DNA from: an uncultured Planctomycetota bacterium
GTDB taxonomy: Bacteria > Planctomycetota > Planctomycetia > Isosphaerales > Isosphaeraceae
Length of the DNA stretch: 64,000 nucleotides
Assembly: GCA_963823665.1 (NCBI GenBank)
Contig: CAWGMQ010000007.1
Coordinates: 832,001 to 896,000 of the forward strand
Direction: 5' to 3'
Position numbers and translations under genes: made by a program. This document shows, piece after piece, positions 1 through 64,000 of the stretch. The stretch's first letter is position 1. Each line of letters opens with the position of its first letter. The notes beneath the pieces were generated by a model. The model worked only from the letters and a program-made list of their open reading frames with translations. It was not told the origin of the DNA and did not search any database.

Positions 1-522
1 GTTCAGATTGATCGCCAGATCATTGTAGCGTGCTGCGGTGGTGGGATTTTCGTCTGTAAACAGGCGCCTTAGAATATCCAGGGCCTGCTCAAAAAGTGGC
101 TGGGCTTCCGCGTACTTCCCCTTCCTGTGCAACGCCACGGCCTGCTGATGGATTGTCTGGCTCGACACGACGATCGCGCGATCCTCCTTCGACATCGCAG
201 CCGTCCGCCGTAGCGAGCGGAGACGGAATTCTTCGGTTACTGTTTCAAAGTGCTTCGCTCCCAGCACTCGCGACCGCAGCTCGAGTAATTCCTCTCCCCG
301 CGCGATCACCTCGTCCCAGCGATCCGACTCAATCGCGGCGCCGATCGTTCTCTCCAACTCCTCCGCCCGTTTGTAGTCCTCGCCGGTCAGCTTCCGCGCG
401 CCGGCGACCGCAGACTGCGAGTCCTTGGGAGTTGCCGTTTGGGCGTGCGAACTCGATGCCAGAACCACGCCCGCGAGATTGATCAACAGCCCAATTGAAA
501 CCGCAGTGCGACAAGCCGTCAT
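1..522 (-). CDS. N-terminal part of a third exported TPR(-CHAT) paralogue; runs off the window start
   Basis: Not in the ORF track. Manual translation from ATG 522 (GAGG RBS) gives MTACRTAVSIGLLINLAGVVLASSSHAQ...RKLTGEDYKRAEEL...DRWDE...KHFETV...GKYAEAQPLFEQAL...NDLAINLN, colinear with the N-termini of 554..4276 and 4310..7782. The CHAT domain is presumed to lie outside the window. Confidence 0.88.
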   Translation of the reverse strand, partial: MTACRTAVSIGLLINLAGVVLASSSHAQTATPKDSQSAVAGARKLTGEDYKRAEELERTIGAAIESDRWDEVIARGEELLELRSRVLGAKHFETVTEEFRLRSLRRTAAMSKEDRAIVVSSQTIHQQAVALHRKGKYAEAQPLFEQALDILRRLFTDENPTTAARYNDLAINLN

Positions 523-553
523 GTGGAACCTCATCAACGATGCGGAAATTCGA

Positions 554-3500
554 TCAATCCGGATTGCCCGCCAGAACGAACGCAGCCCAATAGTGCGGCG
601 ACGCATACGGCCGCTCGGTGTCGCCGCCGGGCGGAATCGCCGCCGCGGGCGTGCGGGCCTTGCTCCCCTTGCCACGCTCGACGCCTCCTGATAGCTCGGC
701 GGTCAGCGCGAGCGCCTCATCGCGGCGCAGACCACGCAACCACGTCTTCGCCTCTCGCAGCGCCTCGGCCTTCGGCATCGGAGCATCGAGCCCCTTCCTC
801 TTTCCCAGCAAATTGGCATAGAAACGCTGCATGAGCAAGGCCGTAGCCGTGTCGTCCACCTTCCAGAGCGACAAGCACACGCTCCGCGCGCCAGAGATCA
901 ACAGCGCCTGCGTGAACCCCACGAACCCCTCTCCGCCGAGATCGCGTCCCAGCGCCGTCTCGCACGCCGAAAGCGTGACCATTTCGGCCTTCAAGTCCCA
1001 ATCATGCTGAATTTCGCGCACCGACAGCCGGCCGTCGAACACCGGTTTGTTCTGGATCGCCTGCTCGAGCGGGTCGGGCAATCCGGCCTGAGTCAGGATC
1101 ACTGCCGAGCGCGCGGGTTGGTCTTCGTCGATCACACCGTGGGTGGCCAAATGGATAAAGCCGTACTTCCGAAGCTCACGCGAAGCCGCAATACGCTCCA
1201 GTTCCGGCTCGCTCGCGCCGGCTCCGAGCATGATCCGGGTGGGCCGACCATCCGAATTGAATAGCTGCGCGAGCGACTCGACCTCATACCGTGTGCCTGG
1301 CAAGGGCGGCAACGCCTCCCCGCCGCCACGCGCCGCAACCAGCATCTTTTGAACTGCGCGATGCGCAGCGATCGCCTCGCGAGCCGGCCGCGAATCCAGC
1401 ACCACGCCGAGTTTGCCCGGCTCCACATCACACCGCGATGACTTGCCATCCCTCCAGAAGTCGACTCCGATCGATTTGTTGCCATCCGCGACGACCTTGA
1501 GGTCGTCCTTGACCTTGAGCGCCAATCCATTATAGGCCAGCAGCACGTCTCCCGCTTTCAGGCCGTGCATGGCGGCGTTGGAACGGGGCATTGCCACGTT
1601 GACCAGCAGGCCGTGATCAGGCAACGGTTCCGGATCGCTCGAGGGCTGCGGTTGCTCGTACAGCGGATCGCCGAGCGCCAGCAGTCCCGCATGGCGGTCA
1701 GCCCGAGGCTGCTCTCGGAGGTACTTGAACACCGTGGCTGACGGGGCATAGCTCACCGTCCGGAAGTCATCGAGGGCAAAGAGCGCCTCGATCGGCACAC
1801 CCGCGAGCATATAGGAAGGAAGGATAACCAGCCGGCGGGTTGCCGTGCCCAGGGCCTTTGCCAGCGGATCGAGCCGTTGAGCGCGTAGTTTCGCGAGCAT
1901 GGGTTGAAGGATCGATGCGCCAGCCGGCGCGTTCTTGCGAAGTTCCGTCCTGACACGCTGCGAGAGAGCAACGTCGTCGTCGCTCCATAGCCCGTCCTTA
2001 CCGGTCCCGGTGATTGAGATCCATTCCGGAACGCCTTGAGACCGAACGACCACGCCCCAGTGCTCGCCGCCGGAGTCGGCCGCCGTCGGGCCGAATGGCC
2101 GAATATCCACCCAGGCAACCAGGACGGTGTCGGCCGGCAACGCGGCCTGGATCTCGCTCAGCTTGGCGACCTTCCCCGCCACCGAATCATGCTTCTCGAC
2201 AAGTTTCGTCTGGAATTCACCCAGAGCAACGCTGGCCAGCTCGCGATTGCGTTTCAAGTCCTCGAACCGTTTTGCCCGCTCGACGTTGTCGAGTCCCTTC
2301 GGGGTGGCCTCCACCAACCGATCGAGGCGATCCAGCTCACTCTTCAGCTCGCGAAGGCGGACCTGGTCCGCGGGGCCGAGGCGCTGGTCCTGCCGCGCGG
2401 CCAATTCGTCAAGCAGCCCTCGGCCCAGGCCTTCCTCCAGCGCTTGCCACGCATCGGCCGGTTGGCCCAACCGGGCGAGTACGGCGGCCAGGCAGAGGCG
2501 CGTCGAATTCTTTGTCCCCGCGCGTTCCAGGCCGCTGAAGGCCAACCCCAATCGAGCCTTATCCAGGCTCTTGGCTGCGCTCATCCATCGGTTCCGCGCT
2601 TCGGTGTATCTCTCCTGAGCCGCCAGGTTGGCTGCCAGGCGATTCAAGCTGATGGCGAGATCCGGGTGATCGTCGCTGAGCACGCGGTGGCGGATCTCGA
2701 GCGCTTTCTCATACAGGGGCTGGGCCTGGGCATACTTGCCCTGTCGCGTGAGGTTCGCCCCCAGGTTCTCGTAGCTTCGGGCGGTGCTTGGGTGGTTGTC
2801 GCCAAGCTGCCGGCGGTGGATCTCGAGCGCCTTCTCATAAAGGGACTGCACCTGGGCGTACTTTCCCTGGGCCGTGAGGTTGTTCGCCAGATTGTTGTAG
2901 CCCAAGGCGGTGTCCGCGTGGTCGTCTGTAAGCAATCTCCGTTTAACTTCCAGGGCCTTTTCCAGGAGCGGCTCCGCCTGGGCGTGCTTCCCCTGCGCCT
3001 CGAGGTTAGTCGCCAAGTTGTTCAAGCTGAGGGCGGTGCTCGGGTGACTATCCGGGAGCGCGCGGCGTTTGATTTCCAGGGCCTTCTCCAGGAGCGGCTC
3101 GGCCTCGGAGTACTTCCCCTGGGCGTTCAAGTTCATTCCGACGTTGTTGTAGCTCAGTGCGGTGTCGGCGTGGTCGTCAGTGAGGAGGCGGCGCTTGATT
3201 ACCAGAGCCTTCTCCAGGAGCGGCAGGGCCTCGGCGTACTTCCCTTGGCGGCTCAGGTTCACTGCCAGAGCGTTGTAGCTGGCGGCGGTGTACGGGTGAT
3301 CGTCCGTGAACGCGCGGCGGTGAATCTCGAGCGCCTTCGCGAAGAGCGGCTGCGCCTCGGCGTACTTTCCTCGATAGGCAAGGTTTGCCGCCAGATTGTT
3401 GAAGCTGATGGCGAGATCCGGGTGGCCATCGGCGAGCAACCGGCGGCGCATCTCGAGCGCCTGTTCAAGCACGGGCTGGGCCTGGGCATGTTTCCCCTGA

Positions 3501-4276
3501 GCGTCGAGATTGGTTCCCAGGTTGTTGTACATTGTGGCACGTAACGGGTTATTCTCAGTGAGCAGCTCGCGGTAGATCTCGAGCGCCTTCTCGAGCAGCG
3601 GCTGGGCCTGAGCACGCTTCCCCTGGGCATTCAAGTTCATCGCCACATTGTTGTAGCTCGCTGCCGTTTCGGAATGGAGGTTGGTGAGCAGGCGGCGGCG
3701 AACCTCGAGCGCCTGCTCGAACAGCGGCTGGGCCTGGGTGTACTTCCCCTGGCCGTTCAAGATCGTCGCCAGGTTGTCCAGCAATTCTGCCGTTTCGGGG
3801 TGCTCGTCGGCGAACAGCCGGCGGTGGATCTCGAGCGCCTTTTCGAGCAGCGGACGAGCCTCGGCGTACTTCCCCTGGCTGCGTAAACTCACCGCCTGTT
3901 GATTCAGGGCGCGGCCGGATGCCAGCAAGGCACGGTCCTCGTTCGACATCGCGGCCGTTCGGCGTATCGATTCGAGACGCCATTTTTCGTTCACCGTTTC
4001 AAAGTGCTTCGGCCCCTGGACGCGCAACCGCAAGGCGAGCAGATCCTCCGAAGGAGCGATCGCCTCGTCCCAGCGATCGGCCTTCAGGGCCGCGTTCACA
4101 GCCTTGTCTAGCTCCTCTGCCCGCGTGGCATTATCACCGGTCAGCTCCCGCAATCCCGCGGTGGGAGGCTGTGCTTCTTTCGGAGACGAGGTCTGGGCCG
4201 ACCCGGGTGAGAACGGAAGCGCGGCGACCAGAGTGATCAACAACCCGAACGAAACCACGTTGCGACAAGCGATCAT
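554..4276 (-). CDS. Exported TPR-CHAT (caspase-like) protease with PDZ-like insert
   Basis: Signal-peptide-like N-terminus, ten 42-aa TPRs (GKYAEAxPLxEKAL) plus a cap, CHAT catalytic motifs IHLATHG and VTLSACETA, terminal HYWAAFVLAG, and a PDZ-like segment GLLVNVAMPRSNAAMHGLKAGDVLLAYNG. Confidence 0.93.
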   Translation of the reverse strand: MIACRNVVSFGLLITLVAALPFSPGSAQTSSPKEAQPPTAGLRELTGDNATRAEELDKAVNAALKADRWDEAIAPSEDLLALRLRVQGPKHFETVNEKWRLESIRRTAAMSNEDRALLASGRALNQQAVSLRSQGKYAEARPLLEKALEIHRRLFADEHPETAELLDNLATILNGQGKYTQAQPLFEQALEVRRRLLTNLHSETAASYNNVAMNLNAQGKRAQAQPLLEKALEIYRELLTENNPLRATMYNNLGTNLDAQGKHAQAQPVLEQALEMRRRLLADGHPDLAISFNNLAANLAYRGKYAEAQPLFAKALEIHRRAFTDDHPYTAASYNALAVNLSRQGKYAEALPLLEKALVIKRRLLTDDHADTALSYNNVGMNLNAQGKYSEAEPLLEKALEIKRRALPDSHPSTALSLNNLATNLEAQGKHAQAEPLLEKALEVKRRLLTDDHADTALGYNNLANNLTAQGKYAQVQSLYEKALEIHRRQLGDNHPSTARSYENLGANLTRQGKYAQAQPLYEKALEIRHRVLSDDHPDLAISLNRLAANLAAQERYTEARNRWMSAAKSLDKARLGLAFSGLERAGTKNSTRLCLAAVLARLGQPADAWQALEEGLGRGLLDELAARQDQRLGPADQVRLRELKSELDRLDRLVEATPKGLDNVERAKRFEDLKRNRELASVALGEFQTKLVEKHDSVAGKVAKLSEIQAALPADTVLVAWVDIRPFGPTAADSGGEHWGVVVRSQGVPEWISITGTGKDGLWSDDDVALSQRVRTELRKNAPAGASILQPMLAKLRAQRLDPLAKALGTATRRLVILPSYMLAGVPIEALFALDDFRTVSYAPSATVFKYLREQPRADRHAGLLALGDPLYEQPQPSSDPEPLPDHGLLVNVAMPRSNAAMHGLKAGDVLLAYNGLALKVKDDLKVVADGNKSIGVDFWRDGKSSRCDVEPGKLGVVLDSRPAREAIAAHRAVQKMLVAARGGGEALPPLPGTRYEVESLAQLFNSDGRPTRIMLGAGASEPELERIAASRELRKYGFIHLATHGVIDEDQPARSAVILTQAGLPDPLEQAIQNKPVFDGRLSVREIQHDWDLKAEMVTLSACETALGRDLGGEGFVGFTQALLISGARSVCLSLWKVDDTATALLMQRFYANLLGKRKGLDAPMPKAEALREAKTWLRGLRRDEALALTAELSGGVERGKGSKARTPAAAIPPGGDTERPYASPHYWAAFVLAGNPD

Positions 4277-4309
4277 CAGGGACCCCTTCGTCGATGTTGA
4301 GAAACTCGG

Positions 4310-7300
4310 TCAATCAGGATCACCAGCGAGTACAAACGCCGCCCAGTAATGGGGCGATTCGTAGGGCCGACCATTGTCGTCAGTGCCGGGGATCGTGGCC
4401 GGCGTCCGGGCCTTGGCGCCCGTGCCGCGCTCGACGCCGCCCGACAGCTCCGCGGTCAGCGCGAGCACCTCAGTGCGGCGTAGCGTGCGCAGCCAGGTCT
4501 TCGATTCGCGGAGGGCCTCGGCCCTGGGCATTGCCGCTTTGAGCCCTTGGCGCTGGCCCAGGAGGTTGGCATAGAACCGCTGCATCAGCAAGGCCGTCGC
4601 TGTGTCGTCGACTTTCCAGAGCGAGAGGCAGACGCTCCGCGGACCTGAAATCAAAAGCGCCTGCGTGAACCCCACAAATCCTTCCCCGCCCTGGTCGCGG
4701 CCCAGCGCTGTCTCGCAGGCCGAGAGCGTCACCAATTCGGCTTTCAATTCCCAGTCATGCTGGATCTCGCGCACGGAAAGACGGCCGTCGAACACGGGCT
4801 TGTTCTTCAATGCCTGCTCCAGCGGGTCCGGCAGGCCGGTCTGGGTCAGGATCACGGCCGAGCGTGATGGGATATCTTCATTGATTACGCCGTGGGTCGC
4901 CAGATGGATGAAGCCGTATTTGCCGAGCTCCCCCGCGGCGGCGATTCGGTTCAGCTCGGGCTCGCGCGCGTCGGTTTCCAGGAACGTGCGCACGGGTCGA
5001 TCAGCGGATTTGAAGAGTTGGGCGAGTGCGTCGACCTCGTATCGTGTGCCTGGGAGCGGGGCGAAGTCTTCATCGCCGCCGCGTGCTGCCACCAGAACTT
5101 TTTGCAGCTTGCGTCCCTCGGCGATCGCCACTGGGGCCGGTCGTGGATCGATCACCACACCGAGCTTGCCGGGAGCCAGGTCTCGCGCGGACAGCCGGCC
5201 GTCGCGCCAAACCTCGACTGCAATCGGCTTGTCGCCTTCATCGATCGTCTTGAGGTCTTCCTTCTTATTCAACTTCACACCGTTGTACGCCAGCAACACA
5301 TCACCCAATTTGAATCCGTGCTTCGCGGCGTTCGAGCCTGGCACCACGACGTTGACCAGCAGCCCGTTGTCCGGCATCGGCGCGGAGTCACTCGACTTGT
5401 CCGGTCGCTCATAGAGCGGGTCGCCCAGAGCGAGCAAACCGGCGTGGCGGTCGGGGTGGGGCTGCTCGCGCAGGTGTTTGTAGACGGTGGCTGAGGGGGC
5501 GTAGCTCACGGTTCTTGTGTCGTCGGGGGCGAGCAGGGCCTCGATGGGAACTCCCGCCATTAAGCGAGAAGGCAGGACGATGAGCCCCCGACACGTCGTC
5601 GTCAAGGCTTTTCCGAGCGGCTCGAGCCGTTGAGTGCGTAGTTTCTGGAGAAGGGCTTGCTGGTCTGGCGAGCCGCCGGCTGGTGTCTTGCGCAACTCGC
5701 TTCGCACACGCCAGGCGAGCGAAACGTCGCCTTCGGTCCACAGCCCATTCGGGCCGGTCCCGGCGATCGGGAGCCAGACCGGAATGCCCTGCGACCGGAC
5801 GACCACGCCCCAGTGCTCGCCATCGGGGTCGGCCGAATTTGGCCCGGTCGGAGGGATGTCGACCCAGGCGACCAGTGCGGTATCGGCGGGCAGCGCGGCC
5901 TGAATCTCGTTCAGAGTGGCGACCTCGCCGGCCAGAGCGCGGTGATCCTTGGCAAGCTTGGTCTGGAATTCACCGAGCGCAATACTGGCCAGCTCGCGCT
6001 GGCGCTTGAGCTCCTTGAACCGCGTCGCGCGCCCGGCCTGGTCAAGGCCTTTGGGGGTGGTTTCCACCAGCCGGTCGAGTCGCTCGAGTGTCGTTGTCAG
6101 CTCGCGAAGGCGGGCTCGCTCCTCGGCGCGAGCCGCCGGTCCTGGCGGGCTGCCAGCTCGTCGAGCAGGCCCCGGCCCAGGTCTTGCTCCAGCATCTGCC
6201 ACGCCTCGGCCGGCTGGCCGAGCCGGGCCAGCACGGCGGCCAAGGCGGGGCGCACAGAACCCGCGTTCACGGCACGCTCGAGCCCGCTGAAGGCGATCCA
6301 GAGCCGGGCTGCGTCCAGGCCGTTGACGGCATGGAGCCATTGGGCGTGCGCCTCCGCGTACTTCCCCTGGGCACTGAGATTGAACGCGACATAACTGAAG
6401 CTGACCGCCGTGTCGGGGTGGTCGTCGGTGAGCAGACGGCGGCGGATCTCCAGTGCCCGTTCGAAAAGCGGCTGGGCCTCCGCGTACTTCCCCTGCTCCG
6501 TCAGATTCGACGCCAAGCTGTCGTAAGCAACGGCGGTATTGGGGTGGTCGTCGGTAAGCAGCCGGTGGTAGAGCTTCAGAGCCTTCTCGAGCGGCGGCTG
6601 GGCCTCGGCGTACTTCCCCTGGGCGCTGAGGTTGCGCCCGACGTTGTTGTAGTTCCCAGCGGTGTCGGGGTGGTCCTCGGTGAGCAGACGGCGGCGGATC
6701 TCCAGTGCCCGTTCGAAAAGCGGCTGGGCTTCCGCGTACTTCCCCTGGGCGGCGAGGTTGGACGCCAGATTGTTATAGCTCGCGGCCGTGTAGGGATGGT
6801 CGTCGGTAAGCAGACGGCGCAAGATCGCGAGTGCCTGCTCGTACAGCGGCTGGGCCTCCGCGAACTTCCCCTGGGCGGCGAGATTGAACGCCAGATTGTT
6901 ATAGCTCAGGGCCGTTTGGGCATGGTCGTCGGTAAGCAGTCGGCGGTGGATCTCCAGCGCCTTTTCGAATAGCGGCTGGGCCTGGGCGTACTTCCCCTGA
7001 GCGTTCAGATTGGTCGCCACGTTGTTGTAGCTTACCGCGGTGGTGGGGTCGTCGTCGGTGAGCAGCAGCCGCTCGATCTCAAGCGCCTTTTCGTGCAGCG
7101 GCTGCGCCTGAGCGTACCGCCCCTGGGAGTTGAGGTTGTACGCCAGGTTGCTGTAGCTGATAGCCGTGTGGGGGTGATCGTCAGTAAGAATGCGCCGGCG
7201 GATCTCCAGGGCTTTCTCGAAGAAGGGCTGCGCCTGGGCATACTTCCCCAGTCCGTTCAGACTTTTGGCCACGCCGCTGTAGCTTATGGCAGTTTGGGGA

Positions 7301-7782
7301 TGGTCGTCGGTGAGCAGACGGCGGTGGATCTCCAGCGCCTCTTCGAATAGCGGCTGGGCCTGGGCGTACTTCCCTTGTGCATAAAGTGCATTGGCTCGCG
7401 AGCTCGATTGATGGGCGGATCGGTAGGCTTCTCGGTCTTCGTTCGACATCACGGCGACGTGTCGCAGTGCCTTGAGAAACCACGCCACATTCACGGTCTC
7501 GAAATGTGCAGGCCCCAGAGCCCGCGCCCGCAGCTCGACCAGTTTGGCGGTCTGCGTGATCGCATCATCCCAGCGATCTGACGCAACCGCCGTGTCGATG
7601 CCCTTGTCCAATTCCTCCGCCCGCTTGGCGTCGTCGCCGGTCAGCTTCCGCAAGCCCATGGCGGCTTGCTGCGCATCCTTCGAGGCCGTTGTCTGCGCCG
7701 TCGCCGGCACGGCGAGGGCCAGGGCTCCGATGACGACCACGATCAGTCGCTTCCATCGCAGCGAAACGTGACGCAGTTTCAT
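4310..7782 (-). CDS. Exported TPR-CHAT protease with PDZ-like insert, paralogue 2 (one frameshift near 6125)
   Basis: ORFs 6097..7782 (signal plus 8 TPRs and cap) and 4310..6340 (PDZ plus CHAT, HLATHG and LSACET) join at QDRRLAP/EERARLREL and are then colinear with 554..4276. Confidence 0.9.
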
Positions 7783-7875
7783 GGTGTGACTCTCCGTGCT
7801 TCAGGGAGTTCAGGATCCGATTAGTTGCTGTTTACATGCATCTGCGTTTTAGTTTCCAGAATCGCTTGCGCGGAA

Positions 7876-7899
7876 CGTCAGGCTGAAAGCCTGACCTAC
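7876..7899. repeat. GTAG-type REP hairpin, class A
   Basis: cGTCAGGCT-gaa-AGCCTGAC-CTAC; a near-identical copy lies at 43492..43514. Confidence 0.7.
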
Positions 7900-7909
7900 T
7901 GCGGCGACT

Positions 7910-9835
7910 TCAACGGCCCTTGGCCGGCTCTACGGGGAATGCTTCGAGAGTCACAACATCGACGCCGGGCAGGCCGCGGAGCCAGGTGCCCAGCTTGGCG
8001 GCGGGCCCTCCCGAGTCGCGAGCCTTCGCGCCTTTGCCTCGCGTTACGGCGGCGGCTTCGGCCAGCAAGGGCTCGAGACCTTGGCCTTCGTCTCGCCAGA
8101 CGACCCCGGCTTCGCACGGCAGCCTCGCCGACCAGGCCATCTGGCCAACGCGCCGCTTCCACTCGCGATACGGCGGCAGCGGCTGGCGCGACACCACCAG
8201 TGCAAACGCACACAACCCCGCCCCCTCGCTCAGCCGGTACCGGTCGTCGCTCTTCGAAGGCGGAGGATAGACAGGCTGCCGCTTCTTGACAGGCTTCGTC
8301 TCCTCGTCGTCAGGGTCGCAAAGCTGATCCGTCCCGTCGGGACGGAAAGCGATCAGATACGAGTAAGCGGGTTCGGAAAGCTCGGCCTCCACCGTCACGT
8401 CGTCGTCCTCGCGCGCGGCGAACGACGTCCGGCCGAGCACCCCGGATCGTTTGTTGTCGTACTTGTCTTCACCGGCAAGCTTGGCGAAATGCGGGATTTC
8501 GAAGCGCGTCACGCGCAGGCGCGGCGGGCGTCGCTGGTTCCGACGCCGGTTGCTGGCTACTCTTCCCCCGGCCGGCGACTGGCGGGACCGACTCGTCCGG
8601 GTCGCTTCCCGAAGACCTCGGCCACAATGCCCAAGCAGGTACACAGAGCGCGAGCAGCACGGCGAGGGTCCCAAAGAGCGGTGCTGCGCGGCGCACGAGC
8701 AGATATTGGCGCAACGCTAGCCGCAACTCGCCGGCGGACTGGAACCTCGCTCTTGGATCAGCCGCCATGGCCTTCAGACACACCCGCTCGATCGTCCTTG
8801 GGATGCGCGGACTGAGCCGGCGCGGCGGGACGATCGATGCCTCACGGGCCTGTTCAATCGTCTTTTCCACCGTCTTGCCCTCATGCGGCGGCTGCCCGGT
8901 CACCAGGTAGTACAGCACCGCCCCCAGCCCGTAGACGTCCGTGCGAACGTCGACCCGCTCACCCTGCCCGCGAGCCTGCTCCGGCGCCATGTAAGGGGGC
9001 GAGCCCGCCAGCCCATGCAGCGATTCACTGGCAAGCGGCACGGCCAGACCGAAGTCGACCAGCCGCGGCAGACCGTCGTCGCCCAGGATGATGTTCTGCG
9101 GCTTGATGTCACGATGCAGCAGGCCGCAGGCATGCACCTCGGCCAGCCCCTCGGCAACCTGGGCGACCACCTTGGTGCAAAACTCGAAGTCAGCCAGCTC
9201 TGCCGCTGTCACGTCTTTGAGCGTGCGGCCGGGAATGTATTCCACGACAAGGTCAATCTCGTCGCCCTGGATCTCAACTCCGTAGCAGGGCGCCACGAAC
9301 GGGCTGCGGACCCGCGCCAAGGCGCGCCCTTCGCTCAGCACGGCGTCACGGCGCCGCTGGAGGCAACGTCGTGGTAACGCTTGAGAACCACCAGACGCTG
9401 CAACGCTCGGTCGCGCGCCAGGTACGTCGTCGCCTGGCCCCCTTTTCCCAGCATCCGGATCAGCTCGTAGCCCGCGGCCATCGCAGCCGGATTCTGCCCG
9501 GCAGTCACGGTGGCCGTCGCCTGGGGATCGGGTTCGGTGTCCTTCAATCCGTCAAAGACGTCACGGACCGCTTCGGCCCGGTCGGGGAATCGAGCAAGAT
9601 AGGAATCCGACTCCGCGGACCGCCCGGCGCGGCGGGCTAGCTCGATGTCGAGGGCCAGCAACTCGCGGAAGAGGCGACTGCGGCTCGATTCGCCGACCAC
9701 GGCGGCGAGCTCATCCTCGATGCGTCGCGGCCGGCCGGCGTTCAAATCCGCCTCGAACCGGTCGCAAACCGCAATGACTCGCGCCAGGTCGTCCGGCGGC
9801 AGCGAATCGTCGTTGGGTCGGCTCGCCAAAGACAT
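7910..9835 (-). CDS. Membrane Ser/Thr protein kinase with C-terminal DUF4384-like extracytoplasmic domain (frameshifts near 9350 and 8530)
   Basis: Three ORF pieces: planctomycete-type N-terminus (AVCDRFE...ELLALDIEL...YLARFP), then LGKGGQ, VVLK, HRDIKPQN, DFG, YMAPE and DVYGLG, a TM segment LFGTLAVLLALCVPAWALW, and DDDVTVEAELSEPAYSYLIAFRPDG. Confidence 0.88.
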
Positions 9836-9959
9836 CCTCAGTAACTCCGTCGTCGCAACAAGGGCGGTGCACGCTTCAAGCTCAGCGTGCACCGCCCCCC
9901 GGTGATAGTTATCGTACAGAAGGCCGCGGGTCGCGGCAAAACAATTCGACCCGCCAGGA

Positions 9960-11656
9960 TCAACCCTGGCGATGGTCCTTCAGACCGCGATCGGCATGCC
10001 GCGGGAGATGCCGGACGGGCATGTGGACTCGCGCCTTGCGCAGCGCTTTCTTCGGTAGCGTCTGGCTGGGGCTCGGACTGACAGGCTGCGGGGTCGCGAC
10101 CGAGGGGCTTGGTGTCGACGGACTCGGGTTCGACGGAGTCGAGACCGACGGCGATCCGGAAGGAGTGCCCGACTGTGCCTTCACCTGCGAAGCCGCGGCG
10201 GTGAGCTCTGTAGTTTCGGCCGCGTTGTTGTACGACACAACGAAGCTCGTTCCTGAACTCAAGAGATTCGACGTGATGTCCTGAACGACGGAACTGGTGC
10301 CGATGTCCAGCGCCTGAGACTGCCAGCTTGAGCTGTTGATCGGGCCCGAGACGCCGTCGATCACGGCCGAACAGTTTGAGAACGTCGTACTTCCGAAGTC
10401 AGCCAGATCCGCGAGCGTACCTCCCTGAAGGGTCGGGGCCTCAACGATCCACTCGGCACAACTTCGCTGGGCGAGCGGGCTCTGGTACTGGGCCGACGTG
10501 ACATAGATGCTGAATGAGTCATTGGCCCTGCTGTTGTCAACGATATACAGGAGATATTGACCCGCATGGGCACCCGAGGTGATGTACTGGACCACGCCGG
10601 TCATCGAATCGCCGGGTTCGACCGTCATCTGAGCGATGGGCTGCTCCGTCTGTCCTTTGCCGGACGAGTACATCTCCCACCATGCGACATAGACTGTCTT
10701 GCCGTTTTCCAGCGCTTCCTGGGTCCCGACTTGCTCCACCGTCCCGTTGCCGTAGCCGTCGATTCCCACCCAGACGGATGAGTCGGTGTTGGCACCCGCT
10801 GGCCCGGTGACCGCGGGAACGATCCACGAGCCGACGACTTCTGTCACCGAATTCGGCTGCGGGCTGGAGAGATTGGCCGCAGCGACGTAACCTGACCAGT
10901 TGTTCATTATCACCACATTCGGGTTCGGGGTCGGCGCAGACGACCCACCGATGTAAAAGAGCTCCAGGCCGTTCGACACATTCTCGAATCCGTAGGGCGT
11001 GGCCGCCGTCGCAGGTGGCGTGCCCGTGCCCGTCCACTCACCGTAGCCTTGCGCCAGCGTGACCAGCGTATCATTGCCGGTCGTCGTCGTCGCGTCGAAG
11101 TAAGTCTGGGGCGTCAGACCGCTCGAATACGTCGTCGAGAAGATCTCAGACTGGCCAGGCGCCTCGGTGTAGAGTGTCCAGGGCGAGGACGGGGTCCACC
11201 TGAAGTCGAATCCAACGGTGTAGCTGCTGTTGTTCGTGATCGACACGACGGCATCGGTCGAGGCCGGCGGGGCGCTGGCGGCACGTAGAAGAGGTTCACG
11301 CCGGTTGCCGTATTCTGGAACTCGTAGAGCTTCGCGGCGGATGCCGGCGCCGTGCCAGTTCCAGACCACTCGTTGTACCCCTGCGCCATCGTGACCACCT
11401 CGTCATTGCCAGGCGAGGTCGTCGGGTTGAAGTAAGCCTGAGGCGTGAGGTTGCTCGAATACGCCGTCGACAAGATCTCACCCTGGCCAGGCGCCTCCGA
11501 AAAGGAGCTCCAGGCCGAGGACGGACTCCAACGGAAGTCGAAGCCCACGTTGTACTTGCTCTCGTTCAGGATCTCCACGACCGCCACCGACATCAGGCAA
11601 CGGTCCTCGACACCCTCGAAATTCGGCCGGAAACGCGGTTTGCTGCGAGTTTTCAT
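9960..11656 (-). CDS. G1-family (eqolisin-type) glutamic endopeptidase with planctomycete extracellular signal and two tandem N-terminal domains (frameshift near 11275)
   Basis: N-terminus RFRPNFEGVEDRCLMS; G1 motifs NWSGY, SVWVGIDG, VEQVGT, AWWEMY and AEWIVEAP; Pro/Ser linker and basic tail. Confidence 0.87.
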
Positions 11657-11837
11657 CGTTGCGTCCCTCAAGAGTTGTTGGTGCACAGCCGGATGACTGG
11701 TCAATTCCCAAGGGTCAACCGCCAACGGCTCGCACGATGCGCAACGAAATCGGGCGTGGGGACTGATGAACTGGCCCGCGACCCGCGATAAAATGCCAAC
11801 CTACCTGGTGCTTCAGTCCCCGAGATGGAGAACCTTC

Positions 11838-12542
11838 GTGGACGAGACGAGTTCCCCCGGAGACGACGGAAAGGCTCCGCCGATCGACACGCAGGAGCAC
11901 CCGGCTGGATCAGTCACCCAATGGATCGGCGACCTGAAAACCGGCGACGAGCAAGCAGTCCAGCCGCTGTGGGACCGATATTTCGCCAGCTTGGTCCAGC
12001 GGGCGCGGACGAAGCTGCGCGCGATCCGCAGCTCGACCGCGGTCAACGACGAAGAGGACGTCGCGTTAAGCGCGTTCCAGTCGCTGTATGAGGGTATTCG
12101 TGAAGGCCGATTCCCGCGGCTCGAGGACCGCGACGACCTTTGGCGGCTGCTCGTCCACTTGACCGCGTGCAAGGCCGTGGACCGTCATCGCGCCGAAAAT
12201 CGCCAGAAGCGAGGCGGCGGAAAGGCACTGCGAGAAGTCGACCTGCTCGCGGCCGGCGCCTCGGATCTGGACGAGGCGAACCCGCTCGAGCGGATCGTCG
12301 GCAGCGAGCCGAGCCCGGATTTCGCCGCCATGGTCGCCGAAGAATACGCCCACCGGCTCGACGCACTGGGCGACGCGACGTTGCGCCGGATCGCCGAGCT
12401 CAAGCTGGCGTGCCACAGCAACGACGAAATCCGCCAGCAGCTTGGCTGCTCGCTCCGCAGCGTCACGCTCAAGCTCGAGCTCATCCGAAAGATCTGGCGG
12501 GGCGGAAATCCGAAATCCGAAACGCGAAATCCGAAGGCGTGA
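11838..12542 (+). CDS. ECF-type sigma factor, planctomycete-type
   Basis: GSVTQWIGDLKTGDEQAVQPLWDRYF, DEEDVALSAF, DLWRLL, KRGGG, EPSPDFAAMVAEE and a region 4 HTH. GTG start follows GGAG. Confidence 0.9.
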   Translation: MDETSSPGDDGKAPPIDTQEHPAGSVTQWIGDLKTGDEQAVQPLWDRYFASLVQRARTKLRAIRSSTAVNDEEDVALSAFQSLYEGIREGRFPRLEDRDDLWRLLVHLTACKAVDRHRAENRQKRGGGKALREVDLLAAGASDLDEANPLERIVGSEPSPDFAAMVAEEYAHRLDALGDATLRRIAELKLACHSNDEIRQQLGCSLRSVTLKLELIRKIWRGGNPKSETRNPKA

Positions 12543-12549
12543 ATCTCTC

Positions 12550-14022
12550 TCAGGCCAGAAGCTTCGTGACCACGTTACCGGCAACGTCCGTCAGCCGGAA
12601 GTCCCGGCCCTGGAACCGGAATGTCAGCTTCGTGTGTTCCAGGCCGAGCAGGTGCAGGATCGTGGCCTGGACGTCGTGGATGTGAACGCGGTCGGAGACT
12701 GGGGCGAAACCGAACTCGTCGGTCTCACCCAGGGTGAAACCTGCTTTCACGCCGCCGCCGGCCATCCACATCGTCATCGCGTCGATATGATGGTTGCGGC
12801 CCACCGTTTCGCGAATTTCGCCCATGGGGGTGCGTCCGAATTCGCCGCCCCAGACCACCAGCGTGTTTTCGAGCAGGCCGCGAGATTTCAAGTCCTTGAT
12901 CAGGGCCGCACAGGGCTGATCGATGTCGCGGCAGACCTGGTCCAGGTCGCGCGTCAGCGTCTGGCCGGGAACGCCGTGGTGGTCCCAGTCGGTGTGATAG
13001 AGCTGCACAAATCGCACGCCGCGCTCGACCAGACGGCGGGCGAGCAGGCAGTTGTTGGCAAACGACGCCCTGCCGGGGACCGCGCCGTAGAGATTGAGCG
13101 TCGCGGGTGTCTCCGAGGCGAGGTCGATCAGTTCCGGAGCACTCGTCTGCATCCGCGCTGCGATCTCGTAGGCTGTGATCCGCGTGGCGATCTCAGGATC
13201 GGCCGTCGCATCCAGGCGGGCCTGGTTGAGCGCGACCACCGCGTCGATCGCGCGCCGCTGCTGCGCCGTTGAAATTCCAGGCGGCGTGCTCAGGTTCAAG
13301 ATCGGCTCGCCCCCGCTCCGCAGCGGCACGCCCTGATAGGAAGAGGGCAGGAAACCGCTTCCCCAGTTGACGGCCCCGCCGCGCGGCCCGCGCGAGCCCG
13401 ACTGCAACACCACGAAGCCGGGCAGATCGGCCGACTCGCTGCCGATACCGTAAGTAACCCAGGCGCCCATACTCGGCCGCCCGAACTGCGCTGTGCCGGT
13501 ATTGGCGAAAAGCTTGGCCGGCGCATGATTGAAGACGTCGGTCGCTGCCGATTTCACGATTGCCAGGTCGTCGACAACTTCAGTCATGTGCGGCAAGAGA
13601 TTCGAAACCCACGCACCCGATCCACCGTGCCGGGCGAACGAACGATAAGTTCCCAGCAACCTGGGATGCTCTTTCGTGAACATATCCATGAACGCGAATC
13701 GACGGCCCTGTATGAACGAGTCCGGAATCGGCTGGCCGCTAAATTTCTGAAGCTCCGGCTTGAAGTCGAACAGCTCGAGCTGGCTGGGGCCGCCGGCCAT
13801 GAACAGGTAAATCACGCTCTTCGCCCGCGCCGGGAAATGCCCGGGCCTGGGCGCGAGCGGGTCGCGACTGCGCTCGGCGGCCGACGCCGGCCGGTCGCCG
13901 GCCAAGAGTGTGGATAAAGCAGCCGCGCCCAGCCCAAGGCCACACTCCGCGAAAAAGTGGCGGCGTGTTTTATGATGCAACGCGCGGGCAAGCATCTCTT
14001 CGGCGTTCAAACGGGCGGCCAT
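12550..14022 (-). CDS. DUF1501 family protein
   Basis: Tat-like TRRHFF, AKSVIYLFMAGGPSQLELFDFKP, FNHAPA, LARRLVERGVRFV, WDHH, WGGEFGRTP, GRDFRLTDV. Confidence 0.93.
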   Translation of the reverse strand: MAARLNAEEMLARALHHKTRRHFFAECGLGLGAAALSTLLAGDRPASAAERSRDPLAPRPGHFPARAKSVIYLFMAGGPSQLELFDFKPELQKFSGQPIPDSFIQGRRFAFMDMFTKEHPRLLGTYRSFARHGGSGAWVSNLLPHMTEVVDDLAIVKSAATDVFNHAPAKLFANTGTAQFGRPSMGAWVTYGIGSESADLPGFVVLQSGSRGPRGGAVNWGSGFLPSSYQGVPLRSGGEPILNLSTPPGISTAQQRRAIDAVVALNQARLDATADPEIATRITAYEIAARMQTSAPELIDLASETPATLNLYGAVPGRASFANNCLLARRLVERGVRFVQLYHTDWDHHGVPGQTLTRDLDQVCRDIDQPCAALIKDLKSRGLLENTLVVWGGEFGRTPMGEIRETVGRNHHIDAMTMWMAGGGVKAGFTLGETDEFGFAPVSDRVHIHDVQATILHLLGLEHTKLTFRFQGRDFRLTDVAGNVVTKLLA

Positions 14023-14040
14023 GGTCAATGACCCTCTTCC

Positions 14041-16567
14041 TTACTCACGCGTGACGAATTCATCAAGATTGAGCAGGACCCGGGCCACCGTGACCCACGG
14101 GGATTTGTCCGACGACGGGCCTGCGCCGGGTGCACTCACCTGGGGGTCCGTTTTCAGCTCGTTGCGCTCCTGCGCAAGCACATTCTCGAGAGTTTTGAGC
14201 TCACCCGCGGAGGCAGGGCGGCCCAGGCAGAGCAAGAAGCGCTCGCTCGAGGCGATCGCGGTCCGTGGCGGGGGCCGGCCGTTCGGCAAGGATGCGCGCG
14301 GCCAGAGCCTGGGCGATCTCGACTGATGCCGGGTCGTTCAGAAGCGTCAGCGCCTGGAGCGGCGTGTTGGATCGCAATCGCCGCGTGCACGACTGCACGC
14401 CGCCGGGAGCGTCGAAGGTCGTCAGGAACGGATGGGGCGTGGCGCGCCAGAAGTAGGTGTAAAGTCCGCGACGAAAGCGGTTCGGGCCGATGTCCGCCAC
14501 CCAGGGACGCTTCATCTGGCCCAGGGTCATCACTCCTTCGGGCTGGGGCGGGAAGACACTCGGGCCGCCAATCTTTGTCGTGAGCAGACCGCTGCACTGT
14601 AACGCCGCGTCTCGAATCAGCTCGGCATCCAGCCGCAGCCGCGATTGCCGCCAGAGCAAGCGGTTGTCGGGATCGACCGCGTGCGCGCCCTTCCGGTGGC
14701 GCGACGACTGGCGATAGGTCGCCGAGCCCACGATCAGCTTGTGGATCCGCTTTTCGTTCCAGCCGCAATCCATCAGCTCGCAAGCGAGCCAATCGAGCAG
14801 CTCGGGATGGCTGGGGTAAGAGCCCTGGGTGCCGAAATCGTTATCGGTCTCCACGAGCCCGCGCCCGAAGTAGACCTGCCAGATCCGGTTGACCACCACA
14901 CGGGCCGTGAGCGGGTTGCGGCGATCGACGAGCCAGCGTGCCAGGTCGAGACGGTCAGGAGGCGTCCCCGGACTCTCGTTCACGAGAGGGGGCAACACAC
15001 GCGGCGCGCCCGGGTCGACGCGGTCGCCCTTGCGCGTGAAGTCGCCTCCCAGGTGGATGTGGGTGGGCCGCGGGGTCCCCTTGTGCTCGCTCACCACCAT
15101 CGTCTTGACGAACTTGGGCTCGGCGGCGCGGAGCTTCACAAGCGATTCAAATTCGGGCCGAAACACGCTGTCTTGCGCCATCAATAGCTCGATGAGCGCA
15201 CTTCGCTGTGCCGTCGACCGCTTTTCGCGCGGCAAATCGAATGCGACCCGCACGTCGGGATCCTGCGCCTGAGTGAACTCGAGTTTGAGCGTCTTCTCCC
15301 AGTTCCGCTCGCGCTCATCCAGGTCGGGGTATTTCCTGGCGAGCACACGATGGAGCTCGTTGATCTGAGCGCGCACCTTGCGCCGGGCTTCGATCTGGCG
15401 CGGACTGGCAAGCTCGAGCTCGGGCTCATCGACATTGTTGAAGAACGCGAAGAGCTGATAATACTCGCGCTGCGATATCGGGTCGTACTTATGATCGTGG
15501 CACTGGGCGCAGCCGACCGTGAGGCCGAGGAAGACCGTACCGGTGGTGTTGACGCGATCGACGATCGAATCGACCCGGAACTGCTCGACGTCGATCCCCC
15601 CCTCCTGGTTGATCAGCGTATTTCGATGAAACCCCGTGGCGATGCGCGGGGCGAAGGCGTCGCCCGGGCAGAGGTCGCCGGCAAGCTGCTCAGTGGCGAA
15701 CCGGTCGAACGGCATGCCGGCATTGATGGCCACGATGACCCAGTCGCGATACTTCCAGATCGAGCGGGGAGCGTCGATGCTGTATCCGTTGGAATCAGCG
15801 TACCGCGCCTGATCGAGCCAGAGCCGCGCCCAGCGCTCGCCGAAGTGAGGCGACTCGAGCAGCCTGTCCACGACTCGCTCGGCCGCACCCGGCGCAGTGT
15901 CGCTCACAAAGGCGTCGACTTCGTCGGGCGAGGGGGGCAAGCCGGTCAAGTCGAGGCTGAGCCTGCGGAGCAAGGTCCGCCGATCGGCTTCGGGCGAGGG
16001 CCGAAGGTGAGCTTCTTCGAGGCGCGACTGAATGAAGGAATCAATGGGGTTGCGAGACCAGCCGGTGCGAGAGAATTTCGGCAATGCCGGATTCGCGGGC
16101 GGCACGAACGCCCAGTGCACCTTGGCCGGCGGCACGCCCGGTTTTTCGCCGGGCTGGGCCTTCGCCCCCTGGTCGATCCAGGCTTCGATGAGCTTGATCT
16201 CGGCCTCCGGTAGCGGCGGCCGGTTGAGGGGCATCCGATCGCCCGCCCCGTCGCCCCTCAGGGCTTCAATCAGTGGGCTCGAAGCGCCTTTGCCGGGCAA
16301 GACCACCGGCCCGCCCTTGCCGCCGGTCATCGCCGCTGCGGCCGTGTCCAGTCGCAGTCCGCCGCGCGGCTTGGCCGCGCCGTGGCAGCTCACGCAATGA
16401 CGGGTCAAGATCGGCTTGATCTGGCTCGTGTAATCAATCGATTTCGGCGGGGATGACGACGGCCCGTCGCCGGCTTTCGCAGCGAGTGCGAAATAAGCGG
16501 CAAAGAGCGCCGGAGCGAGCGAGACCACGGTGAAAAACGCCCCGATTCGAGGGTGCAACTTGCCCAT
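14041..16567 (-). CDS. PSD1/DUF1549/DUF1553 planctomycete cytochrome c protein (frameshift near 14240)
   Basis: CxxCH motifs CVSCHG and CAQCHDH, HWAF, NPIDSFI, WLDQARYADSNG, NPLTARVVVNRIW, SHPELLDWLA, NTPLQAL. C-terminal VARVLLNLDEFVTRE is in a second frame. Confidence 0.92.
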
Positions 16568-16809
16568 TCGAGGAATCGCCGGCGGTGGTGAGGAAAGAAA
16601 TCGGCGTGAGGGATATTCGGCTGGATCAAGAGTCCCAGCCGCGCAGGATCGCAGAACACCTATCAAGATACCGCAATCGACCGACAATAAGCCAGCACTT
16701 TCGTGGAAACGCCGCTCGGAGCCGAGCCCGCGAACGGGTCTGACTCTCGGGCGAAGATCGACCGATGGGGCTTCCCGGTCGCAGCGTGATACATAAGTCG
16801 TATCCAACA

Positions 16810-17511
16810 TCACGAGCTCGGAACGACGCATGTGCTGCTCCGCGTTCCGCCCGCGCTCGAGTCGCTCGCAGCGCCAATACGCTGCTCAATCATCTCAATC
16901 ATCTCCTCCACTTCAAGAATGCGCTCTTCCAGGTCCGAGAACTTGGAACCCGCGATAAGGTCCGAGAAAACGGCCCGGGCTGCCTTCAACCGGACCGCTT
17001 CGGAGTCGCTTTCGACCGCAATCCTGACGATGATTTCCGCCGCCCGTGCCGTGTTCGGCGTCATTCGGCCGAGGGCCCGACTCATCAGACGCCGGCGACA
17101 ATTCGCGACCTCCTTGCGAACCTCCGGCTCACGTGCCCACCGCTGGGCCGTCCGCTCGGCGACCCCGTTCTTCCGCGCCCACGCCGCGACAGATTGGCCG
17201 CGCGCGATAGCAACTCCAAGCGAGGATTTCTTTTCTTCCATCTCGGAAGCTACTTCATGCATTTCGGCCGTGTTCCGCCACGACGGCTGGGTGGTCTCCA
17301 GGTACGGCCCGTCCGTGATGGGCACCCTACCATCGGGCTTCGCCCGCAGCGACTTCGCGCTGCGAGCCGGGTGCAGGCCGCCCGCGAAAACCCTGACACC
17401 AGCAGCAATCATCTCTTCGTTGAGCACGTCGATATCGCGCTCCATCTCTTCGTCCTCTGCGATGGCTGGGTCGTAATCGTCGGGGTGGTGAATAGCAACC
17501 AAATACTGCAT
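16810..17511 (-). CDS. Chimeric ORF: truncated YciI/DGPF-like N-terminus fused to an HTH plus helical domain
   Basis: The first ~73 aa match YciI-like proteins up to TDGPYLET. The remainder GQSVAAWARKNGVAERTAQRW...VRLKAARAV...LEERILEVE is HTH plus helical. Confidence 0.6.
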   Translation of the reverse strand: MQYLVAIHHPDDYDPAIAEDEEMERDIDVLNEEMIAAGVRVFAGGLHPARSAKSLRAKPDGRVPITDGPYLETTQPSWRNTAEMHEVASEMEEKKSSLGVAIARGQSVAAWARKNGVAERTAQRWAREPEVRKEVANCRRRLMSRALGRMTPNTARAAEIIVRIAVESDSEAVRLKAARAVFSDLIAGSKFSDLEERILEVEEMIEMIEQRIGAASDSSAGGTRSSTCVVPSS

Positions 17512-17652
17512 GATGAGTTCTCCAATGACGGTCTTCGAGTGGCCCGTTACTCTGACTTCACCATGTTAGACGAATGGCCGGACCGGAATTCGACAACCCG
17601 ATTATACTTGTGATCTGCCGCGGCGGTAGCCTGGGCAGCAGGAGGGGAAACT

Positions 17653-18474
17653 GTGGAGCCAAAGCTTGCCGCGGGCATGTTTTACGGGAAAACACAACGT
17701 CAGCGCCGCGTTCTTGGCCTCGGACTAGCGGAATCTCTGTACTCACCGTCTTTCACTATTCCCAGGCACTCCCACGAGTCGGCCTACTTCGGGCTGGTCT
17801 TGCAAGGGAACTATCTCGAAACCTACGACGGCCGGACACGCGAGTGCGGGCCTTCTACGCTGCTGTTTCACCCCGCCGGAGAACTCCATGCCGAGCGCCA
17901 CGACGACGTGCTCGTGCGCATCTTCAGCATCGAACTCTCACCGGCGTGGCGTGACCGCCTGCCCGAGCACGCTGCCGCCCTGCGTACTCCCGGCTGCTTC
18001 CGATCGGGGGCGTTCGTCCGGCTAGCGCTCAGACTGTACGAAGAGTTCCAGACAAACGACCCGGTGGCGCCCCTGGCGATCGAGGGCTTGATGCTGGAAC
18101 TCCTGGCGGAAACGTGCCGGGAGTGTGGACGTTCCGACGATTCACGTGCGCCGCGCTGGCTGAGCCAGGTGCGAGACTTCCTGACAGAGCAGTGCACGGC
18201 GAGCCTATCCTTGGTGCAGATCGCCAGCTCGGTGAACGTTCATCCCACTCATCTGTGCCGTGCCTTTCGCCAGCATTACAACTGCACCCCCGGCGATTTC
18301 GTTCGTCAGTTGCGGATCGAACGCGCACGGCACTACCTCGCGGAGTCCGACACCCCGCTGGCCGAAATCGCTCTCCGGGTCGGGTACAGCGACCAGAGCC
18401 ACTTCACGACAGCGTTCAAGCGCCTGACCGGCCTCACGCCGTCTCAGTTCCGCAAGACAAGCCGAGATCGCTAA
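17653..18474 (+). CDS. AraC family transcriptional regulator
   Basis: Cupin PRHSHE and C-terminal VHPTHLCRAFRQ...LAEIALRVGYSDQSHFTTAFKRLTGLTPSQFR. Confidence 0.93.
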   Translation: MEPKLAAGMFYGKTQRQRRVLGLGLAESLYSPSFTIPRHSHESAYFGLVLQGNYLETYDGRTRECGPSTLLFHPAGELHAERHDDVLVRIFSIELSPAWRDRLPEHAAALRTPGCFRSGAFVRLALRLYEEFQTNDPVAPLAIEGLMLELLAETCRECGRSDDSRAPRWLSQVRDFLTEQCTASLSLVQIASSVNVHPTHLCRAFRQHYNCTPGDFVRQLRIERARHYLAESDTPLAEIALRVGYSDQSHFTTAFKRLTGLTPSQFRKTSRDR

Positions 18475-18503
18475 TCGAACGCAAGTCGCTAATCCCAGAC
18501 AAG
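18468..18503 (+). promoter_or_regulatory. Candidate AraC operator, 18-bp direct repeat TCGCTAATC-N5-CAAG x2
   Basis: tcgctaatcgaacgcaag tcgctaatcccagacaag overlapping the araC stop; conserved again at 19370..19405. Confidence 0.5.
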
Positions 18504-18606
18504 ACGCGGACGTCGGTTCGCGTGGAAACTGGGCTCGTAGGCGGACCCACCACCTCTCGGCCTGGTGGCCGGCTCGGCAGCGTCGGCGCAAACGGAGGCT
18601 TTACCG

Positions 18607-19313
18607 ATGCTGAACATTCGATGCGCCGCGGCGGCGCTATTCTGCTTCACGTCGCTAGCGTTACTGCCCCAGGACAAGACACCGTCACCTTCGAGTCGGC
18701 CGGCCCAGAACCAGCCAGCGCTCGAGTTGCCGGATACCCCAGCAAGCAAGCGACTCGCCGACTTTCTGAAGGCGTTCAACTCTGGCCGAACCGAATCGCT
18801 GCGGCAGTTTTTCACGACTATGATTACATCCGGGAGCACGTCTACGGTCCGGCAGGCATGACGAATTCCGACAGCTACGATCTCGATTCTGACGTGCCGA
18901 ACCTGGCAGCGGGCTACATTGACGGCCCCAACGGAACGCGCCGCAACAATGTCTTCACCCAACCCGTCAAGGGCCTGCCGTATGGCCTCGGATACTCGAC
19001 GGTGGGGGATCTGCTGAAGTTTGGCGACGCGCTTCGCAACCACCGACTGCTCAACGCAAAATCGATCGCCATCATCTGGAAGCGTAAAACCGACCACCTC
19101 CGGGGTAGCCAACGGTACGGCTACGGCTTCTTTATCAGCCGATACAACGGCGCTCGCGCTGTGGGACATGGCGGCGGGTGCGCCGGCGCCACGAACCAGA
19201 TGGATATGTTCCCCGACCTCGGCTACACGTACATAGTCCTGTCGAATTACGATGCCGACACTCCGGCCATCTCGTTCAAGCTTCGGGAATGGATAATCCA
19301 AGGTCATCAGTGA
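18607..19313 (+). pseudogene. Internally deleted serine hydrolase (beta-lactamase/PBP-like) remnant
   Basis: Signal peptide plus ELPDTPASKRLADFLKAFNSG is joined out of frame to the C-terminal half (YDYIREHVYGPAGMT, YSTVGDLLKF, YGYGF, VGHGGG). No SxxK or YxN region is present. Confidence 0.72.
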
Positions 19314-19369
19314 CTGACACTCCGCCTGGCTGGCCTCACCCCCTCCCGATTCCGCAAGATGAGCCGAAA

Positions 19370-19405
19370 TCGCTAATCGCACGCAAGTCGTTAATCTCGG
19401 GCAAG
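19370..19405 (+). promoter_or_regulatory. Second copy of the candidate AraC operator
   Basis: tcgctaatcgcacgcaag tcgttaatctcgggcaag, inside a degenerate copy of the araC 3' end. Confidence 0.48.
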
Positions 19406-19508
19406 ACCCGACTGCGACCCTCGCGTAAAGTTACCGCGTAACTGGACCAGATGCACGCCGGCCCGGCGGCGGGTCCAGGAGGCCTGAACGCGAACGGAGA
19501 TCCTTCAA

Positions 19509-20279
19509 ATGCTGAACTTCCGTGGTGTCGCCGTCGCTACTCTTTTCTTGTCGTTTGTCACGCTGCCGGTTTCCGCACAGGAGCCGGGGCGTAAGCTGTC
19601 TAACGCGGCCACTGGTCGCCACCGTCTCTCCATGGTGGGAATGGTCGCGCCGGCCGACGAGGGCTCGTCGTACCAGTATGTCGATCTCGGGCCGAAGGGG
19701 AACCAGGCACTCGGGCAGGACATCGGGGTTGAGGGGAACAACCTGAAGGAGGTCCCGCAGGGCAAGCACGATTTCGCGGGGACGAAGTTCAAGGTCGGCG
19801 AAAAGATGGTCCACGTCCGGGGGGCGAGCAAGCCCGAGTTGCCCGAGAAGGTCGAGGGGATCAAGGTCGGCGCCAGGTTCGACAAGCTTCACATCCTCCA
19901 GTCCACGGAGTTCGGCGAAATGTCCGGCAAAGTCGAGGACGGCATTGCGATTGGCGCTTACGTCGTCCATTACGCCGACAAGACCGAAGAGACGATCCGC
20001 ATCGTCTACGGCGAGGACGTGCGCGACTGGTGGGACTCGATGATGGACCAGAACAAGCTAAAGAGGGCCAAAGTCGCCTGGCGGGGCAAGAACAACTGCT
20101 CGGCGGAGAACGGCTACGAGATCCGGCTGTTTTCCGAGGCCTGGACCAACCCCCACCCTGACAAGATGGTCGCCACCATCGACGTCGTCTCGAAGAAGAC
20201 TGCGTGCGCGCCGTTCCTCGTCGCATTGACGCTCGAGACCAAGAGGAAGCGAGTCCCGCCGCGTGGGCCGGTCCGATGA
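19509..20279 (+). CDS. Secreted hypothetical protein with a beta-sandwich-like domain
   Basis: Signal peptide ending VSA-QE, GGAG RBS, motifs KLHILQ, YVVHYADKT, YGEDVRDWW, WTNPHPDK and PFLVALT. Confidence 0.82.
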   Translation: MLNFRGVAVATLFLSFVTLPVSAQEPGRKLSNAATGRHRLSMVGMVAPADEGSSYQYVDLGPKGNQALGQDIGVEGNNLKEVPQGKHDFAGTKFKVGEKMVHVRGASKPELPEKVEGIKVGARFDKLHILQSTEFGEMSGKVEDGIAIGAYVVHYADKTEETIRIVYGEDVRDWWDSMMDQNKLKRAKVAWRGKNNCSAENGYEIRLFSEAWTNPHPDKMVATIDVVSKKTACAPFLVALTLETKRKRVPPRGPVR

Positions 20280-20568
20280 CGCGATGCCGACTCTGACGCC
20301 GCTGGCCGGCCTCAATTCCAATCGAATTCCGCGTCTGCCGCTGCGACCAGGGCTCGCAAGTGCGCGAGCGAGCCGCTTACTTACCGAAACGCGACCTGCG
20401 CGGCCGCCTTGCCCTGAAACCAGCGCCGTGACCAACGCGGCGCAGCGCGCACAAGCGAACTCGATCGACCTGCCGCTGCTTGAACCTGTGACCGAAGTCG
20501 CGCACCGTGTGCACCAGCCCGACTCGTTGGGTTTGCGACGACGCGTCCTATCTTTGCGATGAACGTTT

Positions 20569-22764
20569 CTATCGAGAAAGCGCGGATTCATCATCCCGCG
20601 GCAAAGCGGCGAAGAGGTCGGCCAGCGCCGGCTCGTAGTTCTTCCAGCGCGCCACCGACCGCTGATAAACTGGCTGCCGAACCTGCATGACGCTGGCGGT
20701 GCGAATGGGGCGCTCGGTGCGATGGAATTCGAGGCACGCCGGCTCCCACGAGAGCCCGCACGCGTCGATCATCCGGCGAGCGGTTGACTCCAGGTCGGTG
20801 ACGGTGTCTTCGTAGTTCACGTCCAGAATCGGAATGGGCAAGACTTTCTTCCAGTGGCTCATCACGCGGTGGTACTGGAGGAACCGCGCGGCGATGTTTT
20901 CCTGGGCGTTCGACCAGCGGATGCTGCGGAAATCGGTCATCCAGCACGAAACCGCGATGTCACGCAGGTCGCGGCGGCAGTGGATGAACGTGGCGCGGGG
21001 AAACATGATTGCGAGTAGCCCGATATACATGTAATTGTCCGGCATCTTGTCGACGACGCGGCTCGACCGGCCGCCGTCGATCGCGGCCAGGCGGTCCAGA
21101 TGGGTCTCCGACAGGCGCAAGATCGCCGGGTGGTCGAGGAATGTGACGCAGTCGCGCGGGGCGGCCGAGCGGCCGAGCACGCCGGGTATCCCCTCGAACG
21201 ACCGGCGGGCCAGCCGCAGCTCGCCGGCGCCGTGGACCTGCGAGTGGCTGGCGAGCACCTGCTCGACGAGTGTCGTGCCCGAGCGCGGCAGGCCAAAGAC
21301 GAATACCGGTTTGCGCGACGGCGAGCCGGCGCCCGCGAGCCGGGCGAACAATTCCGTGTCGAAAGACCGGATCAGACCGTCGACGAAACGCTCGTGATCG
21401 GCCGGCGCGTAATCCTTGCGGAGCCGGTTGGTCTCGAGCGTCAGTGCGTTGCTCTCGCGGAGGCATTCGCCTGCCCGCGCGTACTCGCCCTTGCCATCCA
21501 GGGCATGGGCCAGCGCGAAGAGCAGCCGGGCACGCGGGTTCTCGGCGAGCTTTTCATCCTTCAAACGCTCTTCCAGCGCCGCCAGGTCGGATTCGGGCAG
21601 CTTGGAGCGAAGCAAGGTCGCCAGCCGGGCATGCGGCAGCGCGTAAGTGGGCTGTTTCTCGAGCGCGGTGCGGAACGAAGCTTCGGCCGCAGCCATGTCG
21701 CCCAGCTCTTCCTGCAAACCGCCCAGGTTCAGATATGCGGCGGCAAAATCCGGCTGAAGCTGGATGGCGGCATCGTAATGCTCGCGAGCCTCCGTGAACC
21801 GCGATTCATCCTGCATCGCCCAGCCCAGGGAGAGATGCGCCGATGCCCGATCCGGATCAAGCGCAACGACTCGCTCCCAGCAGGGAATCGACTCGGCCGA
21901 CTCTTCCATCTCGTCGTGCAGCTCGGCCAGCCACTGCCAGAACTCGACGTTGGCGGGCTCGAGGTCGACCGCCTTCTTCAGCCACACCAGAGCATCGCTG
22001 AGTTGGCCTTCCTTCTGCAGCACCAGCCCGAGATGGGCGTTCGACAGCGCCAGCTTCGGGTCGAGCCGCAGCGCTTCGAGGTAGGAAACCTTCGCATCGA
22101 CCAGGCGTTCGAGCACACGAAACGTATTGCCCAGGTTGTGGTGCAGCACCGCCGAGTTCGGGTCGAGGCGAACCGCCTCCTGGCTGTGCGGTAGAGCCTC
22201 GTCGGCCTGGCCCAGATCGAGCAGCGTCTGCCCCAGGTTCGTCTGGGCCGGAGCGAAGGTGACATCGAGCTCAACGGCCTTGCGGAAATGCTCGAGTGCC
22301 TCTTCCTTGCGGCCGAGGTCACGCAGCGCGATTCCCAGGTTGCTATGGGCGACCACGAAACCCGGGCGCAGCTCGAGAGCGCGGTTGAGATGATCGACCG
22401 CCTCGGCGCTCTTGCCCAGACCTTGCAGGGCTGCGCCCAGGTTGCAAAGAGCCTCGGGATAATCGGCCCAGATCGACAGTGCGGCACGGCAGCAGCCGGC
22501 GGCACGCTCGAAGTCACCGAGCGCGCGATAGGCCTCTGCCAGATTCGCGTGGTAAATATGGGAGTTGGGCTTGATCGCCACCGCCCGGCCGATCAGCTCG
22601 ATTGCGCGGGTGTGATTGCCCTGTTGATGGTGCAAAACCCCCAGAAGATGAAGCGCCTCGGCGTTCTCCTGCTCGCGCGCCAGCACCCGCTGATACAACT
22701 GAGAGGCGGCTCCCAGTTGACCCGAACGATGCATTTCGATCGCGGCTGTCAGCACATCTTGCAT
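20569..22764 (-). CDS. TPR-containing sulfotransferase
   Basis: Long 34-aa TPR array followed by the PAPS-binding FVFGLPRSGTTLVEQ, VDKMPDN and IRTASVMQVRQP motifs. Confidence 0.93.
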   Translation of the reverse strand: MQDVLTAAIEMHRSGQLGAASQLYQRVLAREQENAEALHLLGVLHHQQGNHTRAIELIGRAVAIKPNSHIYHANLAEAYRALGDFERAAGCCRAALSIWADYPEALCNLGAALQGLGKSAEAVDHLNRALELRPGFVVAHSNLGIALRDLGRKEEALEHFRKAVELDVTFAPAQTNLGQTLLDLGQADEALPHSQEAVRLDPNSAVLHHNLGNTFRVLERLVDAKVSYLEALRLDPKLALSNAHLGLVLQKEGQLSDALVWLKKAVDLEPANVEFWQWLAELHDEMEESAESIPCWERVVALDPDRASAHLSLGWAMQDESRFTEAREHYDAAIQLQPDFAAAYLNLGGLQEELGDMAAAEASFRTALEKQPTYALPHARLATLLRSKLPESDLAALEERLKDEKLAENPRARLLFALAHALDGKGEYARAGECLRESNALTLETNRLRKDYAPADHERFVDGLIRSFDTELFARLAGAGSPSRKPVFVFGLPRSGTTLVEQVLASHSQVHGAGELRLARRSFEGIPGVLGRSAAPRDCVTFLDHPAILRLSETHLDRLAAIDGGRSSRVVDKMPDNYMYIGLLAIMFPRATFIHCRRDLRDIAVSCWMTDFRSIRWSNAQENIAARFLQYHRVMSHWKKVLPIPILDVNYEDTVTDLESTARRMIDACGLSWEPACLEFHRTERPIRTASVMQVRQPVYQRSVARWKNYEPALADLFAALPRDDESALSR

Positions 22765-22911
22765 GGCAGAGAAACCATCTCAGGAAACCCAAGTTTGCAC
22801 CGGTGCGACACGACCGCGCCGATTGCGCTGCCGCATCGCGGCGACAGCATTCTCGGAAATAACTCCTCTCAATCTATCACGGTCGTGAGCGGCCGGCCAA
22901 CGTGTGCTCGT

Positions 22912-23385
22912 TCAGTTCTGATCGATCCAGTTGATCGCGTTCGAACCCCACGGCAGCGCGCGCGGGCGGCGCGGACCGTAGTAATAGTTGGCCTCGGTGG
23001 GATAGCGTACGCTCGAAAGGACGGGAAGATTGGGATTGGAAAACGAAATCGCCTCGCTGACAGTGGTTTGGCCATCGTAGCCGCGAACGTAGGTCAAGAC
23101 GGGGGCGGTCATTGTTCGGAACGGCGACAACGGGCCGTACAGCGAGAGGGTTTGATCACCGTAGATCTGGAGCGGAGAATAGCCGGCACCGATCGGGGAA
23201 TTACCTTGCACCGTGATCACGGGCGTGGGATAGAACGTTCCCAGGGTTGAAGCTCTCCGAGGCGCAGCACATGGTTGCATACCGCTGGGCGCGGCAACCC
23301 TCCGCGTCCGCCGCGGCGGTGGACCTGCCCAGGCGAACCCCGCGACAAGCTGGAGCTCGAGCACGGCCAAGCTGAAAACAAGCAT
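22912..23385 (-). CDS. Hypothetical secreted protein (start uncertain)
   Basis: Hydrophobic N-terminus and a Tyr/Pro-rich body (LGTFYPTP, GYSPL, YVRGYDG, NWIDQN). Confidence 0.6.
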   Translation of the reverse strand: MLVFSLAVLELQLVAGFAWAGPPPRRTRRVAAPSGMQPCAAPRRASTLGTFYPTPVITVQGNSPIGAGYSPLQIYGDQTLSLYGPLSPFRTMTAPVLTYVRGYDGQTTVSEAISFSNPNLPVLSSVRYPTEANYYYGPRRPRALPWGSNAINWIDQN

Positions 23386-23544
23386 GCGCGCGCAGCGCGG
23401 GTACCGCGAGTCATGGGTGTGCCTCAAAGGATGCCGGAGCCGGGCAGTAACGAGATCGGCCGTGGAAGCGGAGTCTCGGCTGCTGTTTGTCTCTTCTTGA
23501 GGAAATCTACCCGATAAATCGCGACCCTGTACCAAATCCGTGAA

Positions 23545-24075
23545 TCAAATCGAAGAACGGGCTCGGGGAAGCAGCCCGTGAAGCTCTTCAAGGATTCGCA
23601 CCACGCCGCTGCCCATTGGCGAATGGAGCAGTTCGTACAGTTTGGATATCAGCTCCCCCTCACGTAGATAGAGCGATTCGTGCCCGTTGGTCCTGGCCGG
23701 GATCTCTGACTCGACCGCGAATCGCGATTCTTCCGCCGTCGCCAAGGAGACCGGCTTCACACCCGCACCGTTGGGAATCGACAAAGGGCCTCCTTCAGCG
23801 GGCACCCAATCATAAACGCCGCGGATCCGACGGTTGGGCTGCCTCTCCAGGTGGGACGCAACCGGCTCGGCTACTTCTTCGAATCCCAGGAGATCCTCCA
23901 TGGGAACCTCCAAAGCCACCGCGATCCGACGTAGCGTGCCGGCACGAGGCAGACCCGTCTTGCCGCTCTCGATCTGGTAGAGGGCAGTCCGGGAAATCTC
24001 GGCCCGGTTGGCTAGCTCATCGGGACCCCAGCCCTTGGCGTACCGAATATCGCGTACTCTCTGCGCTAACGACAT
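23545..24075 (-). CDS. XRE-family HTH transcriptional regulator
   Basis: LAQRVRDIRYAKGWGPDELANRAEISRTALYQIESGK...TLRRIAVAL. Confidence 0.9.
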   Translation of the reverse strand: MSLAQRVRDIRYAKGWGPDELANRAEISRTALYQIESGKTGLPRAGTLRRIAVALEVPMEDLLGFEEVAEPVASHLERQPNRRIRGVYDWVPAEGGPLSIPNGAGVKPVSLATAEESRFAVESEIPARTNGHESLYLREGELISKLYELLHSPMGSGVVRILEELHGLLPRARSSI

Positions 24076-24543
24076 CGAAGAGTCTCCTCAACGCTGAGGT
24101 CCAGGGAAATTCGTCCATGCCCTTCCGATCCGCAATTCGTCGCTGGCGTCAAAGACCCGAGCATTTCCGCGAACGTGGTCACAAAAAGCGTGATCGGATT
24201 TCTAAAAGCTAACAAATCATAGCATTCCACGTCAAGCCAGTTCAACAGGAAAAAAAAGGCCATCGATCTCGCCAAAGCCCAGAACAGCGTAACTGACATT
24301 GGTCAAGTCACTTAACGCAGATCGTTCCTTATTTGAGCGGACCTCGATTCACACCGGATTAAGCAAGATCGCACGTTTTGAAAGGGTGAAAACTTTGCAA
24401 ACAAACTGTGAGCGAATGCGATGACCGGAGCGCGGACGTGCGGTAGCCGACTCTCCGGTTCGGTACGAATCGGATCGATTGAATGACGTGATAACGCGAG
24501 CTTGCCGGCGAAAGCCGGCTGAGGAAAGGGGGAGCGGCGGAGG

Positions 24544-24803
24544 TTACGAGGCGCTCTCGAGCTCCTTGAGGATGGTGACCAGCATGGCAGGGTCGCGGTG
24601 CTCGATGAGCTCGGCGATTCGCGGCTCGGGGAATTCGAGCTTCCGGAGGCTCAATTCGACCTGAGCCCAGAGGCGATCCTTTTTTTACCCTCGGCGAGGT
24701 AGAGATCGGTGGCCAGCTCGGCGAGGCGCTGGCACTTGATGGCGTCGAAGTTCTTGTAGTATCGTTCGATGATTTTGCGCTGATACGGCGTGTGGTCGGC
24801 CAT
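24544..24803 (-). CDS. Small hypothetical protein (frameshifted near 24655-24685)
   Basis: MADHTPYQRKIIERYYKNFDAIKCQRLAELATDLYLAEGKK continues across frames as RLWAQVE..LRKLEFPEPRIAELIEHRDPAMLVTILKELESAS, with a homopolymer run at the break. Confidence 0.7.
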
Positions 24804-25009
24804 GGATATGCCCTCGTTGCGTTCGGCGTCGGCGCCACATTCTCCCGTGGTGAAGTGTTTTTCCGCAAGCCGGTAGCCGCGCGGCATCCTGCTGGTTGAG
24901 GCCTGTGGGGCTTGACCGGGAGGGCCGCGTCGCGAGGAGTCGCTTCGCGGCCCACCCGCAAAAGGGAAGGCGGACGACCACCGAGGCGGCGTCGCCGGCG
25001 GAGGTCCTC

Positions 25010-26591
25010 TCAGCTTGCGAGATCCTCCATGCTGTGCCTGAGGCGGACGGGGATCTTCGTCTGCTCAACATGCTCAGGTTCGCTGCGATCGATTGCGACG
25101 ACGGGTCGCACCTTCACCTTGACGGCGTCGACGTTGGCTTTGTGGCCGACCGCTGCCAGGGCCGGGGTGTAGTCGACCTTGACCTTGGCGATGCCGTGGG
25201 CGTCGGGGTTTCTGGACGCGAGCACCACCGGTGTGTTCGAGACCGAGATGACGGTCGAGGGATTCTTGCGCCTCGATCTTGGAAAGTGCCTTGTAGAAGG
25301 AGAGGTTGCCCATCTTCTTCTTGAGGATTCCGAAGGCGCGGGCCGAGTCGGGAATGTTGAGCACTTCCTTCTGCGACTCGAAGGTTTGTCCGGTTTTGAG
25401 CTCGCCGGTGAGGGTGGCGGTGGTCAAGCCGAATGGAAGGTTCAACTGGTCGGCCACGAAGACGTAGGTTTCAAACGGGAACTCGTCTCGCTTGACTTTC
25501 CGGTGGATGACGGCGACGGCATGCGCACCATTGAGCTCGACCGAGGCGGGATTGATTTCGCTCACGGGGAAGCCGGAGGTGCCGAAGACATACACCCGGA
25601 CGAGATCGCGGTGGTTGGTGTCGATGATGCGGTGTTCATGCGGGTTGATCAAGATGGGCGGCGAAGGTGGAGGATTTGGGGGGACAACGGTCGCCTGGGC
25701 CAGTGTGAACGTGTTCTCGGGGAAGTACGAGTCGCTGATGCCGCCGTCGTGGAGTGAGAGGCCGAATGCCCCGATTCCGATCGTGCTCGTGGACGTGAGT
25801 GGATGGCCGGTCTCTTCCTGGTAGAGTTGCGAGAAATTAGTGATCGAGAACTCGAGGTTCGGGTGGGCTGCCTGATTGGCGAGATAGACGTTGCCCGTGT
25901 TGTTCGGGAGCATGGTGGAGAACGTCGGGATGCCCGTCTGCGGATTGATGGAATTGGGGATCGCGATCGCCACCTGATATGGCTTAGGTGCCAGGGGGTT
26001 GGGCGCCGGAGAAGGCGACATGTTTGGCGGGAGCGGGGGCTGGGTTGGCGAGAAACCCGCAACGATGTCGGGCACGCCGGCACCGGTCAGGTCGAGAAAG
26101 GCGGCCATCTGGATATCCTGGCCTTCGAGCGCCGGGTATTCGTTGAAGAGTGGGTCGAGCGCCAGAACGGCGGGATTGACATTTCCGGCGTTGCCATTAT
26201 CATCCGCATCCCCGGCGATCACCGACTCTGAAGAAGGGTTGGACGGATCGGCGGGGGGTTGGTTCAGCCCGATGCTCAATGTGTCGTCCGCGGCGTCGTA
26301 TGACACGCGGATCTCCGAGATGGCGTAACCCGACGTCTTGATGAGACTCGCAAAGGGCGGTGGGATGATGGGCAGCGTGATTGGAGTCGTGCTGTTCGAG
26401 GCGTTGAAAATAACGACGCCTGGGGATTCTGTAGCGGGAAAATCGATTGGAACATTTCCGGTGAAGTTAACGCTGAGCAGTCGCCGATGATCTAACTGTT
26501 CCATAGCCACGACGGAGCGCTTGGCGGACTTGTGGCCGTCACGGCGCCGCCACGCTCTGGCGGCTTGGAGCAGCTTGGTGATCAAGAACAT
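25010..26591 (-). CDS. Planctomycete extracellular-signal protein (frameshift near 25260)
   Basis: N-terminal VAMEQLDHRRLLS signal motif, a domain homologous to 26861..27727, a Pro linker and a second beta-rich domain. The tail continues in ORF 25010..25228. Confidence 0.82.
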
Positions 26592-26860
26592 TTCCCCTCA
26601 TCCTTTCTTGACGACTCCGCTCCCGAGCGGAACGGCGGTCTACAGGGAAGCGGCGCCTGGGGACTCAGTGAACGAGTCGCCGAGACCCAGGAGAAACCGC
26701 TGTCTGAACCAGATTGCCGAGTCGTCCGTCCGATGACGGTCGCCTTTGAAGTCCTGTTCGTGCTCGAATTGGAATAGCGTGTTCGTACCCAGCCAACCCT
26801 CGGTACTAGAGGGAGCGGACAAACTGGGGCGAGTGAGCAAACAGAGGAAGGAGCCTCGAC

Positions 26861-27727
26861 ATGGCTGGCCGAACGGTGTTCCGCTCTTGCTTGGTACTGG
26901 CCGTGCTCTTTGGAGCGCGGTCCGTCTTCGCGGACCCAATCACCTTTACCGGGAACGTTGCCAACGATTTTAATCCGACGACTAACCCGGGTGTCGTGGT
27001 CATCACGGACAGTCTTCACCAGAACGACCCTGCGCACATCGCCCAGCCCGCGTGGATGACGAATGAGGGTCTCGTCTCGGGCTGGAACATCAAGGATGTC
27101 CGCCTGGACTACAACGCGGCCACGGACACGATGTATGTGGGAGTCAATACGTACGGCGTCGCCGGCGACGTTTACGGAGGCGGCACGCCGCCGCCGGGGA
27201 CGCCGAACGTCGGCAGCAACCCGGCCAACTTCGGCGGTGACAAGGCAATGGCTGTCGCATTCGCCCCGCTCTCCGGCGCGTTCAGCACGTTCAATCTTCC
27301 CACGCCCGTGATTGTCGCGGGTGTTTCCGGAGACAAAGCACAGACCGGGACAGGTCTCGACGGGTTTACCGTCGCGAAGTATGCGGGAGGAACAGGCCCC
27401 GGCAACCTCGACCTGGTGACCGGGTTCGGTCAAACGCTCGCGAACGGGGGAAACCTCGCCTTCAATCCCGACGCTCAACATCCCGGCTTTGAGTTCACGA
27501 TCACGAATTTCAGCCAGCTCTTGGGTGCCAACCCGGCGAACGGTCTGGTGGTGATGACCCAAGACGGTTCGACGAGTGCGGTCACGTTCGGCAAAGACGA
27601 ACTGGTCGGTGTCGTGCCTCAGTTCGAGGCGCAGCAAATCCCCGAACCGACCACCTGGATGGTGTGGGCGGGCCTGGCCGGCGCGCTCGCCTGGCGGCGA
27701 ATTCGCTCGCGACGAGCCAGCGCTTGA
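26861..27727 (+). CDS. PEP-CTERM sorting-domain protein
   Basis: Sec signal ending VFA-DP, AGGAG RBS, C-terminal IPEPTTWMVWAGLAGALAWRRIRSRR. Confidence 0.9.
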   Translation: MAGRTVFRSCLVLAVLFGARSVFADPITFTGNVANDFNPTTNPGVVVITDSLHQNDPAHIAQPAWMTNEGLVSGWNIKDVRLDYNAATDTMYVGVNTYGVAGDVYGGGTPPPGTPNVGSNPANFGGDKAMAVAFAPLSGAFSTFNLPTPVIVAGVSGDKAQTGTGLDGFTVAKYAGGTGPGNLDLVTGFGQTLANGGNLAFNPDAQHPGFEFTITNFSQLLGANPANGLVVMTQDGSTSAVTFGKDELVGVVPQFEAQQIPEPTTWMVWAGLAGALAWRRIRSRRASA

Positions 27728-28046
27728 CGATTTCCTTCTCGCCACCATGAGCATAAACGCATCCCTGCGCAACCCGGCGGATGTTCCACGGTACCGCCGT
27801 TTTGATTAAATCGGCCTCGTACGACGAGCAGTGCGGCCGATTTGGCATCGAGAGGCGCCGTCTTCCCTCCCGTCCCCACTTCCCAGATTAATCGCATCCA
27901 ATCTTTCGACCCTCATTGCCGGCAGCACGCGAAGAAGCGGGCGAGCACGGCGCGACGGTCATGCGGGTTTGACGGGTTCTGCCGATGGTCGCGAACGCAC
28001 CGACATCAAGATGCTCGCATCATTTTTCCGGACCGGCATCTTCACA

Positions 28047-28075
28047 TTGATTTACGGATTCGATCGCGTTATGCT
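28047..28075 (+). promoter_or_regulatory. sigma70-like promoter
   Basis: TTGATT-N17-TATGCT in an AT-rich patch upstream of the small acidic ORF and the efflux genes. Confidence 0.45.
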
Positions 28076-28224
28076 TCAATGTGGAGTGGTGCGTGCGCGC
28101 CGTAGGCTCAAGCGGACGTCGACTCATCCACCGGACGGTGCAGACCATGAGAGAGGGCTTCGCGGCAGACGGGCAACGCCAGGCACGGTCGTGTGCTCCT
28201 GCGGCTCTGAATCAAGGGGCGTTG

Positions 28225-28755
28225 ATGCCCCGAGTTCATGCTGGCGGACCCGACGGCGCGCGGCTGGTGATCATCGGTCGGGAGCGTTGCACGAGCTCGA
28301 AGCTTCGGCGTCGCGCCGCTGTTCGCCTTGCGTTCGTCGCGGCGATCGCGATGGGTGGAGCGTGGGTTGCGCGCGGCATCGTGGCGCGCGGGGAAACGGA
28401 CGATCGGCATGGCGCAGCCCAAACGGCAGTTGCCCACCGGGGTGAACCCGACTCGCCCGTCGGCGACGCCCGAGCGGGGGGTCATTCTCCCCACCGGTGG
28501 CACAAGCGTCTTCACAAGTTTCCCAAGAGGATCGCGGCCAACGACCCTAGCGACGACGGGACGTCGAGAGACCCCGACGACGAAGACGACGACGCATCGG
28601 ACGACCTGACCTGCGACGACGACACGGAAGTGACGGTTGTAGCCTGCCTCGGCGATGTTGCACTCTACGTAATCGCCACGGAAAGTGCAGGAGGCACGTC
28701 CCGGATCGAACCCCATTCTCCGCTCTTCCTGACGCTGCAACGGTTCCGTTGTTGA
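28225..28755 (+). CDS. Small acidic protein A (signal/TM, NDPSDDGTSRDP, C-terminal QRFRC); start uncertain
   Basis: Homologous at DNA and protein level to 36444..36914, which supports coding status. Confidence 0.65.
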   Translation: MPRVHAGGPDGARLVIIGRERCTSSKLRRRAAVRLAFVAAIAMGGAWVARGIVARGETDDRHGAAQTAVAHRGEPDSPVGDARAGGHSPHRWHKRLHKFPKRIAANDPSDDGTSRDPDDEDDDASDDLTCDDDTEVTVVACLGDVALYVIATESAGGTSRIEPHSPLFLTLQRFRC

Positions 28756-29254
28756 GCCACCGTCAAGCCAGCCTCACCTCGACCGACGACGTCGATTTGG
28801 TTGCTGAGCCGCGCGTTTGACGGACAAGTGGCGCGCTTCGACGTGCGCAGGGTATGCCCCATCCAGCTCGGGAAAATCCCCCCTGCTGGGTAGGAGCGCC
28901 GGCGCCCGCCAGCGCTCGAACACAATGTCCTGACCAGCGTTGCGGTGCTCCGACGTCGCGGTGTTGGCAGCTAGAGCCGTCACGCTCTGAAGCGCTTGGC
29001 TATCCGAGACACAGGGGCTGGCGGGAGCCACCTCGTGCTTCGTGGCTACAACCGTGTCGAACCACCGTTCAATTCACTCGCCGCTGGTGGACGCCGCCCA
29101 ACGCGCGGCGCTCGCCGGACCACAAGGCCGCAGCCCAAGTCACCCCAATCCGAGTGCACAAAATGATCAATACCGAACAAGACCATGAATTGCTCCATGC
29201 TCAAGGTGACGCGCACCTCATCCCAGCGGCGGCGGCTCCGCGGCGCCGCGGAAA

Positions 29255-30856
29255 ATGGGCTTCGGCCAGAAAGCCGTCGTCGCGCTGCTTTTGACCGTCG
29301 TCCTGGTCCCGCCGCTTCTCGGTTTTTACAGCTACTTCTCGGGTATTCCATTCCATTTGCTTGCCTCCGCCAAGAAGGACGACAAGGATGGAGACAACAG
29401 CTCCTCGTCGCTGGCCTCTGGCGTCGCACTGGTCTCGGGCAGCAGCCACACGCTGGAGGTTCCGGAGGAGGTCACCACCACCCTGGGAATTGCCAAGGGC
29501 GGCCACGACTCGATCGCGATCGCGCAGCCTCCGAAGATGATGCGGCCGCTTGTGCTTCCTGGCTCCACGCGGTTCGATCCCGCCCGCCTGGACCGAATTC
29601 GCGCTCGTTTTGCTCCGGCCAGAGTCGTTCAACTGGCCCAGATCCAGGATCGCTCCCCCAAGAACGGATTCACCGAGTACCGCGACCTGCGGCCCGGCGA
29701 CCCCGTCCTCAAGGGCGATCTCCTGGCCACTTTCTACAGTGTCGACGTGGGCTCGAAGAAGAACGATCTCCTCGACGCCCTGGTGCAAGAGGAGCTGGAC
29801 CAGAAGATCTTGGACGCGGCCGAGAAACACGACCAAGCTGTTCCACCGGTCTTCATGCTCACTTACGAGCGCGCAGTGCAAGGCGACCGCAACGCCATCA
29901 GCCGGGCCCTCAACAACCTGAGGTTGTGGGATATTCCGCAGGACGAGATCGACTCGCTGCACGACGAAGCGAAGAAGATCTGCGCCGACAAGAAGTCGTG
30001 GCTGAAAACCCCGGAGGGCCAGTGGGTCAGGGGCGTGAAACAAGCCAACGGAAAGATCGCTTTTCCTCACAATGACACGGAAAATCCCTGGGGCAAGGTG
30101 ACCCTGCGCGCCGACCGGGACGGCATTGTTGTCGAAAGCAACGTCGTCACTGGCGAGATGGTGGTTGACAACACGGTCAACCTGTTTCAGATCGCCGACG
30201 TGAGCCGGCTGCAGGTCGTCGCCAACTGCCCCGAGGATTCCTTGCCGGCCCTCGAGTCGCTCCACCGCGGACAACGGAAGTGGACGGTGCGAACGGTGAG
30301 CGCGCCCCAGGATGCGGGGCTGCCCGGAACGATCGACGAGATCGGTTTCATGATCGATCCCAATCAGCACACGGCGGTGATCAAGGGGTATATGGTCAAC
30401 CCAGGGCAACGAATCCGGGCGGGCCAGTACATCACTGCCACAGTGGAGATTCCCCCGCCAGACGACGTGGTTGAGATTCCCACCGATGCTCTCCTTGAGG
30501 ATGGCCTGCAGAGCGTGGTGTTTGTGCAGCCTGATCCGGCGGTGCACAAATTCGCCATGCGGCGCGTGCAGGTTACCCATCGCTTCGAAAAGTCGGTATT
30601 CGTTCGGTCTTCGCCCATCCCGAGCGGAGAGCAATTGACGGACCGCGAAGCCGACGAGGGGCTCTTGGCCAAGGAGCCCCTCAAGTCCGGCGAGCGCGTC
30701 CTTCTATCGGGTGCGGTGGAGCTCAAGGCCGCCCTGCTGGAGCTCGAGTCGCGACCGGTGACAAGTTCCGCAGACAAGCTCGCCCGGGCGAAAGCACCGG
30801 CGGCGGCGGGCGTCGAGTCGCCACCCGAAGGTACGCCGAAAGCGGGCAAGGGCTGA
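29255..30856 (+). CDS. RND efflux periplasmic adaptor (CzcB-like MFP)
   Basis: N-terminal TM, GDPVLKGDLLA, TLRADRDGIVVESNVVTGEMV, LFQIAD, LRAGQY-like IRAGQY; directly upstream of the RND pump. Confidence 0.88.
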   Translation: MGFGQKAVVALLLTVVLVPPLLGFYSYFSGIPFHLLASAKKDDKDGDNSSSSLASGVALVSGSSHTLEVPEEVTTTLGIAKGGHDSIAIAQPPKMMRPLVLPGSTRFDPARLDRIRARFAPARVVQLAQIQDRSPKNGFTEYRDLRPGDPVLKGDLLATFYSVDVGSKKNDLLDALVQEELDQKILDAAEKHDQAVPPVFMLTYERAVQGDRNAISRALNNLRLWDIPQDEIDSLHDEAKKICADKKSWLKTPEGQWVRGVKQANGKIAFPHNDTENPWGKVTLRADRDGIVVESNVVTGEMVVDNTVNLFQIADVSRLQVVANCPEDSLPALESLHRGQRKWTVRTVSAPQDAGLPGTIDEIGFMIDPNQHTAVIKGYMVNPGQRIRAGQYITATVEIPPPDDVVEIPTDALLEDGLQSVVFVQPDPAVHKFAMRRVQVTHRFEKSVFVRSSPIPSGEQLTDREADEGLLAKEPLKSGERVLLSGAVELKAALLELESRPVTSSADKLARAKAPAAAGVESPPEGTPKAGKG

Positions 30857-30894
30857 AAAAAGAAGGTTGACTCTCGATCTCGGGAAACGTCTCC

Positions 30895-33800
30895 ATGATT
30901 CGCAAGCTTATCGCGTGGGCTCTCGACAACCCGCTCGTGGTCATCCTCCTCGCCATCTTTCTGGCGGCGATCGGCGTCAGCTCGTTCTTGAACGTCAACG
31001 TCGAAGCCTATCCCGACCCCGCTCCGGCCATCGTCGAAGTGCTCGCTCTCTTCCCCGGCGCATCCGCCGAGGAGGTCGAGCGCCAGGTCACCGTCCCCCT
31101 CGAGGTGACGTTCTATTCCATGCCCGGGCTGAAGAAGATCAACAGCAAATCGCTCTTCGGCCTCTCCGACCTCAAGATGACCTGGAACTACGGCAGTGAG
31201 TTCACGTACCAGACGGCCCGCCAGGAAGTGATCAACCGCATCGCCACGATGTCCCAGCCGCTGCCGGCCAACGTGACGCCGGTGATCTCCCCGGAATCAC
31301 CCACCGGCGAGATCTTCCGCTACGTCCTCAAAGTCCCCAAGGAAAAGTCCGGCAAAGAGGTCTACACGCTCAACGACATCAAGGCCATGCAGGACTGGGT
31401 GCTGGAGCGTGAGTTCCGGAAGGTGCCGCGGATCGTGGACATCACGAGCTTTGGGGGCACAGTGCGGCGGTACGAGGTTCAGCCCGACCCCGACCGACTG
31501 AGGCGCTACGGCATCACCCTGCCTCAGCTCCAGGCGACCCTGAACAACGCCAACGCCACGGTGGGCGGCGACTACATCAACCCGGGTCAGGTTGCCATGA
31601 CGGTTCGGAGCGTCGGGCTCTTCGGCGGCGCTCTCGACCCGGTGAACAAGGTCCTGGGGATGACGAACCCGACCGCCGCCGCCGCGACGCTCCGCGCAGA
31701 GGAAGTGCGGCGGATCATGGAAATCCGCAGCCTGGTGATCACGTCGATCAACAACCTGCCGATCCGCGTCGAAGACGTGGTCGAGGGGGGACGGCTGCTG
31801 CCCGAGCAGTTGGCCGGGGAAAAAGGCGTGGTCGTTGCCTACCAGACCCGCCTGGGGCGGATCGGCTACTACAGCGCCGACCACGAGCGACCCTCCCAGT
31901 CACCCCTTTCTCTCAAGGACGTCGGCCACGACGACGACGATCGGGTGACGTGCATCGTCCTTCTCCGCAAAGGCGAGGAGACGTGGCCGGCCCTCAAAGA
32001 TGTCGAGGCAAAGGTCAAGGAGCTCAATAAACCCACAGCGGGCCGGATGTTGCCAGGCACCAAGATCGAGCCGTATTACGACCGCACCGACTTGCTGCAC
32101 CTCACCACCGAGACCGTGACGGAAAACCTCATCCTGGGAATCGTGCTGGTCATTGGCATCCTTTTCATGTTCGTGAACAACATCAAGACCGCGATCATTG
32201 TCGCCATCAACATTCCGCTTGCGCTCTTGTTCGCATTCACGATGCTCTATGTGCGCGGCAAGTCGGCAAACCTGCTTTCGATCGGAGCGGTCGACTTCGG
32301 CATCATCGTCGATTCGTCCGTGGTGGTGGTCGAGAACATCTACCGCAACCTCGCCTCGAACAACCACGCCGATCTGCCCATCAAACAGCGGATCAATCTT
32401 TTCGTCCAGGAGATCGACCACGCGCTCTTGTATTCTGTGATGATCATGGTCTGCGCCTTCGTGCCGCTCTTTGCGATGACCGGCCCGGAGGGGCAGCTCT
32501 TCGGGCCCATGGCCCAGACTTACGCTTTCTCTCTGCTCGGTGCCCTTGTGCTGGCACTGACGCTGACGCCTGTGCTGTGCATGCTGCTCTTCAAGAAATT
32601 CAAGCCGGTCCAGGAGAACATCCTCGTCCGCGCACTCAAGTTCCGCTACTTGTGGAAGCTCCAGCTCTGCCTCAGGTTTCCCAAGACCACCTGCGTCGTC
32701 ATGGCGTTCTTGATCGGCGGCACGGCCTGCTTGATTCCGCAGCTAGGGCGTGAATTCATGCCGGAGCTGGAAGAGGGCAACTTGTGGCTCCGCGGAATCG
32801 GCCCGCTCAACATGAACCTCGACCATCAGGTGACGATCGCCAGGAAGGCTCGGGCGATCATCGCCAGCTATCCCGAGGTCGAGTCGATCGTGACGCAGAG
32901 CGGCCGGCCCGACGACGGGACCGACACCGAGGGCTTCTACAGCGGCGAGTATTTCGTCCCGCTGCGGCACCAGGAAGACTGGCCCAAGCTGGCGGAGCAG
33001 ACAGGCTGGCGGCGCTGGATCTGGGGACCGACCCGCTCGCGGTCGAAGAAAGAAATCGTCGCCGCGATGAACGCCGAGCTCGAGCGCTCGATCCCCGGCA
33101 TCGTCTGGAACTTCTCCCAGAACATCCGCGACAACGTGCTCGAAGCCCTCTCCGGGATCAAGGGGGACAACTCCCTCAAGATCTTCGGCCCGGACATCAA
33201 CGAGCTCGAGCTCCTCGCCACCAAGGCCAAGAATGCCCTCCAAAGTGTCCCGGGCATCGCCAACGTCGGCATCTTCCACGTCCGGGGCTCGTCGCACCTC
33301 GAGTTCCGCGTCGATCCCGAGAAATGCCAGAAATGGGGAGTCACGACGGCCGACATCAACAACGTCGTCTCGAGCGCCGTGGCCGCCAAGGCCATGTCGA
33401 GCATGGTCGAAGGCGAGAAGATCTTCGATATCTCCATTCGCTGGCCCAAGTGGCGCAGGACCGACGAGTCGTCGATCCTCGACATTCCGGTGGACGTCAT
33501 CAACAACCAGGTTGTGGTGGCACAGGGATCGGGCTTCACTCCCAACGCGGCCGGGCATGCGTTGCCTCCCCCATCGGTCGCCGGCAACCTGGCCAATGAC
33601 GCGAACCCAATCAGCAGCACCCCGCGAATCCGGTTGGGCGACCTGGTCACGCCGGTCGGGGCCGACTACAAGCCGGACCCCACCGGCAAGTTCAATCGAG
33701 CGGGTGCCTCCACCATCTATCGCGAGAACGGCAAGCGGATGATTGCCATCAAGTTCAGCGTGCGAGGCCGTGACCTGGGCAGCGCCGTCGACGAAGCCAA

Positions 33801-34397
33801 GGCGCAGACCATGGATATCTTCGAGATCCCGTACTCGGCAGTTTGGAGCGGCGAGTTCGAGCAGATGGAGGCAGCCAACGGCCGGCTGATGTGGATCATT
33901 CCCCTGTCACTGGCGCTGATCTTCATCCTCCTGTACGCGGCGTTCCGCTCGTTCCTGGACACGATCGTGATCTTCAGCAACGTGTTCGACGTGGCCGTGG
34001 GCGGCATCTGGTCGTTGTACCTGACGGGGACCAACTTCAGCGTCGCGGCGGCCGTAGGCTTCGTCTCGCTGTTTGGGATCGCCATCATGGAGGGCCTGCT
34101 CTTGATCTCGTATTTCAACGCGCTTCGCGCCAGGGTCTCGGTCTCCACGACGCCATCGTCCAGGGCTCTCTCAAGCGAGTGCGCCCGGTCATGATCACCG
34201 CCATGACCGCCATCCTGGGGCTATTGCCCGCGGCCCTGTCGACGAAGATCGGCGGCCAGACGGCTCAGCCCCTGGCCATCGTCGTCGTTGGCGGGATGAC
34301 CGTGACGCTCTTCCTGGACCGCTATCTCATGCCCGTGCTTTATAGCTTCTACGGTCACCGCGAGCCTCCGGCAGGGGGCGGGGGCATGGCCCATTGA
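30895..34397 (+). CDS. czcA: Heavy-metal RND efflux pump, CzcA/CusA family (frameshift near 34130)
   Basis: EAYPD, AEEVERQVT, SKSLFGLS, GAVDFGIIVDSSVVVVENI, GREFMPELEEG. The C-terminal RVRPVMITAMTAILGLLP is in a second frame. Confidence 0.9.
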
Positions 34398-34469
34398 GGT
34401 GGTCGGATCATCGCCCTGTTGAGTCGCGGTAACTCCCCTATTGACTGAGCGAGTTGATTGGAGCGGACC

Positions 34470-35249
34470 ATGCCCGGGATCCAGACGATTCTGCATCCGA
34501 GCGATTTTTCGGAGAACTCGCTGCCTGCCTTTGAGACCGCATGCGCACTGGCACGCGACTACAATGCGAGCCTGGTCGTTCTCCACGTCATGATCCCGTC
34601 CTCATCACCGTTCCTGGAAGGACCACCGCCGGATCCGCTCAGGTCGGCTGAATCCCAGGAGTCCGTGGCGCATTTGCCCTGGCCGCAGCCGGCGGGCCCA
34701 CCCATTCGAGTCGAGCATCGCGCGGCCGAAGGAGATGCTGTGGAGGAGATCATTCGCCTGGCGGAGGCGCTCCCGTGTGACCTTGTCGTCATGGGCACTC
34801 ACGGCAAGACCGGGTTGGGCCGGATTTTGACCGGCAGCGTGGCGGAGGGGGTCTTGCGCAGGGCCGGCTGCCCGGTGCTCGTGGTCAAAGCTCCGACAGG
34901 GACGCCGCGAGAAGCCGATACGAAACCGATCGCAAATCCTGGTGACATCATCAACGCGCGCCCTCTCGGGGCAGCGCTCCATTCGGCCCACAGCCAGACG
35001 CTGGTGCGCACTGCCTCGCTCGAAGTTGTTCGCTTGATCGTCCGAGCCGGCCAGGAAGTCCACGTGCACAAGGCCAATGGCGACCTGATCGTGCATTGCC
35101 TCGAGGGGAGCGTGGCCTGCACCGCGCTCGGCAAGACGGAGCTGCTCGAAGCGGGCAAGCTTCTGAGTTTATCAGCGGGCGAGCTGCACGCGCTCAAAGG
35201 GCTCATGGCTGCTTCTCTTCTCTTGACAATCGCGATCCCGAAATCCTGA
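34470..35249 (+). CDS. Universal stress protein fused to a cupin domain
   Basis: ILHPSDFS...DLVVMGTHGKTGLGRILTGSVAEGVLR..CPVLVV, then EVHVHKANG..VHCLEG...ELHAL. Confidence 0.88.
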   Translation: MPGIQTILHPSDFSENSLPAFETACALARDYNASLVVLHVMIPSSSPFLEGPPPDPLRSAESQESVAHLPWPQPAGPPIRVEHRAAEGDAVEEIIRLAEALPCDLVVMGTHGKTGLGRILTGSVAEGVLRRAGCPVLVVKAPTGTPREADTKPIANPGDIINARPLGAALHSAHSQTLVRTASLEVVRLIVRAGQEVHVHKANGDLIVHCLEGSVACTALGKTELLEAGKLLSLSAGELHALKGLMAASLLLTIAIPKS

Positions 35250-35287
35250 CGGGCTTCCGGCGGATCGGAAGTGGATCAAGGTGCTTT

Positions 35288-35767
35288 ATGATGCTCGCAA
35301 GAATCATCAGCGGCGGCGAAACCGGCGCAAATCAGTCAGGGTGGCGGGCCGCCAAAGCGTTTGGCGTCGCCACCGCCGGCTGGATGCACAAGGGGTTCCT
35401 GACCAATCAAGGGGCACACCCGGAGTTTGCCGAGGAATTCGCGGCGGCCGAGTTGCCCACGGACACCGAGCCCGCTCGCGCCGAATGCAACGTTCGCAAC
35501 TCGGATGCGACCCTCTGGTTCGGCGAGACCATGACCTCGATGGCTCAGGCGACGGTCGAGGCATGTCACCGGTTCGGCAAGCCATGCCTGCCGGTCTATC
35601 CCGGGGCCGCATTCGAGCCATCGCACGTCGCGGCGTGGATCGCAGAGAATCAGATCAGGACGTTGAACGTGGCCGGCAATTGTGAGATCGAGGAGCCCGG
35701 CATCGGCAATCGCGTCGAACAGTTCCTCGGGAAGGTCCTGGAGCAGCTTGGACACGAGCGAGCCTGA
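35288..35767 (+). CDS. cpYpsA/SLOG ('putative molybdenum carrier') family protein
   Basis: RIISGGETGA, AGWMHKGFLT, NVRNSDATLWF, IRTLNVAGN. Confidence 0.85.
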   Translation: MMLARIISGGETGANQSGWRAAKAFGVATAGWMHKGFLTNQGAHPEFAEEFAAAELPTDTEPARAECNVRNSDATLWFGETMTSMAQATVEACHRFGKPCLPVYPGAAFEPSHVAAWIAENQIRTLNVAGNCEIEEPGIGNRVEQFLGKVLEQLGHERA

Positions 35768-35865
35768 CCCTGTTCCGGCGCTCGCGGCCGGCAGCAAGAG
35801 CCGCACCCTGGTCCTCCCCCCAAGTGTGGTGTCACCGCGAGCAACGTCTTTGCGGCCAAAGAGGG

Positions 35866-36264
35866 TCAATCCCTCTCTTCCTGGTAGCGTTTCAGACGCC
35901 CAACGCCGGTGTCGGAGTGCACCAGTTCGCGATCTGCATCCTGGGGATGCCAGCCGACCAAGAATGAGTGCGAAGTCGTCGCAGTGCCATCGGTGTTGGC
36001 AGCCGCATTGGCTTCGGGATCGACATGTCGCTGGCGGCTGGCCATCTCCCAGAAGCCGGGATGGCCGTCGGGATCGGAGGATTCCACCACGTCGATGACG
36101 CGCTGGACTTCCGCCGACTCGCCCGCCGCGACGCCGACCGCAAGTCTGAAAATCCCGCGCGTATGGGCCTCGATCCGGCCCGGATCGATCCCCGCCAGAA
36201 CCAACCACCGCCTCGCACGCGCGAGCGTTTCGACGTGCGCAAACTGATGTGTCACGTACCGCAT
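35866..36264 (-). CDS. Hypothetical protein
   Basis: Strong RBS (AGGAGG) before the ATG; protein-like composition (HQFAHVETLARARRWL, GFWEMA, VGWHP). Confidence 0.72.
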   Translation of the reverse strand: MRYVTHQFAHVETLARARRWLVLAGIDPGRIEAHTRGIFRLAVGVAAGESAEVQRVIDVVESSDPDGHPGFWEMASRQRHVDPEANAAANTDGTATTSHSFLVGWHPQDADRELVHSDTGVGRLKRYQEERD

Positions 36265-36443
36265 GATTTCTTCCCTCCTGATTTGATTGTTCGTGCACGT
36301 GGGTGAGCTGACATACCACGCTGGTCAGACGCACGTTGCCATTGCCGCGAGTTCCGCGAGCCCCGCGCAACATGAGTCAACGCGCACCGAAGGCGCACGA
36401 GATACCAGCCGCGGTTCCGAGACGCTGAGTCAGCCGAGCAGGA

Positions 36444-36914
36444 TCAACATCGGAGGGGGTGTTGTGACAGGGAGGGTGCGGAGCGGGTGTCAGTCCGGGC
36501 AGGTGCGGATTCGGCTCGGAGCATGATCCAGCAGCGACACGCATCCTGGAGTGAACCCGAGACCGGGCGATGCTTTTCGTCGTCGTCCTCGAGGTCGTCC
36601 GACGTCTTGCCGTCGCCGGGGTCTCGAGACGTCCCGTCATCGTTGGGGTCGTTCGAGCGTCCAAACTTGGGAATCGCTAACGGATGTTTGTGCACACCCA
36701 GAGGAAAGCCGCGCTCCGATCGAGGGCCGCACACCGCGCAGTCGGCGCCGGTTGCTTGGCAGGGGCCGTTCTCGTCGGTGATACCGCAGGCAGCGGCGTG
36801 GCCGCCGTTGCCGGGCATCTCGCGGGCAAATGCATCGGCTGTTGCCAGCATCGCCCACGCGATTGTGACGAGAGAAAGCCACCAGCGGTGCGCCGACCGA
36901 CGAGCGATGGCCAT
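36444..36914 (-). CDS. Small acidic protein B (signal, Cys cluster, NDPNDDGTSRDP, C-terminal HPLRC)
   Basis: Paralogue of 28225..28755; signal-like WWLSLVTIAWAMLATADAFA. Confidence 0.68.
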   Translation of the reverse strand: MAIARRSAHRWWLSLVTIAWAMLATADAFAREMPGNGGHAAACGITDENGPCQATGADCAVCGPRSERGFPLGVHKHPLAIPKFGRSNDPNDDGTSRDPGDGKTSDDLEDDDEKHRPVSGSLQDACRCWIMLRAESAPARTDTRSAPSLSQHPLRC

Positions 36915-36953
36915 GAAAATCCTCTGGCGAGGGTCTATGGAAAGGCTGTCGAT

Positions 36954-36983
36954 ATTTTAGAAACAATCCCCCAAATCATGCAA
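36954..36983 (-). promoter_or_regulatory. sigma70-like promoter
   Basis: TTGCAT-N18-TAAAAT on the minus strand, about 40 nt upstream of ATG 36914. Confidence 0.45.
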
Positions 36984-37107
36984 GCCCGTTAATTCAAACG
37001 TCCTTGAATTCTTCGAATGGAAGGATTAAGTTAAATTCACAAAGTCGGCCTGCTGCGGGGCCGAATACGAAGCACGAGCAAGCTTGGGCTGTGCCCGGGA
37101 ACGACAT

Positions 37108-37677
37108 GTGCGGAAGATGCTGATCCTGGGTTGTTTCGGAACTCTGAGCATGGCTGCGGGGACGGTCACTTCCGACGCACAATTGCAGGGGCGAGGGTCG
37201 GGGCGCGACACGTATGTCCAGGGCGACCTCGAATACCGCATCGTGCACATCAGACGTCACGCGGGCCGTTTCGGGCATACATTTTTTGCAACCGAAGCCG
37301 AGACTGTGCCCTACCTTTTTGTCGGGGAGCCGGGCTCGGGCGCAGCCGCCCCGGGCATGTTCACCGGCATCGCGGTCGTGGGGGTCGGCGTGAGCGGAGC
37401 CGAACAGAGGACCGCGGGTCATCCGGTGGGCCCCGCCAGCCACCCACAGGCGCACGTCTCAGTACGCGCCGAGCAGGGGGAGCCATCGACTTCGCAGCCG
37501 GCAGCGGCGGGCGCCGACGAATCGGACCGGACGGGCGGGGCCACGGCGCAGCCGGATCCCGGCGCCAGCCCGGTGTCACAGCGTCCCCCAGGGGCACTGG
37601 GCCCGGGCCGGCCGGTCTTTGGGTGGTCCGGCCCGGGGCTGCCAGGACCAGGACAAGCGGCAAGTCCTGGATCGTGA
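37108..37677 (+). CDS. Possible secreted Pro/Gly-rich hypothetical protein
   Basis: Signal-like RKMLILGCFGTLSMAAG; fills the gap between two genes; no recognisable domain. Confidence 0.35.
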   Translation: MRKMLILGCFGTLSMAAGTVTSDAQLQGRGSGRDTYVQGDLEYRIVHIRRHAGRFGHTFFATEAETVPYLFVGEPGSGAAAPGMFTGIAVVGVGVSGAEQRTAGHPVGPASHPQAHVSVRAEQGEPSTSQPAAAGADESDRTGGATAQPDPGASPVSQRPPGALGPGRPVFGWSGPGLPGPGQAASPGS

Positions 37678-37708
37678 GACGAGTGTTTCCCAGCCGATCC
37701 CCGGGCGA

Positions 37709-38533
37709 TCATTTCGCCTTGTCCGTTTGGAAGCGGACTTTGACGGGAACTTCTGCCCGCAACCGCTCCTGAGCATTGGCCACGCGGACCACGACCGGGA
37801 TGAGGCCGTTGGTGCGGTTGGCCACCTTCCCGAGGAAGACGATCTTCCCCGTGACGGCCGGCTCCGCCTTGCCGTCGAGCCAAATTTCGGCCGACTGGCC
37901 CACGGCGACCTGATCCGCCTGAGCGGGTGACAGCTCGCAGCGAACGTCGAGCTCGCGCAGATCGACGATTTCTCCCCAAACCAGGGAGCCCGGCCAGCTC
38001 ACGGTGCCCGGGCTGACATCCAGCCAGGCGATCTCGCCGTCGATCGCTGCGTTCACGGTATAGAGCTTGAGCTCGCTCGCGGCGAGGGAAAGCTCGGCTT
38101 CCGCGGCTGGCACCTGCGCTTCGTAGCTGAGCGCTATGGCGCGGATGTCGTTGTAGACGTTTTCAGGCATCGCCCCGGTGCTGTGGGACCGATCGGCGTT
38201 TTCGAGGTTCTTCCGGCTGTACTTGGCCTTCGCCTCAATGCTCTTCAGATCCTTTTCACGTGCCCGGACCTTGGCCTGGGGCTCGAGATCGTAGAGCTTG
38301 ATCAGCACCTGGCCTTTCGTCACGCGGTCGCCCGGCCCGACCAGCACCTCGACGACGGGACGCAAGATCGCGGGCGCAATGATTCCCCGGTGGGAAAGCA
38401 TGCAGCGCGTTCGCCCGACTACCTCCAGTGGTCCAGCCGGCCCCGGCTGTGCTGGTGCGCCGGGAGCGGCCAGCACGCAAACGGCCAGAGTTCCCGGAAT
38501 CAGCCCGCATGCCACGAGCACAAACATTTTCAT
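37709..38533 (-). CDS. Second efflux periplasmic adaptor (HlyD/MFP family)
   Basis: VEVLVGPGDRVTKGQVLIKL, coiled-coil hairpin, VNAAIDGEI, GKIVFL, ERLRAEV. Confidence 0.85.
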   Translation of the reverse strand: MKMFVLVACGLIPGTLAVCVLAAPGAPAQPGPAGPLEVVGRTRCMLSHRGIIAPAILRPVVEVLVGPGDRVTKGQVLIKLYDLEPQAKVRAREKDLKSIEAKAKYSRKNLENADRSHSTGAMPENVYNDIRAIALSYEAQVPAAEAELSLAASELKLYTVNAAIDGEIAWLDVSPGTVSWPGSLVWGEIVDLRELDVRCELSPAQADQVAVGQSAEIWLDGKAEPAVTGKIVFLGKVANRTNGLIPVVVRVANAQERLRAEVPVKVRFQTDKAK

Positions 38534-38737
38534 GACGCGATCTCCACTCGGTGCTGGACCGTACCGTACTGACCCCCGCGGGAGTCAGATTATACCTCCT
38601 GGCCGCCCAGGGCTCGCGGATTTGCCGTTGCCGTTACACCCGGACCATCGCCGCCCGGAATTGGCCGGAATTCCTCAAGAATACAGCCCGCATCGCCGAT
38701 AGCCCGGTGTAGGCACGACGGCAAGGAGGCAAAACGG

Positions 38738-38983
38738 ATGGGACGCAAAGACGCGGAAGTGCAAGAATGCCCGCAGTCAAAGCAGATCGGTGATTCACCC
38801 GGAAGCGTGAAAACCGTCAAGGTGACTCTCCATCTCACCGTCGGGACGGCTCAGCGCCTCGGCGTCGAGTCGGCGATGCGGCGGGTTTCGCAGTCAGCCA
38901 TCGCGGAAGAAGTTCTGGCGGCTTATCTGAGCCGCTGGCAGCTTCCCGCGGTACCCGACTCGCATCGGCTTGACGCGGGGTGA
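38738..38983 (+). CDS. Small ribbon-helix-helix-like DNA-binding protein
   Basis: AAGGAGG RBS; VKVTLHL strand followed by two predicted helices (TAQRLGVESAMRRVSQSAIAEEVLAAYL). Confidence 0.65.
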   Translation: MGRKDAEVQECPQSKQIGDSPGSVKTVKVTLHLTVGTAQRLGVESAMRRVSQSAIAEEVLAAYLSRWQLPAVPDSHRLDAG

Positions 38984-39135
38984 GACGACGGATTGCGAAC
39001 GAACGGAAAGATTGCTCGCGGTCTACGGAGTGGGTAAAGACGAGTGACGCCGAGCTCGGTTCAAATCGGGCCCAAACGGCATAACCGAATGTGGCGGCCT
39101 CAACTTTCTTGGCATTGGAGTAGGATGGCCCTGTG

Positions 39136-41378
39136 ATGTCGATGCGTTGGCCGGCACTGATCTGTGTCCTCTTGCTGCTGGGCGGCTGTCACGCGCCGCC
39201 CCTGCAGGAGATTGACCAGACCGTGTCAAACCTTGCCTCCCATCCCTGGGACGTGGCGCCGAGCTCACACTCGGAAGCCCGTCGACGCCGGTCCTCCCGC
39301 GGCCGGCGCGGCGCCCGCCGCCCGGGCCCCGAGCCAGGATGCCCCGCAAGCGTTGCCGCCGGCGGTGAACACTCAGCCGCCGCCGGTGAACGCCCAACCG
39401 GCGTCGCGGGTAAACGCCCAACCGGCGTCGCCGGTGAATGCCCCACCACCGTCCGCGGCTCGTGCGGCTCCCTCTGCCGCGGCCTCTGGCCGGCGTCTGG
39501 CTTATTCGCCGCCGCGAGATAACAACGTCAAACGGACCTCGTTCACTCAGCCCGAGACCACCACCCCTGACCAGGTAAAGCAGTCGCTCCAGAAGTTTGA
39601 GCTGAACATACCCAAGATCGTGCCGGGCTCGGAGACCCCGCTCGTCTCGCTGCCGCCCGACCGGGAGGACCCCCTTCGGCCGGCGGCGATCGCCCGGCTC
39701 TTTCCGAAACTGCCCGCACTGCCCGAGGAACCCGTGGAGCTGCCCGGGCCCGGCGAACGCCCGTACACCCTGGCAGACCTCCACAAGCTCGCGGCCGAAA
39801 ACAGCCCGGCCTTGCGCCAGGCCATTTCCGATATCGAAGCGGCCCGCGGCGTCTTGAAGCAGTCCGTCACCTATCCCAACCCGACGATTGGATTCGAGAC
39901 CAATCCCAACAACAACAACACGGGCTCGGCCACGATGGGGTTCTTCGTCGATCAGGTGGTCAAGACAGGGGGTAAGCTGACCCTGGCCGGGGCCGCGAAC
40001 TTGATGAACCTACGCACCGCGGAGCTGGCGCTGAAGCGGGCTCGCAGCGATCTGGCCACCACGATCCGCGGTGACTATTACACTCTGCTGGTCGCCAAGG
40101 AAACGGTGCGCGTCAACAAAGCGCTGGCCGACTTCACCGACCAGATTTTTCTGCTGCAAACCGACTTGCTGGCAGGTGGGTTCGCCGCCAGCCACGAGCC
40201 GGCGGCATTGCGGTCGCAGGCCTTCGTCGTTCGACTCGGCTATCAGCAAGCCATTGCCAACTACGTGATGGCCTGGAAGGAGCTTGTCGCGGACATGGGA
40301 CTCAAGCAGTTGCCGCTCAGCCAGGTCGAAGGCCAGGTCGATCGGCTCATCCCGTACTATGATTACGACCAGATTCTCGCCCACGTCCTCCATAATCACA
40401 CCGACATCCTAACTGCCGCGATTACGATCAAGGGATCCGACTACACCCTCAAGCTGGCCCAGGTCACTCCAGTTCCCGACGTCGAAGTGCGTGCCGACCT
40501 CTTCAAAGAGCACATGATTCAGCCCTTTCAGAACTACTTCATGGTCAGTCTCTCCATTCCATTTCCGGTCTGGGACCAGAACAAGGGAGCCATCCGAGCA
40601 GCCGCCGCTGCCAAAGTCCGTGCTCTCGAGGGACCGCACGCAGCCGAGGTGAACCTGACCACGAACCTGGCCACGGCTTATGCCACGTACCAGACCAACC
40701 TGTATTCCATGGACTATTACCGCCGTAACATTCTGCCCGATCAGGTGCGCTATTACCGGGGCGTCTTTGAACGGCGGCGGATCGACCCGGGAGTGGCCTT
40801 CGGCGACCTGGTGCAGGCCCAGCAGACTCTCGTCGCCGACGTCACCGCATACCTCGGAATATTGAATACACTCTGGACATCGGTGGTCAGCGTTGCCGAC
40901 TTTCTCGCAGACCGACGATCTCTTCCAGCTCGCCAAGCCCATGGAGCTGCCCAGCAATCCCATTATCGATGCACTGCACGAGTGGCCGTGTCCGCATCCT
41001 GAGCTGACAGTCGCGCCGGATGGCGTCCCAGCCCCCGTGGTGATTATTCCTCACGCGGGAGCGACGACCACTCCCGCGCAACTGATCCTCCGGCACCGGG
41101 CCAGGGAATCGCCAGGCCGAATCCGACGGTGGCGGTCGGTTCTTCCAATCGCGCGTCGGGACCCGGCCAGCCGGCTGCCGAGCCGGTTCGAGGGCCGGTT
41201 GTTTCCGAGCGTCCGTTCGCCGCTGCTTTTTCCGGGAACGCCGCTCGGCCAACCGACGGGAAGCCGGCGGGCATGTTCGAGTCGCCCTTTGCCGGTCCGA
41301 CTTCCGTGGCGGCCCGGCCGGTCGTGCAAGATTCCCGACCGTTTGCGACAGAACTGTTACGGCCATCGAGCACCGTAA
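39136..41378 (+). CDS. TolC/CzcC-family outer-membrane efflux lipoprotein (frameshifts near 39270 and 40905)
   Basis: Lipobox LLGGC, YTLADLHKLAAENSPAL, YPNP, SIPFPVWDQNKGAI; Pro-rich N- and C-terminal extensions. Confidence 0.85.
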
Positions 41379-41394
41379 GTTTATGGAGCTCACC

Positions 41395-42620
41395 ATGATG
41401 AAAACAAAACAGATGCTTCTGGCCGTCGTCGTCGGTCTCGCGTTCTCGAACCTGGGCCTGGCGCAAGAACCTCGCCCGGCGTCGCCCGGCGGAGCTTCCG
41501 ACACGCTCTCAGCGGCCTTCGCCGACTCGGTGACGCAAGAGGGGCTCCCCGCTCCCTTGCCAATCCGACCCGGATGCCGGAATTGGTGGAGGGGTTCTCC
41601 AGGCACTTCCCCGGCCCGCGCAATCTGCCAGTCTCCCTCTTCGCGACGGCTCAGCCACGCTCAACGGAACCGATGCCCGTTGCTGGACCGTATCTCCAGA
41701 CCGACCCTTTCCTCGACCCCCCGGAGTTTCCGCAGCCGGGCTGGTTTGCCGGGGCGGAGGCTCAGATCGTCAAGCCGCATCTGATCACCCGAGCGGAGAA
41801 GAGCGTGATCGCAGGCAAGTACGTGAATAATGCCGGCGGTGACTTTCCGCTGCCGCGGCTACTACGAGCATCGTGAATCTTCCTTCCGCCCCACTGAGCT
41901 GGACCGCGTCTCCCCGCGTTTTTGTGGGTTACCGCCTTCCCTCCGGGTTCGGTGAATTCATGGTGGCTTACCGCAATCTGGCGAGCCTCGGGCAGCGGCG
42001 ACGGGCTCGGAGTACGAACGGGCCTGTCGCTCTGGGCACCCGGTTCCAACTGAACACGCTCGACCTCGACTACAACAGCCGCGAGCTTTCGCTCTGGCCC
42101 CAGTGGGACATGAAATGGACGGTCGGGCTTCGAAACGCTTGGATCAATTGGGCCGCACAGGGGACCGAGCCGTTCAGCCAGGCGGCTGTCGGAGGCGTTT
42201 TCCAGGCGCGACAATTCAACAACACGTACGGCATTGGCCCGCACTGGGCATTGCAGCTCGACCGTTTCTTGGGGGATTCGGGGTGGTCGCTCATGACCCG
42301 CTTCGATGTCGCCGGCACCTTCGCCTATATCTCGGAGGGGTGGCTGACAAAGTCGGGGACGCTCGGCCCGGCCGGCTAGCCGCAGGTCGGCGAGACACAC
42401 GCGTTCGGCCACCAATTCTCGCCGTGGATCAACTACCGGTTGGGGCTCAACTGGCAGCCGTCGCCAGACAGCGGAACAAAATTATTCATCGGCTACCAGT
42501 ACGACGTGATCTGGGACCTGGACGGCTTGTTCAGAGCCAACCCAGCGGATATTCCCCGTCCTCAACTTCGGCCAATTCTGGGATCAAGGGCTCGTCCTTC
42601 AGGCAACGTTCCGATTCTGA
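41395..42620 (+). CDS. Outer-membrane beta-barrel protein, planctomycete porin-like (several frameshifts and an in-frame TAG at 42377)
   Basis: Signal peptide, GWFAGAEAQIVKP, SPRVFVGYRL, NTLDLDY, LFIGYQY, and the C-terminal beta-signal QGLVLQATFRF. Confidence 0.72.
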
Positions 42621-42710
42621 ACCATGTCGCCTCGCCGTCTTGCGGATCCGGTGGCGATCGGCTACCCTGCGCTATACCAATCAGCCGAACGAGACACCCC
42701 GCACAACTGC

Positions 42711-43482
42711 ATGAGAGGCCGCTGGTGCTAGAGCGCCTTCGGTCACTGCATACCTCTTTCTGGCGTGGAGCGTACCGGTCTCCACCGTCCTCTTGCATGG
42801 CGCCTCGGCTGCGGCCCTACAGCAGGGGGCGGCGTCGAAAGAGACTTCCGACCAGGATACCGAGACCAAGAAAACGCCCGAGGGCGCAGCCGCGGGCAAG
42901 AAGGCAGCGGGCCGGGCCAAAGCAGCGAAGAAGAAAGCCGATCGAACGCAGCGCTGCCAAGAAGACGCCCGCGAAGGCCACCGGGCTCGATATGGCGCCG
43001 CCCATCGTTTGCAAATCGATCGACGGCTACGAAGACTACAAGCCATTGCCTGGCGCGGCCCAGACGAGTGATGAGAAACTGCTGGTTTACATTCGGCCGA
43101 TAGGCTACCAGACCGAGAAAGTGGAGAAAGGCTATCAGTCGCATCTGACCGCCGATGGCGAGGTTCGCCGCGCGGGGAGAAGACGATTCTGCGCCAGAAA
43201 AAGAAGCTCCTCGAATACAAGCCGGTTTATGAGACGCCTGAGCGCGTGATCTACCTGAGACAGACCGTGTCGCTCAAGGGACTCGCGCCGGGAGACTATG
43301 AATTGACGATCATCCTGCATGACGAGCTCGGCAAGGGCGCGACGGCGACCCAGGTCGTCAAGTTCAAGATCATTCCGGCGCTCGATCCGCGCAAGGTCAA
43401 GGAACCGCCGATGCCGAATGAGCTGGATGCGTTGTACGCGCCGTTCATGGATTTCGAGATTCCGGGCGACGACGATGAATAG
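42711..43482 (+). CDS. Hypothetical exported protein (fragmented; start uncertain)
   Basis: Lys/Ala-rich linker, PIVCKSIDGYEDY...KLLVYIRP, then LKGLAPGDYELTIILHDELGK across frames. Confidence 0.6.
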
Positions 43483-43491
43483 TCGGAAATG

Positions 43492-43514
43492 CGTCAGGCT
43501 AAAGCCTGACCTAC
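43492..43514. repeat. GTAG-type REP hairpin, class A
   Basis: cGTCAGGCT-aa-AGCCTGAC-CTAC, matching 7876..7899. Confidence 0.7.
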
Positions 43515-43520
43515 GAGAAC

Positions 43521-44528
43521 ATGAACGCACTTGATTGGCTGAGAGCACCGAGCCGGGACGCGATTCGCCCGGTTTGTGTCGTTTTTGGTGACGACGCCTT
43601 CCTGGTTCGAGAGTCGATCAAGGCCCTGGGGCGGGCCATTTTTCCGGAGCAGGAGGGTGATCCGGGAATCAGCCGGTTCCCGGGAGCAATCACGGCGCTA
43701 GCCACCGTGCTTGACGAGGTGCGGACGCTCCCCTTCTTCAGCAAACGGCGCCTGGTGGTCGTCGAGGACGCCGATACGTTCGTCACCAAGCACCGGAGGG
43801 AGCTCGAGGCTTATACTGAGAAGCCGCACGAGTCGGGGACGCTGCTCTTGCAAACCAAGCAGTGGACCGCGACCACGAACCTGGCGAAGTTGGTGGAGAA
43901 GGTTGGTTTGCCGATCGACTGCTCGAGCCCGAAGGAAGCGGACCTCGTGCCGTGGATCAGCCAGGTTGCGATGAAACGATGGGGCACGCAACTCGAGCTC
44001 GCGGAGGCCCGGCTGCTCCTGGAGCTGGTGGGCCCGGAGCCGGGCATTCTCGTGTCCGAGCTCGAGAAGCTCTCGATCTATGCCGGGGAGAATAGCCGAA
44101 TCTACCGGAAAGACATCTTGAAGCTCGTGGGGGCCGGCCGGGTCGAGACCATCTGGAAGACTCTCGATGCGGCACTGGCGGGGCAGGTGCGTCTCGCGCT
44201 CGAGCATCTCGAGACGCTCATGGCCGCAGGTGAAGAACCGGTGGGGCTACTGGCGGCCATGAGCGCGAGCCTGCTGAAACTGCATTATGCCGGCCATTTC
44301 CGCGCGGCGCGAATCGACGTCAGCGAAGCATGCCGGATTGCCGGAATTCCGTCGTTCGCGGTCGAAAAGACGCGAAAGCAGCATGCCCATCTCGGCCCCA
44401 GGCGCGTCGATCACCTCCCGGCGACACTCCAGCGCGCCGATCTCGATCTCAAGGGTGGAAGCACGCTCGCCCCGCGTATCATCCTCGAGACATTCTTGAT
44501 CGGGCTCGCCTTGCCGCGGACCGACTGA
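43521..44528 (+). CDS. holA: DNA polymerase III delta subunit
   Basis: VFGDDAFL, TLPFFSKRRLVVVEDAD, SELEKL, ADLDLKGG. Confidence 0.92.
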   Translation: MNALDWLRAPSRDAIRPVCVVFGDDAFLVRESIKALGRAIFPEQEGDPGISRFPGAITALATVLDEVRTLPFFSKRRLVVVEDADTFVTKHRRELEAYTEKPHESGTLLLQTKQWTATTNLAKLVEKVGLPIDCSSPKEADLVPWISQVAMKRWGTQLELAEARLLLELVGPEPGILVSELEKLSIYAGENSRIYRKDILKLVGAGRVETIWKTLDAALAGQVRLALEHLETLMAAGEEPVGLLAAMSASLLKLHYAGHFRAARIDVSEACRIAGIPSFAVEKTRKQHAHLGPRRVDHLPATLQRADLDLKGGSTLAPRIILETFLIGLALPRTD

Positions 44529-44625
44529 GGCCTCCGCGAACATTTCGCAACCGAACCCCTGAACGTGTTCTATGTTTCCGACGCGGCTTTGTTCATTTTA
44601 CTTTTGCGACGGTTGGAGCGGTTGC

Positions 44626-44853
44626 ATGAGCTTCGAAAACCTTGAGACGACGACGCGGCTTGCACAGCGGGTTGAACGAAACGTTCGTCACACTGCTTAC
44701 GGGCGGATCAGGAACCTCGTCGTCGAGGTGATTCAGGGGCAGGTTGTCGTCAGCGGGCAAGCGCCCTCACGCCACGTCAAACAGCTCGCACTCCAGGGTG
44801 CACTGGAGCTGCTTTCGGGCGATTGCTTTGCGGAGAGAATCACGATTCTGTGA
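44626..44853 (+). CDS. Small BON-like domain protein
   Basis: GRIRNLVVEVIQGQVVVSGQAPSRHVKQLA; GGAG RBS. Confidence 0.75.
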   Translation: MSFENLETTTRLAQRVERNVRHTAYGRIRNLVVEVIQGQVVVSGQAPSRHVKQLALQGALELLSGDCFAERITIL

Positions 44854-44897
44854 AGGAAGGCGAGCGAAGTCGGAGGACGAAGAAGGGCGGGAATTCG

Positions 44898-46282
44898 CTA
44901 TTTTACTGTCGGCGTCGTTTCGTCGCCCGGACCGGCCAAGTCGTCGTCGGGCAGGTTTTTGAGATAGGCGCCGATGTGATCCCCTGCGGAAGGTTGGAGA
45001 GTTCCGCGCTCCCGGTGATCGAGACTCCTTGGCGAGCATCATGACAAGGTCGCGATGTGCCTTTCGGTACGCGCGATTCGGTGGCCAGCCGGTGATGCGA
45101 CCGCTCGAACCCAGGATTTGCAGTCTGGCGTCGCGGGTTGCGACCAGCCACCGTGCGACCTCCTGCGGTGGTAACGCGCGGCGCCGGAAGGCGCAAGACG
45201 ACTGACATCGTAAAGCCCCAGGGTGATCGGCCTCGTCCCTGTAAGGACAACTCGAACGGCCGGCTTCCGGGTCTGAAGCTCGGGATTTTCCACCTGCGCC
45301 AGCCAGTTGGCAAAGAGCAGCCGCAGAACGCGGCGGCTTCGCTCTGGCTCGCGCAAGAGGGAGCGGCGGGCCGCCTCGATCGATTCGACCAAGTCGGCCG
45401 GCAACTGCATGTCGCCAAGGCGAACGTTCCACTGTCCCTCGATCGCCTGACGATCGTGCGGACGCACTGGCTGCTCGATCCAGCGCACGATTTCGAGGTA
45501 CCCCGTTTTGAGTGCAACCGAATCCCACTCAGGTTTTGGCTCGGCGCTCTTCACTTCATCAAGGGCGATCTTGAGCTGCGGAATCGTGGTTTTCGGATCG
45601 GCCGCCCAGGTCGCGAGCCGTTGCTGCAACCAACCGCGGCGAGGAGGATGACGTTGACACGGTGTCGTTGATCGAGGTTGCCCCGCCGCACGACGTGAGC
45701 CGCCACGCGCAGGACTGCGCGATAGCAGTCCCAGGCGCCCGCCATGTCGCCAGCTTCTTGCCGCTTGCTAGCCTCCAGGAGCGCCAACACGCTCAACAGA
45801 TTAGTACTGAAGCTGATCCCCGAGAAATCTGCGGCCAGGTCCATGCCCGCATCGGCCTGTTCGCCCGCCTGCTGAAATAAGGCGATCGCGCGAGCATTCT
45901 CCTCGACCCACGCCCGCAATCTTGGATCCGCTTTCGACCAGGAAACGGTCCCATCGGACTGACTCACCGACCGCGGAATGCTTGGATACCCAGTCTCCAT
46001 TCTCGCCGCTCGGTCTAGATACGCGAAGGCATTCTGATCGTCGGGAATGCGAACTGCGCGGAACGCCGCGACATCGAAGGGATCGCCAATGTCCGGGAGC
46101 CCGTTCAGACTGGTCAGCCACCAGATGGCAAGAGCCGTGGCGCCCAGCGCAAGGCAGACCGCCAAGACGATGGTGACCCGCGCCAGTTGGCGGAGTCGCC
46201 TTCGCAGCAACTGAAGCATCTTCTGCGACGGAACGCTCACCGCGGCAGGTGCGGGGGCGGTACTGTCGCGACTGGTGGGCAT
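44898..46282 (-). CDS. Hypothetical membrane-anchored protein (several frameshifts)
   Basis: TM followed by SLNGLPDIGDPFD and PDDQNAF; continues through ORF 45039..45629 and ends YLKNLPDDD...TVK. Confidence 0.68.
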
Positions 46283-46583
46283 GAGAGGTCTTCTCCAGAC
46301 TCAATGAGATTATTGGCCCGACTCCCACGTCATCCTACCACGATCGATCGCTCTCGCAACTACAATTGTCGGAGAATGGGAGAACGGGACCGAGGGCGAT
46401 GGCACCCGGCACCGACTCTGCGGGGCGATCGCGGACGACCCGGGTTGAGCTTGAGGAATGGCGGAGTTTAGAGCATATTGGAGTGCGGACAAACGCAGCG
46501 ACTCCAGTCGGAACTGGACGGGAAGGATTTGCCGAACGCCGTTCCTGATAAGCTGTTGGGCAGATTTTGCCATAACGCGCGGA

Positions 46584-46607
46584 CGGCACACGGAGTGTGC
46601 CTGCTAC
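46584..46607. repeat. GTAG-type REP hairpin, class B
   Basis: cGGCACAC-gga-GTGTGCC-tgCTAC; related copy at 56257..56280. Confidence 0.7.
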
Positions 46608-46619
46608 AGGGGAGGTTCC

Positions 46620-48188
46620 ATGACTCGCGCATCGATCTTGAGGCGGCGCGGATTGACGCTTTGCTTCGTGACGGCGATCGGGCTCGGCTTTGGCTCGAGC
46701 TTATCTGCTCAGGAGTCGTGGGATGCCATTTATCTAGCGGGCACGCACGTGGGGTTTGTGCATACCTTTGTCGAGCAGGTGAAAAATCGAGGAAAGGACT
46801 ATCTGCGCGTACGGATCGATATGGAACAGAACCTCAAGCGCGGTCGCGACTTTTCCCAAACGCGACTGACTTACGGAACGATCGAGACGCTCGACGGCCA
46901 GGTTCTCCGGCTCGACACGTTGACGGACACCGGCGAACAGAGGATTCGCGCCCACGGCGACGTGATCAATGGCGAGATGAATCTCGTGCTGGAGATCGGC
47001 AGGGCCAAGCAAGCACTGGTCATTCCGTTTGGCGCCGATGTTCGCGGCCCGTACGCTCCGGAACAGAGCATGGCCCGGCAGCCAATGAAGGAAAACGAGA
47101 CCCGGGCCCTCAAGATGTTCATGCCGACGCTCAACAAGATCTGCGACATCGAGCTGGTCGCCCTGAAGGTCGAGCGCACGATCATGGGTGACGGGACGCA
47201 ACGAGACCTCTTGCACGTCGAGCAGAAGACGAAGGTCGATGGCGTGGCCAAGCCCGAGTTCGACGTCAGGCTCTGGGTCGATCAGGAAGGGCAAGTCCTC
47301 AAGCAGGAGGTCGACATTCTGGGCGGGTATCTCCAGTACCGGACGACGAAGGAAGCGGCGAAATCGAAGGGCGGCCCGGTCCAGTTCGACCTGATTCAAG
47401 GGTCGATGATCAAGGTGAAGCACGTCATTCCAAACCCTGATCAGTCGCGCATGGTGCGCTATCAACTGACATACAAGGGGGGCGACCCCGCCCAGGTCAT
47501 TCCGACCGATCCGCGTCAGAGCCTGGAGACTCCAGCGGAGATCAAGGAACAAATCAAGCAACAACTGGTCGTCCCTGCGGATGCGCGTCAGAACGCGGAG
47601 GCCGGCACGGGCAAGAATTCGGCGATCTTGAAGGTGCAGAGCGTCGGGCCGACGGACGGCGAGGCGGGCCCGGTCGAAGTCGATGCGCAATACGTGAGAG
47701 CCAATGCTCTCGTTTCTTCCGATGACTCGCAAGTGCGTGCGGCCGCGCTGAAGGCGACGCGAGGCGCCGTGGACCCATGGCAGAAGGCGATGGCGATCCA
47801 GAACTGGGTGAACAAGAACATCAGACGGAAGAACTTCAAGGTTGCGTTCGCAGCGGCAAACGAGGTTGCCCGCAACCTGGAGGGCGACTGCACAGAGCAC
47901 GCCGTGCTGGCGGCCGCGATGTGCAGGGCCGTGGGCATCCCGTCGCGCGTGGTGGTCGGCCTGATCTATGTCGAGGAACAATCGGCCTTTGGTTATCACA
48001 TGTGGGACGAAGTGTACGTCAACCAGCGCTGGGTCGCGATCGATCCTTCCTGGAAACAGTCGGTGGTCGATGCCGTGCACATCAAGATCTCCGACTCGAG
48101 TCTCGATGGAATTGCTCCGTTCGAGGCGTTCACGCCGATCATCCGCGTGATGGGCAAGCTCGAGATCGATCCGATCGAGTTCAGGTGA
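46620..48188 (+). CDS. Exported transglutaminase-like domain protein
   Basis: GGAGG RBS, signal peptide, triad motifs GDCTEHAVL, GIPSRVVVG, YHMWDEVY and WVAIDP. Confidence 0.9.
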   Translation: MTRASILRRRGLTLCFVTAIGLGFGSSLSAQESWDAIYLAGTHVGFVHTFVEQVKNRGKDYLRVRIDMEQNLKRGRDFSQTRLTYGTIETLDGQVLRLDTLTDTGEQRIRAHGDVINGEMNLVLEIGRAKQALVIPFGADVRGPYAPEQSMARQPMKENETRALKMFMPTLNKICDIELVALKVERTIMGDGTQRDLLHVEQKTKVDGVAKPEFDVRLWVDQEGQVLKQEVDILGGYLQYRTTKEAAKSKGGPVQFDLIQGSMIKVKHVIPNPDQSRMVRYQLTYKGGDPAQVIPTDPRQSLETPAEIKEQIKQQLVVPADARQNAEAGTGKNSAILKVQSVGPTDGEAGPVEVDAQYVRANALVSSDDSQVRAAALKATRGAVDPWQKAMAIQNWVNKNIRRKNFKVAFAAANEVARNLEGDCTEHAVLAAAMCRAVGIPSRVVVGLIYVEEQSAFGYHMWDEVYVNQRWVAIDPSWKQSVVDAVHIKISDSSLDGIAPFEAFTPIIRVMGKLEIDPIEFR

Positions 48189-48223
48189 GAGCGCGTCTGC
48201 GAATTGCGATCGTGTGCGGGAGA

Positions 48224-48259
48224 CCCCTCACCCCGGCCCTCTCCCCGGGGGAGAGGGAG
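48224..48259. repeat. REP-like hairpin (CCCTCACCCC...CCCTCTCCC..GGGAGAGGG type)
   Basis: ccctctcccc/ggggagaggg stem just after the gene stop; one copy in the window. Confidence 0.6.
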
Positions 48260-48431
48260 CGGGAGCGATATGCCGTCGCGGCAAGAGCCGGGGACCGCGC
48301 CCGGACGTGTGCGGGGCAAACGAATTCACTCGGACACTCTTGCCGGCTTGCTTGCAGGATCGTAGACTGCGAGTAGAGGGCTTTGCGCCCCACTTCGCGG
48401 CGCCCTCCAGAAAGAATCGGGGGGAACGAAT

Positions 48432-49838
48432 ATGAAGACGCACCGGTCGATCCTGCGAGCGTCGTTGGCCGTGACCGCACTCTTCTTCGGGGCAGGGGGC
48501 CTTGAGATCGCCGCCGCGCAGGAGGCCCGCCGTCCTGCGGCGGCGGGGCAGACAAACGATGCGCCGCGCGCGGAGCTTCAGGTCCTGGCTGCGCTGCGGG
48601 CGCACCCGGTGACAGCTCCCTATCCAATCTCGGTGACGTGGAATAAACGGGCGGTCGTGCTGTCGGGGCGGGTCGGGACCAAAGCGGTCCACGACGTGGC
48701 GGTGCAGCTTGCGATTGCCAGCGGATCGCCGATTCGCGATGACCTGGTGATCGATACGGGGCTGGCGTCCCTGTCCTCGAGCCCAGGGCTGGGAGTATCG
48801 TCTCCGTACATCTATCCGCCGCCACTGATGGGCAGGATGGATGACCCCTTCTTTGGCTTCGTGCCACCGCTCGTGAGCTTTCCGCCTTGGTGGCGGCGCC
48901 AGATGGAGCGCCAGCCCATGCAGCGGCCCGGGCCGATGGGCGACCCGAATGTGGTTCCAGGTGCGGCGGCCTCAGCCGACGGCCGAGGCCCGAATGGACA
49001 GAGAGCTCCCGCTGGCGGCTGGCAGCCGTTTGATGTGGCGCCGGTGAAGGGCCAGGTTGAGGTGACCGTGGACGCGTCCGGGCAGGTGTTCTTGCGCGGG
49101 GTTGTCACCAGCGAGGAGGCCGGCCGCGAGATTGAAGAGGCCGCTCGAAGCGTGCCGGGAGTTTCTCGTGTGGACTCGCAGTTTCAAGTGCTTCCGCGGC
49201 ATGCGGGGGGCGAAAACCCGCCGCCGCGGCCGGGCGATCCCGTCGAGCCGCGGCGGGCACCGGCGGGCGATGCGCCTCCGCCGCCCGAACCTGTCGTGCC
49301 GGACGATGCCCTGAAGGGCCCACCTGCCAAAGCGCCGGCGCGTGCCAAACCGGCCGCGACGGGCCCCTCAGCCCTCGACAAAGGAAACTTGAGCCGGCGC
49401 GTCGTGACCGCGATCTCGCGTCGTCCCGTGGGCGCGGAGCTTCCGGTGGCGGTCCGTTCCAATGATGAAGGCACCGTCACGCTCTCCGGCCGCGTTCCCA
49501 CAGCATACGAAGCCATGATCGTCTACCGCGCCGCCCAGCAAACCCCAGGCGTCCGGGAAGTGATCGATCGAATCGAATTCACCGTTCCGGACGAGGACCA
49601 TCCCAATCCTCTGGTCGGAAAAGGCCGCCCGGAAGACCTCGAGCCATTCCTCCAGTCGCAGATCCGGCGGCACGTCGGCGACCTGGCTCACATAGACCGG
49701 ATTCAAGCGCAAGGCGATATTGTTGACATCCGCGGCACGCTCGGCGAAGGGCAGGACCGCGAGCGATTGCTTGCCATCCTGCGATCGATCCCGGTGTTGC
49801 GCGGGTTTCGTCTCGAGACCCAGCTCAGCGCCGAATGA
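48432..49838 (+). CDS. Secreted multi-BON-domain protein
   Basis: Signal peptide; repeated BON motifs (VVLSGRV, QVFLRGVV..ARSVPGVSRV, TVTLSGRV..AQQTPGVREV). Confidence 0.85.
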   Translation: MKTHRSILRASLAVTALFFGAGGLEIAAAQEARRPAAAGQTNDAPRAELQVLAALRAHPVTAPYPISVTWNKRAVVLSGRVGTKAVHDVAVQLAIASGSPIRDDLVIDTGLASLSSSPGLGVSSPYIYPPPLMGRMDDPFFGFVPPLVSFPPWWRRQMERQPMQRPGPMGDPNVVPGAAASADGRGPNGQRAPAGGWQPFDVAPVKGQVEVTVDASGQVFLRGVVTSEEAGREIEEAARSVPGVSRVDSQFQVLPRHAGGENPPPRPGDPVEPRRAPAGDAPPPPEPVVPDDALKGPPAKAPARAKPAATGPSALDKGNLSRRVVTAISRRPVGAELPVAVRSNDEGTVTLSGRVPTAYEAMIVYRAAQQTPGVREVIDRIEFTVPDEDHPNPLVGKGRPEDLEPFLQSQIRRHVGDLAHIDRIQAQGDIVDIRGTLGEGQDRERLLAILRSIPVLRGFRLETQLSAE

Positions 49839-50133
49839 AGCCGGTCCAGGCGTTTCGGGCGGGCTGTCGGCGCGGTTTCCGACGATGCCCGCAAAATAGG
49901 CAATATTTAAGGGCGAATGCGGCTGAGAATCGTCAAATCCGACCCAAGTTCTTTGGGTCGTTTGATCTTGATCGAATCTACATGAGGCGCGTACGATGTG
50001 CGCCGCCTTTGACGAACGTGGGCATTCGTTGAGTCCGCAGGTCACCCGGCGCGGCAAGACTTCTGTTTGGCCAGCTTGCGCCGAGGGAGAGGATTGCATA
50101 CGCATGATCGCCAACAGGGAAGGAGGCGACCAC

Positions 50134-52235
50134 GTGAAGCCTTCGGAGTGGACGGCTTCGCGGCACGGCTCGGGTGGCAGCGATTACGCGAGAGACGACT
50201 CTCCGACTGGACCATCCTATCGCGGAGCAAACGGCGACTCGCGCGAAACGGCGATCGAACGATCGAGCGATTGGCTCATTACCCGCCAGTATGATGAAGG
50301 GCACTGGGTCGCCGAGCTGGAAGGCGATACGATCCTCGAGTCAGAATATGTTCTCTTGCTCGCATTCCTGGGGCTGGAAACGGACCCGGTCTGCGGGGGG
50401 ATGGCGCGGTATATCCGCGATCATCAGCTCGAGAACGGGGGCTGGGCGATCTATCCCGGCGGGCCGACGGACGTGAGTGCCTCGGTCAAGGCGTATTTCG
50501 CGCTCAAGCTGGTTGGGGCAAACCCCGATGAACTCGGCGATGGTGCGAGCCCGGCGGGCGATTCTGGACGCGGGTGGGGCGGCGGAATGCAACAGCTTCA
50601 CGCGGTTTTACCTGGCGCTGCTGGGCCAGATCAGGTATGACGAGTGCCCGTGCGTTCCGCCGGAGCTCGTGCTTCTGCCGTCCTGGTTGAACTTCAGCTT
50701 GAGTGCGATGTCGGCGTGGACGCGCACGATTGTGGTTCCGCTCTCGATCATGTCGATATTTAAGCCGGTGCGGCGGCTCGGCCCGGAGCAGGGCATCGCC
50801 GAGCTGTTTCGAGGCGATCGCCCGACGTCGCAGCGGCCGGAGGCAGGCTTCTTCACCTGGACGAATTTCTTCCTGGGGATGGACCGCACGCTCAAGTGGC
50901 TGGACCGGCGGTTGCCCGCGGCCTGGCGGAAGCCGGCGGCTCCGGGCGGCGCAGCGGTGGATGCTCGCGCATTGCGAGAAAACCGACGGGCTGGGTGCGA
51001 TCTTCCCGCCGATGGTTTATTCGATCATCGCGCTTCGGTGCCTGGGATACGAGCTGGATTCGCCGGAAGTGGAGTGGGCGCTAGGCGCAGTTGCGGGGCC
51101 TGCAGATCGCGAAGGCGACCGGGTGCGGGTGCAACCCTGTCTCTCGCCGGTGTGGGACACGGCGATTGCCACGATTTGCCTGGCCGATGCGGGGGTGCCC
51201 GCGGATCATCCGGCCTGGGGCGAGCGGTCGAGTGGCTGCTCTCCAAGGAGGTGCGGCACCCGGGCGACTGGCAGATTCGCCGGAAGGGGGTCGAGCCCAC
51301 CGGCTGGCATTTCCAGTTTCACAATGCGTTCTATCCGGATCTCGACGACACCGCGATGGTGCTGCTGGGGCTCAAGCGGTCGCCTCTGGCGAGCGAGCCG
51401 GAGGTCGCGGCGGCGATTCAGCGGGGAGTCGAGCTGGTTGCTCTCGATGCAGAATCGCGACGGCGGTTGGGCCGCCTACGACGTCGACATCGATAATCAG
51501 GTGCTCACCAAGCTCCCGTTTGCCGACCACAACGCGATGCTCGACCCGAGCTGTGCGGATATCACCGCCCGCGTGATCGAGCTGCTTGGAACTCTCGGAT
51601 ATCGCGACTGAGCACCCATCGATCGCACGCGCCCTCGACTATCTCTTCCGCACGCAGGAGCCCGAGGGGTGCTGGTACGGGCGGTGGGGCGTCAACTACA
51701 TCTACGGCACCTGGCAGGTGCTTGCAGGGGCTTCGCACGATCGACTTCCTCGATGGATCATCCCGCGATCGAGAAAGGCGGTGGCCTGGCTCGAACGGAC
51801 GCAGCAGGCGGGACGGATCCTGGGGAGAAACGTGCAAGAGCTACGACGAGCCTGCGCTCAAGGGCACCGGAGAGCCGACGCCATCGCAGACGGCGTGGGC
51901 GACCTTGGGCTTGATCGCCGCCGGCAGGGCGGGTTCTCTGGCGGTCGGAACGCGGGATCGAGTACTTGATCGAAACCCAGCTTGCCGACGGATCGTGGGA
52001 CGAGACTTCGTTCACGGGTACCGGGTTTCCCCGCGTGTTCTACCTCCGCTATCATTACTACCGAGTGTATTTCCCCTTGATGGCGATTGCCCGCTACCAG
52101 AGTGCGCGGGGCAGCGCCTTCCGGGAGCGTCGTCATCGCTACAGCGAGGCATTCCCGCCCGGCCTCTTTCAATGGGTCGCTAGCTTCAGACGATTGCTCG
52201 TGGCTGGGCCGGGCCGAAACGGCTGCTTCCCCTGA
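50134..52235 (+). CDS. shc: Squalene-hopene cyclase (heavily frameshifted)
   Basis: ELEGDTILESEY, SASVKAYFALK, NSFTR, MSAWTRTIVVPL, IFPPM, QPCLSPVWDT, YPDLDDTA, QNRDGGW, WYGRWGVNYIYGT and FTGTGFPRVFYLRY spread over several frames. Confidence 0.92.
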
Positions 52236-52278
52236 CGGAGCGCTCGACGACGATACCCAAGCCAGGAGGTCGAGCTCG

Positions 52279-53289
52279 ATGCGGTTCCCGCTGCCGATGA
52301 CAACCCGAATCGCCGGCTACGTCGCCCGCAAGCGACTGGCGCGGGCCAAGAAGTTCCCCATGGTGCTGATGCTCGAGCCGCTCCACGCCTGCAACTTGAC
52401 GTGCACGGGCTGCGGGCGAATTCGGGAATACGAATCGACGATCAAGCAAAAGCTCTCGATCGACGAGTGCTTGAGCGCCGTCGATGAGTGCGGTGCGCCG
52501 GTGGTCTCGATCTGCGGCGGCGAGCCGATGATCTACCCGGGCCTGGGCGAGCTCGTCGCCAAGATCCAGGAGCGGAAGAAAGTCATCATTCTCTGCACCA
52601 ACGGAATGTTCATCCGCAAGAAGCTGGCCGAATTCAAGCCCAGCCGCACGTTCTTCTTCAACGTCCATCTCGACGGAATGAAGAAGAACCACGACATCGC
52701 CGTCGAGCGCGAGGGGGTTTTCGACGTGGCGATCGACGGCATCAAGGCGGCCAAGGAGGGCGGGTTCCTGGTGTGCACCAACACCACGATCTTCAAGGAA
52801 ACCGACATGGCGGAGATCGACACCCTCTTCGCCTATCTCACCACGCTCGGCGTCGACGGGTTCATCATCTCGCCGGCATACAGCTACGCCGCGGTCAACT
52901 CCAAGGAGATCTTCATGACCCGCGACGACATCAAGGCCAAGTTCCGCGCGGCCGAAGGGATGTTCCGCAAGTACCGTTTTCACTCGTCGCCGATGTATCA
53001 GGAATTCCTTCAGGGCAAGCGCGAGATGCAGTGCACGGCCTGGGCGAGCCCGACGCGCAACATCAAAGGCTGGAAAGGCCCCTGCTACCTGATCACCGAT
53101 ATCCACCACGAGTCGCATGCCGATCTCCTCAACAAGACCGAGTGGGACAAGTTCGGCTACGGGAAGGACCCCCGATGCGAGAACTGCATGGTGCACGTCG
53201 GGTATGAGACCGGGGCCGCGGTGGGCGTCAACGGCCGCCTGGGCGATGCGCTCAAGATGATCAAGTGGCAAATCACCTCGGCCGGGTGA
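52279..53289 (+). CDS. hpnH: Adenosyl-hopene transferase (radical SAM)
   Basis: LMLEPLHACNLTCTGCGRI, CGAPVVSICGGEP, GWKGPCY, RCENCMVH; follows shc. Confidence 0.93.
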   Translation: MRFPLPMTTRIAGYVARKRLARAKKFPMVLMLEPLHACNLTCTGCGRIREYESTIKQKLSIDECLSAVDECGAPVVSICGGEPMIYPGLGELVAKIQERKKVIILCTNGMFIRKKLAEFKPSRTFFFNVHLDGMKKNHDIAVEREGVFDVAIDGIKAAKEGGFLVCTNTTIFKETDMAEIDTLFAYLTTLGVDGFIISPAYSYAAVNSKEIFMTRDDIKAKFRAAEGMFRKYRFHSSPMYQEFLQGKREMQCTAWASPTRNIKGWKGPCYLITDIHHESHADLLNKTEWDKFGYGKDPRCENCMVHVGYETGAAVGVNGRLGDALKMIKWQITSAG

Positions 53290-53314
53290 AGTTCTCTTCC
53301 TTCCGAGTGGCACG

Positions 53315-54073
53315 ATGAGTGAAGCGCGGGGGCTGGCGCCCCATCCCGTGCCGGCCGACGTCGGAATCGTGGCGGCACTGGCCATCGAAACGGCAGACCT
53401 GATCGAGGGCCTCAAGGACGTCCGCAAATATCAGTCAGCCTCGATCCCGGTGATCGAAGGCGAGCGTGGCGGCAAGATCATCGCGGTGGCCTTGAGCGGG
53501 CCGGGCCGGGCCGCCGCGCGCCAGGCCACGGACCTGCTCCTCTCCGGGCACCGGCCACGGCTGATCATCGCCGCCGGTTTCGCGGGTGCGCTTGATCCAG
53601 CGCTCGCGCGAAATGACCTGGTTCTGCCGGACGAGATCGTCGATCGGGAGGGCTTTCGCGGGCAGATTGAAAAGCCGCCGGCATTTGGAGCCGGCATCCG
53701 GCACGGCCGAGGCCGCCTGCTCACGGTGGATAAAGTTGTGCTCCTGGCGAGCCAGAAGGCCGAGCTGCGGGCCGCGTACCAGGCTGATCTGGTCGACATG
53801 GAGACCTCGGCCGTTGCAGCCGTATGCCTCGACAAATTGGTGCAGTTTCTCGCCGTGCGCGTCATCAGCGACGATGCCCATACGGATCTACCGCGCGAGG
53901 TTTCATCGGTGCTCGCGCACGGGGGAAGCTATCGGGTCGGCGCGGCGCTTTGCGCGGTCTGGCAGCGGCCCTCCAGCGTCAAGGATTTCTGGAAGCTGTA
54001 CGAACACGCGATCGAAGCTGCGGGGCGGCTCGGCAAGTTCCTTTCGACTTGGCTGGATGAGCTGGAGGTTTGA
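53315..54073 (+). CDS. hpnG: Hopanoid-associated nucleoside phosphorylase
   Basis: AGFAGAL, VDMETSAVA, VRVISD; downstream of hpnH. Confidence 0.75.
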   Translation: MSEARGLAPHPVPADVGIVAALAIETADLIEGLKDVRKYQSASIPVIEGERGGKIIAVALSGPGRAAARQATDLLLSGHRPRLIIAAGFAGALDPALARNDLVLPDEIVDREGFRGQIEKPPAFGAGIRHGRGRLLTVDKVVLLASQKAELRAAYQADLVDMETSAVAAVCLDKLVQFLAVRVISDDAHTDLPREVSSVLAHGGSYRVGAALCAVWQRPSSVKDFWKLYEHAIEAAGRLGKFLSTWLDELEV

Positions 54074-54293
54074 AGCGCGGGAGTGACGGATGCACGGAAC
54101 GAGAACGCTCGCGCCCGCGGTCGCGCCGCTCCCGCGTCCGGTCCGCGCTTGGCAAGCTTCCGGTCCAGGAATTATGCTCGCATTGAGCATTGGCGAGAAA
54201 ATGAGCGAGGATCTGCCCGCCGGGCGTCGTTATGAATAGAGAGAGCAGCCGCGTCGGGTGTTGTCTGAAACCGATCTGTGAAGGGAGCTCCAA

Positions 54294-54854
54294 TTGAAGT
54301 GGCATGCAACGACGATTCTCTCGGTGCGCAAAGGAGATCGCGTCGCGATCGGGGGTGACGGGCAGGTTACCCTGGGAACGCAGGTGATGAAAGGCGACGC
54401 GGTGAAGATTCGCAAGTTGCTCGATGGGCAGGTGCTCGTCGGTTTCGCGGGCTCGGCCGCGGACGGTTTTGCGCTCATGGAGCGGTTTGAAGGCAAGCTT
54501 AAAGAGTATCCCATGAACGTTCCGCGCGCGGCGACCGAGCTGGCGAAGCTCTGGCGGACGGACCGGATGCTCCGGCGGCTCGAGGCGGTGCTGATCGTTG
54601 TCGACGCGCGGCACAGCCTGCTCCTCTCGGGCTCGGGTGATGTGATCCAGCCCAGCGACGGCATCCTCGCGACGGGGTCGGGAGGTGGTTATGCGCTAGC
54701 TGCGGCGAGGGCGCTGCTGAAACACTCGGGCCTTTCAGCGGCGGAGGTGGTGCGCGAGTCGCTCGCGATCGCCTCCGGCATCGACATCTACACCAACTCG
54801 AACCTGACCGTGGAGGAGCTTCCGTGCCAGACCACCAGCCCGAGCGCGAGCTGA
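54294..54854 (+). CDS. hslV: ATP-dependent protease peptidase subunit HslV
   Basis: [33 protein letters not shown]. Confidence 0.96.
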
Positions 54855-56206
54855 CGCCCCGCCAGATCGTCGCGGAGCTCGACCGAGACATCGTCGGTCA
54901 GGCTGCTGCCAAGCGCGCCGTCGCCATCGCGCTGCGCAACCGGTGGCGGCGCCGCCAGCTTACCGAAGAGCTTCGCCAGCAGGTGACTCCCAAGAACATC
55001 ATGCTGATCGGGCCGACCGGCGTCGGCAAGACCGAGATCGCGCGGCGGCTGGCGATCCTGGTCGGTGCGCCGTTCGTGAAGGCCGAGGCCACCAAGTACA
55101 CCGAAGTCGGCTATGTAGGCCGCGACGTCGAGGGGCTGATCCGCAACCTGGTCGAGGCGGCGATCATCCTGGTCAGAAACTCGGAGCGAGCCAAGGTCGT
55201 CGCGCAGGCCACGGAGCGCTCGGAGGAGCGTCTGCTCGACATGCTCCTTCCTCCTCCGCCGCAGTCGACCACCACCTGGCAAGACACCGAAACGCCCCAG
55301 GCCGCCGAGGCGGGCGAGCGCCGCCAGCGGTCGCGCGAGAAGATGAAGGCGCGGCTTCAGAGCGGCGAGATGGAGGACCGCGAGGTCGAGATCACGTTTC
55401 CCGGCCGATCGGTTGCACCGGTATCCATCCTGGGCGCGGGCAATCTCGAACAGATGGAAATGGATCTTCAGAACATGTTCGAGAAGATCATGCCCAAGCA
55501 GTCGCAGACTCGCAAGCTGCCTGTCAGGCAGGCCAGGCCGATTCTGCTTCAGCAGGAAATCGACGCTTTGCTCGACCCCGATAAAATCAACCAGGCAGCC
55601 GTGAGCCTGGCCGAGGAGTCGGGAATTGTCTTCATTGACGAGATCGACAAGATCACCACCGACGAGGGCTCGAGGCGCGGGCCCGACGTTTCACGACAAG
55701 GCGTTCAGCGCGACCTGTTGCCGATCGTCGAAGGCACAACCGTGAACACCAAGCATGGCCCGGTGAAGACCGACCACATCCTCTTCATCGCCGCCGGCGC
55801 ATTCCACGCGTCGAAACCATCGGACTTGATGCCCGAGCTTCAGGGACGTTTTCCAATCCGGGTCGAAATGCACGACCTCACACGCGACGATTTTGCCCGC
55901 ATCTTGCGGGAGCCGCGCGCTTCGCTGCTGCGGCAATATCAGGCTTTGCTCGGCACGGAGGGGATCGCGCTCGAATTCACCGATCCCGCGATTGAAACGA
56001 TGGCCGACCTGGCCTATCACGTGAACCGGTCGACCCAGAACATCGGGGCCAGGCGGCTGCACACGATTCTGGAACGCGTGCTCGAGGACTGTAGTTTTGA
56101 TGCTCCGGATATGAGCGAGAAGCGAGTCGTGGTTGATGAGGCGCTCGTGCGGCAGCGTCTTGAGGCGCTCTCGCAGGATGAGGACTTGAGCAGGTTTATT
56201 CTCTAG
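54824..56206 (+). CDS. hslU: ATP-dependent protease ATPase subunit HslU
   Basis: [48 protein letters not shown]. Confidence 0.96.
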
Positions 56207-56256
56207 GGCGGGCGGGAGCGAATGACAGGGCGAACGATTTCGGTGCGGGGAGCGGG

Positions 56257-56280
56257 CGGCAGACGGAGTCTGCCTGCTAC
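56257..56280. repeat. GTAG-type REP hairpin, class B
   Basis: cGGCAGAC-gga-GTCTGCC-tgCTAC between convergent genes. Confidence 0.7.
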
Positions 56281-56298
56281 AATTGTCTCGGACGAGAA

Positions 56299-57626
56299 TC
56301 AAGCTTCGAGGCGGCTCGTCGAGGCCGATTCTCCAGCGAGATAGCCCGTGCTCCATGCCGCTTGAAAGTTGTAGCCGCCGATCAGGCCGTCGAGGTCGAG
56401 GATCTCGCCTGCGAAGAAAAGGCCGGGGACCAGGCGGCTTTCGAGTGTTTTCGAATCGACTTCCGCCAGGGCGACACCGCCGCTTGTCACCTCGGCTTTT
56501 TCAAAGCCGAGTGTTCCCGTGATCGGAAGCGTAAGCTCCTTCACGGCGCTGACCAATCGGTGGCGTTCGTCGCGGGAGAGATCCGGGCCCATGCGATCGG
56601 CTGGTATCGCGGCGACGGTGAGCAAGCACTCGCCGAAGCGGCGTGGCAGGGCGTCGGGCAAGAGTGAGATCACGGGCCGGCGGCCTTGGCGGCTTTCGAG
56701 TTGAAGCTGCCTGTCGAATGCCTCTTGCGAGACATCCGGCTGGAAGTCGATCCGAAGTGCCTGAGTTTGGGATTCAGCGGCGCGGGCCGCGGCTCGGCTG
56801 ACGTCGAGGATCGCCGGGCCGGAGAGTCCGCGGTGTGTGAACAACACGGCCTCGCGACGGCGCGCGAGCACCGTGGTTCCGGCAACAATGGATACAACGG
56901 CGTCGGGAACGCTCAGTCCACGCAGGGCGGGGACCCAGTCGGCTTTTACTTGCAGGGGAACGAGAGCGGGCTTGGGCTCGATGATTGTGTGTTCGAACCG
57001 CCGTGCGATCGAGTAGCCGTCGCCGGTCGTTCCGCAACCCGGGTACGAACAGCCACCGACGGCGACGATCACTCGCGGCACGGTGATTGTTTCGTCCGGG
57101 AATCGCACGGCTAGCGCGGGGTTCGGTCCGGCGCCCGATTCCAGACGATCGATTGCCAGGACCGGAGTCGAGCAGCGAACCTCGGCGCCGAGCGCTCGAG
57201 TCGCTGGACCAGCGCGTCCAGCACCTGCGCGGCTTTATCCGAGACCGGGAAGATCTTGCCGTTGGCTTCGACCTTGGTGGCGACTCCGGCTTGTTCGAAC
57301 ATACGAATGGTTGCGTCGACGTCGAACCGGCGCAAGGCTGGGGCGAGGAATGCGCCGTGATCGCCGAACGCTTGCTGCATGGCCCGGATGCCGCGGGACT
57401 CGGTGGTGTCGTAAGCGGGGTCGACCGGGCCGGACACGCCGTCGAGGCGGCGCAGGCCTCTGGCGTTTGTGATGTTGCAGCGGGTGCCGCCGGAGATGAG
57501 GATTTTTACGCCGGGGCGGCGGTTTTTCTCGGCGAGGAGCACCCGGGCGCCGCACTCGGCTGCTCGCGCGGCGGCGATTAGACCCGCCGCTCCGGCGCCG
57601 AGCACGACGAGGTCGTAGTCACGCAT
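56299..57626 (-). CDS. HI0933/BaiN-family NAD(P)/FAD-dependent oxidoreductase (frameshifted near 57110-57190)
   Basis: GAGAAG, KILISGGTRCNITN, GGCSYPGCGTTGDGY, AEVTSGGV, GGYNFQAAWSTG. Confidence 0.9.
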
Positions 57627-57647
57627 GGGCTTTGTGCTTGTCACGCG

Positions 57648-58277
57648 TCAGGGCAACAGATCCGCGACCGGGATGCGTCAGACCTCGGCGCCTGCGATGA
57701 CAAGCGGGATCTCCTGGCCGCGCGTGCAGACCTCGCAATGCCGGTAGCCGATGGGCTCAGACGGACCGCTGGGGCCAGAGTAGACCTCGACCTGCTCTTC
57801 TACCAAATTAATGATCCAGTAAACGGACACTCCCCCCCCGCCATAAACGCGAGCCATCAGGTTGCGATCGTCGTCAAGAGACGAGTCCGCGACCTCGATG
57901 ATGAGGCCCACATCGGCCGGTTCGGGATGACGCGCTCTGAAATCGCGAATCTCGCCTCGAGCCACCAAGAGGTCAGGCTCGGGCAAGCTTGCCCGGGCTG
58001 GAATTCGAATTGGGCGTTCACTCCGAAGGTGCCAGCCGGGCGGTAGCATTCGATCAAGCCTCGCGCGACAGAGCTCAGCGGCGACCGAATGCGGGGGATC
58101 TTGGGCCATCTTCGCCACCAGGTACCCTTCGATCAGTTCGACTCGGTCGCGCTTCGTGAACACGCCAGATTGCACCATCGCCTCATACTTGTCGATGCTC
58201 AGGCGGTAAAGCGAACGCGCAATCGGTGGCGAAGTACGCGGAAACGAGCCAGGGTAATTCGCAGTTTTCGTCGTCAT
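57648..58277 (-). CDS. Uma2-family endonuclease (in-frame TGA at 57678-57680, ten codons before the natural end)
   Basis: RVELIEG, PEPDLLV, LIIEVADSSL, YWIINL; the family-like tail RIPVADLLP follows the TGA. Confidence 0.85.
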
Positions 58278-58450
58278 CGCACTCGCGTTGCAGTCGGAAC
58301 GCCTCGGCCGCGATCGGGCGTTACTACCCGAATTGGCCTCGAGGACTCATTTTATCGGACAGACGCCGGTGCCACAATCGCTGGTTGCAGCACTTCGTTC
58401 TACACTGATGCCCTCGAGAGACCGCCGGTAATCCGCAGTGGCGGCATCCT

Positions 58451-59790
58451 TCACATCGTCGTGAAGTAATTCATCACCGCGAAGTCGAAGTACTCGGGCT
58501 TGAGCTCGAGGGGAGCTCGTTGTAGATGCAGTAGCTGCGCACTTGCATCAAGAGGTCGCGCGGGTGGCAGCAGCGGAACGGGCGGCCGGAACGCTGGTAG
58601 TGCGCCTCGATCAGATAGTCGATGGCCGATCCGCCCGAGTCCTTGAAGCCTAGCTTCGCGGCCAGCGCTGCGATCATCTTGCGGAAGCCTTGCTCGGTGG
58701 GGTTGGTCGCCTCGATCTTGTACGGGATCCGGCGCAGAAACGCTTCGTCAACGAGCTGACGGGGCTCGAGGTTTGTCGAGAAGATGATCAATTGATCAAA
58801 CGGCACGCGGATTTTCTTGCCGTTGGCCAGGCTCAAGAAGTCGTAACGTTTTTCCAGAGGAACGATCCAGCGGTTCAAGAGCTCGATCGGCTGCATTCGC
58901 TGGCGTCCGAAGTCGTCGATCAAGAACGTTCCGAGATTGCTCTTGAGCTGTAGTGGAGCTTCGCTCACCTTCGTAACCGGGTCGTAGTGAATCTCGAGGT
59001 CTTCCATCCTCAGCTCGCCGCCGGCGACTATTGTCGGGCGCTTGATCCTGATCCAGCGGCGGTCGAAATCGGATTCGTCGAGCAGCCCGCTCGATTGCTC
59101 GATCTCGACCGGCTCGTGGTTGGCCATGTCGAGCAGCTTGAGAATCTGCCCCTCGACGTAGATCACGCGCGGAATCCAGACGGTCGTGCCGAAACAGCGG
59201 GTGACTCGCTCGGCGATGCTGGTCTTGCCGTTTCCCGGGTAGCCGTAGAGGAACAGGCCGCGGCCGGAATTGATCGCGGGGCCGAGCAGGCGCAGGGTTT
59301 CGTCGGCGATCAAGAGGTCTGAAAACGCGTGCCGCAGGTCTGCTTCCTTGGGATGCTCAGTCGTGATCGTTTGCTCCGAAACCGAACGAAGATAGTCGTC
59401 GAACGGCACCGGTGCCGGCCCCACGTACGCACACTCCTCGAAGTACATTCTGGCGCGAGCCCGGCCCGCGTCCGTCAGCGAATAAACATAGTCATTCGCC
59501 GATGATGAATCGGCATAAGCGAGGAACTGCTGGTTCTTGAGCTGGCGCAGGAAGTCGGGAAAGGGACGGAACGGCAGGCCGAGCTCCGCGGCGATTTTGC
59601 GGCCGCGCGCCATGCCGCAATTCACCAGGAACTTGAAAACCAGACCCTCGACGATCGCGGTGTTCAGGCCGGCCTCCTCGAAGCTCGAGGGGGCGCGGGG
59701 ATAGAATGCAGGCTTGCCGTTTGACGCGGAGCTGCGGGTGAGAACTGCGGATGCCGGTGCGCTCAAGAGCGGAGCCTCCTGTCGAATCAT
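58451..59790 (-). CDS. AAA+ ATPase of unknown function (frameshift near 58510)
   Basis: Walker A GYPGNGKT, Walker B FLIDDFGRQ, FSTNL, AFLRRI; the second-frame tail ends FAVMNYFTTM. Confidence 0.85.
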
Positions 59791-59919
59791 GAAAAAACGC
59801 CGGCCACATGCCATCCGATTTGACGGACCGTGCGCAACTTTAGGTCGCGGATCTCGGTGAGTCAAAATCCAGGCGGAGAGTCGCATTCAGCCGGCGGGGA
59901 GACTTTCGGTCTGTGAAGA

Positions 59920-60045
59920 GGGCGTGGTCGGGAGACCTGCGTCCAACCCGGACGCACTTTCGCGGAGCGAAAGGCGACATTGGGGCGTAGTCGGGAGATC
60001 CGCGCCCAACGAGGACTTACCTTCGCGGAGCGAAGGTCGACAGTG
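59920..60045. repeat. Two tandem 63-bp units, each with a GGA-loop hairpin
   Basis: gggcgtggtcgggaga...ctttcgcGGAgcgaaag gcgaca and gggcgtagtcgggaga...ccttcgcGGAgcgaagg tcgaca. Confidence 0.72.
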
Positions 60046-60077
60046 GAAAGCAGCAGACCCACGTCAAACGCTTGGGC

Positions 60078-60566
60078 TCAAACCAATCGTTCAGCCAGCC
60101 GGTCTGCCAGGTGTTTGTCGCCCGGCGGCGGGTGGAATCGAGCGCTACGGCTGGATGGCCCGGTCAGGGTCAGGTCGATCCACCAGGCGTCTGGCGGGAT
60201 CACGCTGCGCACACGGTCTGCCCATTCGATCAAGCAGATGCCATCGCCGGCCATGTAGTCGGCCATTCCCAGGTCGAGGAACGCGGCTGGATTCTCGAGC
60301 CGGAAGACGTCGGCGTGATAGATGGGGATGTCGCCCGAATATTCATGGATCAAAACGAACGTCGGGCTCGAAATCGCATCGGGATCGACGCCGCGCGCTT
60401 CGGCGATTGCCCGCGCCAACCGGGTTTTGCCGGCCCCGAGCGGGCCGACCAGAGCGATCGCGACCCCGGGTTCTGCAAGCCGGGCGATCGCTCGGCCCAG
60501 CCGGACGGTGTCGTCCTCGGAAGCGAGATCGATTTGCACGGCGTCGTTCACTCGCACCACACGCAT
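60078..60566 (-). CDS. tsaE: tRNA t6A37 biosynthesis ATPase TsaE
   Basis: GPLGAGKT, SSPTFVLIHEY, HADVFRL, LIEWA. Confidence 0.93.
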   Translation of the reverse strand: MRVVRVNDAVQIDLASEDDTVRLGRAIARLAEPGVAIALVGPLGAGKTRLARAIAEARGVDPDAISSPTFVLIHEYSGDIPIYHADVFRLENPAAFLDLGMADYMAGDGICLIEWADRVRSVIPPDAWWIDLTLTGPSSRSARFHPPPGDKHLADRLAERLV

Positions 60567-60626
60567 CGTTTTTCTTGCCGTGTCCGGGAGTTATGGTTTC
60601 GATCGAGTATCGGGCGGCTCATTCTG

Positions 60627-61589
60627 TCAGGACATTCCGGTGCGGAAGTGGTCAAAGCCACGCGAGGGGATTGGCCTGAGCGTGCCGTCAGAAGTGCGAA
60701 GCATGAACCCATGCGCCGCGGTGATCTCGCCGATCGCAATGAGCGTGGTGCCGACGGGTGGCTCGGCCAGCAGGCGCGCGGCAAGCTCGGGGGCAACCAT
60801 GATGCACAGCTCGAAATCTTCTCCGTCGCAGAGCGCGTGCTCGAGCGCAGGGACGCCGTCATGTGCGCTCAGGTCGTGCGCATCGGGATGAATGGGAATT
60901 GCGGATTCATCCAGAACGGCGCCCAGATCGCCGCTTTCCGTCAAGATGTGGGCGAGGTCGGATGCGAGGCCATCGGAGATATCGATCATGGCGTGCAGCG
61001 GTGCTCGTTGATGGATTGCCAGGGCCTCGGCGACTCTGGGCTCGGGGTGCAGGTGGCGGCCCGCGTGCAGGCTTCCGCCGAGGGCACCGGTGACCATAAT
61101 CACGTCGCCCGGCATTGCGCCGCTACGGCGTACGGGGCCGCGGTCGGTGGCCTCGCCGAGCAGGGTGACGCAGATCACGCACTGACCGTTCCACGCATTG
61201 GTATCGCCGCCGATCAAGTCCACGTGAAATCGTTCGGCCAATGACTCCATTCCCGCGTAGATTCCACGCCCCAGCTCGCCGGCGCCGTTTTGCGGCAGCG
61301 CGACCGCGACGAGAGCCGCGCGGGGCACGCCGGCCATTGCGGCAATATCCGAGAGGTTGACGGCGAGGGCTTTGTAGCCCACACGCTCGGGCCCGTCGTG
61401 CTCGAGCCGGAAGTGGCGGCCGTCCATGAGCATGTCGGTGGTGACCAGCAGACTCGAATGCGGGGCCACATCGAGAATGGCACAATCGTCGCCGATCGCC
61501 AGCTTGGTGTGCGGGCTTCGGAGCGCCTGCGCGCGCTGGCGGATCCAGTCGATCAGGCCGAATTCGGTGTTGGGGTCGGTCTTATGCAT
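60627..61589 (-). CDS. thiL: Thiamine-monophosphate kinase
   Basis: IGDDCA, NLSDIAAM, GGDT, DISDGL, GEDFEL, GFDHF. Confidence 0.95.
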   Translation of the reverse strand: MHKTDPNTEFGLIDWIRQRAQALRSPHTKLAIGDDCAILDVAPHSSLLVTTDMLMDGRHFRLEHDGPERVGYKALAVNLSDIAAMAGVPRAALVAVALPQNGAGELGRGIYAGMESLAERFHVDLIGGDTNAWNGQCVICVTLLGEATDRGPVRRSGAMPGDVIMVTGALGGSLHAGRHLHPEPRVAEALAIHQRAPLHAMIDISDGLASDLAHILTESGDLGAVLDESAIPIHPDAHDLSAHDGVPALEHALCDGEDFELCIMVAPELAARLLAEPPVGTTLIAIGEITAAHGFMLRTSDGTLRPIPSRGFDHFRTGMS

Positions 61590-61601
61590 TTGTTCATTCG
61601 A

Positions 61602-62739
61602 TCATGTTTTTCCGACCACGAACCCTCGAATCGCTTGCTCTGTTGCTTGCTCGAGGAGTTCTGCGGCGTGCCTGACAGCTTCTTCCAGCTCGATCGGACC
61701 GGGACAGATCGAGAAGTAAGCGTCGATTCCGTGGTCGAGGACGGCCGAGGCGCCGGGGCCGATCGAGCCGGCCAGGGCCAGCACCGGACAGCGCAGCGAG
61801 CGCGCCAGGCGGGCGACGCCGACGGCCGTCTTGCCGAAGGCGCTCTGACCGTCGATGGAGCCCTCGCCGGTCAGACAGAGATCCGTATGAGCGAGACGTG
61901 ATTCGAGATCGGCCGCTTTGATGACCAGGTCGATGCCCGGCGCGAGCTTGCCGTGGGCAAATGCGACCAGGCCACCGCCGAGCCCGCCGGCGGCGCCCGA
62001 GCCGGGCAGACCTTTGATGGCAATGCCCAGGTTCTCGTTCGACGATCGACGCGAAATGTGCCAGATTGCGGTCGAGGGTCTCGATCATTGTTGCGTCTGC
62101 GCCTTTTTGCGGCCCGTAGACGGCGGAGGCGCCCGTCGGGCCGCAGAGGGGGTTGGTCACGTCGCAGGCGACAGCGACGTCGATCGCGTGGAGCTCGGGC
62201 CGGCGCCCGGAGGCATCGATTCGCGACAGCTTGCCGAGGCCGCCTCCGCCGGGCTCTAGCTCGCGCCCCTCTGCATCAAGCAGGCGAAATCCGAGTGCCT
62301 GGCCGAGCCCCGCGCCGCCGTCGTTGGTGGCGCTGCCGCCGATTCCCACGATCAGGCGTTTCGCGCCAGAGGCAATTGCGGCGAGCATCAATTCGCCGGT
62401 GCCGCGGGTGGTTGTGACGAGCGGGTTGCGCTTCTCCTTGGGCACGAGCACGAGCCCCGAGGCGGCGGCCATCTCGATCACGGCGGTGCGACCGTCGCCG
62501 GAAAGGCCGAACCTGGCCCGCACCGGCTCACCGAACGGCCCGGTGACGACGGCTTCGTGCGCGGAGCCCGCGGTGGCCGCGACCAGAGCGTCGACCGTGC
62601 CTTCGCCACCGTCGGCCATCGGCACGCGGTCGATTGAGGCGCCCGGGCATGCCCGGGTCACGCCGCGTGCCATTGCCGCGGCTGCATCCGCGGCAGACAG
62701 GCTCCCCTTGAACTTATCGGGGGCTATCACGACTCGCAT
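61602..62739 (-). CDS. glxK: Glycerate kinase (frameshift near 62035)
   Basis: IAPDKFKGS, ADGGEGT, IEMAAASG, GGSATNDGG, VYGPQKGA; GAAGG and TGEG are in a second frame. Confidence 0.9.
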
Positions 62740-62896
62740 GGCGGTCAGCCTGGCGAAGGCTCATCCCCTGGCCGCCGCGCGGTGCAGAAGGCTTCATCAG
62801 GGATGCTCGACGCTTCCCATGGAGCATACTCAATCGGCCGGGATCAATCCACGACGAGCGCGCCAGGAGGGCTTCAGAAGCGCCGAGGGCTGAAGC

Positions 62897-64000
62897 CTTT
62901 GTCCTTACCATCATCTTCATCATACCGATGAAGATACGTCGATGATAGCCTCGGCGCCCCGGATCATGATCTGCAGCTTGTCCCAACCCCGCCAGATCGT
63001 CATCCAACCTGGCTCCCCATCGTGGCGGCGGCCCAGGAACCCTCCCAGCTTGGCCAACTCCCGAAAAAATCCTCCCGCAGTTAATATTGTCGTGGGCGTC
63101 AATCTGCGCACCACCTTCAGCATCATCACGTATTTGGGCGGTACCACCTCGGTCGCAGGCTGCTCGGGAGCTGTCCGCGCCATTCCCTTCAACTGGAACA
63201 ACCGCAGTGCTTCCACAGACATCAATCCCATCATGGCTTCGAGACGATCGCACGTCTTGAGCTGGCGACGTTCTACCTGAAAGCCTGTTTTCAGGACCTT
63301 GTGCCACTCCTCGATTAGCCACCTCTTCCCGTAGTACCCCACGATCGCCATAGCATCTTCAAAATCCTCCACCAGCAAAGAAGTGTAAAGCACCCACTCG
63401 ATCGCCTCCACTCCGTCGGCAGCATCTACCTCGCGCACCCAGACGACCCACATGGGGATCGCCGCGGGCTTGACCTGCTTCAGAAATGGGCTTTTGAGTT
63501 TCGGCGTCGGCATCCGTAAGGCCCCGATGGCGACCACCAGCTTGGCCGTCCGAGCCGGTGCTTTGGGGCGAGCCCGCAGATTGAGCGTGTAACATCCAGC
63601 CCGCGGCAGGGTCCCTAAGTAGGCTTTCAGCGGCGTTTCCCCGCTCTCCGGCGTGATAATGATCCGGATCAGGCTCTTGGCTCGCGCCACCCATTCGGTT
63701 TCTGTCTGCTGGCAGTGATAGAAAAACTCAAAGTCGTCGGCGCCACGATCAACTACGTGAATCCAGGAGGTTCCCGACGGCGGGGATCCCATTTGGATGA
63801 CAAGATCACCCCAGATCTGTGATTCGCGATCGTCACGCTGCAACCGTTCGGTCCGCGTCTCCCCCTTACGAACGCGCTGACGATGATAGATCAGTTGTCC
63901 GGCCAAGCCGTGAACCCGGTCGTCTTCGGGGGAAACCATCAAACCCGAGCGAAGGTGAAAGCCTTGTCCGATACCCGAACCAACCGGCGAAAGACCTGTG
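62897..64000 (-). mobile_element. IS4-family (IS50/Tn5-like) insertion sequence, partial; transposase 62920..>64000
   Basis: HVVDRGAD, YREK-type YGKRWLIEEWHKVLK, LGGFLGRRHDGEPGW dimerisation tail; visibly lower GC; the frame stays open to the window end. The end at ctttgtccttacc is inferred. Confidence 0.9.

Follow-up and report, generated by a model that had tools for sequence, protein, structure and literature searches.

An Arg-Gly peptide shared by probably exported TPR-PDZ-CHAT proteases and a DUF4384 receptor kinase suggests a protease-to-ECF sigma pathway in a planctomycete

Background

How could caspase-like proteases located outside the cytoplasm be coupled to a sigma factor inside it? 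This question is raised by a locus in a planctomycete window (the whole stretch of 64,000 nt analysed here), which holds three TPR-PDZ-CHAT genes, a kinase-TM-DUF4384 receptor gene and a divergent ECF sigma factor gene, with a G1 peptidase gene in between. An earlier, sequence-only reading had described these genes as one relay. The gene set it described stood, whereas the intact frames, the secretion and membership of the G1 peptidase, the PDZ domain and the kinase N-terminal domain needed correction. Of its interpretation, the co-occurrence of the genes, the export of the CHAT proteins and the CHAT-DUF4384 link were upheld, while the membership of the G1 peptidase was not, and activation of the sigma factor as in EcfP became doubtful.

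Organisation of the locus

The features are as follows (a slash marks the position after the Arg of the peptide discussed below).

1..522, minus strand: TPR-PDZ-CHAT copy 0, 5′ part (start at 522, end some 3.2 kb beyond the window's left edge)
554..4276, minus strand: TPR-PDZ-CHAT copy 1, intact, 1240 aa (signal-like peptide 4196-4276; His1046/Cys1105)
653..676, minus strand: copy 1 code peptide R/GKGSKAR in the C-terminal loop (from sequence)
1421..1615, minus strand: DegP/HtrA-like PDZ domain inside the CHAT domain of copy 1
4310..7782, minus strand: TPR-PDZ-CHAT copy 2 (signal-like peptide 7696-7782)
4406..4429, minus strand: copy 2 code peptide R/GTGAKAR (from sequence)
7910..9835, minus strand: receptor Ser/Thr kinase (helical N-terminal domain, kinase, TM helix, linker, DUF4384)
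7910..8518, minus strand: DUF4384-type Ig-like outer domain (Pfam and model)
8018..8041, minus strand: receptor code peptide R/GKGAKAR in the least ordered DUF4384 loop (loop pLDDT about 65)
8622..8687, minus strand: single transmembrane helix preceded by Arg-Arg (from sequence; a hydrophobic helix lies at the same place in homologues)
9542..9835, minus strand: helical N-terminal domain of planctomycete type, candidate sigma-binding domain in the anti-sigma slot (predicted model)
9911..9917, minus strand: GTACGAT element, -10-like, upstream of the kinase (in 8/8 aligned kinase upstream regions)
9960..11656, minus strand: G1 (eqolisin-type) peptidase with two N-terminal repeats (PF01828, E = 2e-30)
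11714..11742, minus strand: GCGCAT-N15-CGGT element in non-coding DNA, directed away from the sigma gene, candidate promoter
11838..12542, plus strand: ECF sigma factor (PF07638, E = 8e-33; likely GTG start behind a GGAG site, with which homologous starts agree)

Five frame breaks are spread over four genes (at about 6122 in copy 2, at about 9354 and 8515 in the kinase, at about 11268 in the G1 gene, and immediately past the Cys in copy 0), and 554-4276 is the sole TPR-PDZ-CHAT copy with one uninterrupted frame. These breaks are probably assembly errors, since at 11268 the contig of a relative contains a single additional base (contigs from four soil runs were compared at the locus, with thin coverage), a kinase homologue with 87% identity (P0001) is unbroken, and genes of the same window that are unrelated to the module are split too.

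The TPR-PDZ-CHAT proteases

The sequence-only reading had counted at least three tandem TPR-CHAT paralogues with signal-peptide-like N-termini; there are exactly three, all on the minus strand, with no fourth copy. The final ~450 nt of copy 0 are 95-99% identical to copy 1. The CHAT domains matched PF12770 (E = 2e-56 and 2e-55), the repeats of copy 1 matched TPR_12 (E = 4e-123), and a DegP-like PDZ domain, absent from the earlier description, is present within each CHAT domain. The His-Cys dyad (HLATHG and SACET), previously reported as intact, is kept in all three copies, which places them with the CHAT peptidases of clan CD, and among homologues the catalytic His was found in 109/120 and the Cys in 115/120. 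In the homologue alignment a near-invariant Glu directly follows LPGT, and presumably it is aligned with the helix-1 acid of MALT1 and gingipain. This acid is reported to bind the P1 Arg (PMC4357240). The position aligned with separase D2151, which binds the P1 Arg, is Ala here, and this counts against a cut after Arg; an assignment of D2151 to the invariant Asp of LWKVDD was dropped, as the published mapping puts the D2151 equivalent four places later.

The N-termini of all three copies have a signal-peptide-like basic-hydrophobic-A/Q arrangement. A hydrophobicity scan of our own, used in place of SignalP, detected a hydrophobic N-terminal stretch in 50 of 52 downstream CHAT starts, and the other two were DUF4384-TPR fusions. 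Such fusions place the TPR(-CHAT) part behind a TM-DUF4384 part, and P0328 is another direct fusion. Judged by these N-termini and fusions, the CHAT proteins are very probably exported, as had been proposed.

Conservation of the neighbourhood

We surveyed 60 related loci from 33 genomes, and a CHAT gene lay directly downstream in 50 (49/54 where the flank was at least 5 kb), with the kinase present in 52/60 and the ECF gene in 42/60. All three occurred together in 37/60 loci, and the co-occurrence suggested by the sequence-only reading is thus conserved. Two kinase-DUF4384 genes with full flanks had no adjoining CHAT gene, and four orphan DUF4384 genes have neither kinase nor CHAT and have lost the R-G; these four count once, as they represent a single lineage. 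No defence gene recurred in the flanks of the 60 loci. A search of openly readable article texts returned no paper on the module or the R-G motif; CHAT neighbours may be covered in the supplementary data to the ECF classification.

A peptide code shared by protease and receptor

The sequence RGKGAKAR in a DUF4384 loop that is flexible in the model closely resembles RGKGSKAR in the C-terminal loop of the CHAT protein. The receptor Arg is conserved in 195/199 homologues and the receptor Gly in 169/185. In 41 CHAT-receptor pairs the code covaried with a score of 14.1 (versus -0.05 ± 1.4), which was reached in 0/20,000 shuffles. With one pair per cluster, the counts were 0/20,000 (19 clusters), 0/20,000 (11 clusters) and 11/20,000 (7 clusters). 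As controls, the residues ahead of the Arg showed no covariation (19,029/20,000) and the other R-G loop of CHAT scarcely any (1,141/20,000). Six of the 41 pairs scored 0 or below, four of which look mis-parsed or frame-broken, and all were retained in the score. The code tracks the receptor of the same locus and not the position in the CHAT tree (a quick version): four CHATs grouping with the window's copy bear the code of the distantly related receptor beside them. In the relative G042, which has dozens of CHAT copies, 15 of 17 dispersed CHATs examined bear the code of the genome's receptor, conserved within an otherwise variable loop. Matches outside the family were uneven, at 4/6 residues for L083, 2/6 for L084 and 1/6 for L082.

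Because the peptide is common to both partners and changes in parallel among related soil bacteria, DUF4384 is likely a cutting or docking target of the proteases, and the direct CHAT-DUF4384 coupling postulated earlier is thus backed by a co-evolving peptide that the earlier description lacked. On this sequence evidence we consider it probable that the peptide is an address between protease and receptor, and, with rather less assurance, that this address is also a cut site. The specificity of caspase-like enzymes mostly resides in the residues N-terminal to the cut; since the code lies after the Arg, a docked ligand would fit as well as a cut site.

Our preferred reading, to which we assign a probability of roughly one half, is that the exported TPR-PDZ-CHAT proteases are variable sensors addressing one receptor. 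A triggered protease would cut after the Arg in its own loop and in the receptor's DUF4384 loop, and the cut would switch the kinase and either set free or activate the ECF sigma factor encoded nearby. Output through the ECF factor is likely in our judgement, whereas the trigger is a more tentative matter, and may be an envelope protein, foreign or damaged, that the TPR and PDZ parts recognise. In the eukaryotic protease-activated receptors the peptide after the Arg serves as the signal. The module may, at clearly less than even odds, be a protease-activated receptor system with a swappable address, in which a cut after the Arg bares a tethered peptide for recognition by the receptor. Polymorphic exported sensors, scattered and up to dozens per genome, would then converge on one Ig-like receptor, whose outer module is combined with a kinase, an anti-sigma domain or a TIR domain as output, and this would amount to an innate-immune-like network at the level of the envelope.

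If correct, the proposal would provide a function for DUF4384 and for many uncharacterised signal-peptide TPR-CHAT proteins. It names a precise candidate cut or docking site, which the work on DdvA (see below) still lacks, and the code would predict protease-receptor partners from sequence alone. It also suggests a way in which planctomycetes could insulate their pathways despite having more than a hundred ECF-type genes, and the pair of protease and receptor might prove programmable.

The strongest competitor, which we rate as rather unlikely, is a ligand acting on an uncut receptor: the CHAT protease would at most cut its own loop, and the peptide it exposes would displace that of the receptor from a groove in DUF4384, clustering or opening the receptor. 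This would agree with the restriction of the likeness to the residues after the Arg, with the code being kept in some CHAT paralogues that lack the His or Cys, and with covariation of these residues with receptor surface positions 40 and 93. At P4′, Arg occurred with Asp/Glu at position 40 in 76/101, Glu with Asp in 0/17 and Leu/Ile with Leu/Trp in 9/9, and at P6′, Arg occurred with Tyr93 in 48/62 and Leu with Gly in 33/53; relatedness is removed from these tables only in part, which weakens them as support for a ligand. The near-constant receptor Arg and Gly in its least ordered stretch are as would be expected for a cut site, and the loss of R-G in the single orphan lineage without kinase or CHAT likewise speaks against an uncut receptor.

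The receptor

The receptor gene encodes a membrane Ser/Thr kinase with an outer DUF4384-like domain, as the sequence-only reading had it, with one hydrophobic helix, intact kinase motifs and a C-terminal DUF4384 match that lies below the curated cut-off (PF14326, E = 3e-4, 21 bits versus 27; a homologue gave E = 3e-5). The DUF4384 model has a pLDDT of 90.5, and the kinase N-terminal domain was modelled as five helices (pLDDT 85). Foldseek gave no significant match for either domain, and the VIA fold search gave generic matches only (best Z 7.0 for DUF4384, to beta-sandwiches, and 6.1 for the N-terminal domain); Csx30 and anti-sigma domains were not among the VIA matches listed, which excludes neither. 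The atlas structure search returned only planctomycete clusters without names. PADLOC matches of the kinase were discarded as generic kinase matches.

Wherever a CHAT gene adjoins, the inner part of the receptor is a signalling domain (kinase, TIR, or zf-HC2 with kinase), and the receptor forms include DUF4384-TPR fusions and TIR-bearing or zinc anti-sigma-bearing proteins. The genome's second module includes a free-standing DUF4384 gene. The apparent ECF-kinase fusions L078 and L079 were not accepted, as a lost stop could account for both. P0280 is a full fusion with a hydrophobic stretch at the junction, and may be a read-through.

In a second alternative, DUF4384 is a bait or inhibitor that restrains the exported proteases, as securin does separase; the proteases would serve as weapons directed at targets outside the cell, and the kinase would report either that they had been released or that foreign Arg-specific proteases had cut the bait. 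The predicted Ig-like sandwich, whose Arg loop is exposed, would suit such a role, as would the free DUF4384 gene and the many CHAT copies of G042, and the gingipain prodomain inserts an Arg loop into its own S1 pocket, in the available part of that account (PMC4357240). We nevertheless consider it improbable, as many proteases per receptor are better suited to convergent sensors than to one-to-one inhibition, and the inner part is in every case a signalling domain where CHAT adjoins.

The ECF sigma factor and the G1 peptidase

The divergent ECF gene reported previously was recovered on the plus strand by its PF07638 match. The GCGCAT-N15-CGGT element is conserved in 7 aligned upstream regions, has no second exact match in its own genome, and its support is circular since the pattern was derived from the same loci. 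The earlier statement that no anti-sigma factor is visible is right in that no separate gene was found, but doubtful in that the kinase N-terminus occupies the anti-sigma slot. Relatives carry a zf-HC2 anti-sigma domain where the window's kinase has the helical domain, in an apparent domain swap, and 3/5 kinase N-termini of relatives tested matched zf-HC2, one above the cut-off. The HxxxCxxC motif is absent from the window's kinase N-domain, and its fold match is not clear. The helical domain accompanies the window's ECF clade in 9/10 loci, which may be mere linkage, as kin share gene blocks. We give even chances to the kinase N-terminal domain holding the sigma factor.

The G1 peptidase gene does lie upstream, as noted before, and its claimed secretion was qualified: no classical signal peptide was seen by eye, and no Pfam or NCBIfam model matched the N-terminus. 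This N-terminus resembles the planctomycete 'LExLExRxLL' export motif. A G1 gene was found in 0/60 related loci and elsewhere in the genome in 26/120 genomes, and because of its absence from all 60 loci we regard it, on this comparative evidence, as a bystander inserted at this locus that could at best be a target of the output.

The relay as first conceived, with the G1 peptidase, CHATs, kinase and sigma factor in one chain and the sigma factor activated by phosphorylation as in EcfP/PknT, is therefore very improbable. It could draw on the intact kinase motifs, on an SSTA stretch just ahead of the sigma factor's acidic motif, and on planctomycete ECF59-62, predicted to be kinase-linked in the accessible parts of the classification (PMC8999054; bioRxiv 2019.12.11.873521). 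The sigma factor retains acidic DEEDV in region 2.2, with D-E-E-D at the position of the core-binding DAED motif, where ECF43 members such as EcfP carry the phospho-acceptor STTA in the available descriptions, and this renders EcfP-style activation doubtful, as do the zf-HC2 domains of relatives. That the cluster is decayed or arose by chance, in a genome that is very large and rich in ECFs, kinases and CHATs (143 ECF-family and 22 CHAT matches, with five frame breaks in the locus) is scarcely credible, and is largely refuted for the module by the order conserved in 33 genomes, the peptide covariation, the intact close homologues and the breaks in unrelated window genes.

Comparison with known systems

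The closest likeness is to DdvA-DdvS of Myxococcus xanthus, where, in the accessible portion of the report, an extracytoplasmic TPR-CHAT part controls an ECF sigma factor across the membrane via an inner zinc anti-sigma domain, as in the zf-HC2 relatives of our module, and self-cleavage was proposed rather than demonstrated (PMC11506125). Hydrophobic N-termini and fusions behind TM-DUF4384 suggest the same extracytoplasmic placement here. DdvA is described there as a single polypeptide (zinc anti-sigma, TM and TPR-CHAT) with no kinase, DUF4384 or PDZ domain, whereas the window has separate genes, with a multi-copy exported protease, a shared peptide code and no linked CRISPR/CBASS island; rare fused relatives include kinase and DUF4384.

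In the type III-E Craspase system (Csx29-Csx30-CASP-sigma), an ECF sigma factor is controlled by a protein that a TPR-CHAT protease cleaves, and one C-terminal group of this substrate, Csx30, is DUF4384, a precedent for the CHAT-DUF4384 link proposed here (bioRxiv 2022.08.17.504292, PMC10028731, PMC9729208). As described there, Craspase is cytoplasmic, RNA-triggered via Cas7-11, cuts after Met or Leu and has no membrane kinase. The window's CHATs bear signal-like peptides, no Cas7-11 or CRISPR array was among the annotated ORFs of the window or left flank, and no such partner recurred in the 60 flanks.

The accessible descriptions of ECF43 (EcfP/PknT, EcfK/PknS), ECF59-62 and ECF217 share with the window an ECF gene adjoining a membrane Ser/Thr kinase gene without a separate anti-sigma gene, and include no protease partner (PMC8999054; bioRxiv 2019.12.11.873521); the window's sigma factor differs by its acidic DAED-type motif. 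The Haliangium cluster of SAVED-CHAT, PCaspase, PCc-sigma and PCk likewise joins CHAT, sigma factor and Ser/Thr kinase, and proteolytic activation of PCk was hypothesised, but the system is cytoplasmic, with a cyclic oligoadenylate trigger and a second caspase, and DUF4384 is not mentioned in the available part of the report (bioRxiv 2023.06.23.546230). Finally, in DegS-RseA-sigmaE an envelope protease with a PDZ domain cleaves a regulator of an ECF factor that spans the membrane once (PMC10028731); the folds of DegS and of the protease-activated receptors are unrelated to those of the window, and both serve as analogies only.

Gene content and assembly of the locus

The source genome amounts to 16.5 Mb in 12 contigs, of which the window is a part. 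The locus consists of the following genes, with an ECF sigma gene divergent from them:

9960-11656, minus strand, G1 peptidase
7910-9835, minus strand, kinase (DUF4384 receptor)
4310-7782, minus strand, TPR-CHAT copy 2
554-4276, minus strand, TPR-CHAT copy 1
from 522, extending 3.2 kb beyond the window, minus strand, TPR-CHAT copy 0

All three CHATs begin with a basic-hydrophobic-A|Q peptide, retain His and Cys, and contain a PDZ domain most similar to that of DegP. The tandem TPR-CHATs with signal-like N-termini, kinase and divergent ECF of the sequence-only reading are confirmed. Five frame breaks split four genes at the locus, and these are probably assembly errors, since an intact 641-residue kinase homologue was found (87% identical to the window kinase over the outer domain), a relative has an extra base at 11268 (the G1 gene break), and unrelated window genes such as the squalene-hopene cyclase are also split. 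The latter lies across two frames in a hopanoid cluster (50477-54073) with a radical SAM DUF3463 gene and a phosphorylase. The window also contains a DUF1501 and DUF1549/DUF1553 cytochrome pair of the usual planctomycete type (12550-16831, not overlapping the module) and, at 29255-41002 and 62920-63942, RND/HlyD efflux genes accompanied by an outer-membrane factor, plus a DDE transposase. Left of the locus are a gene for a very large protein of surface type that has repeats and glycine-rich stretches (L011:2-8511) and, approximately 2.5 kb from the CHAT array and outside the window, a TIR/SEFIR-TM-TPR gene (L011:12435-13817; PADLOC bSEFIR, E 1e-57), the sole defence-like neighbour seen.

Conservation of the module

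The module is real and conserved. Of 120 further genomes from the family, 33 contained matches to the DUF4384 domain, and from 88 rows outside the source genome the best 60 distinct places were retained, excluding 25 weaker rows and 3 duplicates. Within these best 60 loci, a kinase was located upstream of DUF4384 in 52, a CHAT catalytic domain downstream on the same strand in 50 (five of the other ten stop at a contig edge), and an ECF within 5 kb in 42; the neighbourhood survey proposed earlier found all three together in 37/60. The G1 peptidase had been considered part of the system, but was seen at none of the 60 loci and is outside the module; its gene occurs somewhere else in the genome in 26/120 genomes. 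Where close relatives have a divergent ECF, its gene mostly lies directly opposite the kinase, 325–513 bases away; in one close relative a different gene occupies that slot. No other recurrent partner gene family was detected in the flanks of the best 60 loci. At least 4 of 300 genomes in a phylum sample match (best 10 candidates scored per genome), two of these four having kinase-DUF4384 followed by CHAT, and a profile search returned 794 clusters with E 1e-30 or better.

The source genome has a second module (L082, G000:C11:46000-66000), with ECF, zf-HC2, kinase-DUF4384 (RGIPSPK), two CHATs (RGTPDFD) lacking PDZ hits, and a free DUF4384 gene. One orphan TM-DUF4384 lineage (L054, L055, L062, L071) lacks kinase, CHAT and R-G.

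Putative location of the CHAT proteins

The CHATs were proposed to be exported, and a hydrophobic N-terminal stretch, scored by our own scan, was present in 50 of the 52 loci with a locatable CHAT start (39 in frame, 11 across a frame break). The CHATs of the other two (L079 and L081) are joined to the DUF4384 end without a signal peptide, and in protein P0328, the third such case, DUF4384 likewise runs directly into TPR. Judged from sequence, these starts and fusions place TPR-CHAT outside the membrane together with DUF4384. The L079 kinase-DUF4384-TPR-CHAT fusion gene (L079:11511-14869) is split by an element that by eye resembles a serine recombinase.

A shared R-G peptide in receptor and CHAT

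The predicted DUF4384 structure is an Ig-like sandwich (pLDDT 90.5), with a late loop as its least confident part. An Arg is present in this loop in 195/199 homologues and precedes a Gly in 169 of the 185 parsed; the residues beyond R-G resemble those of the C-terminal loop of the neighbouring CHAT: RGKGAKAR in the window receptor and RGKGSKAR in CHAT, with RGEVRPLA / RGDVRPLA, RGEPRKRSGEPV / RGEPRHKPGVPV and RGDILRRESA / RGEIVRREAV at other loci. For the 41 receptor-CHAT pairs with both loops readable (the window and 40 of the 60 loci), the six residues past R-G gave a pair score of 14.1, versus -0.05 ± 1.4 for shuffled pairings, with 0/20,000 shuffles as high; the 6/41 pairs scoring zero or below were retained. 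With one pair per receptor cluster this was 0/20,000 at both 19 and 11 clusters, and 11/20,000 at 7. In the 25 pairs that are intact, covariation was absent for residues before the Arg and slight for the other R-G loop of CHAT. The code match is good in out-of-family locus L083, and weak in L084 and in the second module of the source genome. With this shared code, the proposed link between protease and receptor can be tested directly.

The code goes with the receptor, not with the protease tree. The CHATs of L038, L042, L048 and L066 group with those of the window (support 100, quick tree); their bodies are 58–71% identical to copy 1, yet their tails match their own receptors, which are just 32–38% identical to the window receptor. 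Over their final 450 bases, copies 0 and 1 share 95–99% identity, against 57–81% elsewhere, which looks like tail exchange. Genome G042 has 47 CHAT matches versus two receptor matches; 15 of the best 17 CHATs examined have an RG(D/E)VRPLA-type code, as in receptor L042, conserved while the remaining loop varies (pairwise identity 72–85%), and the other two have RSK(G/S)AEKR. Most of the 13 G033 loci had frame breaks or could not be parsed for the code. Short PDZ-less CHAT paralogues with Cys or His replaced and the code kept (L027:4182-6515, L042:15903-18257) are possible decoys.

Possible functions of the R-G site

All mechanism of the module is what we infer from these patterns. The post-Arg residues covary in complementary fashion with receptor positions 40 and 93, which makes a receptor groove for this peptide probable, and this picture is compatible with a ligand that stays tethered once a cut is made, or with a swap with CHAT's copy of the peptide. 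In favour of a cut by CHAT at the Arg, this Arg is placed on a flexible loop and the dyad is retained in most CHAT homologues (His in 109/120, Cys in 115/120). In addition, Arg-specific clan CD enzymes use an acid on helix 1 (PMC4357240), to which the conserved Glu of LPGTRYE presumably corresponds. Against cutting, the position of separase D2151 holds Ala in CHAT, and dead CHAT paralogues still carry the code.

Comparison with known systems and proposed sigma control

The module resembles the parts of DdvA-DdvS (PMC11506125) split up, with kinase, DUF4384 and PDZ as extras, and the Csx29-Csx30-sigma arm (bioRxiv 2022.08.17.504292, PMC10028731) shifted outside the membrane, but belongs to neither group. 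The literature searched contained no description of the module or of the R-G motif.

Several inner parts are combined with this outer module: a helical domain and kinase (window), zf-HC2 and kinase, other helical domains and kinase, or TIR (L036, L037). Among 120 close homologues, the N-domain is helical in 60 and of the zinc type in 23; 36 homologues are partial or unclassified. Each type is paired with its own ECF clade (9/9, 8/8 and 9/9 of the loci with an ECF found), which may reflect linkage. Since the sigma retains DEED, from which ECF43 differs (PMC8999054), we favour a mechanism in which the N-domain would hold the sigma and activation of the kinase would free or modify it. TIR-TM-DUF4384 receptors were seen at L036:8254-9522, L037:8230-9522 and L085:6325-7476, the first two followed by TPR-CHAT with related codes.
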